A stretch of 62,613 nucleotides of DNA, counting the filler. It is 5 parts of 5 records of this genome, joined end to end, with 100 filler letters (N's around TTAATTAATTAA, not from the genome) between each part and the next. Parts side by side here need not be neighbours in the genome. Positions count along the whole stretch, not along the records: positions 1 to 22,406 come from SRR31156797_5823; 4 more parts are not named here. One strand, given 5' to 3'. Made by a program: the position numbers and the translations under genes. Below the pieces are notes generated by a model that was given only the letters and a program-made list of their open reading frames with translations, was not told the origin of the DNA and searched no databases. Positions 1-62,613 of this stretch are shown piece by piece. Positions within the stretch are counted from its first letter, which is position 1. Each line of letters opens with the position of its first letter.

Positions 1-180
1 ATCTTCATACTCGTGCGTCAGTACTGACGTATTTCGGAGAAACCCGCACAAAAATAGGCCCCTTGGTGTATCCTCGGAATGAGTTGAAAAAAAGGTTTAA
101 AACCCCTATTATATATATGGAGTGCTTGACAATGAGAAGTGTTTTGGGCAATTTCATCATTTATTGAGGGGGCTTGAGAA

Positions 181-690
181 ATGAATAAGCGGTATTTTTT
201 CGTCGCTTTGATCGCATTTTTAGTTTTTTCCGCTGTCCCGGTTTTAGCAGGCGGGGCCATGTGGGTAGCCTCGGAGAAGGCTCGGCTTAAGTCAAAGCCG
301 AAGGCCTCTTCCACAACCCTCGCCACCCTTTCCGTGGGTACCAAAGTCTCCCTATTGGAATCCAAAAACCGCTGGTATCGAGTACTGACCTCTTCAGGGG
401 AAAAAGGTTGGATATACCGAGGAAAATTATCAAACACGCCCCCCGCGAAGGAAACAGAAGGATCCGACAACCTGTTTTCGTCCATGCAGGCCAGCAGCAT
501 CAGCGCCGATGAGGCCCAGACCTCCCGAAGCATACGGGGTCTGTCCAAGGAAACCGAGCAGTATGCCCGGAAGCGGGGAACCCCCCAGGTTTACAAAAAG
601 GCCCTGGATCAGGTTCTGGCCATTCACATTACCGGCAAGGAAGTGGATGTCTTCCTGAAAGCCGGAAAAATCGGTGAATATGCTCCTTAA
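181..690 (+). CDS. Exported SH3-like (SH3b) domain protein
   Basis: Signal peptide (MNKRYFF...VLA), SH3b-like core (V-x-L-L-E...RWYRV...GEKGWIY), C-terminal RSIRGL motif; upstream of an M48 peptidase. Confidence 0.7.
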   Translation: MNKRYFFVALIAFLVFSAVPVLAGGAMWVASEKARLKSKPKASSTTLATLSVGTKVSLLESKNRWYRVLTSSGEKGWIYRGKLSNTPPAKETEGSDNLFSSMQASSISADEAQTSRSIRGLSKETEQYARKRGTPQVYKKALDQVLAIHITGKEVDVFLKAGKIGEYAP

Positions 691-738
691 CGGTACTGAA
701 GTTTTAGAACAAAATCATTTTGCAAATGGGGTCGAACC

Positions 739-1668
739 ATGAATAGAAGGATTACGGGCATATTTTTTTTCATATGGGCATGCCTTTTTATCACCGGCAT
801 TGCTTTTGCCGCCGGCACCAACCAAGATACCAAAAGAGAGTGCGCCAACAGGTTGCAATTTGCCGGATTGCTGGACAAACTACTGGATCCCGAAAGCAAG
901 GAAAACAAAATTCTTTCGGGAGCGGTTTCGCTTCTGGGGTCTGCTTCTGAAATCGACTATAAATCCGAGAGAACCATCGGTGAAAGCCTGGCACTTGAAG
1001 GATTTCGTCGTTATGGATTGCCCGTCAAGGACAAAGCCCTTCAAAAATATGTAAACCTGGTGGGTAACGCTGTGGCAATGAATTCCGAGCGACCTGAAAT
1101 CCCATACAATTTCGTCGTGGTGGACAGCCCGCTGCAAAATGCCTTCAGCTGTCCGGGGGGCATCATTTTCATTAGTTCGGGCCTTTTGAAAACAATTCAA
1201 AGCGAAGACCAGTTGGCCGGAATCCTGGCCCACGAGGTGGCCCATGTGGGACATAAGCATGCACTGAAGTCCGTCCAGCGGGCGCAGTTTTTTAATGGTG
1301 TTGGTAAAATCACATCCGCCACCATGGAAGGGGAGAAGGGAAAACAGTTTGAAAACATGATCGGCGGTCTGCAGGACACCCTCTTTGACAAGGGCCTTGA
1401 CCAAAATATGGAATTTGAGGCGGACGCAAGCGCCATGGAAACCGCCTACCGTACCGGGTATGACCCCAATGGTCTGATTGGAGTGCTGAAAGAACTCAAA
1501 CGGATTCAATCCGGATCCACCCGGCAAGGCTCCTGGTTTTCCACCCATCCCCCCTTGCAGCAGAGGATCCGGAATTGTCAGGGTCAACTTGGTAAATACC
1601 CTGATGCAAAGAGCCTGGCCCATCTTACGAATCGATTCCAGCAATATCAAAACCGTATCCCCCACTGA
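739..1668 (+). CDS. M48 family zinc metalloprotease (exported)
   Basis: Signal peptide, NAFSCPGG, HEVAH zinc motif, E-F-E-A-D, FSTHP. Confidence 0.9.
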   Translation: MNRRITGIFFFIWACLFITGIAFAAGTNQDTKRECANRLQFAGLLDKLLDPESKENKILSGAVSLLGSASEIDYKSERTIGESLALEGFRRYGLPVKDKALQKYVNLVGNAVAMNSERPEIPYNFVVVDSPLQNAFSCPGGIIFISSGLLKTIQSEDQLAGILAHEVAHVGHKHALKSVQRAQFFNGVGKITSATMEGEKGKQFENMIGGLQDTLFDKGLDQNMEFEADASAMETAYRTGYDPNGLIGVLKELKRIQSGSTRQGSWFSTHPPLQQRIRNCQGQLGKYPDAKSLAHLTNRFQQYQNRIPH

Positions 1669-1701
1669 TGTCTTCTTTGTACTTCTCCCCGACCTGGAGC
1701 C

Positions 1702-3144
1702 ATGACCATGAATATTGTAGAGCAGCCTGACAAACTCGACAAGCACTACGGCGCTGAAACCATTCCACCCGTTCGACTACCACTGGACATGGGATCCCTG
1801 GTTGAAGCCTTCAAACATATCCTGGACCGGGTTTATTCAGGTATTATTTTCTGCGACAAAGATTCCAAAATCCTGTTTATGAATCGTTTCTATGCCAGTC
1901 TTCTGAAAGCGGACCGGGAAGAGGCTGTCGGGAAGCACATTAAAAAATATTTTCCCTCATCCCGGCTGCCGGTTGTTCTTGAAACGGGCCAGGCGGAGCT
2001 GGGCAAGAAATGCAGTTTGCGAACCAATCTTGCACTGCTCGTGAACCGTGTGCCCATTGAACGGGATGGTGAGACGGTGGGGGTGGTTCTGCAAACCACA
2101 TTCAGGGATTTCACCGAGATCAACGACGTGATAACCCGCCTCAATCTGCTGGAAAAGGAGGTCAATTATTACAAAGAAGAGTTGGGCAACATCCTTTCGG
2201 CCACCTATTCCTTTGAATCCATTGTGGGTAAAAACAAACGTTTGGTCGACGCCAAAAGAATGGCTGAAAAGTACGCCAGAACCGATTCTCCCGTTTTGAT
2301 ACTGGGTGCTACGGGAACCGGCAAGGAGCTGTTTGCCCACGCGGTCCACCGGGCCAGCCGACGGAAAAACGGGCCGTTTGTGTGCGTCAATTGCGCGGCA
2401 ATCCCAAGGGAACTTCTGGAATCGGAACTTTTCGGCTATGTGGCCGGCGCATTTACCGGCGCCAAACGGGGGGGAAAGTCCGGAAAGATCGAAATGGCCC
2501 ATGGGGGAACCCTTTTCCTGGATGAAATCGGTGATCTTCCCCTGAACGCCCAGGCAAAGCTGTTGCGGGTTCTGGAAACCAAAAAGATCGAGCGGGTCGG
2601 GGGCGTGAAAACCAGTTCCGTGGATTTCAGGCTGGTGGCCGCCACCAACAAGGGCCTTCGAGAAATGATTCACCGCAATGAATTTCGTGAAGATGTCTTT
2701 TATCGGCTTAATACCCTGACCGTGGAAATCCCGTCGCTTTCTGAAAGAACCGACGATATTCCGGCGCTGGTTCATTTTTTCCTCAAATCGTCCGGAAATG
2801 GGCATATGGAAGTCTCGGAAGCTGTGATTAAGATGCTGGAGTGCTATTCCTGGCCGGGCAATGTCCGGGAGTTAAAAAATGTGGTCATGCGGGCCATCAG
2901 TTTAATCGAAGGTCATACTTTTGAAGTGGAACACTTGCCCATGGAAATCGTTCGTTTTCAGTCCGACTGTTCGGATCAAACCCCGTCCCACATCGGACCC
3001 CTTTCAACGGAATTGAAACGTTACGAAAAAAAAGTGTTGGCGCAAGCCTTGCGCTTGAACAGTGGCAACATGAGCAAAACGGCCAGGTTGCTCGGTATTT
3101 CCCGGTCCACCCTCTACGAAAAATGCCGTATTCATGAACTTTGA
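1702..3144 (+). CDS. PAS-domain sigma54-dependent transcriptional activator (bEBP, Fis-type HTH)
   Basis: PAS-like N-terminus, Walker [15 protein letters not shown] loop, [15 protein letters not shown]-terminal HTH ([15 protein letters not shown]). Confidence 0.95.
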
Positions 3145-3166
3145 TTTTTTTCACCTCCTCTGAAAC

Positions 3167-3202
3167 TGTCCGGAAACCCGGACACGTCCGGATATTCGGA
3201 CA
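3167..3202. promoter_or_regulatory. Tandem palindromic upstream activator sequences for the bEBP
   Basis: TGTCCGGAAACCCGGACA (3167-3184) immediately followed by CGTCCGGATATTCGGACA (3185-3202), ~135-170 bp upstream of a sigma54 promoter. Confidence 0.75.
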
Positions 3203-3336
3203 TATTTTTTAACCTTTCGGAATTGATATCCTCCTTTTAAAATCCTTTAATAATTCTCCCTTATAAAACTTTTTCTTTGTATTTTCTTATATATAAATGA
3301 AATCTCATGGATCCGGAATCCTGATAGTCAGAGCTA

Positions 3337-3352
3337 TGGCATCTCTTTTGCA
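3337..3352 (+). promoter_or_regulatory. Sigma54 (-24/-12) promoter
   Basis: TGGCATCTCTTTTGCA; GG at 3338-39 and GC at 3350-51 have canonical spacing; AT-rich tract between UAS and promoter. Confidence 0.85.
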
Positions 3353-3479
3353 TTTCATGCTGGGAATTCCATATCAGAGGAACTATTCATATGCAGACAT
3401 TAACTCCAGGGCCTCATGGGGAAAAAATGTCTGATCAACAAGTCATTGGATGTAAAATTTTCAGGAGGGAAATTTCATT

Positions 3480-5123
3480 ATGGACGGAAAATATGTTCGG
3501 AGTGAGTTTATTGTTCCCCGTTGTACCGACGCGTGCCCGGCCGGGGTAGATGTGCCCCGGTACATCCGCGCCGTAAAAGACGGCAAGTATGATGAGGCCG
3601 TTTCGGTATTAAGGGAAAAACTACCTTTGCCGACGGTTTGCGCGGATGCATGTTTTGCCCCTTGCGAAGAGGTGTGTGCATACAAGCAGTTCGGGGATCC
3701 GATTGCGATTCGCGCTATCAAACGGGCGGCGGTGGACAATGGTGGAGATGCTTGGAAAAGCGCCAGGAAAACAGCGGCTAAAACCGGTAAAAAAGCCGCG
3801 GTGGTCGGTGCCGGCCCAGCGGGTTTGACGGTCGCCTATTATCTGGCCGGTAAGGGCCATGACGTGACGCTGTTTGACGCTTTTCCCAAAGCGGGTGGTG
3901 CCATGCGGTATGGCATTCCCAATTATCGACTGCCTGAAGAGAGACTGGACAAGGACATCAGCGACATCCTGGAGAAGGGCATCACTTTCAAAGGGGAAAC
4001 GGTCATTGGAAAAGATGTGACCATGGACGACCTCAAGAAGGATTTTGACGCTGTTTTTCTGGGCTCCGGTGCCAACGGCAGCACAAAGATTGACGTGGAC
4101 GGCTCCGACAAGGACGGCGTGTTCTGGGGATGGGATTTCCTCAAAGATGTTGCCTTGGGTGAAACATTCGACATGAACGGTGATGTGGTCGTCGTGGGTG
4201 GCGGAAACGTGGCCATTGACGTGGCGTTGACCGCGAGACGTCTGGGCGCCGAAAACGTAGGGTTGTTTTGCCTGGAATCCCGGGAAGAAATGCCGGCCCA
4301 TGCCTGGGAAATTGCCCGGGCAGAAGAAGAAGGCGTCGTAATCAATAACGGATGGGGTCCGGTGGAAGTACTGGGAGACGGAGCGGCTGCAGGGTTGCGT
4401 TTTCAGAAATGTGTAGCCGTATTTGATAAGACCTGCACTTTCAACCCGGTCTTTGACACTCAAAGCACCGAAAAGGCGGATGCGTCAACCATCATTCTGG
4501 CCGTTGGCCAGACCGCCGATCTGGGTTATGTGGAAGGGCAAGCCGGTATTGAAGCGGACAAGGGCCGTGTTGCCGTATCCGATACTCAGGTTACGGGCGA
4601 TGCCGCGGTGTTTGCCGGCGGCGATGTGGTCAGTGGTCCTGACTCCATTATCAACGCCATTGCTCAGGGTCGGAAAGCGGCCGGTGCCATGGATGCCCAC
4701 CTGGGTGGCGACGGTAATATAGAGGAAGTCCTGGCAACACCCGAGGACGAGATTTCTCTGCCACCCTTTTTGATGGATGTAAAACCTCGAAACGAAATGG
4801 GCATTTTGAAACCATGGGCGCGACTGAATGGTTTTGATCAGGTGGAAACCGGTCTCAGCGATCAGGCCATTACAGCTGAAGCGGGTCGATGCCTGAACTG
4901 CGATGCCCGTAAGTTCGAGGTGGTTTTGAATATTGAAAACTGTAAAGAATGTGGGTATTGCATAGAAGCTTGTGGTGTGGGTACATTCGGTCCTGCCAGT
5001 ATTTTCAATACAAAGGGGTATCGGCCGGCCGAGGTCAAGTCTTCAGATTGGTGCGTTGGGTGCTTCAAGTGCTACTTTTCCTGCCCCGACTTCGCCATTG
5101 ATGTTGCAGAAGTAATAGCCTGA
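3480..5123 (+). CDS. GltD/NfnB-like FAD/NAD(P) oxidoreductase fused to a C-terminal 2x[4Fe-4S] ferredoxin (OFOR delta-like)
   Basis: CTDACP, VVGAGPAG, YGIP, GGGNVAID, AGGDVVSG, EAGRCLNC, then CKECGYCIEAC and CVGCFKCYFSCP. Confidence 0.85.
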   Translation: MDGKYVRSEFIVPRCTDACPAGVDVPRYIRAVKDGKYDEAVSVLREKLPLPTVCADACFAPCEEVCAYKQFGDPIAIRAIKRAAVDNGGDAWKSARKTAAKTGKKAAVVGAGPAGLTVAYYLAGKGHDVTLFDAFPKAGGAMRYGIPNYRLPEERLDKDISDILEKGITFKGETVIGKDVTMDDLKKDFDAVFLGSGANGSTKIDVDGSDKDGVFWGWDFLKDVALGETFDMNGDVVVVGGGNVAIDVALTARRLGAENVGLFCLESREEMPAHAWEIARAEEEGVVINNGWGPVEVLGDGAAAGLRFQKCVAVFDKTCTFNPVFDTQSTEKADASTIILAVGQTADLGYVEGQAGIEADKGRVAVSDTQVTGDAAVFAGGDVVSGPDSIINAIAQGRKAAGAMDAHLGGDGNIEEVLATPEDEISLPPFLMDVKPRNEMGILKPWARLNGFDQVETGLSDQAITAEAGRCLNCDARKFEVVLNIENCKECGYCIEACGVGTFGPASIFNTKGYRPAEVKSSDWCVGCFKCYFSCPDFAIDVAEVIA

Positions 5124-5145
5124 AACCTGAAGGAGGGTTAATCAT

Positions 5146-6321
5146 ATGAAAAGGTATTTGGAAACAGGAAATTTCGCGATCACCGAAGGGGCGATTCTGG
5201 CGGGTTGCAGATTCTTCTCCGGCTATCCGATTACGCCGGCCACCGAATTGGCGGAAGCCATGAGCCACAGGCTGCCCCAGGTGAACGGAGTCTATCTGCA
5301 AGCCGAGGACGAGTGTGCCGCCATGCACATGTGCATCGGCGCATCCCTGGGCGGCATGAAGGCCATGACGGCCACATCGGGACCCGGTTTTATTTTGTAT
5401 ATGGATCCCTACGGCTGGGCTTTGGGCTGTGAATCTCCCATGGTGGTTCTCAACTCAGGCCGTGTGGGACCCGTGAGCGGTATTACGGGAGCACCGGGTC
5501 AGGGAGAATTCTATCTCATGCGTTACCCCACCCAGGGTGGAAACTTTGAAGCCATCTGCCTGGCGCCCAATACGGCACAGGAATGCATGGCCATGACCGT
5601 TGAGGCCTTCTACCTGTCTGAGCGGTTCCGCATGCCCGTGTCCGTTTTGGCGGACCAGCTCATTACCGACGGATTTGAAGACATCAGTGTTCCTGAAAAT
5701 GACGATGAGATGAAAGAGATGGGTTTTCGCACATGGCCCAGAAAAATCTGCCGGGGACCTGAATTCTATCCGGCAACAGACGCCCTGGATGTACCCCCGG
5801 TGGTCATGGGACACAACACCGGCGCGCTCTGTTCCGACTGGACCCCCACCGAAGAGGGTTTTGACATCGAAGAGGTGGAAGCCCATCACAAACATGCCTA
5901 TAGACTGATTTACAAAGTCCGGAACAACAAGGACATCTTTAATCATCACTACGAGAAGAAGTACATGGACGATGATCCGGACCTGGTGGTGGTCTCCTAC
6001 GGCAGCCCCTCACGGGTGGTCAACACGGCCGTTGAAAAAGCGCGTGGCATGGGGCTGAAAATCGGATCCCTCCGTCTCATCAATATCTGGCCCTTTCCCG
6101 ACGAACATTTCGACCGCAAGACCAAATATCTGTCCGTGGAACTCAACTGGGACGGTCAACTGGTCCGTGAAGTGAAGCGAGCGGCGCCCAAGGATAGCCA
6201 GATCAATTTCCTGGGGACCTGCGGGGACTTGCCCACCACCCCCGATCTGATTGAAACCTTTGAGAAAATCCTTAAAGATGAGCCCCTCAGTCGACAAGGT
6301 TGGGTATTGGAGGAATGGTAG
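5146..6321 (+). CDS. 2-oxoacid:ferredoxin oxidoreductase alpha subunit (KorA/VorB-like)
   Basis: GYPITP, QAEDE, TATSGPG, AFYLSERFRMPV, IWPFP; RBS AGGAGG. Confidence 0.9.
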   Translation: MKRYLETGNFAITEGAILAGCRFFSGYPITPATELAEAMSHRLPQVNGVYLQAEDECAAMHMCIGASLGGMKAMTATSGPGFILYMDPYGWALGCESPMVVLNSGRVGPVSGITGAPGQGEFYLMRYPTQGGNFEAICLAPNTAQECMAMTVEAFYLSERFRMPVSVLADQLITDGFEDISVPENDDEMKEMGFRTWPRKICRGPEFYPATDALDVPPVVMGHNTGALCSDWTPTEEGFDIEEVEAHHKHAYRLIYKVRNNKDIFNHHYEKKYMDDDPDLVVVSYGSPSRVVNTAVEKARGMGLKIGSLRLINIWPFPDEHFDRKTKYLSVELNWDGQLVREVKRAAPKDSQINFLGTCGDLPTTPDLIETFEKILKDEPLSRQGWVLEEW

Positions 6322-7170
6322 ATGGAATATAAAGCGAGCGAAATTACTGCAAAATATTTACGTTCCAGGAAGATCCCCAGCACGGCGTGTTCCGGATGCG
6401 GCCTGGGAATGAACCACAAGGTTCTGGTACAGGCCATTGATGAGCTGGGCCTGGATGTGGCGGATGTCATCTGGGGTACTTCCATCGGATGTGCCGGCCG
6501 GCAGACCTTTGCCACCTGGAAAGGGGATGGCTTCGCCGGAACACACGGCAGGGTGTATGCCATCGCCCGGGGGCTGCGCATTGCCCTTCCGCCGGAAAAG
6601 AAGATTATCCTGACCGTTGGAGACGGGGATGCATTCGGTATCGGCCTCATGCACCTGATTCACGCGGCCCGGTCCAACGCTGACATGACCGTGCTGGTCA
6701 ACGACAACCTGGGTTACCAGTCCACCGGCGGGCAGTATGGGTGGACCACGCCCCAGGGCAGCCACACGGACAGCAGCCCCTACGGCATGTTTGAGCACAA
6801 CCTCATGAGCGACGGTATGGATGTCATGCACATTTTGAAAGGCGCCGGCGCAACCTTCCTGGCACGCCATGTGGCCATGGACGGAGCCCGGGCTGTTGAC
6901 ACCGTCAAGAAAGCCATCGAGAATAAAGGTTTTTCACTGGTTCACATGCCTTACCCCTGCCCCACCAATTTCGGCTCCAGGGAGTTGGGGTCCAGAAACC
7001 AGGTCAATATCTACAAATGGATTGAAAGACAGGCGGCACCCCTGGGTCAGGAGAAGGAAGATACGGTGTGGGCCACAGGCATATGGCATGATGCCAGCAA
7101 CTCCAGGCCTGAGTTTTCCGAATTTGTGCACGAGACCCTCGAAAAGATCAGGAGGACCGGAAGCATATGA
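6322..7170 (+). CDS. 2-oxoacid:ferredoxin oxidoreductase beta subunit (TPP-binding)
   Basis: CSGCG, IGC, THGR, GDGDA TPP motif, TGGQ, PCPT. Confidence 0.9.
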   Translation: MEYKASEITAKYLRSRKIPSTACSGCGLGMNHKVLVQAIDELGLDVADVIWGTSIGCAGRQTFATWKGDGFAGTHGRVYAIARGLRIALPPEKKIILTVGDGDAFGIGLMHLIHAARSNADMTVLVNDNLGYQSTGGQYGWTTPQGSHTDSSPYGMFEHNLMSDGMDVMHILKGAGATFLARHVAMDGARAVDTVKKAIENKGFSLVHMPYPCPTNFGSRELGSRNQVNIYKWIERQAAPLGQEKEDTVWATGIWHDASNSRPEFSEFVHETLEKIRRTGSI

Positions 7171-7700
7171 AAAACAGAATCGAAATTGTGGCAAGCGGTT
7201 TTGGCGGACAGGGCGTCGTCAGGCTCGGGCAGATTGTTGGAGAAGCCGGGGTCAAGCAGGATCTGCACGTGACCATGCTCAAGAGTCACGGTACGGAAAT
7301 GCGCGGCGGCTATGTGAGGAGTCAGGTGGTCCTGTCCAAAAGTATTATCGACAGCCCCATGTGTGAATCCCCGGACTATTTTGTGGCACTCTCCAAGGGG
7401 GCCTATGACCGGTTCAAGGACACGGTACCGGCGGAAGGGTTGATCATCTATGACCCGGCCTTCGTGGAAGAGATTGACGAAAGTCTTCCCTGCACCCAGA
7501 AGGCCTTTCCCGCAAAGGATCTTTCCATGGAGCATTTCAACAATCCGCTTTTTGCCAACACCCTGGTGCTGGGCCATATGGCAAAGGTGATTGACGGCCT
7601 TGAAAAGGATGTGGTCTTAGAAAGCATCCTGATGGTGATTCCCAAGTTCCACGACCGGAATCGTCAGGCCTACCAGATCGGCTATGATTACGGTAACTGA
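7167..7700 (+). CDS. 2-oxoacid:ferredoxin oxidoreductase gamma subunit
   Basis: GFGGQG, GTEMRGG, SQVVLS; ATGA overlap with beta. Confidence 0.9.
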   Translation: MKNRIEIVASGFGGQGVVRLGQIVGEAGVKQDLHVTMLKSHGTEMRGGYVRSQVVLSKSIIDSPMCESPDYFVALSKGAYDRFKDTVPAEGLIIYDPAFVEEIDESLPCTQKAFPAKDLSMEHFNNPLFANTLVLGHMAKVIDGLEKDVVLESILMVIPKFHDRNRQAYQIGYDYGN

Positions 7701-7752
7701 TTTGACGTTGCCGATACGAAACCCTCAGTCTAAAGAAAGGGGTAATTAGTTA

Positions 7753-9285
7753 ATGCGGACTATCAGGTATTTTATCGACAAACGGGCCGAGAATGAGCCG
7801 GATAAGACCTATATGATAGCCCCTGAGCCTGGATTGAGTCTATCCTATGGACAGCTGCAGGAAGACTCAATCCGGTTTGCAAAATATCTGGCAAAGATGG
7901 GGTTAGAAAAGGGAGATAAGGTCTCCTTCATGTTGGCGAACGGCTACCAGGCCAATAAAATATTTCAAGGAACCATGTATGGGGGGTTCGTGGTGGCACC
8001 CCTCAACTTGATGGCTCAGCCTTCCCAGTTGGTATATGTGCTGGAGCATTCGGACACCAAGGTTGTCTTTTATTCCGAAGACCAGAAAGATCGCCTGACA
8101 ACGGCTGCGGCCGAAGTGGCGCGGGACATCAAGCTTATAGAGATTGATAATGATTCGGAAAGTATTATCCCTGGAAATGAGGATTTTTCAGGTCTATCAC
8201 TTCCGGAGGTAGCAGAAGAGGATGATGCGCTGTTGTTATACACCTCCGGAACCACCGGTGTGCCCAAGGGCGTGATACTATCCAACAAGAATATGGTGGC
8301 GGGCGGTGAATACACCACCCTGGCCCATGAATTGACACCTGAAGACCGGGCACTTTGCTCCCTTCCCCTTTATCACATTAATGGGGAAGTGGTCACATCC
8401 GTGACACCCCTGGTGAGTGGGAGCAGCGTCGTGGTGCCCAGGAAATTCAGCACCAGCAATTTCTGGGAATTGATATCCGAATACAAATGCACCTGGTTCA
8501 GCGTGGTGCCCACCATGATTTCATATCTGTGCAGCGCAACGGATCTTTCAGGGAAAGATTTCAACCTGGACCAGGTCCGTTTCGGCCGGTCCGCTTCCTC
8601 GGCCCTGCCACCGTCCTTGCACCACACATTTGAAGAAAAATTCGGCATTTCCATTGTGGAAACCATGGGCCTTACCGAGACGGCGGCACCTGTCTTCTCC
8701 AACCCCATGGATCCCAAACTGCGAAAGTATGGATCACCGGGCCCCGCCGTGGGGAACACCGCCAAGATTATCGATGAAAAGGGCGTTGAACTACCGCGAG
8801 GAGAGCAGGGCGAGATCATGATCAAGGGCGACAATGTCATGAAGGAATATTACAAGGCGCCCGATATTACGGCAAACACCATTGAACCGGATGGATGGCT
8901 TCATACGGGGGATCTGGGATATATGGACGAAGACGGGTTTGTCTTTGTCACAGGCCGGATCAAGGAACTCATTATCAAGGGAGGCGAAAATATTGCTCCC
9001 AAGGAGATTGATGAGGCCCTTTACCAACACCCTGCCGTATTGGACGCGGCGGCGGTGGGGATTCCCGATGACGCATATGGTGAAGAAATTCTGGCTTGTG
9101 TCACCCTGCAGCCCGGTAGCAACATTACCGAGCAGGAATTGTTGGACCACTGCATGGAACTGCTGGGGAAATTTAAGACCCCTAAGACCATCAAGCTGAT
9201 GGACGAGCTACCAAAGGGACCATCCGGGAAAATTCAACGACTGAAATTGCCCGATTTAATAAAAAAACTTGAGGAAACCCTATGA
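7753..9285 (+). CDS. AMP-forming acyl-CoA ligase, resembling sulfoacetate-CoA ligase SauT
   Basis: YTSGTTGVPKG, LPLYHING, RSASSALPP, ETMGLTETAAP..SNP, TGDLG, KELIIKGGENIAP, LPKGPSGKIQRLKL. Ligase call firm; SauT assignment from recalled motif resemblance only. Confidence 0.85.
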   Translation: MRTIRYFIDKRAENEPDKTYMIAPEPGLSLSYGQLQEDSIRFAKYLAKMGLEKGDKVSFMLANGYQANKIFQGTMYGGFVVAPLNLMAQPSQLVYVLEHSDTKVVFYSEDQKDRLTTAAAEVARDIKLIEIDNDSESIIPGNEDFSGLSLPEVAEEDDALLLYTSGTTGVPKGVILSNKNMVAGGEYTTLAHELTPEDRALCSLPLYHINGEVVTSVTPLVSGSSVVVPRKFSTSNFWELISEYKCTWFSVVPTMISYLCSATDLSGKDFNLDQVRFGRSASSALPPSLHHTFEEKFGISIVETMGLTETAAPVFSNPMDPKLRKYGSPGPAVGNTAKIIDEKGVELPRGEQGEIMIKGDNVMKEYYKAPDITANTIEPDGWLHTGDLGYMDEDGFVFVTGRIKELIIKGGENIAPKEIDEALYQHPAVLDAAAVGIPDDAYGEEILACVTLQPGSNITEQELLDHCMELLGKFKTPKTIKLMDELPKGPSGKIQRLKLPDLIKKLEETL

Positions 9286-9513
9286 TTTTGCTCAGGTTTA
9301 ATTCTTTGGTTACCTGAATTTCAATGTTTTTTGGATATTGTCATTCAGGGTATATATGGTAAAAAACGCGGTAAACGATGATGGTGAAAGGCGCAAGGCA
9401 TTTCGCAGAAGATATTTTTCTGCCAAAAGTCTTGGGCCTTTTGCCGTTTCAATTTTTTTGAGTTTTCTGTAAGCTACCCAGGCCAACCCGGTTTTACAGA
9501 CGAGGTTTCCCAT

Positions 9514-11022
9514 ATGGCAGAATTCTTGCAATATTTCCCACAAGCACTGACCTTTACCAACTTATTAACCCTTATCCTGGGCGTGATCGGCGGCCTTATT
9601 CTCGGGGCAACCCCCGGTCTCAGCCCCACCATGGCCGTTGCCCTTCTGGTCCCTTTTACCTTTCATATGGATCCCGCCACGGGCCTGATCCTGCTCGGCG
9701 CGGTCTATACCGCAACGGTGGCGGGCGGCGCCATCTCCGCGATCCTCATTAACATTCCCGGTGCTCCCGCCAACATTGCCACGCTGCTGGACGGTCATCC
9801 CATGGCCCGGCAAGGCAGATCCCAGACGGCCCTTTATTATTGTTTCATCAGTTCACTGGTGGGCGGTTTGATCGGCATGGTGATCATGATCCTGTTCACC
9901 CCGCCGCTGGCGAGAATCGCCTTGAAGTTCGGACCTTCGGAAATGTTCTGGATCGCCATTTTCGGCATCAGCGTTATGGCGGGTCTTTCATCCGGATCTA
10001 TTTTGAAAGGATTGTTGGGGGGCATGTTCGGACTTTTGATCAGTACCATCGGATACAGTCCCCTGTTGGGGTCTCCCCGGTTTGTGTATCACGATGTGTT
10101 GACGGGCGGTGTGGCCATTGTTCCTGCACTCATCGGCCTTTTTGCCATTCCACAGGTCTTCAACTTGGTGGAAAGCTTAGGCAGCAAATTGGAACGGCCT
10201 GATTTCAAGCCGGAAAAAGGTATCCTTTTCAAAACCATTGCCGATAACCTGAAGATGGTGAAAAGCCTGGGTATCGGCTCCATTGTCGGTTCCATCATCG
10301 GCATCATTCCCGGAGCCGGCGGACAGGTGGCCGGTCTTATCGCCTACGACCAGGCCAAAAAGTTTTCCAAAAAGCCCGAATCCTTCGGCACCGGCAACCC
10401 GGAAGGGGTAGCGGCCGCGGAATCGGCAAACAATGCCATGGTAGGCCCGTCTTTAATCCCGCTGCTCACCTTGAGTATCCCCGGCAGTCCCACCGCGGCG
10501 GTTTTACTGGGCGGGCTTTTGATTCATGGTCTTTTCCCCGGACCCGATCTTTTCATCAACAACGCTTCCGTAACCTATACATTTATTGCCAGCCTGGTAT
10601 TGGCACAAATTGCCATGTGCATATTCGGCATTATCCTGTCCCGTTATTCGTATATGGTCATGAGCGTTCCCAACCTGTTTATGATTGCCGCTGTGACCAT
10701 TCTGGCGGTTTACGGCACCTACAGCGTTCAGAACAGTTTTGATGATGTGATCGTCATGTTTTCCCTGGGAACACTCATGTATATCGGCCGGAAATTCGGC
10801 TTTTCACCGGCCCCGGTGGTACTGGGGATTATCCTGGGGCCCATTGCAGAAGATAATTTTCTGAAAGGGAAATTGATCGCCGATACGGATGTGGGGGTAT
10901 TTTCCTATTTTTTTACGGGATCCATGAACATTGTCATCATTCTACTCTGCGCTGCATCCATCGGTTACAGCATCTATGGTGAGATCAGGGCGTACCGGAA
11001 GGCAAAGGAGGCTGCGGTTTGA
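9514..11022 (+). CDS. tctA: Tripartite tricarboxylate transporter large subunit TctA
   Basis: GATPGLSPTMAVALL, NIPGAP, TLLDGHPMA, AAESANNA, LLTLSIPGS; multiple TM helices. Confidence 0.92.
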   Translation: MAEFLQYFPQALTFTNLLTLILGVIGGLILGATPGLSPTMAVALLVPFTFHMDPATGLILLGAVYTATVAGGAISAILINIPGAPANIATLLDGHPMARQGRSQTALYYCFISSLVGGLIGMVIMILFTPPLARIALKFGPSEMFWIAIFGISVMAGLSSGSILKGLLGGMFGLLISTIGYSPLLGSPRFVYHDVLTGGVAIVPALIGLFAIPQVFNLVESLGSKLERPDFKPEKGILFKTIADNLKMVKSLGIGSIVGSIIGIIPGAGGQVAGLIAYDQAKKFSKKPESFGTGNPEGVAAAESANNAMVGPSLIPLLTLSIPGSPTAAVLLGGLLIHGLFPGPDLFINNASVTYTFIASLVLAQIAMCIFGIILSRYSYMVMSVPNLFMIAAVTILAVYGTYSVQNSFDDVIVMFSLGTLMYIGRKFGFSPAPVVLGIILGPIAEDNFLKGKLIADTDVGVFSYFFTGSMNIVIILLCAASIGYSIYGEIRAYRKAKEAAV

Positions 11023-11462
11023 AAAAAGATCTGATTGTTTCACTGGTTCTATTGGCGGGGATTATCAGCCTTTATCTTTCCCTGGGTGCCATGGATGACC
11101 CCCGGGCCGCGAACTTTCCCAAGGTGATTATTATCATCATGGGCGTCTTGTCGGCATTGCTGTTGCTTCAGTCGCTCATCTTGAAGCAACCCAAAAGTTC
11201 CCAGGGAGCGGGTTTTCCCTTCGGGCGCTTTTTGATCTGTTTTTTCATGATTATCATTTATTTTATTTTCATGGAGGCCCTGGGGTTCTACCTTTCGGCC
11301 TTTCTGTTTTTTGTTTTGGTAACGTGTATTCTGGGGATCAGCGACCTGACGGCTCGCACGGCTGTCATGAGAGTAATTGTGGGCTTTGTGTTCACCGGCA
11401 TTCTGTTTCTCCTGTTCAATGTACTTCTGGCGGTTCAAACCCCCAAAGGGTTGTTAATGTAG
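11019..11462 (+). CDS. tctB: Tripartite tricarboxylate transporter small subunit TctB
   Basis: 147 aa, 4-5 TM helices, FP and LGF motifs, C-terminal P-x-G; between tctA and tctC. Confidence 0.85.
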   Translation: MKKDLIVSLVLLAGIISLYLSLGAMDDPRAANFPKVIIIIMGVLSALLLLQSLILKQPKSSQGAGFPFGRFLICFFMIIIYFIFMEALGFYLSAFLFFVLVTCILGISDLTARTAVMRVIVGFVFTGILFLLFNVLLAVQTPKGLLM

Positions 11463-11548
11463 GTTCATCATGTCGGAAAGAGAGGCTTTTCGACGTTTTT
11501 AGATGAGGGAGGCGCCTCATCAATTCATTTTTTTAGGGAGGAGAAATC

Positions 11549-12529
11549 GTGAAAAAGAGAAGCTTTGGTTTAGTGGGAATGGTTTTTTTCATGGCGACGG
11601 TGATGATTTTCGGTTTGGGTTCGGCGGTTCAAGCCGAGTATCCCAAATCCCCGGTGAGCATGATTGTACCTTATTCACCGGGCGGTGCCACGGACTTTCA
11701 AGCCCGTATCGTCACCATGATGGCAGGTCAGGAACAATATCTGGGTCAACCCATTGTGATCATCAATAAGCCCGGCGCGGGGGGACAGGTGGGATGGAAC
11801 TGGTGTGCTCAGAAAGCACCCAAAGACGGATATACCATGCTGAGCTACAATGTCCCCCATTTCATCGCCCAGTCCATTGTTTTCAGGACCAAATATAATA
11901 TCAAAACCTTTGCGCCCGTCGCCAATTGGGGCGCGGACCCGGCGGTATTGATTGTGGGAAAAGACAGCCCCTTCAACACGGTTCAGGATCTTCTGGATTA
12001 CGCGAAAAAGAACCCCCGTAAAGTCACCGTGAGCGGCGCAGGCCTCTATGTGGGGCACCATATCGCCTTTCTGCAGCTGGCCAAAGCCACGGGCGCCAAA
12101 ATGACCTACATCCCCGAAAAGGGCGGCGTACCGGCCATGCAGTCGGTGATTGCCGGAAAAGTGAAGGCCGGTTTCAATAACCTTTCCGATGCTTTCCGAA
12201 ACAAGGACCGCCTGAAAATCTTAGGCGTTGCCGATCTGGAACGGAACAGTTTTCTGCCGGATGTTAAAACCTTCAAGGAGCAGGGGATCGACATTGATGA
12301 TTCCAGCGTCAACTTCAGGGGCGTTGCCTTCCCGGCAGGCGTATCCGAAGATATCATCAATAAGAGCGCTGATGTTTTTCCCAAAATGTTCAGCTCAAAA
12401 AAGACCTTGAAGAAAATGAAGGGCAGCGGCAGTCCCGTTCGCGTGATGACCCGGGACCAGGTCATTAAAATGTGGCAGGAACGACAGACTTACCTGGAAA
12501 GTCTTTTGAAGGATCTCAAGAAAAAGTAA
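11549..12529 (+). CDS. tctC: Tripartite tricarboxylate transporter substrate-binding protein TctC (Bug family)
   Basis: Signal peptide, YP..PV.MIVPYSPGGATD, NKPGAGG, DGYT. Confidence 0.92.
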   Translation: MKKRSFGLVGMVFFMATVMIFGLGSAVQAEYPKSPVSMIVPYSPGGATDFQARIVTMMAGQEQYLGQPIVIINKPGAGGQVGWNWCAQKAPKDGYTMLSYNVPHFIAQSIVFRTKYNIKTFAPVANWGADPAVLIVGKDSPFNTVQDLLDYAKKNPRKVTVSGAGLYVGHHIAFLQLAKATGAKMTYIPEKGGVPAMQSVIAGKVKAGFNNLSDAFRNKDRLKILGVADLERNSFLPDVKTFKEQGIDIDDSSVNFRGVAFPAGVSEDIINKSADVFPKMFSSKKTLKKMKGSGSPVRVMTRDQVIKMWQERQTYLESLLKDLKKK

Positions 12530-12546
12530 TATTTTTTGTGCTTAAC

Positions 12547-12581
12547 CCAGGTGTTCCCACGCTCTGCGTGGGAACACCTGG
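12547..12581. repeat. Perfect 16-bp inverted repeat (REP-like / terminator) after tctC
   Basis: CCAGGTGTTCCCACGC-TCT-GCGTGGGAACACCTGG. Confidence 0.7.
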
Positions 12582-12748
12582 AAAAACCCCATACTGCCTA
12601 CCGTCAACTTCTTCCCTTCATTATTGACAACCGTTATCAATCACGACATTATGCATCTATGGCATGCATACTACGGATGATCCTTGGAGACCCGCATAAT
12701 ATAATGCAGGGTGGGAATGACTACAAATCTGAGTAAACCGGCACATCC

Positions 12749-13690
12749 ATGAAAACTTCTGAGACGTCTCATTCCATGAAAGGGTACCTTTGTGTTGCGG
12801 CGGCGGCGGTTATGTGGGCTTCCTCCGGGACAGCGGGAAAGGCCCTCTTTACCGACGGCATGACCCCATTCCAGCTGGTACAGATCCGGGTAACGGTTTC
12901 CACCGTACTTCTGGCTGTTGTTTTTGGAATCCGGTTCAGGCCCCTCTTTAGAATCCGGCCCGGGGATCTCTGGTATTTTTTCCTTCTGGGTGGCGTGGTG
13001 ATGGCCCTGGTCCAGGTGACCTATTTTTATGCCATCAGCAAAATCCAGGTGGCCGCCGCCATCTTTCTCCAGTACCTGGCCCCCGTTATGGTGGCTTTTT
13101 TTTCCATCTGTTTCTGGAAGGAATGTTTCACGCCCACCAAATTCACGGCACTGCTCCTGTCCCTGGGAGGCTGCTACCTCGTTGTGGGAGGATACAGCCT
13201 CCACCTGTTAAAAATGAATCAGCTGGGAATTCTTGCGGGCCTCTCATCGGCTTTGTGTTTCGCGGCCTATACCCTCGTTGGTGAAAGAGGCATGCACCGC
13301 TATTCCCCCTGGACCGTCCTTTTTTACGCCTTCCTCTTCGCAACCATCACTTGGCACGTGTTTTATCCCCCATTCCAGTATCTCGCCACCGACTTCACCA
13401 TCCCCCAGTGGGGTTGGATTTTCTACGTTTCCATTGTCGGGACCGTTCTCCCTTTTGGCCTTTTTTTCGTGGGCGTAAACCATGTCCGTTCCACACGAGC
13501 ATCCATTACCGCCACCCTGGAGCCGATCTCGGCAGGTCTGTTTGCCTACCTTTTTTTAGGTGAATCACTCCAGCCCCTTCAGATTGCAGGGGGTGTCATG
13601 GTCGTAACCGCCATTATCGTGCTTCAAATGAAGAAAGAGCAGGATGCCTTGTCCCCGGCAAGCATAAGACACCGTTGCAGCACTTCCTGA
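12749..13690 (+). CDS. EamA/DMT family transporter
   Basis: ~10 TM helices, duplicated EamA halves, LQYLAP and LEP motifs. Confidence 0.9.
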   Translation: MKTSETSHSMKGYLCVAAAAVMWASSGTAGKALFTDGMTPFQLVQIRVTVSTVLLAVVFGIRFRPLFRIRPGDLWYFFLLGGVVMALVQVTYFYAISKIQVAAAIFLQYLAPVMVAFFSICFWKECFTPTKFTALLLSLGGCYLVVGGYSLHLLKMNQLGILAGLSSALCFAAYTLVGERGMHRYSPWTVLFYAFLFATITWHVFYPPFQYLATDFTIPQWGWIFYVSIVGTVLPFGLFFVGVNHVRSTRASITATLEPISAGLFAYLFLGESLQPLQIAGGVMVVTAIIVLQMKKEQDALSPASIRHRCSTS

Positions 13691-13857
13691 AACCCGATTC
13701 TCCCACCGGAATTCAACGAACCCCACTGTTGGCATTGGGGTAAAAAACGGCTTGCCCTTGCGTTTTAAGAATATGCCGTGATATAAAAAATGCTGGCATT
13801 AATCGGATCCATGCGGGGAAAAACCCCGGTCAGCCTTGATTTTTTTCGGAGCTTCAC

Positions 13858-15951
13858 ATGACGCCACCGTTTCATTCCATCTATTCCCACGGGTTTATCC
13901 GCTCAGCCGTCTGCGTACCATCTCTGCGTGTGGCGGATCCGGCCTACAATGTGGAACGTACCCTGGGCCTCGCCCGCCGCGCTTCTGATCATCAAGCGGC
14001 CTTCGTATTGTTTCCGGAACTGGGTATTTCCGCCTTTTCCAACGAAGACCTTTTTCACCAGGATGCTTTGCTGGATGCGGTTTTAGAGGCTCTGGCCGAA
14101 TTTATCAAAGAGAGTAGGCATCTTTCTCCGGTTTTGCTGGTGGGTGCGCCCCTTCGCTTCCAGGGAAAGCTGTTCAACTGCGCCCTGGTCATCCACAAGG
14201 GAAAGGTCCTGGGGATTGTACCGAAAACATACCTTCCCAATTATCGGGAATATTATGAAAAACGCCAGTTTGTCTCCGCCCGCCATGCCCTGGAACCGGA
14301 AGTCCGGTTTCAGGGACAATCCGTCCCCTTCGGCAACAACCTGATTTTTGAAGACATTAACCTTGCCGGATTCGCACTGCATGTGGAAATCTGCGAGGAC
14401 ATGTGGGTACCCATTTCCCCCAGTACCTATGGCGCCCTTGCAGGCGCCACGGTGTTGGCAAACCTCTCCGCCAGCAACATCACGGTGGGCAAAACCGATT
14501 ACCGGCGCCTCCTTTGTGCGTCCCAGTCGGCCAAATGCATTTCAGCGTACCTCTATTCCGCTGCCGGTTACGGGGAATCCACCACGGACCTGGCCTGGGA
14601 CGGGTATGCCATGATTTACGAGAACAATGTCCTGTTGGCTGAAACAAAACGGTTCCAGAAGGAAGAACAGATCATTTTCGCCGACATTGATCTGGAGCGA
14701 CTGTTGCAGGACCGGATGCGCACCACCAGTTTCCAGGACTCGGTGGTGGAACATGGCGAGCGGCTGTCCGCCATGCGCCGGATTCCCTTCCAATTCAAGA
14801 TTCCAAACGACGTCGTACCGCTCATGCGGGATATATCCAGGTTTCCCTATGTACCCGGGGAATCCGTTGCCCGTGATGCTCGCTGTTATGAAGTTTACAA
14901 CATTCAGGTTCACGGTTTAATGAAACGCATGTCGGCCGCCGGCGTCAAAAAACTTGTGATCGGCGTATCCGGTGGACTTGACTCCACACAGGCCTTGATT
15001 GTTGCCGCCAGAACCATGGACCGCCTTCGTCTTCCCCGTACCCATATCCTGGGCTTTACCATGCCCGGTTTTGCCACCAGCGAAACCACCCGCAACAATG
15101 CCAGGGAATTGATGGATGCATTGGGTATCACGGCCCGGGAAATGGACATTCGACCGGCCTGCCTGCAGGTGTTCAAGGATATCGGTCATCCCTTTTCCGA
15201 GGGTGAAAAGATTTATGACGTGACCTTTGAAAATGTTCAGGCGGGCCAGCGTACGGCCCATCTTTTCAGGCTGGCCAACTTTCACGACGCCATCGTACTG
15301 GGTACCGGGGATTTGAGCGAACTGGCCCTGGGGTGGAGTACCTATGGTGTTGGGGACCAGATGTCCCATTACAATGTCAACGGATCGGTTCCCAAAACCC
15401 TCATTCATCACCTCATCCGCTGGGTGGTGAAAACCGGCCAGTTCAACAAGGAAACGGCTGCGGTTCTTGAGGCCATCGCGGAAACGGAAATTTCTCCGGA
15501 ACTGGTACCCGACGAGGATGGCAATCAGACAGAACCCTCTCAGAGAACCGAATCCGCCATCGGCCCTTATGAGCTCCAAGACTTCAACCTCTATTATGTG
15601 ACCCGTTTCGGCTTTCGACCCGGAAAAGTGGCTTTTTTGAGCCATAGCGCCTGGAGCGATAGAAACCGTGGCGTCTGGCCGGGAATCCTGCCACCGGACC
15701 AGCGACATCAGTATGATTTAGCCACCATTAAACGATGGTTGGCGGTGTTCCTTTACCGTTTCTTCAAAACCAGTCAGTTCAAAAGATCCGCCCTTCCCAA
15801 TGGTCCGAAAGTGGGTTCGGGGGGATCTCTTTCACCCCGTGGGGACTGGCGTGCGCCCAGTGATTCTGAAGCCACTGTGTGGCTTGATGAGTTGCACCGT
15901 AATGTCCCTAATGGGCCGCGAACGGAGAAAAAAGGAGGAAGACTAAATTAA
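13858..15951 (+). CDS. nadE: Glutamine-dependent NAD+ synthetase
   Basis: Nitrilase domain ([17 protein letters not shown]), [26 protein letters not shown]. Confidence 0.96.
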
Positions 15952-15964
15952 TAGACTGCATGGG

Positions 15965-16747
15965 ATGAGACACATGACAAACAATCGTTTAAAAATCCCT
16001 CCCATTGTGCGCCTGTCGTACCGAAAAGGGGATCTTATTATCAAAGAAGGGGACTACGGGATATCGATCTACAAAATTCTGGAAGGGAAAGCCATTGTTT
16101 TAAAGGAATATGAAGGCAGAGAAATTCCGCTGGCCACCCTGTCAATAGGTGATATATTTGGTGAACGGACGTTTCTCAACAGGGCCTCCGAAACCCGATC
16201 GGCATCGGTTCGCGCCCTTGAAGAAATGACTGTGGAAGTTTGGCACACCGCAAGATTATCACAGGAATATCAAGAGATGCCGCCCATTGTCAAATATATC
16301 ACAGACCAAATCCTGGCCCGATCCATCCGCATGAATACTCTCATCGTCAAGCTGGTTGCCCAGGAACAAAAAGCAAAACTCGCGGAGAAAAAAATAGACC
16401 CCTTGACGTCTCTAAGGCAATTTCACCGGAAAGAAGTGGATATGGAATGCCGATATCGACCGTTTGGCACTTCCGACCGATTTCATCTGACCGGTCGAAT
16501 CAAAAACATCAGTTTGGCGGGCTTGGGAATGGAAGTCATGCGCAGGGATGCCTCCGGTGTTTCCCATGTTCAAGGGGACTGTTTTGTCGTGACCACTGTT
16601 TTGCCCAACAAACAATCGTTGGAACTGGAAGCGGAAGTGGTATCCGTTCAAAAAGGGGAAATCGCCGGAGAACTGGTGTTGGGCATGTCTATCTCCGATA
16701 TTTCCCCCAGAGCAAAAAAGTCCCTGGGTTTTTTCTTGATGCCGTAA
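15965..16747 (+). CDS. Cyclic-nucleotide-binding domain fused to a PilZ domain
   Basis: IIKEGD, IFGE, RSASVRA (cNMP); RQFHR and NISLAG (PilZ RxxxR, D/NxSxxG). Confidence 0.8.
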   Translation: MRHMTNNRLKIPPIVRLSYRKGDLIIKEGDYGISIYKILEGKAIVLKEYEGREIPLATLSIGDIFGERTFLNRASETRSASVRALEEMTVEVWHTARLSQEYQEMPPIVKYITDQILARSIRMNTLIVKLVAQEQKAKLAEKKIDPLTSLRQFHRKEVDMECRYRPFGTSDRFHLTGRIKNISLAGLGMEVMRRDASGVSHVQGDCFVVTTVLPNKQSLELEAEVVSVQKGEIAGELVLGMSISDISPRAKKSLGFFLMP

Positions 16748-16765
16748 CGGATAAGGGGAATAAAT

Positions 16766-17188
16766 GTGGAAATCGAGACGTTGATTATTGCCTATCTGGC
16801 CAATGAGGAAACTTATGAGTCCGGTGAGATTGTCATTGAGGAAGGGACCAAAGGCGACTGGGTCTATATCGTGCTGGAAGGGCGGGTCAAGGTTACCAAG
16901 AGAACCTCGGCAGGCATGTTAACCATCGATATTTTGAAGCGTGGTGCCATATTCGGCGAAATGGCGCTTTTCGGAAAGGCCCTTGAGGCCAGGAGTGCTT
17001 CAGTGATTGCCGCGGACGGCCCGGCGCGGGTAGGCGTTCTGGACACCCGTCAATTAATCGATGATTATGAATCACTTTCGCCAAGAATCAGATTGTTGAT
17101 AAAAGCGCTGATCATGCGCCTGAAGGAATCCAATGAAAAAGCAGCTGCCCTTGTTGTAGCCGCCAACGAAAAGAAGCGTAAACGCTGA
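16766..17188 (+). CDS. Stand-alone cyclic-nucleotide-binding domain protein
   Basis: IEEG, YIVLEGRV, IFGEMAL, RSASV; no HTH. Confidence 0.85.
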   Translation: MEIETLIIAYLANEETYESGEIVIEEGTKGDWVYIVLEGRVKVTKRTSAGMLTIDILKRGAIFGEMALFGKALEARSASVIAADGPARVGVLDTRQLIDDYESLSPRIRLLIKALIMRLKESNEKAAALVVAANEKKRKR

Positions 17189-17228
17189 TATTTTTTAACG
17201 CCTTTGGCGATGCCGAAAACAGGGAGGA

Positions 17229-17633
17229 ATGATGACCGAGGTATTTGAAATATATGTGCAAACACACTTTTCCGCTGCACATGCCTTAAATGGGTATCCC
17301 GGGGATTGTGCCCGTGTTCATGGGCATAACTGGATCATTGATGTTTTTGTCCGTTGCAAGAAACTCAATGACATCGGCATCGGCCTTGATTTCAGGGAAA
17401 TTAAAGAGAGTGTCAAGGGCGTTCTCAAGAACCTGGATCACTTCAATTTGAATGAACTGCCGGCGTTTCAAGATGTTAATCCCACCTCCGAAAATATCGC
17501 CAGATTTTTATACCGGGAATTGAGCAGGCAACTCAACACGGACAATGTCACCGTTTCCAGGATCAAGGTATCGGAGACCCCGGGTGCCGGCGCCTTTTAT
17601 TGGGAGGAACGCCATGACACTTCGTGTCAATGA
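17229..17633 (+). CDS. queD: 6-carboxy-5,6,7,8-tetrahydropterin synthase
   Basis: FSAAH, C..HGHN, LDH..LN, NPTSEN, SET. Confidence 0.92.
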   Translation: MMTEVFEIYVQTHFSAAHALNGYPGDCARVHGHNWIIDVFVRCKKLNDIGIGLDFREIKESVKGVLKNLDHFNLNELPAFQDVNPTSENIARFLYRELSRQLNTDNVTVSRIKVSETPGAGAFYWEERHDTSCQ

Positions 17634-18261
17634 AATATTTTACAGCATACAAGGGGAGTCCTCCTATGCGGGACGACCCTGCGTATTTGTCCGGTTGACC
17701 GGATGCAATCTGAGATGTTCTTACTGCGACACCCGGTATGCGTACGAAGAAGGGGGTATCATGGAGATCAACCATATTTTTGAGCAGATCTCCCCCATGC
17801 AGTGCCAGCTGGTGGAAATCACCGGCGGAGAGCCCCTGATCCAGGAAAAAACCCCCATTCTTGTGGAAGGGTTGCTGGAAGACGGCTATGAAGTCCTGCT
17901 TGAAACCAACGGAACCCAAGATATCAGCCGGTTGGATGATCGATGTGTGAAAGTGGTGGATTTCAAATGCCCCTCCAGCGGCATGAGCGATCATACGGAT
18001 ATGGAAAACCTGAACCGGCTTTCGGTCCGCGATGAAATCAAATTTGTTCTGGGAACCCGTGGGGATTATGAATACGCCAGAGAGATTGTGGATTACGTGA
18101 AATCCCGTTCCCTTTTAACCGGCGCCATTAATTTTTCCCCCGTTTTCGGCCAACTGGAACCGGAAACCCTGGCGGAATGGATACTGGCGGATCACTTGGC
18201 GTGTCGGCTACATCTCCAGCTCCATAAATATATCTGGGGACCTGACGCAAGAGGGGTTTAA
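17614..18261 (+). CDS. queE: 7-carboxy-7-deazaguanine synthase (radical SAM)
   Basis: EIFYSIQGE, CNLRCSYCDT, TGGEP, ETNG, LQLHK; start moved to ATG 17614 (RBS GGAGG). Confidence 0.92.
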   Translation: MTLRVNEIFYSIQGESSYAGRPCVFVRLTGCNLRCSYCDTRYAYEEGGIMEINHIFEQISPMQCQLVEITGGEPLIQEKTPILVEGLLEDGYEVLLETNGTQDISRLDDRCVKVVDFKCPSSGMSDHTDMENLNRLSVRDEIKFVLGTRGDYEYAREIVDYVKSRSLLTGAINFSPVFGQLEPETLAEWILADHLACRLHLQLHKYIWGPDARGV

Positions 18262-18267
18262 AAACAG

Positions 18268-18954
18268 GTGACGAGATCCAAAGAAAAAGCGGTTGTACTG
18301 TTAAGCGGAGGACTGGATTCGACCACCGTTGCGGCCATTGCCGGCGCCAGAGGGTATGATGTTTTCGCTCTCAGTTTTCGATACGGGCAGCGCCACGCAG
18401 TGGAGCTGGAAGCGGCCCGGCGGGTGGCGGAGAGTCTGGGTGTGACGGAGCACCTGGTCATGGACATTGATCTCCGGATGATCGGAGGATCCGCGCTCAC
18501 CGATCAGATTGACGTGCCCAAAGGCCGCAGTGAGGAATCAATGGAAAACGGAATCCCCGTAACCTATGTTCCCGCACGCAATACCATATTCCTTTCCTAT
18601 GCCCTGGCATGGGCGGAAGTCCTGAACTCCCGGGATATCTTTATCGGTGTCAACGCCGTTGACTACAGCGGTTATCCCGACTGCCGGCCGGAATACATCG
18701 CGGCATTTGAACAAATGGCCAACCTGGCCACAAAAGCCGCCGTGACGGGTCCATGGCGCATTCACATCAGGACCCCCATCATTCACATGAGCAAAGCGGA
18801 AATTATCAAAACGGGACTTGAACTGGGCGTTGATTACAAATTGACCCACAGTTGTTATGACCCGGCACCGGACGGAAAAGCCTGCGGTCTTTGTGACAGC
18901 TGCCTTTTGAGAAAAAGGGGTTTTGAGGAGGCCGGAGTACGGTGGATACCATGA
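18268..18954 (+). CDS. queC: 7-cyano-7-deazaguanine synthase
   Basis: [39 protein letters not shown]. Confidence 0.95.
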
Positions 18955-19985
18955 AAATCGGCGTTTGCTTTCTGGCGGTATTGAGTTTAACGGCCTTTAT
19001 TGCGGGGCTGTCCATTGCGGCTGTTGCCGGATCCCCGGCCAAAATAAAATTTGGTCACGTGGCACCACCCTTTCACGGGCAGAGCAAGGGGGTAGACGCA
19101 TTCGCGGCCTATGTTAAAGAAAAAACCGACGGCAGAATCGATATTACGACCTTTCCCATGGGCCGGCTGGGCGGAGAACGTTCCATGGCGGAGCAGGTCC
19201 AGATGGGAACGCTTGAGATTGCCGCCATCACCACGGCCGTACTTCAAAACTTCGTGCCTCAAGCGGCCATCCTGGATATGCCTTTTATTTTTCCCGATCG
19301 GAAAACCGCATACGCCACACTGGACGACCCGGAAGTGCAGAAAAAAATCTTCTCCTATTTCCCCAAAAAAGGATTTAGGGCCATTGGCTGGACTGAAAAC
19401 GGATTCAGGGATTTCACCAACAACAAACGGCCGGTTCGAAAGCCCTCCGATATCAAGGGTCTTAAGGTTCGGGTCATGAACTCCCCCGTTTATCTGGATA
19501 CATTCAAACGCTTAGGTGCATCTCCGGTGGATATTCCTTTACCGGAAATTTTTAACGCACTTCAAACCGGCGTGATTGATGCGCTGGAGAATCCCATTCT
19601 CACATCGGTCTTAATGAAGTTTACGGAAGTGGCCAAAAATGTGACCATCACCCACCACTGCTTGACCGAGGGTGTCATTATTGTGGCCCCGGATTACTGG
19701 GAAACCCTTTCTCCGGAGGACCAGGAAATTTTCAGGGAAGCCGCCAAGGTGGCCATTGACACCAATCGGAGGGTCAATGCCGAACTGCACGACAAACTGC
19801 CTAAGAGCGGTATCAGCATCACGGAATACTGCCGGAAGAACGGGGTGGAAGTGATCGAACTGACCCCGGAAGAGCGTAAGGCATTTCAGAAGGCAACGGT
19901 CCCGGTATGGAAAAAATACCGCAAAAAGATCGGCAACGAAATTTTTGATTTCATGCTGGATAAAATCAAAGAGCACCAGCAGTAA
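18951..19985 (+). CDS. dctP: TRAP transporter substrate-binding protein DctP (no dctQM adjacent)
   Basis: Signal peptide, [33 protein letters not shown] overlap with queC. Confidence 0.88.
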
Positions 19986-20006
19986 ATTTCGGCCGAAGAG
20001 CCCTTC

Positions 20007-20834
20007 TTACCTGAAATATTCCACCGCATTGCGAAAGATGGCGATCCCGCCCCCTTCTTCCTGCTCGATGTTTTCCCCACGGCGGGCAAGCATCAGCTTT
20101 CGTCTGGTCCAGTCCGGATGATTGGTGAAATGGTTGAAAGCCTCCGGATGGGGCATGAGCCCGAAAATGCGGCCGGTTGAATCGCATATGCCGGCAATGT
20201 CCGATAAGGATCCGTTGGGATTTAAGGGCCAGTGACCATGGGCCGCATCGCCGTTTTCATCGGCGTATTGCAGCACAACCTGGTTCTTTTGAAAAAGCCT
20301 GTGAATGGTATCCCCGGAGGCGAAAAATTTCCCCTCCCCATGCCGGACCGGGAATTCAGCGCGGGTAAGCCCTCTGGTAAAGACATTGGGTGATTGCGGG
20401 TTGACTTTCAGGTTTACCCACGCATCGATGAAGTTCCCCGAGTCATTATGGGTTAGGGCCACCTGTCGATTCTGGTATCGGCCGTCAAAACCCGGCAATA
20501 ACCCCAGGTTGACCAGCGCCTGAAACCCATTGCATATTCCCAGGACCAGATTTCCCGCATCCACGAAAGCTTTGAGCGCCTCACCCAGATGTCGCTTCAT
20601 TTTCGAGGCCATGAGTACACCTGCGCCGTGATCATCGGCCCAACTGAAACCACCCCCAAAGACCAGAATCCGATAGTCTTCAAGGGCCTTTGTGGAAGGG
20701 TTTTGTGCGTTGCTGATCAATTGATTGATGTGCATCCTGTGGGAATCGGCGCCGGCCAGGTGCAACGAAAAATCGGTTTCGTTATCGCAATTGAGCCCAT
20801 AGCCGGTGAGGACCATTGCTTTTACCTTTTTCAT
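20007..20834 (-). CDS. purQ: Phosphoribosylformylglycinamidine synthase glutaminase subunit
   Basis: GGFS..D, LGICNGFQ, HGEG, NPNGS, GLMPHPE; start at ATG 20834 overlapping purL stop. Confidence 0.93.
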   Translation of the reverse strand: MKKVKAMVLTGYGLNCDNETDFSLHLAGADSHRMHINQLISNAQNPSTKALEDYRILVFGGGFSWADDHGAGVLMASKMKRHLGEALKAFVDAGNLVLGICNGFQALVNLGLLPGFDGRYQNRQVALTHNDSGNFIDAWVNLKVNPQSPNVFTRGLTRAEFPVRHGEGKFFASGDTIHRLFQKNQVVLQYADENGDAAHGHWPLNPNGSLSDIAGICDSTGRIFGLMPHPEAFNHFTNHPDWTRRKLMLARRGENIEQEEGGGIAIFRNAVEYFR

Positions 20835-22406
20835 ATGAGATCTCCAAAAGGCTTTTTCCATGAATCCTTTAGACGGTGGATGTTTTCCTTGAAAATGGTG
20901 TCACCCCTTTCTCCGGTGATGACAAAATCAGGTGACTCGGTTACAACGCCGACCTTTTTAAGCTTCATTCCGGAGAAGCACTTTTCAAAGGGTGCCTCGT
21001 GTTCCGGTGCAACCGTTATGACGAACCTGCCGCATGATTCGGAGTAAAGTTTTTGGGTGTTTGAAAGGTCCGGTGCAGAGGGGATTAAAGGGAGCTGAAG
21101 GGTTATCCCCAACGCGCCGCCCATGGCGGTAAGCGCCAGATGCACGGCCAGACCGCCTCTCGTGACCGCGTGACAGGATGAAACCAGTCCGCCTTCCATG
21201 GCTTGGTGAAGGGCCATGTATTGGGGAAGGAATTCTTCCGGATAAACCCTGGGGACATTAAGCCCCACCTGTTCCATTATCTGGTAATATTCGCCGCCCC
21301 CCAATTCATTTCGCGTTTCTCCCAGAACATAGACCAGATCCCCCGGAAATTTCACGTCCATGGTAACGCAATGGGTGACATCCTTTACAACGCTTGAAAC
21401 CGTGAAAAGCAGCGTGGGCAATCCCGATACCTTGCGCCGTTCCCCAAAAGGGCCTTTAAGATTCCCGTCAATATACATGCTGTCTTTCCCCGAAAGGAGG
21501 GGAATATCATATTGAAGGCATGTATCCCGCAGAGCCCCATTGGACCGGACCAGTTGGGCGGCTTTGTACTTGCCGTCCGGATTTTGAATGGGATCATATT
21601 CAATGGTGGGCCAGCAGAAATTGTCCACGCCGGCCAGATGCTCCGGATCACCCCCCACCGCCAGAACTTTTCTGACCGCTTCATCCATGGTCGCCGTTGT
21701 CATGTGGTAGGTATCGATTTTGGAGTAGGCGGGATTGACGGCTTGCGATACGGCAATCCCTTTAAGCGATTTGAGCACCGGCCGGATCACCGCCGCATCC
21801 GATGGTGTATCACGCTCTTTCCCAACCAGGGGCTTGATGACGCTGGTTCCCTGGACTTCATGGTCATATTGCCTGGCAATCCAGTTGCGGGAGGCGATAT
21901 TGGGTCTTTGAAGCATGGCATGAAGAAGCGTGCCATGACGTGCGGGCTCCGTGATGACCGGTTCCGTTAAACCGCGCATTCTAGGCGGAATCCATTCCGC
22001 GTCAAATTCCCACTGGGGAAAATCCGACTCCAGCAGATCCATTCGAATGTAGGCACAGGTTTTTTCATGGTATTTCAGGTGTAGAAAACCGGAGTCCGTG
22101 TATTCCCCGATGACGGTGCTTAAAACCGCATGCTTCCGGGAGAGGGCCATGAAACGGTCCAGATGTTCCGGTTTAACCGCTATGGTCATCCGTTCCTGGG
22201 ATTCGGATATCCATATTTCCCACTGGTTCAAGCCTTCATATTTCAACGGCACCCTGTCCAGATGCACAATACAGCCGTTGCTGAAGCGGGCAGACTCGCC
22301 TATGGAAGAAGAAAGCCCCCCGCCCCCATTGTCGGTGATAAAGTGAATCAACCCTTCATCCCGGATTTCAAGGAGAAAGTCGTGCATTTTTTTCTGGGTA
22401 TAGGGA
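20831..22406 (-). CDS. purL: Phosphoribosylformylglycinamidine synthase PurL (5'-truncated at contig edge)
   Basis: ITDNGGGGL, SESQERM, QYDHEVQ, DNFCWP, SGKDS, SES.GRF. Confidence 0.93.
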
Positions 22407-22506
22407 NNNNNNNNNNNNNNNNNNNNNNNNNNNNNNNNNNNNNNNNNNNNTTAATTAATTAANNNNNNNNNNNNNNNNNNNNNNNNNNNNNNNNNNNNNN
22501 NNNNNN
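22407..22506. other. Artificial contig spacer
   Basis: N44-TTAATTAATTAA-N44 (stops in all six frames); abrupt GC shift across it. Confidence 0.99.
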
Positions 22507-22584
22507 AAAATTACGACTTCCGGAGGCTAGTGATTCGAAAATAAATAGATTTAAATTAGGTTGGTTGAATCAAATTATGCTTTT

Positions 22585-22953
22585 TTAATTTAATGCTTTT
22601 TCAATTTCTAATCCGATCTCAATTATATTGAATGGCTTTTTAAAATAATTTAAAATAACACCTCTATCAATTGCGTGTTGAATTTCTTGCGTAATGTCAT
22701 AACCGGACAGGATAAAATATTTTATATCAGGGTATTGTTCTTTTGCTTTGTAAATAAACTCTACGCCACTAATAAACGGCATTCGCATATCACTTACTAC
22801 TACCTTTATATCTTTGTATTCGCCAAGGATTTCAAATGCTTGACCTCCTGTTTTTGCAGTAATGATATCGTATTGGGAGCCTAAGTTTATCTTAAAAATA
22901 CTAAGGTTGATTTGCTCATCGTCTACGTATAATATTTTAGTTTTAGTAGCCAT
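22585..22953 (-). CDS. Single-domain response regulator (REC)
   Basis: ILYVDDE, VSDMRMP, LSGY, KP. Confidence 0.92.
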   Translation of the reverse strand: MATKTKILYVDDEQINLSIFKINLGSQYDIITAKTGGQAFEILGEYKDIKVVVSDMRMPFISGVEFIYKAKEQYPDIKYFILSGYDITQEIQHAIDRGVILNYFKKPFNIIEIGLEIEKALN

Positions 22954-23029
22954 AATTCTCAGTTTGGTTGAATTAGTCTACTAAATTTAATAAATGTAGA
23001 TGAAAAGGTAAATAGTATTGAATTAAATA

Positions 23030-26000
23030 TTATACCGGAAGTGTAATTGTTGCAACTGTACCTTTATTAGGTTCTGATTCAAACTCGATTTTACCAAAGT
23101 GTTCTTGAATTATTTTATATGTTATAGATAAACCAAGTCCAGAACCCTTTCCTGGTTCTTTGGTTGTGAAAAAAGGATCTGTAATTTTGTTTAAATGACC
23201 TTTTTCTATTCCTGATCCGGTATCTTCAATTCTAACAATCAGATTGTTTTCATTGCTTGTGGTTGTGATAGTTATTGCACCAGTATTATCAATAGCCTGA
23301 CAAGAGTTAGTAATTATATTAATAAATACCTGATGCATTTTACCAACATTACCTTTAATTTTAAAACAAGAAGCACTGTAATTTTTAATTATTTCAATTC
23401 TATTTTTGGCTAAGTGCTTAATCATAAGTATACTATTATCTAAAATAGCATGAACATCACATTCTTCATCAAAAGTTTCTTTAGTTCTACTAAATTGGTT
23501 TAAGCCAGAAACAATATCAGCAGCTCTGTCAACTCCTGTTTTGATGCTATCTAGAAGTACGTCAACGTCTTCATTAACTATTCCCAATTCTTTAATGTAT
23601 GATTCTAGGCCAGTATAGCCACCTAGAATATAGTTCAAGGGATTGTTTATCTCGTGTGCTACACCAGCAGTTAATATACCTAATGAGGCCATTTTTTCTT
23701 GCTGAACAAGAGAAGACTGTGCTTCCTTTAATTTATCGATAGTGTTTTGAAGTTCCTTTCTGTGTTTGTCAAGAACTTCATTCTTATTTAGAATTTCACT
23801 TTGTTTGTTTTTTAATTCTACTTTTTGGTTTTCTAAAATATGAATGGCATCATGTAGCTCGCTTGTTCTTAACTTTACCAGTTTATTAAGTTTAATTTTT
23901 TGTTTGGTTAAATTCCTTGTGTATAATTTAATCACTAACCAAATTGTCCAAATTGAAAGTAACAAATAAATTAAATAAGCTAAACTAGTTTCATACCATC
24001 CTGGTTTTATAGCAAAACGGAATTCTGCAACAGATCCAATTGTTCCATATGCATTCTTAGATCGGACTTTAAAAGTATATTTACCTTTGGGGATATTTAT
24101 AAATGATGCAAAATTAACCTTTGACCATTGACTCCATTCTTCAGAAAGTTCTTCTATTTTGTATTGATAGCTAGTTTGTTCAGGTGCTTCCTGAAAACTA
24201 GAAATAAAATAGAATTTTAATGCATCATTAGTATGATCTAATTGAGGAATGAAATAATCAGGCTGTTTTAAACCAAATATTTCAGGAGAATCTTTGGGAT
24301 AGTTTCCTTTAAAAATTACAGAATCATTAATAGTAACCACTTTTCTGATTAATGTATGATGGGGTCTGGCACTATTATTATTCTGATACAAATCGTAGAT
24401 ACTGAATGATTTTACTTTGCCTAACTTTAAATAGCGACCATCTTCAATAGAAATACAATTGGCTTCTTTTGTTAATCTCTGGTAAGGTTTATATATAAAA
24501 CTGCTAGTTTCATTGTTGTTAGTTAATATTCCTGATACTTTGCCATAAATAAAATATTGATTTTTATTAAGAGGCAAAATATCCTTTACAGCAAGAGAAT
24601 CTGATGTATAATATTTATCCCAGAAGTTGTCGTGTATAAATTCAATTTGTGAATTAGAAGTTAGATTTTTAGCATCATTTAATTTATAAATGCCTTTGTT
24701 TGTTAATACATTAATGTTACCATCAATTGATTTAACTTTACAATTATATATCTCTCTGGGTAAACCATTTTTTTCACCTAAATGAAAAATTTCATAACCA
24801 TTTAAGTTTTGGTCATTAAAACGAATATAGTATACACCTTCGTTATAACTGGCGGCCCATAAATTACCTTGTTTATCAATTGCTAAAGATCTTATCTGGC
24901 TAATATCCTTTTCAATTCTTATCTGATTTTTAATTTTTATTTTTTTACCAGAATTTATTTCAATTTCACCAATATTTATCGCGTGATTTTCGCCCCAAAA
25001 AAAATGATTAGGGTAATGAAATTCATCATATAAACCACAAAAAACACGGTTAGTTCTTACAATTGTTTCTGCTTTTGTTTCGAAAATTTCTGAAATGCCA
25101 TAGAAGTGACACGCTATTAAATGATCCTTAATTAGCAATAATTCATTGCAATCGACTAATCCATCGATGGATTTAATGTAGTGGTTATCTTGATTTGTTT
25201 GTGGGATATAGCAGTCGTAATAGTCCAAACCATAATTGGTTCCAATGTATTGGATATTGTTGTGTTTAAAGGTGCAAAAAATATCGTCGTTTATACCTTG
25301 CTGCGGAAGGTACTCTACATAAGGATAATTGTATTCTATTTTAGAAAGGCCTTCTTTTGTTGTTATCCAGAGGTTTTGTTCTTTATCTTCATATATAGTG
25401 TACACACAATCAGATATTAAACCTCTTTTTTTATTAATGATTTGAACAAGCCTACCTTTTTTATTTATAATGATAATACCTCCTCTAACAGTTGCAATAG
25501 CAATTAAATCATTACTAATGTTTATTGCATTAAAACCATGATTTGCTTCGAGATATTGGCTTACGAATTTTTCAACTTTAAAAGTACTTAGCTTTTGTGT
25601 TAATGTATTGTATTCATAAAAATAATCCTGGGTATGATATATTAGAAGTTTATTGTTGTTTAAAGAGTTAATAAAGAAAAATGCTCTTTTTTCCTGATTG
25701 AATTTTTCACATCCTACGAGTGGTATAAGCTTGCTGTTATCTATATAACAAAGTCCTTTATTTATATCTTTAACGTAAACTTTATCATCTACTAAAAAAG
25801 CATATTTTGCTTGTAAGGTTACTTTAATAACATCTATTTTTTGTGTGTCCCAAATTAGGATATGGTATTTGCCTACAAAATATATCTTATCATTTGCGGG
25901 AATAACCTTCCAAATACTTTGAAAACTTTTGGTACTATCTGGTATGTATTTTATTAATGACTTGTACTTCGTATTTCCAATAGAGTCAACCTCTAAATAA

Positions 26001-26332
26001 CCTATTTCATTGTTGGCTCCAACGTAAATCTTGCCATTTTTATCGGTTGCCATAGACCGAACAACTGATTTGTTAGGAATGCTAACTTTTCTCCAATTAA
26101 GACCATCAAATTCTAATATTCCAACCTGATCACCAAAGTACATTATTCCTCTGGAATCTTGTATGGCACTCCAAACCTGATAAGTAGACTGATATTCTTC
26201 GGGTGGATAGTTATGTATGATTGGACAACCTGGGAATTGAGAACCTAATTGAGCAGATAAAGATAAGGATACAACAAAGCATGCAAAAATATGTATTGTA
26301 ATTCCTTTTAAATAAAACTTCATCCTTCCCAT
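23030..26332 (-). CDS. Membrane sensor histidine kinase with beta-propeller and Y_Y_Y periplasmic region
   Basis: Reg_prop-like repeats, Y_Y_Y (YQYK..G.YTFKVRS), TM helix, EKMASLG..AGVAHEINNPL, N/G1/F/G2 boxes; start uncertain (26323-26350). Confidence 0.9.
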   Translation of the reverse strand: MGRMKFYLKGITIHIFACFVVSLSLSAQLGSQFPGCPIIHNYPPEEYQSTYQVWSAIQDSRGIMYFGDQVGILEFDGLNWRKVSIPNKSVVRSMATDKNGKIYVGANNEIGYLEVDSIGNTKYKSLIKYIPDSTKSFQSIWKVIPANDKIYFVGKYHILIWDTQKIDVIKVTLQAKYAFLVDDKVYVKDINKGLCYIDNSKLIPLVGCEKFNQEKRAFFFINSLNNNKLLIYHTQDYFYEYNTLTQKLSTFKVEKFVSQYLEANHGFNAINISNDLIAIATVRGGIIIINKKGRLVQIINKKRGLISDCVYTIYEDKEQNLWITTKEGLSKIEYNYPYVEYLPQQGINDDIFCTFKHNNIQYIGTNYGLDYYDCYIPQTNQDNHYIKSIDGLVDCNELLLIKDHLIACHFYGISEIFETKAETIVRTNRVFCGLYDEFHYPNHFFWGENHAINIGEIEINSGKKIKIKNQIRIEKDISQIRSLAIDKQGNLWAASYNEGVYYIRFNDQNLNGYEIFHLGEKNGLPREIYNCKVKSIDGNINVLTNKGIYKLNDAKNLTSNSQIEFIHDNFWDKYYTSDSLAVKDILPLNKNQYFIYGKVSGILTNNNETSSFIYKPYQRLTKEANCISIEDGRYLKLGKVKSFSIYDLYQNNNSARPHHTLIRKVVTINDSVIFKGNYPKDSPEIFGLKQPDYFIPQLDHTNDALKFYFISSFQEAPEQTSYQYKIEELSEEWSQWSKVNFASFINIPKGKYTFKVRSKNAYGTIGSVAEFRFAIKPGWYETSLAYLIYLLLSIWTIWLVIKLYTRNLTKQKIKLNKLVKLRTSELHDAIHILENQKVELKNKQSEILNKNEVLDKHRKELQNTIDKLKEAQSSLVQQEKMASLGILTAGVAHEINNPLNYILGGYTGLESYIKELGIVNEDVDVLLDSIKTGVDRAADIVSGLNQFSRTKETFDEECDVHAILDNSILMIKHLAKNRIEIIKNYSASCFKIKGNVGKMHQVFINIITNSCQAIDNTGAITITTTSNENNLIVRIEDTGSGIEKGHLNKITDPFFTTKEPGKGSGLGLSITYKIIQEHFGKIEFESEPNKGTVATITLPV

Positions 26333-26412
26333 GGTTAAAAGAGCTTTCAATATTAAGCTTTTTTATTTAAATATTCGAATAACATTAAGGTTATATATGC
26401 ATATTATTAAAT

Positions 26413-27384
26413 CTATTGCGCTATTACTTGTTCCAGTACCCAGTTTGTTCTTGCAGCACTTATTCCATCACTAACGCATGTTGTTTTATTTAAAATAGCT
26501 TCATTCACACTTTTTATAAGGTTATATTGAATATTTTCAGGGTTCAAATAAGGAAATTCCACAGTTCCTTCTTTGGTAATTAATTTGATTGGCTCATGAT
26601 TAAATCCACTAAATAGAATACTTCCATCGGTTCCTATAATTTCCATTGTATCTTCATCTGCTTTTTCATGAGTTACAAAGCTCCATAGTCCAGACCCAAT
26701 AATTCCACTTTTAAACTTAAAATTAGCCGTAACTGTATCTTCCACCTTATACCAACTATTATTGTTAGAATAAAAACCTGTAGCCTTTTCTATCGGACCA
26801 AATATAAAATCCAGAAAATCGAACTGATGCGAAGCTAAATCATAAAAAATGCCACCTCCTGCCATTTGTTTATCAACTCTCCACGAACTATTCATTTCTG
26901 CTTGGTTTGCAGGACGTGTAAGTCTAATGTTTACTGCCAGTACTTTTCCAATTATTTTATTATCTAATAATTCTTTAACCTTTAAATATCCAGGAAGTGT
27001 TCTTCTATAATAAGCAACAAATAAAGGAACTCCCAAATCCTGAGAAACTTTATTCATTTTTAAGCATTCTTCATAGGTCGTTGCCATAGGTTTTTCTACA
27101 TACACAGGTTTTCCGGCTTTCATAGCTTCAATAGCGTAACTGGCATGTGACGAAGGTGGTGTTGCAATATAAATAGCATCTACCTGTTCGGAGTTAATTA
27201 ATTCAGTTGCATTATCAAAATAATGGGGAACATTATGTCTCTGGGCATAGTCTTTTGCTTTATCATAATTCCTTCTGGTTACGGCACTTAGTTTAGAATG
27301 GCTTACTTTATTAAAGGCCGGTCCACTTTTTACTTCTGTAACATCACCACAGCCAATTATTCCCCACTTAATAATATTTGTCAT
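26413..27384 (-). CDS. Gfo/Idh/MocA family oxidoreductase
   Basis: WGIIGCG, YIATP, VEKP, VAYYRR, DLASH; start moved to MTNIIKW. Confidence 0.92.
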   Translation of the reverse strand: MTNIIKWGIIGCGDVTEVKSGPAFNKVSHSKLSAVTRRNYDKAKDYAQRHNVPHYFDNATELINSEQVDAIYIATPPSSHASYAIEAMKAGKPVYVEKPMATTYEECLKMNKVSQDLGVPLFVAYYRRTLPGYLKVKELLDNKIIGKVLAVNIRLTRPANQAEMNSSWRVDKQMAGGGIFYDLASHQFDFLDFIFGPIEKATGFYSNNNSWYKVEDTVTANFKFKSGIIGSGLWSFVTHEKADEDTMEIIGTDGSILFSGFNHEPIKLITKEGTVEFPYLNPENIQYNLIKSVNEAILNKTTCVSDGISAARTNWVLEQVIAQ

Positions 27385-27453
27385 TTTTAATGCTTTTATA
27401 ATATATCTAAATGTTATATTTTTGATCGCAGTCGAAATCAAATATATTAAATT

Positions 27454-28464
27454 TTGGAGCAGAATTTTGATGGAAATAGAAATATAATTAGCGAAGATTG
27501 CTTTTATGATATTATAGGAGACGTTCATGGATATGCCGACGAGCTGGAAGAGTTGCTGTTGAAATTGGGATATACCAAAATGTACGGTATTTGGCGTCAT
27601 GCACATCGAAAAGTTGTTTTTACAGGAGATTTCATAAACAGAGGGCCTAATTCCCGTAGAGTACTTGAAATAGTCAGAGGTATGGTAGGCTATGGTTTTG
27701 CTCATGCTGTTTTAGGTAATCATGAGTTAAATGCCGTTTATCATTTTACAAAGAATGGTCAAGGAAAGCCTATCAAGAAATTATCAGATTCATCGAAAAA
27801 ATTAGTGGAGAAGGTAAAAAGAGAATTCGATGGAGACAATCAGAGCTTTAAAGGATATATTAAATGGTTAAGAACGTTACCATTTCACCTGGATTTTGGT
27901 AAGTTTAGAGTGGTGCATGCATATTGGAATGATGATTTCGCTGAGCTTATTGAAGGTTTTAGAGAAGGAGGTAAATTAAAAAAAGCTACGCTAAGCTATA
28001 TGGTTGACCCAAATCATCCACTAGGGGATGCTGTTATAAAAACTACAAAAGGAATTGAATTTAAATTACCTGATGATTTAATAATTAAAGACTCTAACAA
28101 TAATAGAAGAAGCAATTTTAGAATTAAATGGTGGGAAAATCCGGAACAAAAAACATTTTTCGAATTAAGTTACGGGAATAAGTTTCGGTTGCCGGATTAT
28201 ACTATTCCAAAACAGTTATTGTTTCCATTTGAAGGATATAATGAATCAATGCCTCCTGTTTTTATAGGCCACTATTGTATGGACAAAGATAATATGGTTC
28301 CTCAAAAAAATATTTGTTGTGTTGATTCTTGTGCAGCGAGTGGAGGAGTACTGTCAGCCTATCGTTGGAATGGAGAACAAGAAATAGATATTGCCAACCT
28401 TGTTTTCGTGAATTCAAATAAGAGTTTTATTCAGCGTCTTTTTTATCCAAATCAATCATCCTAA
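27454..28464 (+). CDS. Metallophosphoesterase (PPP/ApaH-like)
   Basis: IGDVHG, GDFINRG, LGNHE, VHA, GHY; the usual GDxxDRG Asp is Asn here. Confidence 0.85.
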   Translation: MEQNFDGNRNIISEDCFYDIIGDVHGYADELEELLLKLGYTKMYGIWRHAHRKVVFTGDFINRGPNSRRVLEIVRGMVGYGFAHAVLGNHELNAVYHFTKNGQGKPIKKLSDSSKKLVEKVKREFDGDNQSFKGYIKWLRTLPFHLDFGKFRVVHAYWNDDFAELIEGFREGGKLKKATLSYMVDPNHPLGDAVIKTTKGIEFKLPDDLIIKDSNNNRRSNFRIKWWENPEQKTFFELSYGNKFRLPDYTIPKQLLFPFEGYNESMPPVFIGHYCMDKDNMVPQKNICCVDSCAASGGVLSAYRWNGEQEIDIANLVFVNSNKSFIQRLFYPNQSS

Positions 28465-28626
28465 CACATAAGCTGTAAAGTACATTTAGTAGCCCACTTA
28501 ATTAATCTTGTTATATTTGTTTGGTCTATTTTTAATGCAAAAACAGCACGTTTTTTGTGGAGAAATTTATACTTCTAGGGGATTAATTGTTTAAAAAGGG
28601 CTTGAATGCTTATTAAGTAGTAATAA

Positions 28627-30726
28627 ATGAAGAAAAAGATCATATGTTTATATGTCCTGATTTTATTTGGATGTATACCTGCAATAAAAGCTCAGATTAA
28701 CACAGATATGGTTTTAAATATTGGTCGGAAGTCGTTAATGTCTGAAGAATATGTGGTAGCCATATCATATTTTAATAAAATTATTCGCGTTAAGCCATAT
28801 TTACCATGGCCATACTACTTTAGAGCACATGCTAAATTTCAATTAGATGATTTAAAAGGCGCTGAGGAAGATATGAATAAGGCGATCGATATTAATCCGT
28901 TTCATTATAATTTTTATTGGTTTAGAGGTGATGTTAGAAGAGAATATGGTAAACTAACAGAGGCCATTGAAGATTATAATAAAGGTCTGGAATTAATGCC
29001 GGAATCTTCGAGTTTATACTTTAATAGGGGGCTTGCTAATATGAGTCTTAAGAACTTTGAAAAAAGTGCAGAAGATTTTACAGCTGTTATTCAATTAGAT
29101 GATTCTCAATATGGGGCATATATCAACCGGGGCCTCAGTAAAATTAACATGAACGATACGATTGGCGCTATTAAAGATATGGACGAAGCTATTCAGATCA
29201 ACCCTTTGGTTTCGAATGTATATCAATTTAGTGCTTATTTATATTATGATTTAAATAAGTTTGATACGGCTTTGGTTAGGATAAATGAAGCCATTCGATT
29301 GGAACATGATGATGTGATGAATTATGGACTTCGATCAGCGATTCGATATCAATTGGATGACTTAAAAGGCACTATGGAGGATTATGAAAAAATCATAGAA
29401 CTTCAGCCAAAAAATCCTATTACATATTATAACAGAGGTGTGTTGCGGGTTGAAATCGGAGATATTAATAATGCGATAGATGATTTTAGCCGTGTGTTGG
29501 CACTGAACCCTAATGATATGTTAAGTTTATTTAATAGATCGTTGTTGTATGTCGAAGTCGGTCAATATAGAGAAGCTCTTTCTGATTTAAATCTGATTAT
29601 TGCTACTTATCCGGATTTTGCGCATGCTTATGTGGCAAGGGCACAAGCATATGCTGCTTTAGGTAGGACAGAAGATGAAAGTAAGGATTATGCAATGGCC
29701 TATAAACTCGAACAGGATAAAAGAAAGAAGTCGGAGAAAAAAGAGAATAGCTCCACTAAACCTAAAGAGACCAGAAAGCAATCGGATGATGATATCAATA
29801 ATTATAATAAAATAGTGGTTCTGGATGATTTCGGCATTAACGAAACCGAAGTAGAGGATATTGATGATTTAAAAGGAAAGGTTCAGAATAGAAATATAAT
29901 TATCGATTTAGAGTCGGTGTATGGATTGACGTATTTCTCTGTTGATTCAATGATGAACAGAACAAGGTATTTTAAACGTGAGGTAACACAGTTTAATCAA
30001 CGTAAAACATTTGGAAGACCGTTGGTAATCTCAAACAGAGAAGCGCAAATAGATGATGAAAAATCGTTGGAGTATTTTAAAACCATCGAGGAATTAAATG
30101 AAAAGTTAGAGGCTGATCCGACAAATCAGGAGCAGCGCTTTGTTAGAGCAATTTTATATGGAGTTGTTTTAAATTATACCAGTGCGATTGCTGATTACGA
30201 TTACCTGATAAAGAATAATAGTAAGCTGGGCTTATTTCCATATTTAAACAGGGCTTATATTCGTTATAAAATGGTGGAATTAATGCAGTCATTTAATAAT
30301 GAAAGTTTAGATGTAAATATTTCATCGTCCGGGTTCAATCAAAACAATACACAAAAAGAGAAAGATAATAGTGTGGTTCAGAAAATGCTGGATTATGAAT
30401 TAATTGAGCGCGATTTGTTAAAAGTGTTGGAGTTTGATCCAAATTATGAATTTGCTTATTATAATCTGGCAATCATTCAATGTATCCGAAAAGATTATGA
30501 ATTGGCAATTGAAAACTTTACTAAAGCCATTGAAATTAATCCATTTTTTGCAGAGGCCTATTTTAACAGAGGTTTAACCAGATTGTATTTAAAAGAAGAT
30601 GAGGCCGGTACGCTTGATTTAAGTAAAGCCGGAGAACTGGGATTGTACAAAGCATACAATATCATGAAGCGTTATGGCATACAAAAGATAGAGTTGGAAG
30701 AAGAAAATAATGAGGCGGAGGAATAA
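28627..30726 (+). CDS. Exported tetratricopeptide repeat protein
   Basis: Signal peptide; many TPRs (YFNRG..AIEDY..AI.LNP). Confidence 0.9.
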   Translation: MKKKIICLYVLILFGCIPAIKAQINTDMVLNIGRKSLMSEEYVVAISYFNKIIRVKPYLPWPYYFRAHAKFQLDDLKGAEEDMNKAIDINPFHYNFYWFRGDVRREYGKLTEAIEDYNKGLELMPESSSLYFNRGLANMSLKNFEKSAEDFTAVIQLDDSQYGAYINRGLSKINMNDTIGAIKDMDEAIQINPLVSNVYQFSAYLYYDLNKFDTALVRINEAIRLEHDDVMNYGLRSAIRYQLDDLKGTMEDYEKIIELQPKNPITYYNRGVLRVEIGDINNAIDDFSRVLALNPNDMLSLFNRSLLYVEVGQYREALSDLNLIIATYPDFAHAYVARAQAYAALGRTEDESKDYAMAYKLEQDKRKKSEKKENSSTKPKETRKQSDDDINNYNKIVVLDDFGINETEVEDIDDLKGKVQNRNIIIDLESVYGLTYFSVDSMMNRTRYFKREVTQFNQRKTFGRPLVISNREAQIDDEKSLEYFKTIEELNEKLEADPTNQEQRFVRAILYGVVLNYTSAIADYDYLIKNNSKLGLFPYLNRAYIRYKMVELMQSFNNESLDVNISSSGFNQNNTQKEKDNSVVQKMLDYELIERDLLKVLEFDPNYEFAYYNLAIIQCIRKDYELAIENFTKAIEINPFFAEAYFNRGLTRLYLKEDEAGTLDLSKAGELGLYKAYNIMKRYGIQKIELEEENNEAEE

Positions 30727-32735
30727 TGCAAAACTGGCTTGAAACGATAGATACAGATAACAATGAATTTCAGGATGCTTACAAACTGATTCAATATACC
30801 AACCGATCTGTTTTTTTAACAGGAAAAGCGGGTACGGGTAAAAGTACCTTTTTAAAGTACATATGTGCCAATACGCATAAAAAATATGTGGTTGTTGCGC
30901 CTACCGGAATTGCAGCAATAAACGCAGGAGGGCAGACTTTACATTCGTTTTTTAAAATACCTTTTCGCCCCATTTTGCCTGATGATCCGGATCTAAGTAC
31001 AAAAGATGGTAGAATTTACGATTTCTTGAAGTACAGAAAGAATCATCAAAAATTAATTAAAGAACTGGAGCTGTTAATTATCGACGAGGTATCTATGCTG
31101 AGGGTAGATATTCTGGATTTTATTGACAGGGTACTACGCGTTTTTTCCGGAAATATGCAAGTGCCTTTTGGTGGCAAACAACTTTTAATGGTTGGAGATG
31201 TATTTCAGTTGGAACCAGTCGTAAAAAGAGAGGAGTGGGGCATTCTTCGAAGGTTTTATCATACGCCGTTTTTCTTCTCGGCAAGGGTATTTCGCAATTT
31301 GCCGATGGTGCAGATTGAACTGAAAAAAGTCTATCGTCAGAATAACCCGGAGTTTGTGAATCTGTTAGACCGGGTTCGATTAAATGTGGTGAAGCAGGAG
31401 GATATTGGGAAAATTAATCAGCTTTTTAATCCACGGTACAATGCACCGATTGATGAATTATTTATAACGCTGGCAACGCGTAGAGATACGGTTGATTATA
31501 TCAATGATTCAAAATTAGCCCAACTCGATAATGAAGAAATTAGTTTTGAGGGAGTTATTTCTGGTGAATTTGCCGAATCAGCTTTACCTACACCCAGGCA
31601 TTTGGTTTTGAAGGAAAATGCCCAGGTTATGTTTATAAAAAATGATTCTCCTGAACGCAGATGGTTTAACGGAAGCCTTGGTAGGATAGATGAAATTAAT
31701 GAGGAAGGGATTTTTGTACGTCTTGAAAACGATGAAATACATTTAGTTGAAAAGGAAGTTTGGCGAAATGTGAGATATAAATATGATGAAAAGAATAATC
31801 GAATTATTGAAGAAGAGATCGGTTCTTATCAACAATATCCATTAAAGCTGGCCTGGGCTATAACCGTACATAAAAGTCAGGGTTTAACCTTTGATAAAGT
31901 CATGATTGATTTTTCGGGAGGAGCTTTTGCCGGAGGTCAGTTGTATGTAGCCTTAAGCCGTTGCAGATCCTTGGAAGGTATCATCATGAAATCGCAGATT
32001 AGCCCAAGGGATGTCATCGTAAAAAAAGAGTGTGTCGATTTTTCACGCAAGTCAAATAATAAATTACAAATAAAGGAAAGTCTGGATTCTGCCGAAGCAG
32101 ATGATAGCTATGTGAAAGCGCTAAAAGCATTTAAGAAAAATGATTTTGGCTTATGTATGGAAGAATTGGGTAATGCGATTGCCAAAAGAAACGACCTGAC
32201 AAAGCCTGCTGTTTTACGATTTATTTCTCGCCAGTTGCAAGTGATCAATAAACTTCGAAAAAAAGTTCGTGAACTGGAGAAGAAGGAAAAAGACAGAATC
32301 AAGCGTTTAGAAGAATTTGCCAAAGAGTATTTTTTAATGGCCAATGAATGTTTGGTAAAAGCCGGAGATAAAAGTGCAGCCATTGCCAACCTGAATAAAG
32401 CTATTTTATTGAGTCCTGAATATTTTGATGCCATATTTAAAAGAGCTGGCTTAAATGTGGAATTAGGCTATTATGACGAAGCTGAAAGTGATTATTCAGC
32501 AGCCCGAAAGTTAAAGCCAAGAACATTTAAAGTATACTACAACAGAGGTAGAACCCGAATATTAGCTAAAAACTATAATGGTGCTTATAACGATTTAAAA
32601 AAAGCAATTAATCTAAAGGATACACACGCCGATTCTTATTTTTATTTAGCAGAGGTTTGTGAACGATTAGGAGAGGATGATGAAGCAGAAAGATATCGTA
32701 ATATTTCAGAAAATTTAGGCTATGAAGATGAGTGA
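30726..32735 (+). CDS. PIF1/RecD-like SF1B helicase with C-terminal TPRs
   Basis: TGKAGTGKST, APTGIAA, IDEVSM, GDVFQL, ITVHKSQG, YVALSR; TPR tail. Confidence 0.9.
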   Translation: MQNWLETIDTDNNEFQDAYKLIQYTNRSVFLTGKAGTGKSTFLKYICANTHKKYVVVAPTGIAAINAGGQTLHSFFKIPFRPILPDDPDLSTKDGRIYDFLKYRKNHQKLIKELELLIIDEVSMLRVDILDFIDRVLRVFSGNMQVPFGGKQLLMVGDVFQLEPVVKREEWGILRRFYHTPFFFSARVFRNLPMVQIELKKVYRQNNPEFVNLLDRVRLNVVKQEDIGKINQLFNPRYNAPIDELFITLATRRDTVDYINDSKLAQLDNEEISFEGVISGEFAESALPTPRHLVLKENAQVMFIKNDSPERRWFNGSLGRIDEINEEGIFVRLENDEIHLVEKEVWRNVRYKYDEKNNRIIEEEIGSYQQYPLKLAWAITVHKSQGLTFDKVMIDFSGGAFAGGQLYVALSRCRSLEGIIMKSQISPRDVIVKKECVDFSRKSNNKLQIKESLDSAEADDSYVKALKAFKKNDFGLCMEELGNAIAKRNDLTKPAVLRFISRQLQVINKLRKKVRELEKKEKDRIKRLEEFAKEYFLMANECLVKAGDKSAAIANLNKAILLSPEYFDAIFKRAGLNVELGYYDEAESDYSAARKLKPRTFKVYYNRGRTRILAKNYNGAYNDLKKAINLKDTHADSYFYLAEVCERLGEDDEAERYRNISENLGYEDE

Positions 32736-32878
32736 TCGTTATAGTTATGACTTTATCATACTAAATTTATATTTGTAATTTTTACATATTTTCACATTTA
32801 TTTACATTTATATTATTTTAATATATATATTTGTACCGCTTGTTATTGGGAAAGGAATCAATTGTAAAATATAAACAC

Positions 32879-32986
32879 ATGGTTATGACTTACATTGCAA
32901 TCGTAGTATTATTAACAGCTTATGTTCTTGTTAGAAGGGAAAGAATTAGACTATCTCATAAATTAAACCTTCTAAGTAAAAGCTAG
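32879..32986 (+). CDS. Putative 35-aa single-pass membrane protein
   Basis: MVMTYIAIVVLLTAYVLVRRERIRLSHKLNLLSKS; Bacteroidota -7 box TATATTTG at 32826-32833; A-rich leader. Confidence 0.45.
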   Translation: MVMTYIAIVVLLTAYVLVRRERIRLSHKLNLLSKS

Positions 32987-33203
32987 TTTGCTCCTACAGC
33001 TATTTGTGTAAAATACTCCAAACAACATTATACAAATATGGTGATATACAGCAAACCTAACACTAACTATTGTTTTATCTATCTTTCATTTCGCTAATAC
33101 GCTTTTCTGCCAAAAGTTAATATTGTACAATCATTTCTGAAAAATTAAATGTATTCTGAAATAGAATATTTATTTTTATTTTTCATAACTAAAATCGTAT
33201 TAA

Positions 33204-34445
33204 ATGATTGGTAAGCCAGAAATAGACGTTCATGTTTGCTCCGGGAAAAAATTATCATTAGATCTGGAAGGAGAATATTTTATTGGAGATTCACAACGAA
33301 AGCTCTCAGGAAAATGGCAAGTATCTATCTTAGATAATAAAATACAGGTAGAAGATGATAAAGAGTTAATTCTTTCTTCTTCTGAAATTAAACTCATTCC
33401 AATAGGTATAGATTGTTGTGGTTTTACGATATATCCTTATAATTCAAAAAAAACACAAGCACAAAGAAAGTATAGGGGAGCTGTTTTACTAACATTTGTT
33501 GAAGGAACGGTTCAGGTTTGGAATGAAGTGGATATAGAATGGTTTGTAACCAGTGTGTTATGTAATAAATATTCAGGGTTTGATTCTTTGGAGTTTTTGA
33601 AGTTACAGGCTTTAATAGCCCGGAGTAGTGCCTTTATTTTAAGTAAAGACAACGTATCAGCAGATAAACAAACAAATCATGAAAGTTTGTATAACCGATT
33701 TAGTTTGGCTCCGCATGAGTTAAAATCCTTATACTTAGGCGTACCCGAAAAATGTAACGAAGTAGCCCATAAAGCTGTAGCTGAAACAGAAGGCAATATT
33801 CTGGTTTTTGATGATCAGGTCTGTATTGTTCCTCAAACCATTTGTTGTGGAGGAATTACAGAAGGCGATATTGATATGAAGTTTTTAAACCGAGTTTGCG
33901 ACTCCGATCATTTTACAAATATAGACTTAACACAAGCTGGTTACTTTGAACAATGGTATTACAGACCAATAGAATGCTATTGCGATAAGGATAAAAGTAA
34001 GTTAGGATCATGGTTTGATAATGAAGTTAAGGGAATTAGCCATTTGTTTAGGTGGACAAAAACTTTAGCGTCAGTTGAAATATCTTCTGTTTTGAGAAAT
34101 AGTTTTGATATGAATATTGGTAGTGTAGAATCTATAGATATATTAGAAAGAGGCTCTTCTGGTGCTGTTTTAAAGATGCGCATAAAAGGAAGCATAGAAA
34201 GTATTGAAATGAAAGGATCCGAGAGTCAGGCATTTTGTGAAGAACTGGGACTTCAAAGTAGTGCATTCCTTGTAGAACGTAAAACCTTAAATAAAAAGTT
34301 GTCTTTTGTTTTTAGTGGTGCCGGAACAGGATTAGGAAAAGGTATTTGTATAGCTGGTGCTCTGGAACTAGCACAAAACAAAAAAACTGCTGAGCAGATT
34401 CTGGCACATTACTTACCTTTGGTTTTGGTAGAAAAGCAGTATTAG
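33204..34445 (+). CDS. SpoIID/LytB-domain protein, degenerate
   Basis: YRG, LKLQALIARS, AV.ET.G, CCGGITE, FRW, ERG.SG, SSAF, IL.HY.P; catalytic residues altered. Confidence 0.75.
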   Translation: MIGKPEIDVHVCSGKKLSLDLEGEYFIGDSQRKLSGKWQVSILDNKIQVEDDKELILSSSEIKLIPIGIDCCGFTIYPYNSKKTQAQRKYRGAVLLTFVEGTVQVWNEVDIEWFVTSVLCNKYSGFDSLEFLKLQALIARSSAFILSKDNVSADKQTNHESLYNRFSLAPHELKSLYLGVPEKCNEVAHKAVAETEGNILVFDDQVCIVPQTICCGGITEGDIDMKFLNRVCDSDHFTNIDLTQAGYFEQWYYRPIECYCDKDKSKLGSWFDNEVKGISHLFRWTKTLASVEISSVLRNSFDMNIGSVESIDILERGSSGAVLKMRIKGSIESIEMKGSESQAFCEELGLQSSAFLVERKTLNKKLSFVFSGAGTGLGKGICIAGALELAQNKKTAEQILAHYLPLVLVEKQY

Positions 34446-34560
34446 AGAAATTCTTATTGAGAATATATAATAATATGTCTTACAGTAGCGTTATTTAATA
34501 TTGGAACAGTTTTTTACCTGTTCATTCATATCAAATCTAATCAAATGTGCAATTAAACCT

Positions 34561-35154
34561 ATGAAACCAAAAATCACACTAACCTTACTCATTTTATTAT
34601 GCTTTTCATTTGCAAAAGCTAAAAATCCTATCGGAACCATAAAGTGTAATCATCTTTATATCGACAAGTATGAAGTAACACTTATCGATTACAAAGAATT
34701 TATAAATTTTGTGCATAAAGACTCAAGTTTTTCTAAAGAATATGCAGAGACTTTAGAGTTAGATAGTACTTTAAATAATATTAATCTGGCGTGCTGTCAT
34801 AAAGATGGATTAAAAACACCGGTAAAAGGTATTTCAAACTATCAGGCCAATGAATATTGTAAGTGGCGGTCAGAAATAGTCACTTTTACGATGAATTACC
34901 CAGATTTAGTACCTCGCTGCCGAAAACAAACTTGCGATGAGCCATTAAGTTTTTCATATATAGTTGAGCAAAATAAAAAGGCTAAAAAACGCATCGTCTA
35001 CAGAATTCCAACCAAAGAAGAATTGTTAGCAGTAGAGAAAAAAATAAAAATCAGAAATGAGCATATCGAATTACTTACCCAAAATCAAAGTGCTGTTAAT
35101 CGTAATACGCAGCTTAGATGTATTGCTGAGATAAAACAGGCGTATCTCCATTAA
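34561..35154 (+). CDS. Exported protein with a partial formylglycine-generating-enzyme (SUMF1/GldK-like) domain
   Basis: Signal peptide, IDKYEVT..DY..F, PV.GIS..QA..YCKWRS, YRIPT.EE, LRCI. Confidence 0.6.
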   Translation: MKPKITLTLLILLCFSFAKAKNPIGTIKCNHLYIDKYEVTLIDYKEFINFVHKDSSFSKEYAETLELDSTLNNINLACCHKDGLKTPVKGISNYQANEYCKWRSEIVTFTMNYPDLVPRCRKQTCDEPLSFSYIVEQNKKAKKRIVYRIPTKEELLAVEKKIKIRNEHIELLTQNQSAVNRNTQLRCIAEIKQAYLH

Positions 35155-35365
35155 AAAAAAGATCCTAGTAAGAGTATCATGTTCTGATATTTGCAAAATG
35201 TTCCCCGCGATTCTTTAGATATATATGTCAAGAAAAATATAAATATGACTTTTTAGGAAGTCCATGTTAATTTAGCTAAAGTCGGAGATTAGTAATTTAA
35301 ATTTGAATGTATTGTTTATATATCGATCAAAATAAGAGGAAGTTACACTCAGATTTTCACCTTTA

Positions 35366-35533
35366 AACTTCCGAAACATATAAAAAGGCTGTCGAACTAT
35401 AAATGACTACTGCCGAATGATATACCAAGGCTGCCGAGAGATATAAAACTGCCACTTTGTCAAAAAAAATGGTTGCGAAAGACATACTTGGGCTGCCGAG
35501 CCTCATAAAAGCGCCACTCTGTCAGACAAAAAT
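35366..35533. repeat. Degenerate ~21-bp periodic repeat array
   Basis: YCGA cores at 35371, 35392, 35413, 35434 (21-bp period); ~42-bp block 35429-35470 repeated at 35491-35533. Confidence 0.65.
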
Positions 35534-35754
35534 GTGTTTTGTTAAATAAGAAATAGGTTTTAGATAAAAATAATTTTGGCTAACATAAATATTGTTAGTA
35601 ATTTAATTCATAGTAAAATCTAAAACCAAACTTTACAATGAAATACACATTTTCTTCTACAATTGACATTGCCCCAAATTCTTTTCTAAATATCATTTTT
35701 AGTTATTTTTTATTAACCAGAGATGCCCTTAAGCATCTTTAAAATCTATTTATT

Positions 35755-36399
35755 ATGAGCAAACCTTTTGATAAGGAAGTAGAAAAATTCAGAATTTTAA
35801 TTTATGGTGTATCAGGTAATACAGAGATTAAGCAACGTATTGCTCCTGTTTATACCGAGGAACGTTTGGCCGAAGGTATTGAATTGTATACCCGTACTTA
35901 TGAGGCAGGTAAAAAACAAATTAATGAACAAGGCGAAAGTATGGCAGCTACACGTCTATACAATCAACATAAAGATGAAGTTCATGATGAGTTTATGCGC
36001 GTAAGAAAAGTATTGCGCTATTTCTTTAAGGAGGATACAAACTTAATGAATGAGCTTAAAATAAACGTGCAGGTTCCTACTAATTTTGCACAATGGCGAA
36101 CTTTAATCGATATAACACTTTCTGCTATCATGGCTCGTCAGGATGTTATGGAAAAAGTAGCGTTGCTGGGTATAAGTGCTGAGTTTGTAAATCACTTGAG
36201 TTCTAAACTTCCTGAGTTGGAGGAATTACGTATTGCAGCTGAAAAAGAGGATGGAGAAGCACAGGAAGCTACAGAAACCAAGAATCAATTGTATGATGAG
36301 CTAAGGGCTTATTATTCTGATTTACGCGAATGTTTAGGTTTATTTTTTGAAGGTTCGGAACGACAAAAGTTGGAACAAGTAGGTATAACAGTAAAGTAA
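35755..36399 (+). CDS. Hypothetical alpha-helical protein
   Basis: 214-aa clean ORF, Glu/Lys-rich amphipathic helices, A/T-rich leader, own terminator. Confidence 0.8.
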   Translation: MSKPFDKEVEKFRILIYGVSGNTEIKQRIAPVYTEERLAEGIELYTRTYEAGKKQINEQGESMAATRLYNQHKDEVHDEFMRVRKVLRYFFKEDTNLMNELKINVQVPTNFAQWRTLIDITLSAIMARQDVMEKVALLGISAEFVNHLSSKLPELEELRIAAEKEDGEAQEATETKNQLYDELRAYYSDLRECLGLFFEGSERQKLEQVGITVK

Positions 36400-36444
36400 C
36401 GCATATACCAATATCAAATCAATTAAATAAAGTTATGGGGAATG

Positions 36445-36472
36445 AAAGGAAGGCATAGGTCTTCCTTTTTTT
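36445..36472 (+). terminator. Rho-independent terminator
   Basis: AAAGGAAGGC-ATAG-GTCTTCCTTT followed by T tract. Confidence 0.75.
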
Positions 36473-36578
36473 ATATAGCCAGATTAAGTTGTATGCATAT
36501 TTGAGCTTATAAGTATCGCAAACTCTTTAGTAAGCCTGATGGTTTTATTATTTTAGCGGCATTAAAGCATAATACAAG

Positions 36579-37226
36579 ATGACAGTTTCAATTAAAGATA
36601 TTTGTAAGGCAAAATTTCCGGTTTTATACGAAGATGCCTTGTTGGATGAAATTCAGGAATCGGGCAAAGTGATGAACTTTTCGGCCGGAGAAAATCTGAT
36701 TGAGATTGGATCATATATCAAGCAAATGCCTTTGTTGGTTAAGGGAACGCTAAAGATTTCGCGTGAAGATATGGATGGCAACGAATTGTTGCTGTATTAC
36801 CTAAATAGTGGCGAAACCTGTGCTATGAGTTTAACCTGTTGTATGGGCGATGTTAAAAGCAATGTAAGAGCTACGGCCATTGAAGATGCCGAAATTATTA
36901 TGCTTCCTACCCAAAAAATGAACGAATGGATGAATAAGTACGATTGCTGGAAGAATTTTATCTTTCGTGCTTATCAAATTCGTTTTGAAGAGATGTTGGA
37001 AACTATCGACAGCATCGCTTTTATGAAGATGGATGAACGACTGGAACGTTACTTGATGGAGCGTTCAAAAGAATTAAATCAAAAAATATTAAATCTTACC
37101 CACCAGGAAATCGCCAGTGATTTGAATACTTCAAGAGAGGTGGTTTCCAGGCTTCTAAAGCAACTGGAAAAGTTAGGGCGGATCAAACTTCATCGTTATA
37201 AAGTCGAAATAATTTCCCTTGTGTGA
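36579..37226 (+). CDS. Crp/Fnr family transcriptional regulator
   Basis: cNMP-like domain (LLYYL..GETCAMSLTCC), HTH THQEIA.DL.TSREVVSRLLK. Confidence 0.93.
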   Translation: MTVSIKDICKAKFPVLYEDALLDEIQESGKVMNFSAGENLIEIGSYIKQMPLLVKGTLKISREDMDGNELLLYYLNSGETCAMSLTCCMGDVKSNVRATAIEDAEIIMLPTQKMNEWMNKYDCWKNFIFRAYQIRFEEMLETIDSIAFMKMDERLERYLMERSKELNQKILNLTHQEIASDLNTSREVVSRLLKQLEKLGRIKLHRYKVEIISLV

Positions 37227-37237
37227 CAAAAGTTACT
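37222..37237. promoter_or_regulatory. Crp/Fnr-type operator overlapping the regulator's stop codon
   Basis: TGTGACAAAAGTTACT (GTGAC-N4-GTTAC dyad), ~60 bp upstream of the first rhodanese. Confidence 0.65.
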
Positions 37238-37294
37238 GTACAGCTTTTTGATTGATTGTTTTTTTGTCAACTCAAAACAGAAAACACAAAACAA

Positions 37295-37555
37295 ATGAAT
37301 AAAGTTACAGTAATTGATGTTCGTACGCCGATGGAATTTGCCGGAGGCAGGGTAGAGGGATCAATCAATATTCCGGTTGATCAAATTGCACAAAGAATAG
37401 ATGAGTTAAAAGCAATTGAAGGATCAATTGTTTTATGTTGCGCTTCAGGAATGCGTAGTTTCTCGGCATGGCAATATTTACAAGCTAATGGTTTAGCTAA
37501 TGTAAGCGATGGTGGCCCTTGGTATGCCGTAGCTGATATGGTTGAGCAAAACTAA
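37295..37555 (+). CDS. Single-domain rhodanese (sulfurtransferase)
   Basis: IDVRTP.EF, GSINIP, CCASGMRS; start moved to ATG 37295. Confidence 0.9.
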   Translation: MNKVTVIDVRTPMEFAGGRVEGSINIPVDQIAQRIDELKAIEGSIVLCCASGMRSFSAWQYLQANGLANVSDGGPWYAVADMVEQN

Positions 37556-37633
37556 TCGCTTATTCATTCTATTTATCAGAAATCATTCAATTCAAATTAC
37601 CAACAGTACTGCTGGTAGATTCAAGTTTTTATT

Positions 37634-37966
37634 ATGGGATTTTTAAGTCGTTTATTTGGAGGAGGAGCTAATCCTTTAACTGAGATACTAGAACAAGGTG
37701 CAACTATTATTGATGTAAGAACACCGGGTGAATTTGCCGGAGGTAGTGTTCCCGGATCTATTAATATTCCGGTAGATCAAGTGAAGCACAAACTAAGTAA
37801 AATTAAAAAGATGCGTACGCCATTGGTGCTGTGCTGTGCATCCGGAATGAGAAGTGCAGGAGCAGTAGCTTTCTTAAAAAGCAATCAAATTCAAGATGTA
37901 CACAACGGAGGTCGCTGGTATAAGGTAGAGAGTTTATTGGAAAAAACGATTAACAGTACACAGTAA
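37634..37966 (+). CDS. Single-domain rhodanese (sulfurtransferase)
   Basis: IIDVRTPGEF, GSINIP, CCASGMRS. Confidence 0.9.
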   Translation: MGFLSRLFGGGANPLTEILEQGATIIDVRTPGEFAGGSVPGSINIPVDQVKHKLSKIKKMRTPLVLCCASGMRSAGAVAFLKSNQIQDVHNGGRWYKVESLLEKTINSTQ

Positions 37967-38020
37967 TCAGTTACCAGTACGCAGTAAACATTTATCAGTA
38001 CGCAGTAATCAGAAAACAGT
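37954..38020. repeat. 21-bp tandem repeat built from CAGT-N3 heptamers
   Basis: CAGTACACAGTAATCAGTTAC / CAGTACGCAGTAAACATTTAT / CAGTACGCAGTAATCAGAAAA / CAGT at 37954, 37975, 37996, 38017. Confidence 0.8.
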
Positions 38021-38086
38021 GATTTGGCATGGGTGTTTATTAACAAATTATATAAACGAATAGCCAAAGGCTAATAGCTAAAGAAC

Positions 38087-39742
38087 ATGAGTAAAAAAAT
38101 TATAGTGATTGGAGGTCTTTCTGCTGGTCCTTCTGCTGCAGCAAAAGCGCGGAGACAAAATGAAGATGCAGAGATTATTCTTTTTGAAAAGACAAAAAAC
38201 GTAAGTTATGCTACTTGTGGTATTCCTTATGCTTTATCAGGTGTGATAGATAATCGTGATAATCTTATGGTGGTTGAAGCCGATTTATTGCGTTACAGAT
38301 TTAATATTGACGTACATCTTGAAGAAGAAGTGTTGGATATCGATCCGGAAAGCCATTTGCTTACTACCAACAAAGGAGAATATACATACGACAAATTAGT
38401 ATATACAGCCGGAGCGAGTACATTTATTCCGCCGGTTAAAAATATTGAGCAAGGTAAAAACTGGTCAGCATGTCGTACGTTAGAGGACTACGACTGTATT
38501 ATGCACAAGGATGTCATGGAACAGGCTAAGCATATTACGGTAATGGGTGCCGGTTTAATTGGTGTTGAGGTGGCAGAAAATCTTCGTGAAGCAGGTAAAG
38601 AAGTAACACTCATTGAGGGTAGCGATGGTATATTACCTATGTGGGAAGGAAAGTTCCGTCAATTTGCACAATCTACTTTAGAAAGTCACGGTATAAGGGT
38701 TATTACCAACACTTTTGTAAAAAAATTTGATGTGGAGGGTGGTCGAATTACAGGAGTGCAGGTAAGTGATACCGAAACTATTCCTACGGATTTTGTGGTG
38801 ATGAGTGTAGGAATTAAACCAAATACACAGTTATTAACTGCCAAAGGAGCTGAGTTCATCGGTAACGGTGCGGTTAAAGTTAATGAGCGTATGGAAACTA
38901 CTCTACCTGACATTTACGCGGCAGGTGACTGTGCCAGTATTAAAAATGTACAAACAGGAGAGTATGATTATCTGCCATTAGGAACACACTCTAACAAAGG
39001 TGGTCGTACTGCAGGTGTAAACGCAGCTGGTGGTAACGAGGAGTTTAAAGGAGGATATAAAACAGCCATCATTAAAGTATTTGAAAATACGCTGGGAAGA
39101 ACCGGGATGGGGCCTGAGTTTATGCGTAATAATAATATTGATTTTGCCGTAAACTTAATTGTAGCCGGATCAACACCTGGATATTATCCTGATCAAAAAG
39201 ATATGATTGTAGAAACGTATTACGATCCGAAAGACGGTACTATTTTAGGTTGTGAGGCATTTGGCGAAAGAGGAGTGGATAAGCGTATTGATGTTATGAG
39301 TACAGCCATTTATGCCAAGTTAAAAATGAGTGATTTACCTAATTTAGATTTAGCTTATGCACCGCCATATTCACCTGCAAAAGATCCTGTAATTGTATCT
39401 GCTTATGTGACTTCGAATGTGTTGAATGGTAGATATGATGAAGTTGATGCTACTACATTAAAAGAGTTGATTAATTGTACGCCTCATTGTGATTTTAACC
39501 TGATTGATGTGAGAACTGAGGGAGAAGTGAAAAAGACAGGAAAAATTGCACATGCCATTAATATTCCATTAGAAAAACTTAGATCACATTCATTGGAGGG
39601 ATTGGATCCATCAAAACCTACATACGTGTATTGTGCAAAAGGTTTAAGGGGGTATTTAGGATATTTGATTTTAGCTGATAAAGGGTTTACCAATTTAAAA
39701 AACCTTTCCGGAGGTTTTATGATTTGGAGTAAATTAAACTAA
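38087..39742 (+). CDS. CoA-disulfide reductase-rhodanese fusion (CoADR-RHD / Npsr-like persulfide reductase)
   Basis: IGG..AG, SYATCGIPY, GAGLIG.E, YAAGD, LDLAYAPP, C-terminal rhodanese with YCAKGLRG. Confidence 0.9.
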   Translation: MSKKIIVIGGLSAGPSAAAKARRQNEDAEIILFEKTKNVSYATCGIPYALSGVIDNRDNLMVVEADLLRYRFNIDVHLEEEVLDIDPESHLLTTNKGEYTYDKLVYTAGASTFIPPVKNIEQGKNWSACRTLEDYDCIMHKDVMEQAKHITVMGAGLIGVEVAENLREAGKEVTLIEGSDGILPMWEGKFRQFAQSTLESHGIRVITNTFVKKFDVEGGRITGVQVSDTETIPTDFVVMSVGIKPNTQLLTAKGAEFIGNGAVKVNERMETTLPDIYAAGDCASIKNVQTGEYDYLPLGTHSNKGGRTAGVNAAGGNEEFKGGYKTAIIKVFENTLGRTGMGPEFMRNNNIDFAVNLIVAGSTPGYYPDQKDMIVETYYDPKDGTILGCEAFGERGVDKRIDVMSTAIYAKLKMSDLPNLDLAYAPPYSPAKDPVIVSAYVTSNVLNGRYDEVDATTLKELINCTPHCDFNLIDVRTEGEVKKTGKIAHAINIPLEKLRSHSLEGLDPSKPTYVYCAKGLRGYLGYLILADKGFTNLKNLSGGFMIWSKLN

Positions 39743-39880
39743 ATGGTATCCTTTTTTTCTTTCATATCATTGTAATGATAAAAAGAAAGTAGAGTTAGGA
39801 TTTGAAATAGTATCTCAATTTTAGAATCACTGTTGTCCGGTAAATAACTTTCTATTCGGATATATACCTTTGTTAAAGTT

Positions 39881-40025
39881 CAACTCCACAGGAGTTGCAG
39901 GTAGGGGCTTATATTTTAATTTCTATAATTATTCAACTTCTCTGAAGTTGATAACTATATCCCCGGCGGGGATAAATATTTATAGAATAGTTGATTCGTT
40001 ATTATTTACAACTCCAGCGGAGTTG
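39881..40025. repeat. Cluster of four REP-like hairpins (7-8 bp stem, 3-nt loop) at contig end
   Basis: CAACTCC-ACA-GGAGTTG (39881), TCAACTTC-TCT-GAAGTTGA (39933), TATCCCC-GGC-GGGGATA (39958), CAACTCC-AGC-GGAGTTG (40009). Confidence 0.75.
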
Positions 40026-40029
40026 CATA

Positions 40030-40129
40030 NNNNNNNNNNNNNNNNNNNNNNNNNNNNNNNNNNNNNNNNNNNNTTAATTAATTAANNNNNNNNNNNNNNN
40101 NNNNNNNNNNNNNNNNNNNNNNNNNNNNN
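40030..40129. other. Artificial contig spacer
   Basis: N44-TTAATTAATTAA-N44. Confidence 0.99.
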
Positions 40130-41578
40130 GGTTACCACATGCAGGAAGCAGGTGCAACTGCAGATATCGAGTTAGCTTACACACTTGCTGATGGTCTTGA
40201 GTACTTGAAGAAAGGTGTTGCTGCAGGTATGGACGTTGATGCTTTTGCTCCTCGTTTGTCTTTCTTCTGGGCGATTGGAATGAATCACTTCATGGAGATT
40301 GCTAAGATGCGTGCTGGTCGTTTACTATGGTCTAAGATTGTAAAACAATTCAATCCTAAGAATCCTAAGTCAATGGCATTGCGTACTCACTCTCAGACTT
40401 CAGGTTGGTCATTAACTGAGCAAGATCCTTTCAACAACGTTGGACGTACCTGTATCGAAGCTATGGCTGCTGCATTGGGTCACACTCAATCATTGCATAC
40501 AAATGCATTGGATGAGGCGATTGCATTGCCAACTGACTTCTCTGCACGTATTGCACGTAATACTCAGATCTATATTCAAGATGAGACTACAATCTGTAAG
40601 GCTGTAGATCCTTGGGCTGGTTCATACTACGTTGAGTCATTGACTCAGGAGTTGGTAGATAAAGCTTGGGCTCATATCGAAGAGGTTGAGAAATTAGGTG
40701 GTATGGCTAAGGCGATTGAGTCTGGTATTCCAAAACTTCGTATCGAAGAGGCTGCTGCTCGTACTCAGGCTAAGATTGACGCTAATACACAAACAATTGT
40801 TGGTACTAACAAATATCGTTTGGAGAAAGAAGATCCATTGGATATCTTAGAAGTAGACAACACTGCTGTACGTACTGCTCAGATCGAAAGATTGAACAAA
40901 CTACGTGCTAACCGTGACGAAAAAGCTGTTCAAGCTGCTCTTGAAGCCATCACTGCTTGTGCAAACGGAGGTGAAGGTAACTTATTGGATCTTGCTGTTA
41001 AGGCTGCACAACTTCGTGCTTCTCTAGGTGAGATTTCAGATGCATGTGAGAAAATTTGTGGTAGATATAAAGCTGTAATTAGAACCGTGTCAGGAGTATA
41101 TTCATCAGAATCAGCACAAGATGCTGACTTCGCTAACGCGAAAGCAAAAGCAGATAAATTTGCAGAATTGTCAGGACGTCGTCCTCGTATCATGGTTGCA
41201 AAAATGGGTCAAGACGGTCACGACCGTGGTGGTAAAGTTGTTGCTACTGGTTTTGCTGATATCGGATTTGATGTGGATATGGGACCATTATTCCAAACTC
41301 CGGAAGAGTCTGCTAAGCAAGCTGTAGAGAATGATGTACACATCGTTGGTGTTTCTTCATTGGCTGCTGGTCACAAAACTTTGGTTCCTGCAATTATCGA
41401 GGAATTGAAGAAATTAGGACGTGAAGATATCATGGTTACTGCAGGTGGTGTTATTCCAGCTCAGGATTACGATTTCTTATACGAAGCCGGTGTTGTTGGT
41501 GTATTTGGTCCTGGTACCAAAGTATCAAAATGTGCAATGCAAATGCTTGATATCCTAATTGAGCAGTATCAAGACTAA
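40130..41578 (+). CDS. scpA: Methylmalonyl-CoA mutase (5'-truncated at contig edge)
   Basis: [28 protein letters not shown]12-binding GQDGHDRG. Confidence 0.96.
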
Positions 41579-41600
41579 TATTGATATTATCACTATATTT

Positions 41601-41632
41601 AAAGACAGGGAGTTTACTTCCTGTCTTTTTTT
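41601..41632 (+). terminator. Rho-independent terminator
   Basis: AAAGACAGGGAG-TTTA-CTTCCTGTCTTT followed by T tract. Confidence 0.8.
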
Positions 41633-41651
41633 ATGCACTAAATTTAAGATC

Positions 41652-42155
41652 ATGATCAGATTTCTATTTCTCACATTACTAATTTCTATCGGTATTTCCG
41701 GATTATCACAAAACAAGAGCAGATTCGATCAAAAAATCAATAGAAATGTTTTATTTGGACAGGTTACTTTGGAAGCTTTTGAAGGAGATATTTGCAAAGA
41801 TTGGTACGGACCTGAATACAAATCTTATCATCCTAAAAAAAGTACTATTAATAAATTGAGGAAAAAATCTTTTGACGATGTAAGTATTACTCTAATTCTA
41901 GGTTCATGGTGTCACGATTCTCATCGAGAAGTTCCTCGCTTTATAAAAATACTAGATGAGATTCGTTTTCCTTTTCAAAAACTAAGGATGAATGCTCTCG
42001 ACACAAAGAAACAATCTCCGGATTACGATGCCAAATCCAATAATGTTAGTAGAGTTCCAACAGCCATTATTTATCGCAATGGTATAGAAATTGGCCGAAT
42101 TGTAGAAACGCCAAAAAAAAGTTTGGAGAAAGATCTTTTAAAAATCTTAAACTAA
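41652..42155 (+). CDS. Exported thioredoxin-family protein (CxDS)
   Basis: Signal peptide, GSWCHDS.REVP, RVPT, EIGRIVE.P; start moved to ATG 41652. Confidence 0.85.
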   Translation: MIRFLFLTLLISIGISGLSQNKSRFDQKINRNVLFGQVTLEAFEGDICKDWYGPEYKSYHPKKSTINKLRKKSFDDVSITLILGSWCHDSHREVPRFIKILDEIRFPFQKLRMNALDTKKQSPDYDAKSNNVSRVPTAIIYRNGIEIGRIVETPKKSLEKDLLKILN

Positions 42156-42192
42156 AATTATTAACTTTAAGCATTGATCAATAAATTTAAAC

Positions 42193-42663
42193 ATGGAACA
42201 AGTACGCTCAAATGCAGGACAAACATTAGGAATCATTGGATTAATTCTTGGTATTCTTACACTTTTTATTGGCTTTATACCTTGTATTGGCTTTATAGCA
42301 TTCGTTCCTGGTATAATTGCAATTATCCTAGCTATTATAGGGTTAAGCCAGGCAAATAAAGATAATGGCGCCCGAGGTCTTAACATTGGTGCTCTTATTG
42401 TTTCTGTTGTTGGATTACTCGTTGCTTCGGTTTGGTTATTTTTCCTTGCTGGTTTGGCCACAATCGATGATGAAGATATTGAGGGATTTGTTGAAGATGT
42501 AATTGAAGAAGTGATTGAGGAATCTGTTCACAATCCAGATTTGCAAGATGCATTGGAAGATCTTGAAGATCAATTGGAAGAAATGCATGTTGATTCGATT
42601 CATATAAAAACAGACAGTATTGAAATGAAAATAAAGGTTGAAGTTGAAACAAAAACTGAATAA
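42193..42663 (+). CDS. DUF4190-like membrane protein with acidic tail
   Basis: LGIIGLILGI...IP.IG...AIILAIIG hydrophobic pattern; Asp/Glu-rich C-terminus. Confidence 0.6.
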   Translation: MEQVRSNAGQTLGIIGLILGILTLFIGFIPCIGFIAFVPGIIAIILAIIGLSQANKDNGARGLNIGALIVSVVGLLVASVWLFFLAGLATIDDEDIEGFVEDVIEEVIEESVHNPDLQDALEDLEDQLEEMHVDSIHIKTDSIEMKIKVEVETKTE

Positions 42664-43087
42664 AACTCTTCTGTTTTCAAATTACAGAATTATAAATCTG
42701 ATTTTGGCAAGCATTCTGTTTGCCATTTTCATTTATTCTGGTATATATTCTCCATGCAAAGTAAATCATCCCATTCCATCTTATTTTACACAATTAACAG
42801 GTGAAATTAGCCCATCTACAGGATTATCAAGAAGCTTTTCTTCCCTAATGCGTTGTGATGTTAAATCCGCGTTAAACTTCAATCCTTTTGGTTTACAGAT
42901 ATTTGTTTTTCTACTAATACAGTTACTTTTTAGAATTGGTAACTTTTTCCTGATAAAAGAAAGATTTACTTTGATTAAAGCCTATATTTTATCCGATATA
43001 ATTTTGTCGATAATAGGTTTTTTGTTGGTTTTCAGCCCCTTGATAAAATTTACATTTGAACTTTTCAAAAAATTTATCGTAAATTGA
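42638..43087 (+). CDS. DUF2752-like membrane protein
   Basis: LTG..SPSTGLSRSF...AL.FNP resembles DUF2752 CP.CG.TR, with the cysteines replaced; 3 TM helices. Confidence 0.55.
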   Translation: MKLKQKLNKTLLFSNYRIINLILASILFAIFIYSGIYSPCKVNHPIPSYFTQLTGEISPSTGLSRSFSSLMRCDVKSALNFNPFGLQIFVFLLIQLLFRIGNFFLIKERFTLIKAYILSDIILSIIGFLLVFSPLIKFTFELFKKFIVN

Positions 43088-43123
43088 TTGTAGATTAATA
43101 TTTGTTAAACAAAAATTTACGAT

Positions 43124-43462
43124 ATGTCAGTTGTACTTGTAATTTTATGCCTAACACTGCTAACAAGTCTAATGGCAATGCATATTTATAATGAAAATAG
43201 TCTTTCTAAAAGAATAGCAAAGGCAGGGGTTATTGTGCAGCAGTTATTAGATCAAAATGGAATAAATCATATTGATTTTGACAAAAAATTTGAAACCTCA
43301 ACTCTCACAACTCAAATAAGAGTTATTGAATATTACCTGAATTATCTTGATTCGAACTATAAAGATTTTGGCACAAAAAAATCGGTTTTCCAACGCATCG
43401 CAAATATCGAAAGTGTACTAACCGATTCTTATGAGTTAAATCAAGAATTAAGTCTTACTTAA
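43124..43462 (+). CDS. Hypothetical protein with N-terminal membrane anchor
   Basis: 112-aa ORF, hydrophobic N-terminus, A-rich leader. Confidence 0.6.
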   Translation: MSVVLVILCLTLLTSLMAMHIYNENSLSKRIAKAGVIVQQLLDQNGINHIDFDKKFETSTLTTQIRVIEYYLNYLDSNYKDFGTKKSVFQRIANIESVLTDSYELNQELSLT

Positions 43463-44297
43463 GTTCTGATAGCGGAAAAAATTTATTTGCCTTAACTCCT
43501 CGCTCAGTTTGAATAAGACTACAACATTCAGTTGTAATGTCATGCTGTAGAAACAAAACACAATTTTCACGGACAGCTTCCTTCAGGAAGTTGTCTTTTT
43601 CGTTTAATGAAGCTGTTGGATTTAAATCGTAACTCGCCAACCATTTAACCGGTACATTGGCGGCGGTTGGAATAAAATCTCCTGCAAATACCACTTTAGT
43701 TCCATTGTAATTGATAATTGGAATCATCAATCCAGGAGTATGTCCTTCAAAAATTCGCACTTCAACATTTGGGAATAATTCTCCTTCTTTCTCAACAAAA
43801 TGTAGCTTACCCGATTCCTTCACCGGCATAATATTTTCATCGAAAAAGGCATCTTTTTCACGAATATTAGGATTCAAATAGTTTTCCCATTGTTGTTTGC
43901 TTACCCAATGCTCAGCATTTTTAAACACCAATTCATATCCACTTCTATCATTATTCCATTTTACAGCTCCACCGCAATGGTCAAAATGTAAATGAGTAAA
44001 AACAACATCCGTAATATCATCAGCAGAATAACCCACATTTTTTAATGAGTCAAGCAAGCGTGCCTCTCCATTTAAATGTTGGTGTTTAAAAAACTCTTCA
44101 CTTTGCTTATCTCCTGTTCCGTTATCAATTAATATTTTTCTATCTCCATCAACCACCAACATACTTCTCATAGCACAATTACAGTAGTTATCTTCGTTAC
44201 TCGGGTATTTTCTACTCCACATTACTTTTGGAACAACACTAAACATTGCTCCTCCATCACACATAAAATTTCCGGTTTCTATATTGAATATTTCCAT
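43455..44297 (-). CDS. MBL-fold metallo-hydrolase (YtnP-like)
   Basis: DGGAMF..VPK..W, THLHFDHCGG, GHTPG, AGD. Confidence 0.9.
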   Translation of the reverse strand: MEIFNIETGNFMCDGGAMFSVVPKVMWSRKYPSNEDNYCNCAMRSMLVVDGDRKILIDNGTGDKQSEEFFKHQHLNGEARLLDSLKNVGYSADDITDVVFTHLHFDHCGGAVKWNNDRSGYELVFKNAEHWVSKQQWENYLNPNIREKDAFFDENIMPVKESGKLHFVEKEGELFPNVEVRIFEGHTPGLMIPIINYNGTKVVFAGDFIPTAANVPVKWLASYDLNPTASLNEKDNFLKEAVRENCVLFLQHDITTECCSLIQTERGVKANKFFPLSELK

Positions 44298-44404
44298 GAT
44301 AATTTTGTTTTATTCTAGTATCTTTAAACTTCGCAAACACCTAAAATCAGAAGTCTTGCGTATTTATACAAAGATCAAAAATACAACTTTATAAACGATT
44401 ATCA

Positions 44405-45766
44405 ATGAAGGTTCATTTTATCGCAATTGGCGGAAGTGCCATGCACAATTTAGCTATCGCATTACACAAAAAAGGGTTCGAAATTACAGGTTCGGATGAT
44501 GAAATCTTTGATCCTTCAAAATCGAGATTAAATAAATATGGAATCTTACCAAAAGAATGGGGGTGGTTTCCAGAGAAAATAAATACCAATTTAGATGCAG
44601 TTATTCTGGGAATGCATGCACGAATTGATAATCCTGAATTGCTAAAAGCTCAGGAATTAGGCGTTAAAATCTATTCCTATCCAGAATATATTTATGAGCA
44701 AACCAAAGACAAAACCAGAATTGTAATTGGTGGAAGTCATGGAAAAACCACTACCACATCGATGGTAATGCACGTTTTTAAAGAGAACAATATTGATTTC
44801 GATTATATGGTTGGAGCCCAAATTGAGGGTTTTGAAACCATGGTAAAACTAAGCAAAGAAGCTAAAATTGCAATTTTCGAAGGAGATGAATATTTATCTT
44901 CTCCTATAGATCGTCGACCAAAATTTCACCTTTATCATCCAAACATTGCATTACTTACGGGAATTGCATGGGATCATATCAATGTATTTCCAACATTTGA
45001 AGGTTATGTAGAGCAATTTGAAATTTTCACCAATAAAATTCAACCCAATGGCAGCCTAATTTATTTTGATGGCGATGAACACATCAATAAAATTGTTGAG
45101 AACAAAAGGTCTGATGTTGAATATTTGCCATACAATACACCAAAATTTGAGGTGGTGAACAACAAAACCATTTTAAAAACAGATTCAGAAGATGTAGAGT
45201 TGGAGATTTTTGGAGAGCACAACCTTCAAAATTTGATGGGTGCTTATTACATTTGCAAGCAAGCCGGATTAAGCGATGAGCAATTCTACTCAACAATCAA
45301 GAGCTTTTCTGGTGCCGCAAAGCGTTTACAAAAATTATCCGAAAATGAATCTTGCACCGTTTTCCAGGATTTTGCTCACTCGCCTTCAAAATTAAAAGCT
45401 ACCACCGAAGCTGTCAAGAAACAATTCAATTCCAGAAAATTAATAGCCTGTATGGAGTTGCATACATTCAGTAGTTTAAAAAAAGAATTTTTACCTCAAT
45501 ATAAAAATTCAATGATAATGGCTGATGAAGCAATCGTCTATTTTAATCCAAAAACCATAGAGCACAAAAAGCTGGAACAAATAAGTGAAAAGCAAGTTGC
45601 CGATGCTTTTGGAGGTGATAACATTACTGTTTACACAGATTCAGATAAGGTGATTACAGATCTATTATCAAACGATTTTAACAATACCAACGTTCTATTA
45701 ATGAGTTCGGGAAATTTTTCAGGTGTAAACCTTAACGAACTGGCTGAAAACATTATCAAAAAATAG
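44405..45766 (+). CDS. mpl: Mur ligase, Mpl/MurC family (murein peptide ligase)
   Basis: HFIAIGG.AM, GSHGKTTT, EGDEY, DH, DFAHSP.K, MSSGNF. Confidence 0.85.
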   Translation: MKVHFIAIGGSAMHNLAIALHKKGFEITGSDDEIFDPSKSRLNKYGILPKEWGWFPEKINTNLDAVILGMHARIDNPELLKAQELGVKIYSYPEYIYEQTKDKTRIVIGGSHGKTTTTSMVMHVFKENNIDFDYMVGAQIEGFETMVKLSKEAKIAIFEGDEYLSSPIDRRPKFHLYHPNIALLTGIAWDHINVFPTFEGYVEQFEIFTNKIQPNGSLIYFDGDEHINKIVENKRSDVEYLPYNTPKFEVVNNKTILKTDSEDVELEIFGEHNLQNLMGAYYICKQAGLSDEQFYSTIKSFSGAAKRLQKLSENESCTVFQDFAHSPSKLKATTEAVKKQFNSRKLIACMELHTFSSLKKEFLPQYKNSMIMADEAIVYFNPKTIEHKKLEQISEKQVADAFGGDNITVYTDSDKVITDLLSNDFNNTNVLLMSSGNFSGVNLNELAENIIKK

Positions 45767-45849
45767 TGTTTTTCGCCTTAAAGGTTCTGGCAGTAATGTT
45801 TTGATCGGTAGTAAAATAATGCTATTTTTAGAATTAAACTAATTCTAAA

Positions 45850-48168
45850 ATGGACTACCCCTTTTCTCGTTACTCCAGAATTTTTTCTTTGATTCTACTT
45901 CTTGTTTTCATACCTGGTATGAATGCAATTTCTCAGGATCAGATTCAGAAGGCTGAAGAGTTGCTTCCCAAAACACAAGGCGACGAAAGAATTGCGTTGT
46001 TGGAGGAACTCTCAAAATTATATCAGGATGTAAACCTCACTAAAAGTATAGATTACTCTAAGGAAATTGTTGTTTTATTAGCAGACAAACCAACTGAGAA
46101 ATCAGACGCACTATACGAATTAGGTAATCTGTACCGAAAAATCAACAATTTAAGAAGAGCTTTGGACTGTCATGAACAAGCTCTCGAAATTAGAAAAACA
46201 ACTACCGAATATTCATCTATTTCGGCATCATACAATAATATTGGTGAGATTTATAAAATACTACTGAAGTATGAAGAAGCTTTAGATTATTTTAATAAAT
46301 CTCTTGACATTAGAGCAAAAGAAGGAACTGAGAAAGAGGTCGCGTACACCTTAAATAATATTGGCAGTGTCTATTGGCTAAATAAGGATTATGCCAACGC
46401 TCTCGAATATTATCTAAAATCGCTGGAAATAAGATCAAAACTAGGTGATAAATCAGACATCGCTGCTTCCTTAAATAATTTGGGAAATGTTTACAAGAAC
46501 CTCAACAAATACAATAAAGCACTCGATTATTACAAGAAAGCATTAATTTTAAGAGAAGAATCAGGCAATGAATCTCTAATAGCATACACTTTAAATGATA
46601 TTGGAGGAATTTACTGGAGATTAAATAATTATAACGAATCCTTAAATTACTACAATAAATCCCTTGATCTTAGAAGAAAATTGGGAAATAAACGATTTAC
46701 TGCGGCTACACTTAAAAACATCGGTACCGTATATAAAGATTTAAACGAACTCGATTTTTCTCTAAAGCATTATAACGAATCTTTAAAAATATATGATGAA
46801 ATTGGTGATCTTAAAGAACAAGCCAATGTATTTTCATTGATTGGTAATTTATATCGAAGCTTTAATAATTTCGATAAAAGTCAGGAATATCATAAAATTG
46901 CTTTAAATCTTCATGAAAAAATAGGGAATGTAAAAGGTATAGCCTATTCTTCAAATAGCATTGGTGAAATTCTAATGAACTTTTATAAGAGTGACGAAGC
47001 TTTGCAATTTTTAAACACAGCTTTCACCAATGCGAATCTATCATACGACAGGAATCTTCAGAAAAAAACATCAGAAAATCTATTTGAATATTATTCCAAT
47101 AAAGGTGATTATCAAAAAGCACTAAAATATTATAGAAACTATTCCAACACGCAATACGATAGCATTGTTGATCAGTTAGATAAAGGGAAAATATCGGAAT
47201 TTGAAGCCAATTATGAAATTTCGAAAAATAAAGATGAGATCAAAAGTTTGAAAGAATACAATAGAATGCAAACCATTCTGATATATCTTTTTATTACACT
47301 GATTATTTCTGCAGGTATTATTGGATATTTCGTTAAAAAGAACATTAAAATTAGAAAAGAGGCAACAACTGCGCTAAGTGAAAAAAATAATGAACTGGAA
47401 GATATCAATTCACGATTAAAAGAATCGGAGTTGATACTAAGAGATTTGAATCTTACTAAGGATAAAATTTTCAATATCATATCAAGCGACCTAAGAGAAC
47501 CTTTTATCGATTTAAAAAACATCAGTTCAAATTTAATTGACAGTTTAGAAGAGAACGATATTGAAGTTCAAAAAACTCTGGCGAGAGAAATTAGAGATGT
47601 CTCAACACATACCAATAATCTTGTTGAAAATATTTTACTATGGTCGGCTTCGCAGGCTGGAAAAACAAACTTTGTTCCTCGATATTTTAATGTCAAGGAA
47701 TATTTAAACAACACATTGCAAAAATTATCAGGTCCTATAATTGAAAAGAACATTAAGGTGATTTTTAATATGGATAATACCTCAATGGTTTATGCCGATC
47801 CTGCAGCAATCACTGAAGTCTTTAAAAATTTAATTTCAAATGCTGTTAAATTTTCCTTCCCGGAAGGCAAGATTACACTATCGGCTAGAGAGAAAAAGTA
47901 TTTAATTGAATTGGAAATTTCGGATGAAGGTGTAGGCATGAGCAAACGAAATTTGAATAAAATATTCCGTTTGGATAGCAATTATCTAGCTCTGGGAACT
48001 GCTCAGGAGAAAGGTGCCGGAATTGGATTATTACTTTGCAAAGAGTACGTAGAAAAAAATGGAGGTAAAATTTGGGCTGAAAGTGAAGAAGGAAAAGGAA
48101 GTAGCTTCTACATAACCATTCCAAAATCAGAAAAACTAATGGAATCAGTTCCAAAATCAAACGCATAA
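45850..48168 (+). CDS. TPR-containing membrane histidine-kinase-like protein lacking the phospho-acceptor His
   Basis: TPR array (YNNIG.IY...AL.YY.KSL), TM helix, H box FNIISSDLREPF, intact NLISNAVKF, DEGVG, GAGIGL. Confidence 0.88.
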   Translation: MDYPFSRYSRIFSLILLLVFIPGMNAISQDQIQKAEELLPKTQGDERIALLEELSKLYQDVNLTKSIDYSKEIVVLLADKPTEKSDALYELGNLYRKINNLRRALDCHEQALEIRKTTTEYSSISASYNNIGEIYKILLKYEEALDYFNKSLDIRAKEGTEKEVAYTLNNIGSVYWLNKDYANALEYYLKSLEIRSKLGDKSDIAASLNNLGNVYKNLNKYNKALDYYKKALILREESGNESLIAYTLNDIGGIYWRLNNYNESLNYYNKSLDLRRKLGNKRFTAATLKNIGTVYKDLNELDFSLKHYNESLKIYDEIGDLKEQANVFSLIGNLYRSFNNFDKSQEYHKIALNLHEKIGNVKGIAYSSNSIGEILMNFYKSDEALQFLNTAFTNANLSYDRNLQKKTSENLFEYYSNKGDYQKALKYYRNYSNTQYDSIVDQLDKGKISEFEANYEISKNKDEIKSLKEYNRMQTILIYLFITLIISAGIIGYFVKKNIKIRKEATTALSEKNNELEDINSRLKESELILRDLNLTKDKIFNIISSDLREPFIDLKNISSNLIDSLEENDIEVQKTLAREIRDVSTHTNNLVENILLWSASQAGKTNFVPRYFNVKEYLNNTLQKLSGPIIEKNIKVIFNMDNTSMVYADPAAITEVFKNLISNAVKFSFPEGKITLSAREKKYLIELEISDEGVGMSKRNLNKIFRLDSNYLALGTAQEKGAGIGLLLCKEYVEKNGGKIWAESEEGKGSSFYITIPKSEKLMESVPKSNA

Positions 48169-48195
48169 AAAAAGGCATCCAATTGGATGCCTTTT
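48167..48195. terminator. Bidirectional terminator between convergent genes
   Basis: AAAAAAAGGCATCC-AATT-GGATGCCTTTT. Confidence 0.85.
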
Positions 48196-48220
48196 ATATA
48201 TATCTAAAATAGTTTATTTA

Positions 48221-49528
48221 CTATTTCTTTACAAAGTGATAATGACTTCCGAATCTTTCGAAAGCAGCTCTATCCAACTCTTCTCTAAAATCTGGGTGAG
48301 CAACAGAAATAATTGCCTTAGCTCTTTGCTGAAGAGACTTACCAAACAAGTTTACTGCTCCGTGCTCAGTTACAAACCATCTCATGTTGTTACGAGTAGT
48401 TACAACACCCGAACCAGTCAACAATGTTGGAGTAATTTTCGACACACCTTTTCCAGTTACCGATGGCATTGCAATAATAGGTACACCGCCTTCAGAAGCA
48501 GCAGCTCCACGAGTAAAGTCAATTTGACCACCTACTCCAGAATAATGCTTAGTTCCGATAGAATCCGCACAAACCTGACCTGTAATATCAATTGACAATG
48601 CAGAGTTGATAGCACATACTTTTGGATTTTGCTTAATAATACCAACACCATTCGTGTATGATACATCCATCATTAAAACTCCTGGGTTATCATCAACGAA
48701 ATCGTAAAGCTCTTTTGTTCCCATTAAGAAACCAGCAACAATTTTACCTGGATCTAATTTCTTGTTTCTACCGTTTACAACACCGCTCTCAACCAAAGGA
48801 AGAAGTCCGTCAGCAAACATTTCTGTGTGTACTCCAAGATCTTTGTGATTTCCTAACTGTGCCAATACAGCATTTGGAATACCACCAATACCCATTTGAA
48901 GACAAGCTCCATCAGGAATTAAACCTGCAACATTTTTACCAATCTGAATATCTAAATCCGATAAAGGTGCATTATGGTGCTCGATTAGCGGAGAGTTATC
49001 TTCACAGAAAACATCGAACATATTTAATGGCATCATTGCATCTCCAAAAGCACGAGGTACATTAGGATTAATAATTGCAACAACCGTATCAGCTTCTTCA
49101 ACTGCAGCTTTACTTGCTTCAACAGAAGTACCTAAAGAAACATATCCATGCTTATCAGGAGTACTTACCTGTACAACCGCAACATTTACATTCAAAATCC
49201 CTTCGCGAATCAACTGCTGAGTTTCTCCCAAGAAAACAGGAATATAATCTGCGTATCCAGCTTGAGTTTGTTTTCTTACATTTGCTCCAACAAACAAAGA
49301 TTCAAGATTAAAAATTCCTTCAAATTCGGTATCAGCATAAGGTGCTGGACCTTCAGTGTGAATGTGCTGAATTGTTACATCGTAAATTTCGCCGTTACGA
49401 CCGCGATCGCACATTGCATTAATAAATTTATGAGGTGTCAATGCAACAGAGTGTAAATGTACTCTATCGCCAGACTTAATCACCTTCGCTGCTTCTTCAA
49501 AAGAAACTGTTTTAATCTCCTTACGCAT
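48221..49528 (-). CDS. Acetyl-CoA hydrolase/transferase family protein (4-hydroxybutyrate CoA-transferase-like)
   Basis: LQMGIGGIP, DLGVHTEM, INSAL.ID.TGQ, SGVGGQ.DF..GA, VTEHG, AHPDFRE. Confidence 0.92.
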   Translation of the reverse strand: MRKEIKTVSFEEAAKVIKSGDRVHLHSVALTPHKFINAMCDRGRNGEIYDVTIQHIHTEGPAPYADTEFEGIFNLESLFVGANVRKQTQAGYADYIPVFLGETQQLIREGILNVNVAVVQVSTPDKHGYVSLGTSVEASKAAVEEADTVVAIINPNVPRAFGDAMMPLNMFDVFCEDNSPLIEHHNAPLSDLDIQIGKNVAGLIPDGACLQMGIGGIPNAVLAQLGNHKDLGVHTEMFADGLLPLVESGVVNGRNKKLDPGKIVAGFLMGTKELYDFVDDNPGVLMMDVSYTNGVGIIKQNPKVCAINSALSIDITGQVCADSIGTKHYSGVGGQIDFTRGAAASEGGVPIIAMPSVTGKGVSKITPTLLTGSGVVTTRNNMRWFVTEHGAVNLFGKSLQQRAKAIISVAHPDFREELDRAAFERFGSHYHFVKK

Positions 49529-49789
49529 CTCTAATCGGTTTTTATATTGATGTTTATATTATTCTAAATCGCCGACTAAAGTAGTACATTTTTTAAGTGC
49601 AATTTCTGCTATTCAGCATGAGTGCTACAAAACATATCTTCATTATCAATTCATAATTAAGACTTTGCAAATTACTCCCAGAAATATTTTAAATTAATTT
49701 GAAAGATAAAAAGATACTAACTAATCAGTTTTTTAGCCGAATGGCAAAAGTAGATAAATAATGATGAAATGACTTAGGAAGAGTTATAA

Positions 49790-49953
49790 AATAAAGAAGC
49801 CGGGGACCCAAACCCCGGCTGCAAAACCCAAACATCTAATAAAACTTAAATAACAAAAACTATCAAACTATTATTTTTACTAACCCTAGTAAAAGGTAAT
49901 TTTTTAATTGCGTTGTAAGTATTTTCGTGAAAATCAACTTACTAATTGTTTTC
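49790..49953 (-). ncRNA. Candidate small RNA divergent from oxyR
   Basis: Minus-strand TTTG-N20-TATATTTG promoter, three stem-loops ending in an intrinsic terminator (AGCCGGGG/CCCCGGCT + U-rich tail), no credible ORF; ends approximate. Confidence 0.55.
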
Positions 49954-49958
49954 TATAT

Positions 49959-49990
49959 CAAATATACGAAGCATATTCGTATCAATCAAA
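49959..49990 (-). promoter_or_regulatory. Bacteroidota primary-sigma promoter (-33/-7) driving the candidate sRNA
   Basis: Plus-strand CAAATATA (49959-66) and CAAA (49987-90) give TTTG-N20-TATATTTG on the minus strand. Confidence 0.65.
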
Positions 49991-50058
49991 TCAATATTGT
50001 TTATAATATTATAGATATTTTTTATATTTGGCTTGAAATCAAACAAACGAAATATCTC

Positions 50059-51000
50059 ATGATCACAATTACTCAACTCGAATACATTGTTGCTGTCGAC
50101 ACCTTTCGTCATTTTGCAACTGCTGCCGAAAAATGCTTTATCACTCAACCGACTTTAAGCATGCAAATCAAGAAATTAGAGGAATTCCTTGATGTGACAC
50201 TTTTCGACAGAACCAAGCAGCCAATTATTCCTACCGATGTTGGTGAGCGTATTATCGAGCAAGCCAGAATTATTCTGGGTGAAACCAAAAAGGTTGATGA
50301 GATTATTAAAGATCATAAAAATACAGTTGAAGGTAATTTAAAAATTGGTATAATTCCAACTCTTGCTCCTTTTCTACTACCAATGTTTATAGGAGATTAC
50401 ATTCGAAAATATCCAGCAATTAAGGTTGAAGTAGAAGAAATGGTTTCGGAAGATATCATGAGAAGCTTAAAAAAGGATCAAATTGATGTTGGTATATTTG
50501 TTACACCTGCCAAAGATGAAAAAATTCTGGAGCGTCCTCTCTTTTTCGAGGAGATGATGATTTACGCACACAAGGATCACAATTTATTGCAGCAATCACA
50601 TATAGAAGTAAAAGATATTGCTACTCCAGAAATATGGATGCTTGGAGACGGGCACTGTTTCAGAAATCAGGTGATCAATTTATGTGAGATGCATGACTTG
50701 CAACATCAGGAATTACCATTTGAATTTGAAAGTAATTCTTTAGAGACATTAATGAAAATTGTAGATCGAGAAGGTGGTTTTACGTTGATTCCTGAACTAG
50801 CTACCCAATATTTACCTGAAGAAAAATTAAAACAGGTAAAGAAATTTTCAAATTTACACCCTCTTCGTGAAGTAAGTTTGGTTTATTCCAGACATTATTC
50901 AAAAAATAAATTGTTAGAATTATTGGGTGAACACATACAAAACACAATCCCAAAGAGCCTTTTGAATAGCGAGAGAGGAACAATTGTTGAATGGCGCTAA
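50059..51000 (+). CDS. oxyR: Hydrogen peroxide-inducible LysR regulator OxyR
   Basis: TITQLEY..A...HF..AA..C..TQPTLS, GHCFRNQVINLC with both redox cysteines; start ATG 50059; TATATTTG at 50023-30. Confidence 0.92.
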   Translation: MITITQLEYIVAVDTFRHFATAAEKCFITQPTLSMQIKKLEEFLDVTLFDRTKQPIIPTDVGERIIEQARIILGETKKVDEIIKDHKNTVEGNLKIGIIPTLAPFLLPMFIGDYIRKYPAIKVEVEEMVSEDIMRSLKKDQIDVGIFVTPAKDEKILERPLFFEEMMIYAHKDHNLLQQSHIEVKDIATPEIWMLGDGHCFRNQVINLCEMHDLQHQELPFEFESNSLETLMKIVDREGGFTLIPELATQYLPEEKLKQVKKFSNLHPLREVSLVYSRHYSKNKLLELLGEHIQNTIPKSLLNSERGTIVEWR

Positions 51001-51181
51001 TTTTTTTCTCGCTTAAATTGAAGCACTTAGTTTAAGAATGGAAAAAAGTCTGTTTTTTTTTCAAAAAAAGTATTGTGGGTTTAAAGAATTATAATTTACT
51101 TTGCATCGCTAAAGAAAAAAAGATGAGCCTTAAAAACTCAAACATTTGCTAGCAAAAACAAAAGAGAAATATTGCAAAGTA

Positions 51182-51212
51182 TTTGTGAAAACAAAAAAAA
51201 GAATTATCTTTG
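51182..51212 (+). promoter_or_regulatory. Bacteroidota promoter for the tRNA
   Basis: TTTG (51182-85)-N19-TATCTTTG (51205-12); a second candidate TTACTTTG near 51096. Confidence 0.7.
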
Positions 51213-51231
51213 CAGCTCTGAAAAATTAGAT

Positions 51232-51259
51232 GGTCCGTTCGTCTAGGGGTTAGGACGCC
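51232..51259 (+). tRNA. tRNA-Glu, 5' part only (truncated at contig edge)
   Basis: GGTCCGTTCGTCTAGGGGTTAGGACGCC matches the acceptor stem/D-arm of Bacteroidota tRNA-Glu; anticodon not in window. Confidence 0.75.
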
Positions 51260-51359
51260 NNNNNNNNNNNNNNNNNNNNNNNNNNNNNNNNNNNNNNNNN
51301 NNNTTAATTAATTAANNNNNNNNNNNNNNNNNNNNNNNNNNNNNNNNNNNNNNNNNNNN
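51260..51359. other. Artificial contig spacer
   Basis: N44-TTAATTAATTAA-N44. Confidence 0.99.
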
Positions 51360-51457
51360 AAGTCAAAACTTGATTTTGCGTTGCTTTGCGTAGTGGATTT
51401 GCCCATTTGAGGGCAAACTGCGCATTGAATTTTCTGCTATTTGTACGTTTTTCTTTG

Positions 51458-51497
51458 ATTCATTTCTTTTTTCGTACTAGACAAAAAAGAAATGAAT
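51458..51497. repeat. 15-bp perfect inverted repeat (terminator or dispersed repeat)
   Basis: ATTCATTTCTTTTTT-N10-AAAAAAGAAATGAAT. Confidence 0.6.
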
Positions 51498-51665
51498 ATC
51501 CAATATCGTTTACAGTTTAATTATAAATCATTTATTTATAGTCGTAAATCTGATGAAATTATATTTTCCTGCTACAATTTTGATAGAATGTAGGTTTATC
51601 TACAACCTGAGCCAGCTGATTGTTAATCAACTGGCTTTTATGATGATTATGTTTAATAGATGCAG

Positions 51666-52415
51666 TTACCTGATTTCAGCTCTTGTTATCAATGTTTTGT
51701 TGATTAAAGCGAATAATATGAATAAGGAACCAAAGAATACATACATCATAGGTAAACCGTAGAATTTGTCAGGGTTCATAATAGTCTCGAAGAATTTGAA
51801 CATACCTGCAAACATTGGTTCCAGATTATATACTTCTGATAAAATAGGCAATACTATGAAGAAGAAAGCAGGTACAATTATTGAGACTGATATTTTTAGC
51901 GGTTTGTTCATACGGTAATAAGCTAATCTAATAAAATGCCCTATGGTAAACATTAATAAATTAAAGATTAGCTGTGTGATGTATGTATTAATGACTTGCA
52001 GAATCATATTATTAATATAACTTTTTGATAGAATCAAAATAAATGCATTTGTATGGATAAATAGTGACGTTATCAAAATCAGAACTAAATCGATAGCTGA
52101 CATAATGGCTGAAATTATCAGGGAAGAATAAATTAAGGTTCTCCATACATTATGTCTTGAAATGCCATTCTGAGTAAACATTCTGAATTCGGTTGAAAAT
52201 GTACATATACCCATAACCAACAAAAATATCATGCTAGAGAATGCCATTCCACCAAAACCGCTATTGTCATTTATTTGATAAGTACTGACGTCGCTGTCAA
52301 CGTAAAAGTTGATTATTACAGCACAAGCAATGAGAATAATTATAATTACGTAGTAAATTATTATTGCATTAATATTGCTTTTTATTTGAAAATTTGTTGT
52401 TGTACGTAATTTCAT
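51666..52415 (-). CDS. ABC-2-type transporter permease
   Basis: ~6 TM helices, QNGISR motif, third gene of the GntR-ABC operon. Confidence 0.75.
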   Translation of the reverse strand: MKLRTTTNFQIKSNINAIIIYYVIIIILIACAVIINFYVDSDVSTYQINDNSGFGGMAFSSMIFLLVMGICTFSTEFRMFTQNGISRHNVWRTLIYSSLIISAIMSAIDLVLILITSLFIHTNAFILILSKSYINNMILQVINTYITQLIFNLLMFTIGHFIRLAYYRMNKPLKISVSIIVPAFFFIVLPILSEVYNLEPMFAGMFKFFETIMNPDKFYGLPMMYVFFGSLFILFALINKTLITRAEIR

Positions 52416-53272
52416 TACTCAGCCTCCTTTTTTGTAAGCTTTACAAAAAGCTTCTGTAGATTGATATTTTCTATCTCTATTCCATTAGTTTTGGCCAATT
52501 TATTTTCAGCGAGTACATATGCTGCCTTTGTATTACCAAGTGTATCACTGCCAATGACATTGAGTTCCTTCGTATATTCATCGACTACATTTATATTTCC
52601 AGTGACTGTGTAGCCTTCTGACAGAAGCTTTTCACATGTTGTATCCCTCAGAATTTTTCCATCATCAATTATTATTACGTTTTCTATGATATTTGCAACT
52701 TCATTGATTAAGTGAGTTGATACTACAAATGTGGAAGCATTATTCATGTAGCAGTTTAGTAGATGCTTGTAGAACAAATCTCTGTGGTTTGCGTCCAGTC
52801 CTAATACTGGCTCGTCAAAGAAAACAAAATCTGTATTTACACATAATCCTATTATATCTTTTAATATGGTGGTATAGCCTGTTGATAGTGATTTTACCCT
52901 TTTATGAGTATTAAGACGAAATTGCTCAGTAAGCTGGAGGGCTAAATCCATATCAAAGCTAGGAAAGAATTCCTTTGTCCAATTAAATATTTCATGGACT
53001 CTCATACTTTCAGGGTAGAGATTTGATTCACCTGCAAGGTAAATACCATTAATCTGATGTGTTATCTGATGCAAATTGCATTCATCAATCATAACCTTAC
53101 CTGATGTAGGGAGAATCCTATTTGATATGATATTAAGCATAGTTGATTTGCCTGCTCCGTTTCTGCCCAGGAGTCCGTAAATCTTTTTTGTCTCAAATGT
53201 TATATTTACATTTTTTAGAGCAGCGGTGCTATTATAGTTCTTGCATATATCGATTAATTGGATTTTACTCAT
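52415..53272 (-). CDS. ABC transporter ATP-binding protein
   Basis: GRNGAGKST, LSTG signature variant, FDEP, STH. Confidence 0.93.
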   Translation of the reverse strand: MSKIQLIDICKNYNSTAALKNVNITFETKKIYGLLGRNGAGKSTMLNIISNRILPTSGKVMIDECNLHQITHQINGIYLAGESNLYPESMRVHEIFNWTKEFFPSFDMDLALQLTEQFRLNTHKRVKSLSTGYTTILKDIIGLCVNTDFVFFDEPVLGLDANHRDLFYKHLLNCYMNNASTFVVSTHLINEVANIIENVIIIDDGKILRDTTCEKLLSEGYTVTGNINVVDEYTKELNVIGSDTLGNTKAAYVLAENKLAKTNGIEIENINLQKLFVKLTKKEAE

Positions 53273-53636
53273 TATCGAATCTCCTTTCTATAAGGTCTAT
53301 GATTTCCTTTTTGCTTAGTTCCAGTTTCTTAGCTTCAGTTATCAAATTATCAATGTAGTTCGAATAAAATTGATTTTGCCGTTTGGTTTTAATCTTTGCA
53401 TACGCACCCTCACACACAAACATACCGATACCTCTCTTTTTGTAAATTATTTTTTCATCCACTAAGATGTTTATGCCCTTTAGTACGGTTGCAGGATTTA
53501 TCTGATACCGTATGGCAACTTCATTAGTTGATGGTATTTGACTTTCTTCCAAAATGCTGCCAGTAAAAATGCCATCCTCAATCTGCTCAGCAATCTGCAA
53601 ATATATAGGTTTTTGGCTATCTGTATTAAGATTCAA
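53265..53636 (-). CDS. GntR family regulator (YtrA subfamily)
   Basis: PIYLQI, IPS..E.A....INPATV, KRGIGMFV; 123 aa; TTG start. Confidence 0.92.
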   Translation of the reverse strand: MNLNTDSQKPIYLQIAEQIEDGIFTGSILEESQIPSTNEVAIRYQINPATVLKGINILVDEKIIYKKRGIGMFVCEGAYAKIKTKRQNQFYSNYIDNLITEAKKLELSKKEIIDLIERRFDNE

Positions 53637-53660
53637 ATTAACACCGCCTTTCTGTTAAGT

Positions 53661-53710
53661 GGTTAACTACTAATGTAACTAACTATACAACATACAGAAT
53701 TTGTTGTCAA
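53661..53710 (-). promoter_or_regulatory. SigmaA promoter with an overlapping YtrA-type dyad operator
   Basis: Minus strand TTGACA-N17-TATAGT (53710-53682); imperfect dyad GGTTAACTAC-TAAT-GTAACTAACT (53661-53684). Confidence 0.7.
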
Positions 53711-53743
53711 TAGCATAATTAGAAATGTTATAATAATTAAACC

Positions 53744-53774
53744 TTGACTCTACCATGATGTTAGGCATTATATT
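53744..53774 (+). promoter_or_regulatory. MerR-type promoter with 19-bp spacer and internal dyad
   Basis: TTGACT-N19-TATATT; dyad CTACCAT-G-ATGTTAG at 53750-53764. Confidence 0.75.
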
Positions 53775-53813
53775 AATATTGTAATTCGAATTATATTTAT
53801 TAAGGAGTACATT

Positions 53814-54623
53814 ATGTTCAAAATCGGTGATTTTTCAAAACTTACTTTTGTATCCATTCGCATGTTAAGATACTATGATGAAGTTGGCTTATTCAAGCCT
53901 ATGAAGGTAGATGAATTTACCTCATATCGTTATTACTCAGCAAGTCAGATAAATGACTTAAATACCATTATGACTTTGCGTGATTTAGGATTCAATGTAG
54001 CACAAATTGCAAAGATAATGGGTGAGCAGTCAAAGGAAAATATCAAGGAGATATTAGTAAGCAGAAGATGTGAAGTTGAACAAAGTATAGATAAAAACAG
54101 GCTGATTTTACAGAAGCTGGACTCCGAAATTCAAAATATTTTTAAGGAGCGAACAATTATGAATTGCAAAGTTGAGATTAAATCTATTCCAACATACAAA
54201 ACTATTTCATACAGGGATATTATTTCTGCATACAACGAGGAGGGAACACTGTGGCAAAAGTTAGGCGAATTTGTAGAGGCAAATAGAATTAAATGCGGTG
54301 GTATATCTTTCGCAATGTATCACGATAAGTGCTACAAAGATGCTGGCGTAGATGTAGAGGTTCTAATGAAGGTGGAAGAAATGGGCGAAAGCGAAGGAAA
54401 ATATATCTATCGTGAGACAGATAGTATTGACAATTGTGCCAGCGTATTAGTACCAGGAGATTATTCAAATATTGCACCAGCATTTAATTTCCTAGGTCAG
54501 TGGATTGAGGAAAATGGATATACAATGTGCGGAAATATGCGACAAGTTTCTATTAAAGGACCGTGGAATGAAGACAATCCTGATAACTATTTGGTGGAAA
54601 TACAGGCGCCTGTAACAAAATAA
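53814..54623 (+). CDS. MerR family regulator with C-terminal GyrI-like effector domain (BmrR/BltR-like)
   Basis: FKIGDFS...SIRMLRYYD..GL, YRYY, LRDLGF; GyrI-like C-terminus (W.E.NGY, EIQ.PV). Confidence 0.92.
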   Translation: MFKIGDFSKLTFVSIRMLRYYDEVGLFKPMKVDEFTSYRYYSASQINDLNTIMTLRDLGFNVAQIAKIMGEQSKENIKEILVSRRCEVEQSIDKNRLILQKLDSEIQNIFKERTIMNCKVEIKSIPTYKTISYRDIISAYNEEGTLWQKLGEFVEANRIKCGGISFAMYHDKCYKDAGVDVEVLMKVEEMGESEGKYIYRETDSIDNCASVLVPGDYSNIAPAFNFLGQWIEENGYTMCGNMRQVSIKGPWNEDNPDNYLVEIQAPVTK

Positions 54624-54637
54624 TATGAATGATTTAC

Positions 54638-54661
54638 AGAGGGCGAGACAGCCCTCTTTTT
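54638..54661 (+). terminator. Rho-independent terminator
   Basis: AGAGGGC-GAGACA-GCCCTCT followed by TTTT. Confidence 0.75.
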
Positions 54662-54665
54662 GTGT

Positions 54666-55721
54666 TTAAATATCACCGTACATATTAATATAATAGCTCA
54701 TATAATCACCGTTGATAATCTCCTGAGTCCAATTAATATTATCCACATACCAGTTAATAGTTTCTTTAATTTTATTTTCAAATTTATGCGTTGGCTTCCA
54801 GCCGAGTTCTGTAGTAATCTTACCACAATCCATAGCATACCTTTTGTCGTGACCAGGGCGATCCTTTACATATTGTATTAGGCTTTCAGATTTTCCTAAA
54901 GCGCATATAATAAGTTTTACAATTTCAATATTTGCTAGTTCATTGTTCCCGCCAATATTATATATTTCTCCAGATTTTCCCTTGTGAAGAACAGTATCTA
55001 TTGCACTACAGTGATCCATTACGTAAAGCCAGTCACGAATTTGCTTACCGTCGCCATATACAGGCAATCTTTTATTATTTAAGCAATTGTTTATCATCAG
55101 TGGAATTAACTTTTCTGGGAATTGATATGGACCATAATTATTGCTGCATCTAGTGATATTACAGGGCATACCATATGTTTTGTGATAAGCTCTCACCATT
55201 AAGTCAGCACTTGCCTTAGAGGCAGAATAAGGGTTGTTTGGTGCGAGAGGCATCGTCTCAACGAATTTACCGGTCATACCCAATTCCCCATACACCTCAT
55301 CAGTTGATACTTGTAGGAATTTTGTTTCGGGTTTAAATATTTTACTGTATTTATCATCAGGGTTATCTTTCCAATGATTTTTTGCTATATCAAGCAGTGT
55401 TTGAGTGCCTAGTACATTTGTAGCAACGAATAAATTGGAATCCTCTATACTTCTGTCAACATGAGATTCAGCAGCAAAATTAATAACATAATCTATTTGA
55501 TAATATGCAAAAATATCATTCAATACTTTTTTGTTGCATATATTGCCTTTAACAAATGTATATCTTTTATTGTGTTTTACAGAATCTAAATTCTTTAGAT
55601 TTCCTGCATAAGTAAGGCAGTCAATGTTAATTATTCTATAGTTATCATATTTATTCAGCATGTAAGTGATGAAGTTGCTCCCGATAAATCCAGCACCACC
55701 AGTAACTAATATATTCTTCAT
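54666..55721 (-). CDS. rfbB: dTDP-glucose 4,6-dehydratase
   Basis: TGGAGFIG, LTYAG, AAESHVDRS, STDEVYG, YSASK, SNNYGP, DRPGHD. Confidence 0.95.
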   Translation of the reverse strand: MKNILVTGGAGFIGSNFITYMLNKYDNYRIINIDCLTYAGNLKNLDSVKHNKRYTFVKGNICNKKVLNDIFAYYQIDYVINFAAESHVDRSIEDSNLFVATNVLGTQTLLDIAKNHWKDNPDDKYSKIFKPETKFLQVSTDEVYGELGMTGKFVETMPLAPNNPYSASKASADLMVRAYHKTYGMPCNITRCSNNYGPYQFPEKLIPLMINNCLNNKRLPVYGDGKQIRDWLYVMDHCSAIDTVLHKGKSGEIYNIGGNNELANIEIVKLIICALGKSESLIQYVKDRPGHDKRYAMDCGKITTELGWKPTHKFENKIKETINWYVDNINWTQEIINGDYMSYYINMYGDI

Positions 55722-55899
55722 TTATTACTCCAAAACTATCATGTTATCATATTGTTTATCATTCAGATTATTTAGATGCATTATAACATAATTTATTATG
55801 ATCGGCATGTAAAGTGAATTAGTAGTACTATTGTTGTAAAAAAATAGTATTCAGAAAAATGCACCTGAATACTATTAGGACAAGATTGTAGAAGTGAGT

Positions 55900-56271
55900 T
55901 TATTTTGTAGTTCCATATGGCCAGCGGGTTATACCGCCTAAATCATATACATTTGTGTAGCCAAGTCTCTTTAGTGTTTTATATGCATTAGAGCTTCTGG
56001 AGCCGCTTTGACAGTAAACTATAACGTTACTGTCCTTTTTTGGGATTGATTTTTTTATTCTACTGCTTATTGAATTGACTGGTATGTTAAGTGCTTTGTT
56101 GATATGACCAGTTCTGTATTCACTGCTTTCTCTGACATCAATTACCACTGCGCCGCTGCTCAATAATTCCTTTGCTTTTGCAGGGCTGATATGTCTGATA
56201 GCACCTAATATCTTAGGCACTACCAAAACTAGAAAGAAACCAATTACTATAATTATAAAATTGTTATCCAT
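55900..56271 (-). CDS. Membrane-anchored rhodanese
   Basis: N-terminal TM, IDVRE..EY..GHI, YCQSGSRS, DLGG. Confidence 0.9.
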   Translation of the reverse strand: MDNNFIIIVIGFFLVLVVPKILGAIRHISPAKAKELLSSGAVVIDVRESSEYRTGHINKALNIPVNSISSRIKKSIPKKDSNVIVYCQSGSRSSNAYKTLKRLGYTNVYDLGGITRWPYGTTK

Positions 56272-56731
56272 GTTTATCCTTTCAGCACTAAATAGTTAGT
56301 ATACGTACTAATTATAAATGGTTAATTACTAAATATCAAGAGTTTTTGAATATTAATGATTTGTTCAAAAAAATTGCGTATATTACAACTGTTATATTTA
56401 TTATATATTATTTATATTCAATTGTTTAGAATATGGCACTTTTATTAACTGTTTTTTACATCCAATTGCTTTTCTGTCATCTCATTACTTATTATTATAT
56501 TAATATTTGCAGATAACTAGATATGCATAATAAAAACAATATTTAGTGATATTCAAATAATTGATTTATTTAGTTAAATGACATATAATGTTATATAATA
56601 TATAATATAACATTATATTTCGAAGGTGTAATGCTATATATAAATACAGAATTAATATGCAAATACAGTATTGTATAAAAAAAGCTTATGTAATAATCCT
56701 GATATTGAGGTGTTTAGAAAAGGAGGATATT

Positions 56732-57046
56732 ATGCCAAGAGCTTCTCTGGCGAAAGAGACACAAAGCAAGGAACAGCAGATAGCGGATATTTTTGAATTC
56801 CGTAATGCATATACAAAAGAAAGAGGAATGAAGCGTGAAGAAATCTTTGGTGGGTTAAAAGAAGAATATCATTGCTATATACACTCAATGATTGCTAAAG
56901 GGCATATAAAAACAGATGATAATACATATTGGTTTGATATAGATTGCTATGAGGATAATAAGAAAAAATTACGGAGAAGCAAGTTTATTTTTTACCTGTT
57001 AATAACTATTGCTCTTATTGTAATTGTTTACTTACGCTTTAGGTAG
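56732..57046 (+). CDS. Hypothetical protein with C-terminal TM helix
   Basis: RBS AGGAGG at 56721, ATG 56732, hydrophobic C-terminus. Confidence 0.65.
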   Translation: MPRASLAKETQSKEQQIADIFEFRNAYTKERGMKREEIFGGLKEEYHCYIHSMIAKGHIKTDDNTYWFDIDCYEDNKKKLRRSKFIFYLLITIALIVIVYLRFR

Positions 57047-57103
57047 TGATTATATATGCGAATTGTATTTGATATGTAGCCTATTATAATGTGAATTAAT
57101 ATG

Positions 57104-57138
57104 AAGAAAGGTATTTACACTAAACAAATACCTTTCTT
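57104..57138. terminator. Terminator hairpin between convergent genes
   Basis: AAGAAAGGTATTT-N9-AAATACCTTTCTT. Confidence 0.7.
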
Positions 57139-57159
57139 ATTGTTATATTCTGACAAAAT

Positions 57160-57421
57160 TTACTTGAAATATCTCTCTAAAAGACCTTTGAATGCTTTGC
57201 CATGACGAGCTTCGTCTCTTGCCATTTCGTGGACTGTATCATGAATAGCGTCCAGATTTTGAGCTTTAGCCATCTTTGCTAAATCAGTTTTACCGGCTGT
57301 TGCGCCGTATTCAGCCGCAACTCTGGCTTCTAGATTAGCCTTTGTATCAGCTACAACTACTTCACCTAACATTTCTGCAAATTTACTTGCGTGTTCAGCT
57401 TCTTCAAATGCAATTCTTTTG
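57160..57421 (-). CDS. Reverse rubrerythrin / NADH peroxidase (5'-truncated)
   Basis: [25 protein letters not shown] diiron motifs. Confidence 0.9.
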
Positions 57422-57521
57422 NNNNNNNNNNNNNNNNNNNNNNNNNNNNNNNNNNNNNNNNNNNNTTAATTAATTAANNNNNNNNNNNNNNNNNNNNNNN
57501 NNNNNNNNNNNNNNNNNNNNN
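57422..57521. other. Artificial contig spacer
   Basis: N44-TTAATTAATTAA-N44. Confidence 0.99.
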
Positions 57522-57914
57522 AAAGGCTTTTTAAGTGGTTGTGATGATTATTTAAAGAAACCTGTTGATTTAGATGAGTTATTACTTAGAATAAACTCTT
57601 TGTTAAAAAGAAGTGGAAAATTCAAAGAACAAATAGAATTAATCGATGATTTGGTATTTGATGTAAAAAATAGAAGACTATTAAAAGCTCAAGAGGATTT
57701 AAATCTTACAAGTAAAGTTATTGACTTATTAGAGCTATTTTTAGAACAAAAAGATGCTATTGTTACTAAAGAGATGATTATAAATAGACTTTGGTCATAT
57801 AATGAAGACTATAGTGAAGGTTCTATTCGTGTTTATATAAATAGTTTAAAAAAGATAGTTGGAAAAGATTCAATAAAGAACTTAAAAGGAATAGGGTACA
57901 AATTTGAACTTTAA
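57522..57914 (+). CDS. OmpR/PhoB-family response regulator (5'-truncated)
   Basis: GCDDYLKKP..LDELLLRI, winged helix (IRVYINSLKK, KGIGY). Confidence 0.9.
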   Translation, partial: KGFLSGCDDYLKKPVDLDELLLRINSLLKRSGKFKEQIELIDDLVFDVKNRRLLKAQEDLNLTSKVIDLLELFLEQKDAIVTKEMIINRLWSYNEDYSEGSIRVYINSLKKIVGKDSIKNLKGIGYKFEL

Positions 57915-58764
57915 AAAAAGAAATTTTCTTATAACAAACTCTATTGTAATAGTATTTGTACTTTTATTATCTTTATTTTTAAATTACTATCTAACATCAA
58001 TATTTGGTTTTAATCAAAATACTTTTTTATTAATAACTATTAGTGTACTAATTTTTGGGCTTATTTTATATCTACTACTTAGCAAATCTATTTTTGAGCC
58101 ACTTTTTAAAAGTGATGAAAATCTACAAAAAACAGTAAAAGAAACCTTGCATGAACTTAATATTCCTATTTCAACTATTAACTTAAATACTCAAATGTTA
58201 GAAAAGAAAATTAGCGATGAAAAGGCTTTAAAAAGATTAGAAAGAATTAAAAAAGCTTCAAATGAATTACTAAAGTTATATGAAAATATGGAGTATCAAA
58301 TCAAAAAAGAGATTGATAAAATCGATATCACAGAGTTTAGCTTATACGAGCAAATCAATAATAGTTTAGAAAAGTTTGCTGATGTTAAAAGAGATATTAA
58401 TATTGAAGTTGATTTAAAAAGTGATGTATTATTAAAAAGTGATATAAATGGTTTTGAAAAAACTATAGATAATCTTTTATCAAATGCTTTAAAATATAAC
58501 TTAGAAAAAGATGGAGTTGTTAAAGTCTCATTTGAAGATACAAAACTAATCTTCTTTAATACAGGAAAAGAGATAGATACAAAAAACTTATTTATTATTT
58601 TTGAGAAGTATTTTCAAGAAAATAGTGATAAAGAAGGTTTTGGTTTAGGTCTTTCTATGGTAAAAGAGTTTTGTGATAAAAACCTTATTTCTATTAAAAT
58701 AGAACCTACAAAAAATGGTAATAAATTTATTCTAGATTTAAAAAATATAATATCAAAAAAGTAA
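57904..58764 (+). CDS. Small sensor histidine kinase (two TM helices, short loop)
   Basis: HELNIP H box, NLLSNALKY, GFGLGL; overlaps the response regulator. Confidence 0.9.
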   Translation: MNFKKRNFLITNSIVIVFVLLLSLFLNYYLTSIFGFNQNTFLLITISVLIFGLILYLLLSKSIFEPLFKSDENLQKTVKETLHELNIPISTINLNTQMLEKKISDEKALKRLERIKKASNELLKLYENMEYQIKKEIDKIDITEFSLYEQINNSLEKFADVKRDINIEVDLKSDVLLKSDINGFEKTIDNLLSNALKYNLEKDGVVKVSFEDTKLIFFNTGKEIDTKNLFIIFEKYFQENSDKEGFGLGLSMVKEFCDKNLISIKIEPTKNGNKFILDLKNIISKK

Positions 58765-58767
58765 AAT

Positions 58768-58807
58768 TTAACATTTATTTAACATTAATTTAATGATTAA
58801 TTAACAT
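58768..58807. promoter_or_regulatory. Four 11-bp-periodic direct repeats (OmpR/PhoB-type binding site)
   Basis: TTAACAT at 58768, 58779, 58801 and TTAATGA at 58790. Confidence 0.65.
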
Positions 58808-58845
58808 ATCTAATTTATTATTCTTATAAAAAATTAAGGATAAGA

Positions 58846-60957
58846 ATGAAAATTAGATTGTCTCTATTAACTTCAATTTTATTAGGTACTTCACTTTTAG
58901 CAAATCAAACAGTAGAGTTAGAAAAAGTATCTGTAACAGCTACAAAAGTTGCAACTGCATCAAAGGATGTATCTCAATCAATTGCAATTGTTGATGAAAA
59001 AGAAATCCAAGATAAAAATATTTTAAATATTCAAGAGGCTATTGGTCATATTCCAGGTATTCAAGCTGAGTCTTCAAGTAATTCACAAAATCCAAGATTA
59101 ATTATAAGAGGGGCTGGTCTTAAAGCAAGATATGGAGTAAGAGAAATCATGGTTATGAAAGATGGTGTGCCTATGACTGACCCTGATTCATTTACTAGAT
59201 TTGATTATATTGATATGCAAGATGTAGAGGCAATTGAGGTTCAAAAAGGACCAGGTTCTATTAATGCTTCAAATACAACAGGTGGAGTTATTCAGCTAAT
59301 TACTAAGTCTGTATTTAAAGAAGATAAAAACAGTATAAAAATAGGTGCAGGAAATGATAATCAAAGAAATACTAATTTTAAATATAGAACAGCTATTGAT
59401 GATTCTAATTTTATGTCTTTTTCTTTCTCTTCAAGAAAAAATGATAATGATTGGAGAGAAAACAATGATTTTGATTCTACACAAGGAAGTTTAAAATATG
59501 GACATATTTTTGATGATGAATCAACATTAGAAACAGAACTTGCATATACTGAATCAAATGTAAACCTTCCTTCTTCTATGACTTTAGAAGAGTTTAAAGA
59601 GTTTAAAGCAAGTGGAACACAAGAAGATACTAGTAGTCAATGGCAACATAGTGCAAGGGATTCTAAAATCTTATCATTAAATGCTAAGTATGAAAAAGAA
59701 GTAGGAAATATTACATATAAACCAAGGTTTTATTATAACAAATGGGAGCATTTCCACCCTGTAACTGGAATGATAAATGATAGTGATGATAATCAAGTTT
59801 ATGGTACAGATTTAGAACTTAACTTTAATCATTCTCTTTTTTCAAATGATGCTATGTTAGTAGCAGGGCTTACTGCTAAAAGAGATATTACAAAAGACTC
59901 AAAAAAATATACTTATGAAGACTATGAAACAAAAAATGCAACAGGATGGCCTTTTACTCCTTATATAAGTAGAACCTTATCAAAAGATAAAGGTGATTTA
60001 GCTTCTACTGAAGATAGTGATACAAAGCTTTATGGTATCTATTTAATGGAGACATTTAAACCAATAGAAGATTTAGCTATTGATATTAGTGCAAGAGTTG
60101 ATAAATTAAAGTTTGATATTTCTGGAAATGAATTAATTAAATATGACTATAGTAAATCAAACTATGATACAGGAAAAGGTGAATATTCTTTACAAAAAGA
60201 TTTCACTTTATCTTCTGCAAAATTAGGCTTAAACTATAGATTAACAGATTTCACAAATATTTATACTTCTATTTCAAAAGCAAATCAGGCACCAACAGGA
60301 AGTGAGCTAGAAAGTGCTAGTGATGATGGAATTGATTTAGAAAAAACAAATAGTATTAACTATGAAATAGGTTTAAAATCAAGAACAAATACATATGCTT
60401 ATGATATGGCTTTATATCAAAACAATGTAGAAGATGAAATCATTCAAGTAAAAAATGCAAATGGACAGACTGTTTATAGTAATGCCGGTGAAACAAAAAA
60501 GATTGGTTTTGAAGTAAGTGGTATTTACAATATCAATAAATATCTATCTTTTGGTGCAAACTATGCTTATAGTAAATTCAAGTTTAAAACTTTTGAAGAG
60601 CAAGTAAGAGGTGTGTCTGAGTCAAGGGATGGAAATATCTTACCATATATCCCAAAACACCAATATTCATTATTTACAACTCTTAATTTTGACAATGGTT
60701 TAAAAGCAAGATTAAGTACTAAAACTTGGGGAAGTTATTACATGGATAATGCAAATACTCAAAAATATGAAGGCTATAAATTTGTAACAGACTTAATGGT
60801 AGGTTATGAGAAAAAAGATCATTCAATCCAGTTAAATATCAAGAACTTAACAAACAAATATTATGCAATGGAAGCTAGTAAAGATGTTTATGGAAATGAA
60901 ACATATAAAGCAGCAGCTCCAAGAAGTTTCATGTTAACTTATGCTTATAAATTTTAG
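58846..60957 (+). CDS. TonB-dependent outer membrane receptor
   Basis: Signal peptide, TonB box (EKVSVTATK), plug (IRG..DGVP..IEVQKGP..GGVI), NLTNK.Y, C-terminal YKF. Confidence 0.93.
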   Translation: MKIRLSLLTSILLGTSLLANQTVELEKVSVTATKVATASKDVSQSIAIVDEKEIQDKNILNIQEAIGHIPGIQAESSSNSQNPRLIIRGAGLKARYGVREIMVMKDGVPMTDPDSFTRFDYIDMQDVEAIEVQKGPGSINASNTTGGVIQLITKSVFKEDKNSIKIGAGNDNQRNTNFKYRTAIDDSNFMSFSFSSRKNDNDWRENNDFDSTQGSLKYGHIFDDESTLETELAYTESNVNLPSSMTLEEFKEFKASGTQEDTSSQWQHSARDSKILSLNAKYEKEVGNITYKPRFYYNKWEHFHPVTGMINDSDDNQVYGTDLELNFNHSLFSNDAMLVAGLTAKRDITKDSKKYTYEDYETKNATGWPFTPYISRTLSKDKGDLASTEDSDTKLYGIYLMETFKPIEDLAIDISARVDKLKFDISGNELIKYDYSKSNYDTGKGEYSLQKDFTLSSAKLGLNYRLTDFTNIYTSISKANQAPTGSELESASDDGIDLEKTNSINYEIGLKSRTNTYAYDMALYQNNVEDEIIQVKNANGQTVYSNAGETKKIGFEVSGIYNINKYLSFGANYAYSKFKFKTFEEQVRGVSESRDGNILPYIPKHQYSLFTTLNFDNGLKARLSTKTWGSYYMDNANTQKYEGYKFVTDLMVGYEKKDHSIQLNIKNLTNKYYAMEASKDVYGNETYKAAAPRSFMLTYAYKF

Positions 60958-60966
60958 GAATAATAA

Positions 60967-62451
60967 ATGGTAGATAAAATCAATAGAGATAAAAATGATA
61001 TCTATGGTATGCCAATTTTAGGGTTTTTATTTAAAAACCCTAAGTTCTTACTTACTTTAAAACTATCAGTTTTTGCACTATTTTTATATGCAATGACTTA
61101 TGGTTTTATAAATACGGCTTCTGAAAATGTGTTTACTAAAGGAGTTTTTTGGAATCTATTTTGGCCATTTTTTATGGTTATAACTTTAGGAACATTAGGA
61201 AGAGTATTCTGTGGAATTTGTCCCCATGGTTTTATGGGGAAATATATCACAAAGTTTGGATTAAATAAAAAAATGCCAAAGTTTTTAGCTAATCCTTTTA
61301 TAGGTCTATTAGTTCTATTTTTTGCTTGGTGGTTAGTATATTATATGTACCCATCTTTTTATAAAACACCACTAGCTACTGCTTTAGTTTTTTTAGTTTT
61401 AACTATTGTTGCAATGATTATTTTTTTTGTTTTTGAAAAGATGTCTTATTGTAAATCTTTTTGTCCTATTGGAGCTGTTACAAATGCTTTTTCTAAAGTA
61501 GGTTTTACAAAGCTAGAAACATATAAAGATGCTTGTAGTTCATGTAAAACATTCGATTGTGCAAAGGCCTGCTCTTATGATTTAAAACCATTTACTTTCC
61601 AAAAGAAAAACTCAATGGCAGATTGTACTTTATGTATGGATTGTAGTAGTTCTTGTGAAGCAGTTGCTTTTAAAGTTACAAAACCTTCATCTTCTTTACT
61701 TAAAAAATTTAAGCCAAGAAAATCAGATGTTTGGGCATTGATTCTTTTAACTGGTGCTATTTCTATTACTATGGGCTTTCATCATGCTTTAGGAAGAAGT
61801 GCAATTGTTGAAGAGTTTATTTGGACTAAAACAGCAAGATATTTTGAGAGTTTTATTAACTTTGGAACTATTGATACAATAGGTCTATTTGCTTTTTCTT
61901 ATGCAATTGCTTTTGTACTAATGGCAAGTGTAGGAGGAATGTTTATTGCTTCAAAGATTTTAAAAGTTGACCATGAAAAAACTTTTTATACTTTAGGTTA
62001 TGCTTTTGCTCCTTTATTTATCATTGGTGGATTATCTCATGTTGTTGAGTTTTTCTTTTTACATTATGCTTCAAATATAGTAAATGGCTTTATTCAAGCC
62101 TTTTCTTTAAATTTTAATTATATGGAACCACTTGCTACAAGAAGGGACTCTTGGCTACATATATTCAAAATGTTTAATCATCTTGCATATATTTGGGCAT
62201 TTATTATTATGATTGCTAGAATCAAACTTCTAGATTCAACAAAACTTAGAAAAGTACTTGCATATCCTTTTGCTTCAGCACTTATAATTTTTTATATGGG
62301 ATTAAATTTTTACACAGGTTATGTATTTAAAACATATGGAGCTCAAAAAAGAGGAGGGCACAATCATATGCAACATCAAAAGCAAACAAACAATCACTCT
62401 TCTTTAAACATCGTGATAATAAAACAAGAAAACAAGGGGATAGACTTATGA
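60967..62451 (+). CDS. Polytopic 4Fe-4S membrane protein (NapH/CcoG/YccM-like) with His-rich tail
   Basis: GRVFCGICPHG, YCKSFCPIG, CSSCKTFDCAKAC, CTLCMDCSSSC; ~10 TM helices; HNHMQH tail. Confidence 0.85.
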   Translation: MVDKINRDKNDIYGMPILGFLFKNPKFLLTLKLSVFALFLYAMTYGFINTASENVFTKGVFWNLFWPFFMVITLGTLGRVFCGICPHGFMGKYITKFGLNKKMPKFLANPFIGLLVLFFAWWLVYYMYPSFYKTPLATALVFLVLTIVAMIIFFVFEKMSYCKSFCPIGAVTNAFSKVGFTKLETYKDACSSCKTFDCAKACSYDLKPFTFQKKNSMADCTLCMDCSSSCEAVAFKVTKPSSSLLKKFKPRKSDVWALILLTGAISITMGFHHALGRSAIVEEFIWTKTARYFESFINFGTIDTIGLFAFSYAIAFVLMASVGGMFIASKILKVDHEKTFYTLGYAFAPLFIIGGLSHVVEFFFLHYASNIVNGFIQAFSLNFNYMEPLATRRDSWLHIFKMFNHLAYIWAFIIMIARIKLLDSTKLRKVLAYPFASALIIFYMGLNFYTGYVFKTYGAQKRGGHNHMQHQKQTNNHSSLNIVIIKQENKGIDL

Positions 62452-62613
62452 ATATCGAACTATTAAAAAATCTAGTTGATTATGGTGTTATTGCTTTACT
62501 TGTACTTATGAGTTTTATTGCAGTTATGTTTTTTATAGAAAGAGTTCTTTTTTATAGAAAACTTGATGTAAAAAAATATGAATCAAAAAAGAAATTAGAA
62601 GTAGCCTTGACAA
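62448..62613 (+). CDS. exbB: TonB-system energizer ExbB (3'-truncated)
   Basis: VDYGVI.LL..MS.IA....IER..FY as in epsilonproteobacterial ExbB; ATGA overlap. Confidence 0.75.
   Translation, partial: MNIELLKNLVDYGVIALLVLMSFIAVMFFIERVLFYRKLDVKKYESKKKLEVALT

Follow-up and report, generated by a model that had tools for sequence, protein, structure and literature searches.

An OFOR in the position of SauS: a sigma-54-controlled gene cluster proposed to serve anaerobic sulfoacetate use

What does an OFOR do beside a sulfoacetate-type ligase and importer, in the very position that SauS holds in related clusters? The question is raised by the segment 1702-12529 of the window (the whole stretch of DNA analysed, 62.6 kb). 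The first-pass annotation had described a co-oriented unit of activator gene, paired upstream sites, sigma-54 promoter, flavoprotein-ferredoxin fusion, OFOR, ligase and tctABC; domain matches together with motif scans bear this out, and all named genes are present on the + strand:

1702..3144, + strand: sigma-54-dependent activator (bEBP) with N-terminal PAS sensor, AAA+ and Fis-type HTH (Pfam PAS, Sigma54_activat, AAA_lid_14, HTH_8)
3168..3201, no strand: two palindromes, candidate activator sites, GTCCGG-N4-CCGGAC (3168-3183) and GTCCGG-N5-CGGAC (3186-3201)
3337..3352, + strand: sigma-54 (-24/-12) promoter TGGCATCTCTTTTGCA, a consensus match
3480..5123, + strand: flavoprotein-ferredoxin fusion (Pfam Fer4_20, Pyr_redox_2, Fer4_9; C-terminal Fer4 dicluster)
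5146..6321, + strand: OFOR alpha subunit (POR_N, PFOR_II)
6322..7170, + strand: OFOR beta subunit, TPP and [4Fe-4S] (TPP_enzyme_C)
7167..7700, + strand: OFOR gamma subunit (Pfam POR), whose first 4 nt lie within the beta gene
7753..9285, + strand: AMP-forming acyl-CoA ligase (ANL) of the SauT (sulfoacetate-CoA ligase) clade (AMP-binding, AMP-binding_C)
9514..11022, + strand: TctA-type large membrane subunit of a TTT importer, SauX/Y-like (Pfam TctA)
11019..11462, + strand: TctB-type small membrane subunit (Pfam TctB)
11549..12529, + strand: TctC-type periplasmic binding protein, SauZ-like (Pfam TctC)

A SauS-type aldehyde-dehydrogenase domain was found in none of the window ORFs scanned, in agreement with the earlier observation that SauS is missing and that its position is taken by an OFOR. 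TctABC-SauS-ligase clusters, by comparison, belong to aerobes, and their SauS is an acylating sulfoacetaldehyde dehydrogenase. OFOR-adjacent and SauS-adjacent ligases fall together in a single clade (SH-aLRT 100, stem length 1.19) apart from six outgroup ligases. The proposed SauT-like character of the ligase is upheld by this grouping, in which the SauS-linked ligases stand in for Cupriavidus necator SauT itself. Seventeen residues, Arg279 among them, are invariant in the clade and missing from the outgroups. The four sequence motifs previously quoted as SauT features are all present (residues 83-102, 204-211, 303-321 and 366-373), but LPLYHING and YYKAPDIT are generic ANL features that also occur in the outgroups, whereas ETMG, like the invariant Arg279, is specific to the ligase clade. 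A protein 71% identical to the ligase carries the JGI name 'sulfoacetate-CoA ligase'.

The surroundings of the related ligases point in the same direction. Judged by the NCBIfam SauS equivalog (cut-off 600 bits), all six aldehyde dehydrogenases tested beside clade ligases qualify as SauS (715-807 bits), and SauS scores above the cut-off in 14/14 genomes with SauS-ligase clusters. Xsc lies beside such a cluster in Halomonas litopenaei, as do SorT and a YeiH-type exporter in Pelagibacteraceae. The TTT importer is of the same kind as in these clusters (TctA 59-62% and TctC 53-64% identical to its counterparts there, which stand in for Bilophila wadsworthia SauZ) and fits the sulfonate uptake suggested for it; solved TctC relatives bind other carboxylates and are less similar. 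According to PMC10413351, the TTT type of sulfoacetate clusters is a proven sulfoacetate importer, with a Kd of 0.13 uM for SauZ. Judged from these sequence relationships, the cluster most likely imports and activates sulfoacetate.

A core of flavoprotein, OFOR and ligase is found again in 25 loci from genomes and 74 from metagenomes. The arrangement is far above chance: the same gene order is repeated in 25/66 loci retrieved by the ligase and 74/80 retrieved by OFOR alpha. The ligase is present in 32 of the 38 OFOR-alpha-retrieved loci that extend at least 2.2 kb beyond gamma. One variant locus (L113, OFOR alpha 87% identical) has, in place of the ligase, a TRAP transporter and a SauS-like dehydrogenase that scores 590 bits where the cut-off is 600; this dehydrogenase would provide a second route to sulfoacetyl-CoA. 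In L092 and L142-144, the ligase is followed by a ferredoxin, an aldehyde:ferredoxin oxidoreductase and a class-III aminotransferase, which could feed the cluster from an amine such as taurine. L010-L012 and L117 carry D-2-hydroxyacid dehydrogenase genes close to the cluster. In L018, L020, L133, L135 and L139, the gene after the OFOR or TctC encodes a PycB/OadA-like carboxyltransferase, accompanied by a biotin carboxylase; both enzyme kinds use 2-oxoacids. We found no published description of the cluster.

The hosts are sulfite-respiring sediment bacteria, all of them uncultured MAGs or metagenome contigs. In the 23 host genomes, DsrA scores above its cut-off in 19 and SauS above its own in none. 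A different ligand would be a non-sulfonated look-alike, for example malonate or another short anionic acid, with the likeness to sulfoacetate systems reflecting shared ancestry only; malonate would then be activated to malonyl-CoA and carboxylated by the OFOR to oxaloacetate. The nearest solved relatives of the ligase, oxalate-CoA ligases (which share Arg279) and malonyl-CoA synthetase, are compatible with this scheme, the aminotransferase and aldehyde oxidoreductase variants would fit a path from beta-alanine through malonate semialdehyde to malonate, the PycB/OadA-like carboxyltransferases of the five loci act on oxaloacetate and pyruvate, and the TctC identities given above, like the 47-56% of the ligase, do not guarantee the same ligand. 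Nevertheless, we consider it improbable: the ligase clade is monophyletic with its SauS-partnered members, one of which (L009, linked to SauS and TauE) nests, on a long branch, within the OFOR-linked subclade; the OFOR of L113 is paired with a SauS-like dehydrogenase; a TauE sulfite exporter adjoins the cluster in L016; and the hosts largely carry DsrA. Furthermore, malonyl-CoA enters metabolism without any OFOR. A sulfoacetate cluster in which the OFOR consumes sulfoacetyl-CoA is, in our judgement, the probable general reading; that the OFOR acts on the ligase product is suggested by the ligase frequency and by the L113 and aminotransferase variants.

The sigma-54 consensus TGGCAY-N5-TTGCW has a single match in the window (3337-3352, + strand; 0.10 expected from shuffles), 128 nt 5' of the flavoprotein start codon; several related loci (e.g., L003, L014, L021, L044 and L046) have a similar element 5' of this gene. 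GTCCGG-N5-CGGAC occurs in the window only at 3168-3183 and 3186-3201 (0.00 expected), and the identical palindrome pair is found in the same 18-nt register in L003, L025 and L046. Of five genomes searched, three (G019, G002 and G023) contain the pair a single time, at the cluster, and two lack it; it marks no other operon. The palindromes are likely the binding sites of the activator, an orthologue of which lies 5' of the flavoprotein gene in 18/20 genome and 15/42 metagenome loci that reach far enough.

The flavoprotein matches NCBIfam PRK12771 end to end, and its residues 476-544 match OorD/OGOR-delta models. It is predicted to be of the GltD/NfnB-like NAD(P)H type, with two N-terminal [4Fe-4S] clusters and FAD and NAD(P) folds, and to act, with its fused delta-type 2x[4Fe-4S] ferredoxin domain, as the electron module of the OFOR. 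Its gene lies directly 5' of OFOR alpha in 22/22 genome and 55/56 metagenome loci (77/78 reaching far enough); in the 78th, a metagenome locus, the distance is 485 nt. The best PDB relatives of OFOR alpha are 1yd7, 8ys5 and 6n2n. Its Thr30 (within YPITP) and Arg106 align with Thr257 and Arg344 of StOFOR2 and are invariant in all 24 of the 25 collected homologues that cover these positions; the counterparts in solved OFORs bind the 2-oxoacid carboxylate (PMC5020499). In OFOR beta, the cluster cysteines align with those of solved OFORs, Arg60 takes the position of StOFOR1 Lys49b (25/25 homologues), and a Y-Q-S-T motif (Ser134 in 25/25, Gln133 in 24/25) contrasts with Y-G-L-T in four solved OFORs, placing polar Gln133-Ser134 instead of Gly-Leu in the substrate-side-chain pocket as defined in PMC5020499.

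In which direction would this complex work? The first-pass annotation had allowed for oxidation of sulfolactate-derived sulfopyruvate. In the oxidative direction, sulfopyruvate from sulfolactate or cysteate would give sulfoacetyl-CoA, CO2 and NAD(P)H, with sulfoacetate as end product. The NAD(P)+-linked OFORs of Azoarcus, which run in the oxidative direction, set a precedent, and L113 and L044 (whose contig is also that of L085) have GlcD-like dehydrogenase genes close to the cluster. This direction conflicts, however, with an AMP-forming ligase and a binding-protein-dependent TTT importer, which denote uptake and activation rather than ATP-yielding release and export; the cluster has no conserved thioesterase or ADP-forming ligase, and the importer belongs to the type tied to sulfoacetate (PMC10413351). 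We therefore regard oxidation as highly improbable.

Two reductive alternatives concern the fate of sulfoacetyl-CoA. As also put forward earlier, the OFOR could be a 3-sulfopyruvate synthase (sulfoacetyl-CoA + CO2 + 2 e- -> 3-sulfopyruvate + CoA), with cleavage enzymes encoded elsewhere: either reduction of sulfopyruvate would yield sulfolactate for SuyAB to cleave, or transamination would yield cysteate as substrate for a CuyA-type lyase. An acid-CoA ligase paired with an OFOR follows the known reductive carboxylation logic of rumen isoacid physiology, and the invariant carboxylate binders of alpha, the neighbouring D-2-hydroxyacid dehydrogenases and carboxyltransferases, and beta Arg60, which as in enzymes for 2-oxoglutarate suits a negatively charged side chain, are all in line with such a synthase. 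SuyB-sized homologues occur away from the cluster in 7/23 host genomes, including the closest relatives G009 and G019, where they form SuyA/SuyB-like two-gene units, and TIGR01275-family genes occur in 7/23. Against this, the units of G019 and G009 lie far from the cluster in unrelated contexts, and the 99 OFOR loci (1.275 Mb) contain no Xsc, SuyB-like, GarD-like, PFL2-type glycyl-radical or TIGR01275-family homologue, with SuyAB, ComDE, CuyA-type enzymes and Xsc clustered with the OFOR in 0/99. The earlier interpretation is supported in part, for the SauT-like ligase, the sulfoacetate-type importer and the absence of SauS. ComE is found in 0/23 host genomes, and 9/23 have no candidate Xsc, SuyB-sized, PFL2-type or TIGR01275-family protein, absences that MAG incompleteness weakens. 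The paired activator site, moreover, marks no other operon in the five genomes searched. Finally, an NAD(P)H flavoprotein module is present in 78/78 loci reaching far enough upstream, which counts against carboxylation because, by established redox potentials, acyl-CoA carboxylation with NAD(P)H is uphill by ~30 kJ/mol. Taken together, we find a sulfopyruvate synthase rather doubtful.

The complex could instead be an analogue of SauS, whose position it occupies, releasing TPP-reduced sulfoacetyl-CoA as sulfoacetaldehyde, which Xsc would then cleave directly, or a glycyl-radical lyase after reduction to isethionate. Protonation of a TPP enamine to an aldehyde is known from decarboxylases, so the chemistry would allow it, and host genomes contain PFL2-type enzymes (11/23) or Xsc above its cut-off (3/23). 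Yet 11/23 (G001, G004, G005, G007, G008, G010, G014, G015, G021, G022 and G023) have neither Xsc nor a PFL2-type enzyme, the SauS-like gene of L113 would be redundant, and the advantage of a four-protein Fe-S complex over one dehydrogenase is not evident. We judge this quite improbable.

We tentatively favour, over the sulfopyruvate synthase, a role that we infer for the OFOR complex: a reductive desulfonation, driven by NAD(P)H, that turns sulfoacetyl-CoA into acetyl-CoA and sulfite. The operon, under its sigma-54/PAS activator, would serve anaerobic sulfoacetate use. Sulfoacetate would be taken up by TctABC, as orthology suggests, and converted by the ligase to sulfoacetyl-CoA (ATP -> AMP + PPi), as clade membership suggests. 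The four-protein enzyme would then reduce the TPP-bound sulfoacetyl group with NAD(P)H: sulfoacetyl-CoA would acylate TPP, and two electrons passing through FAD and the Fe-S chain would generate the carbanion/enamine of 1-hydroxy-2-sulfoethyl-TPP, through which sulfoacetaldehyde acetyltransferase (Xsc) also proceeds. Elimination of sulfite would leave acetyl-TPP, which CoA would release as acetyl-CoA (net: sulfoacetyl-CoA + NAD(P)H + H+ -> acetyl-CoA + sulfite + NAD(P)+). That the OFOR may be the terminal, C-S-cleaving step is suggested by the desulfonating genes missing from the 99 loci, the host-genome absences and the paired activator site, confined to this operon in three of the five genomes searched. 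By established thermodynamics, NAD(P)H reduces too weakly to drive the carboxylation of an acyl-CoA; it easily suffices for the net reaction of SauS, Xsc and Pta. The invariant beta Arg60 and the polar Gln133-Ser134 in the side-chain pocket would also agree with desulfonation. Conversely, alpha Thr30 and Arg106 are invariant, as would be expected of a genuine carboxylating or decarboxylating OFOR, and the 2-oxoacid enzymes near the cluster and the SuyB-sized homologues elsewhere in host genomes likewise seem to speak against it. We know of no OFOR with beta-substituent elimination as its physiological reaction.

If the proposal is correct, a single complex would do the same job as SauS, Xsc and Pta, and the sulfite released would be the electron acceptor for DsrAB. 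The novel part would be the OFOR-based step: in replacing the known enzymes, the complex may perform an undescribed C-S bond cleavage.

The genes between window positions 1702 and 12529 are all co-oriented, and the inventory of genes and control elements drawn up in the first-pass annotation was confirmed in every item:

1702-3144, + strand: sigma-54-dependent activator (bEBP) with PAS, AAA+ and HTH domains
3480-5123, + strand: GltD-like flavoprotein (Fer4_20 domain at the N-terminus, FAD and NAD(P) folds, dicluster domain at the C-terminus)
5146-6321, + strand: 2-oxoacid:ferredoxin oxidoreductase (OFOR) alpha subunit (POR_N and PFOR_II)
6322-7170, + strand: OFOR beta subunit (TPP-binding, with cluster cysteines)
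7167-7700, + strand: OFOR gamma subunit (POR)
7753-9285, + strand: ANL ligase (AMP-binding and C-terminal domains)
9514-12529, + strand: TctA, TctB and TctC of a TTT importer (PF01970, PF07331 and PF03401)

The 335-nt gap 5' of the flavoprotein gene holds a predicted -24/-12 element, TGGCAY-N5-TTGCW, at 3337-3352 (the single match in the 62.6-kb window; 0.10 expected) and two copies of the palindrome GTCCGG-N5-CGGAC, at 3168-3183 and 3186-3201 (the only matches in the window; 0.00 expected). With the bEBP, the -24/-12 element and these putative upstream activator sites, the window carries the parts of a predicted sigma-54 operon. The double activator site occurs once per genome, at the OFOR operon, in three of the five genomes searched, and was not found in the remaining two. 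A strict regular expression recovered sigma-54 sites in only part of the related loci, and we do not claim sigma-54 control as universal across them. Between 1500 and 13000, terminator-like sites were fewer than in shuffled sequences and a sigma-70 promoter scan was uninformative. An EamA-family transporter gene (12749-13690) lies directly 3' of tctC; it probably falls outside the cluster, since no related locus has a counterpart. A separate sulfur-transfer set, located at 37256-39742 and 55900-56271 of the window and preceded by a Crp-family regulator, consists of three small rhodanese genes plus a pyridine-nucleotide-disulfide oxidoreductase that ends in a rhodanese domain. A methylmalonyl-CoA-mutase-like ORF (40139-41578) matches profile positions 208-512 only, followed by a B12-binding domain, and may reflect an N-terminal truncation or a miscalled start.

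A scan of species-representative genomes with the ligase as query returned 66 loci, 25 of which have the ligase beside orthologues of the OFOR genes (alpha 64-99% identical). Contig permitting, these genome loci also include flavoprotein and activator genes, together with tctABC in 14 loci or an MFS transporter in 5. The hosts comprise MAGs from several orders of Desulfobacterota as well as one MAG of Chloroflexota and one of Peptococcaceae (Bacillota); the nearest relatives are a Desulfobacteraceae MAG (ligase 94-97% identity) and a Desulfatiglandales MAG (91%). Metagenome contigs, scanned independently with OFOR alpha, yielded 80 loci, 74 with an alpha of at least 60% identity. The flavoprotein gene lies directly upstream in 55 of the 56 metagenome loci that reach far enough, and 485 nt away in the 56th; of the 38 with at least 2.2 kb of sequence beyond gamma, 32 carry the ligase. 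The bEBP orthologue is less constant (15 of 42 metagenome loci with enough upstream sequence): in the genome locus L017 the flavoprotein gene is preceded by a GntR/FCD regulator, and LysR-type regulators lie nearby in the related locus L022. Conservation of the neighbourhood, put forward as a check in the first-pass annotation, is thus borne out by 25 genome and 74 metagenome loci carrying the core of the OFOR cluster, which is widespread in uncultured Desulfobacterota.

The assignment of the cluster to sulfoacetate has good support from comparative genomics. In 15 further loci of the ligase scan, from Halomonas, Billgrantia, Pelagibacteraceae, the Olavius Gamma-3 symbiont and gammaproteobacterial MAGs, a ligase homologue (47-56% identical) comes last in the order TctA-TctB-TctC-X-ligase. 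X is the acylating sulfoacetaldehyde dehydrogenase SauS in all five cases tested (715-807 bits; NCBIfam equivalog cut-off 600), and SauS exceeds the cut-off in 14 of 14 SauS-type genomes. The window carries tctA, tctB and tctC together, and its importer is close to that of the SauS clusters (TctA 59-62% and TctC 53-64% identical to the counterparts in the 15 loci). An Xsc gene adjoins the SauS-type cluster in Halomonas litopenaei, and a SorT sulfite dehydrogenase and a YeiH-type exporter adjoin it in Pelagibacteraceae. The TTT binding protein SauZ binds sulfoacetate with a Kd of 0.13 uM, and in alpha- and gammaproteobacteria its homologues occur together with SauT and SauS (excerpts of PMC10413351). 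The same excerpts associate 'nearly all' SauZ homologues with SauS, and those without it may be OFOR-type clusters. B. wadsworthia SauZ was not among the 120 TctC matches listed. When 301 sampled genomes from the family of a Desulfovibrio piger locus were searched for SauS, two matches came up, both below the cut-off; the two loci lack TTT genes, resemble a CoA-transferase/HMG-CoA-lyase/aconitase-type cluster and were rejected as unrelated.

The ligase itself has the ANL fold (PF00501, 263 bits; PF13193, 68 bits) and was present in 6 of 401 genomes sampled phylum-wide. In a maximum-likelihood tree of 47 ligases, OFOR-linked and SauS-linked ligases form one clade of 41 rows against six outgroups (SH-aLRT 100), on a stem of 1.19 substitutions per site; the order of subclades inside it is unresolved in this quick search, which carries SH-aLRT values only and no bootstrap. 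The tree thus places the window ligase with the SauS-neighbour ligases, as its first-pass description as SauT-like had anticipated, and two of the four SauT motifs named there carry clade-specific signal, the other two being generic ANL features. Seventeen residues are invariant in 41 of 41 clade ligases and absent from all six outgroups, among them Arg279, His192 and the Thr of 'ETMG', which replaces the usual 'YG'. The solved structures nearest to the window ligase are those of oxalate-CoA ligases and malonyl-CoA synthetase. Arg279 is common to the clade and to the oxalate-CoA ligases; this sharing fits a short acyl group with an anionic substituent as the likely substrate. Given SauS, Xsc, SorT and TauE in the gene context of the ligase clade, an oxalate or 2-oxoglutarate function for the cluster was rejected.

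No SauT model appeared among the 25 best of 108 NCBIfam families for the window. The absence of SauS recorded in the first-pass annotation was upheld: no scanned window ORF contains an aldehyde dehydrogenase domain, and SauS was above cut-off in none of the 23 host genomes of related OFOR loci, which are incomplete MAGs (one match at 554 bits, in a Peptococcaceae MAG). SauT membership of the window ligase is probable on the strength of gene partnership, rather than of the reference proteins C. necator SauT and B. wadsworthia SauZ. A betaproteobacterial ligase (locus L009) nests in the OFOR-linked subclade on a long branch; its gene neighbours are a true SauS (755 bits) and a TauE exporter. This MAG locus (L009:1837-7791) reads TauE-TctC-SauS, two tandem ligase paralogues (50% and 62% identical to the window ligase), an aldo-keto reductase and an Fe-S protein.

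The alpha, beta and gamma proteins are clearly assignable as OFOR subunits of the four-subunit Kor/Oor type, each scoring below every curated NCBIfam OFOR cut-off. The window cluster has no free-standing delta ferredoxin subunit; a delta-type dicluster domain instead forms the flavoprotein C-terminus (residues about 476-544), where the OorD/OGOR-delta models match. Because the delta ferredoxin is fused to an NAD(P)-type flavoprotein, electrons would be expected to pass from NAD(P)H to FAD, an Fe-S centre, the Fe-S clusters of delta and then of beta, and finally TPP. In StOFOR2, the 2-oxoacid carboxylate is held by Thr257 of the YPITP motif and by Arg344 (PMC5020499, in part). Thr30 and Arg106 of the window alpha align with these residues and are invariant in 24 of 24 homologues with alignment coverage (25 collected). 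In beta, Arg60 takes the position of StOFOR1 Lys49b, where two solved 2-oxoglutarate enzymes also have Arg, and a Y-Q-S-T motif stands against Y-G-L-T in four solved OFORs; Arg60 and Ser134 are invariant (25/25) and Gln133 nearly so (24/25). Owing to Arg60 and Gln133-Ser134, the side-chain pocket is predicted to be polar and cationic, as expected for a sulfonate.

Since an AMP-forming ligase and a binding-protein-dependent importer fix the direction, the OFOR would have to consume sulfoacetyl-CoA. Judged from the sequences, its reaction is probably either desulfonation or sulfopyruvate synthesis, both undescribed chemistries. We favour the former, tentatively and at somewhat less than even likelihood: the flavoprotein-OFOR may be an oxygen-sensitive, NAD(P)H-driven TPP/Fe-S sulfoacetyl-CoA reductase (desulfonating) that reaches the enamine of Xsc from an acyl-CoA. 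TPP enamines eliminate beta-leaving groups, as in Xsc and in TPP enzymes acting on 3-fluoropyruvate. In reverse OFOR chemistry, sulfoacetyl-CoA would acylate TPP, and a two-electron reduction would give the hydroxyalkyl-TPP carbanion/enamine, which for the sulfoacetyl group is the Xsc intermediate. This enamine would expel sulfite, leaving acetyl-TPP, which CoA would capture as acetyl-CoA. The net reaction, sulfoacetyl-CoA + NAD(P)H -> acetyl-CoA + sulfite, would equal SauS, Xsc and Pta summed. Being exergonic with NAD(P)H, it would account for the invariant flavoprotein and, requiring no extra gene, for the self-contained cluster. The sulfite would be useful to nearly all hosts, since the sulfite reductase marker DsrA is above cut-off in 19 of 23.

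A serious rival, advanced in the first-pass annotation, is that the OFOR carboxylates sulfoacetyl-CoA and so acts as a 3-sulfopyruvate synthase. The conserved carboxylate-binding Thr and Arg are what a carboxylating enzyme would require, and D-2-hydroxyacid dehydrogenase genes near the cluster (related loci L010-L012 and L117) point the same way. So does a PycB/OadA-like carboxyltransferase module, with BCCP, biotin carboxylase and a beta-keto-acid cleavage enzyme (BKACE), which comes after the OFOR or TctC in L018 and L020 (both downstream of TctC), L133 (13462-17832), L135 and L139 (12566-13945), the last three loci being without the ligase. The two closest genomes also hold SuyA/SuyB-like pairs, likewise in its favour, at a distance from the cluster and with unrelated surroundings. 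The main weaknesses of a sulfopyruvate synthase are that carboxylation with NAD(P)H is uphill and that the downstream enzymes are missing from the 99 OFOR loci (1.275 Mb), where tblastn found no Xsc, SuyB-like, GarD-like, PFL2-type glycyl-radical or TIGR01275 (CuyA-type) homologue; the incompleteness of the MAGs weakens such absences.

At the level of whole host genomes, SuyB-sized PF04295 frames occur elsewhere in 7 of 23, none of them clustered (0/99 loci), and ComE is found in 0 of 23. PF04295 has no match at all in nine of the 23, and long matches (about 510-545 aa), considered as fused SuyAB, proved to be full-length GarD/UxaA-like proteins in unrelated contexts. Xsc is above cut-off in 3 of the 23 OFOR-type hosts and in 10 of 14 SauS-type control genomes, with two further partial copies at contig ends. 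PFL2-type enzymes are present in 11 host genomes and the TIGR01275 family in 7, and nine (G001, G004, G005, G007, G008, G010, G014, G015 and G021) lack Xsc, a SuyB-sized frame, PFL2-type enzymes and TIGR01275 alike. Genes predicted to feed sulfoacetyl-CoA cluster with the OFOR; genes that would act after it do not.

The related locus L113 (11444-16203) illustrates such feeding. It carries activator, flavoprotein and OFOR (alpha 87% identical), followed by a SauS-like acylating aldehyde dehydrogenase (590 bits, just below the cut-off of 600) and a TRAP transporter (DctPQM), without ligase or TTT; a GlcD-like FAD dehydrogenase lies further downstream. The SauS-like enzyme is a predicted second way to sulfoacetyl-CoA, from the aldehyde, and with desulfonation by the OFOR the sum would be redox-neutral: sulfoacetaldehyde + CoA -> acetyl-CoA + sulfite. 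In L092 (7030-10667), L142 (14328-18114), L143 and L144, three genes come directly after the ligase and encode a 139-aa ferredoxin, an aldehyde:ferredoxin oxidoreductase and an aminotransferase of class III (omega); they make up a possible feeder branch from taurine through sulfoacetaldehyde to sulfoacetate. The aminotransferase also occurs in L097, and the aldehyde:ferredoxin oxidoreductase in L046 and L005.

An amidase-signature enzyme lies between OFOR gamma and the ligase in L008 (8221-9780) and L102 (12671 onward), the two being 91% identical to each other, and beside the ligase in L005 (7839-9284); it suggests an amide precursor of sulfoacetate. In the metagenome loci L117, L118, L120, L121, L122 and L124, the OFOR is followed by a different TTT (TctC 27-30% and TctA 34-35% identical to those of the window), with the ligase before or after it. 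In L117, an isopropylmalate/homocitrate-synthase-like gene and the D-2-hydroxyacid dehydrogenase directly follow gamma. A divergent TauE/SafE sulfite exporter (L016:13178-14083, - strand) lies beside the MFS transporter of an OFOR-type cluster, and another TauE is found near the ligase in L005.

Among known systems, the sauRSTU pathway of Cupriavidus necator H16 and the alpha- and gammaproteobacterial TctABC-SauS-SauT clusters (excerpts of PMC10413351) are close to the window, whose ligase falls in one clade with SauS-linked ligases and whose TTT genes are 53-64% identical to those of SauS clusters. Those clusters have SauS, whereas the window and the 23 related genomes have a flavoprotein-OFOR instead; control there lies with GntR- or IclR-type regulators rather than sigma-54 and a PAS activator, and OFOR-cluster hosts, unlike theirs, are anaerobic sulfite reducers. 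The SauXYZ-SauCD-SauS-TauF-IseG system of Bilophila wadsworthia shares with the pathway proposed here anaerobic use of sulfoacetate as a respiratory sulfite source, a TTT and sulfoacetyl-CoA (PMC10413351, in part). Its ligase is ADP-forming and is joined by SauS, an alcohol dehydrogenase and a lyase of the glycyl-radical type, as described in the same excerpts, in contrast to the AMP-forming ligase and OFOR here; no glycyl-radical enzyme occurs in any of the 99 OFOR loci.

The proposed likeness to Xsc lies in the TPP-bound 1-hydroxy-2-sulfoethyl enamine and beta-elimination of sulfite to acetyl-TPP. Xsc has an acetolactate-synthase fold, an aldehyde substrate, no redox partner and acetyl phosphate as product, whereas the window enzyme has an OFOR fold, would form the intermediate by two-electron reduction of acyl-TPP and would release acetyl-CoA; the two show no sequence relationship past TPP binding. 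The 2-oxoacid-oxidising OFORs KorABC of Azoarcus evansii (2-oxoglutarate:NADP+) and PadEFGHI (NADH-dependent phenylglyoxylate dehydrogenase) likewise join an OFOR core to an FAD/Fe-S protein coupling to NAD(P). The window differs in having the delta ferredoxin fused to its flavoprotein and in the position of the enzyme behind a step that forms an acyl-CoA; Pad models gave weak matches to window proteins in the NCBIfam search. Isoacid ligase-OFOR modules follow the same gene logic from acid to acyl-CoA to OFOR. Particular to the window cluster are its NAD(P)H flavoprotein and the sulfonate type of its transporter and ligase; a transaminase (omega class III) is present only in a few variants.

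A full-text literature search found no published description of an OFOR in sulfoacetate metabolism, and none of the papers listed for sulfopyruvate with a ferredoxin oxidoreductase had a relevant title or abstract. SuyAB and Xsc count among the desulfonation routes in a review on the cycling of sulfonates from 2026 (PMC13436972, in part). What appears new here is an OFOR in the place of known desulfonating enzymes, within a known kind of sulfoacetate pathway, and there is a substantial chance that the cluster contains a new class of desulfonating enzyme.

Both sulfoquinovose and taurine breakdown yield sulfoacetate as an end product, and what becomes of it in anoxic sediments belongs to the sulfur cycle. 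To our knowledge, C-S cleavage for C2 and C3 sulfonates is limited to a few solutions: Xsc, SuyAB, CuyA and glycyl-radical lyases. Release of sulfite by the OFOR complex would add a reductive mechanism as the fifth and give the OFOR family a new reaction type; an OFOR making sulfopyruvate would be the first for a sulfonated oxoacid and would link C2 to C3 sulfonate metabolism. Should the desulfonating reading be true, sulfoacetyl-CoA would be a hub in sulfate- and sulfite-reducing sediment bacteria, fed by sulfoacetate via the ligase, by sulfoacetaldehyde via an oxidative SauS-like enzyme (as in L113) and possibly by taurine via a class-III aminotransferase and an aldehyde:ferredoxin oxidoreductase (as in L092 and L142-144).
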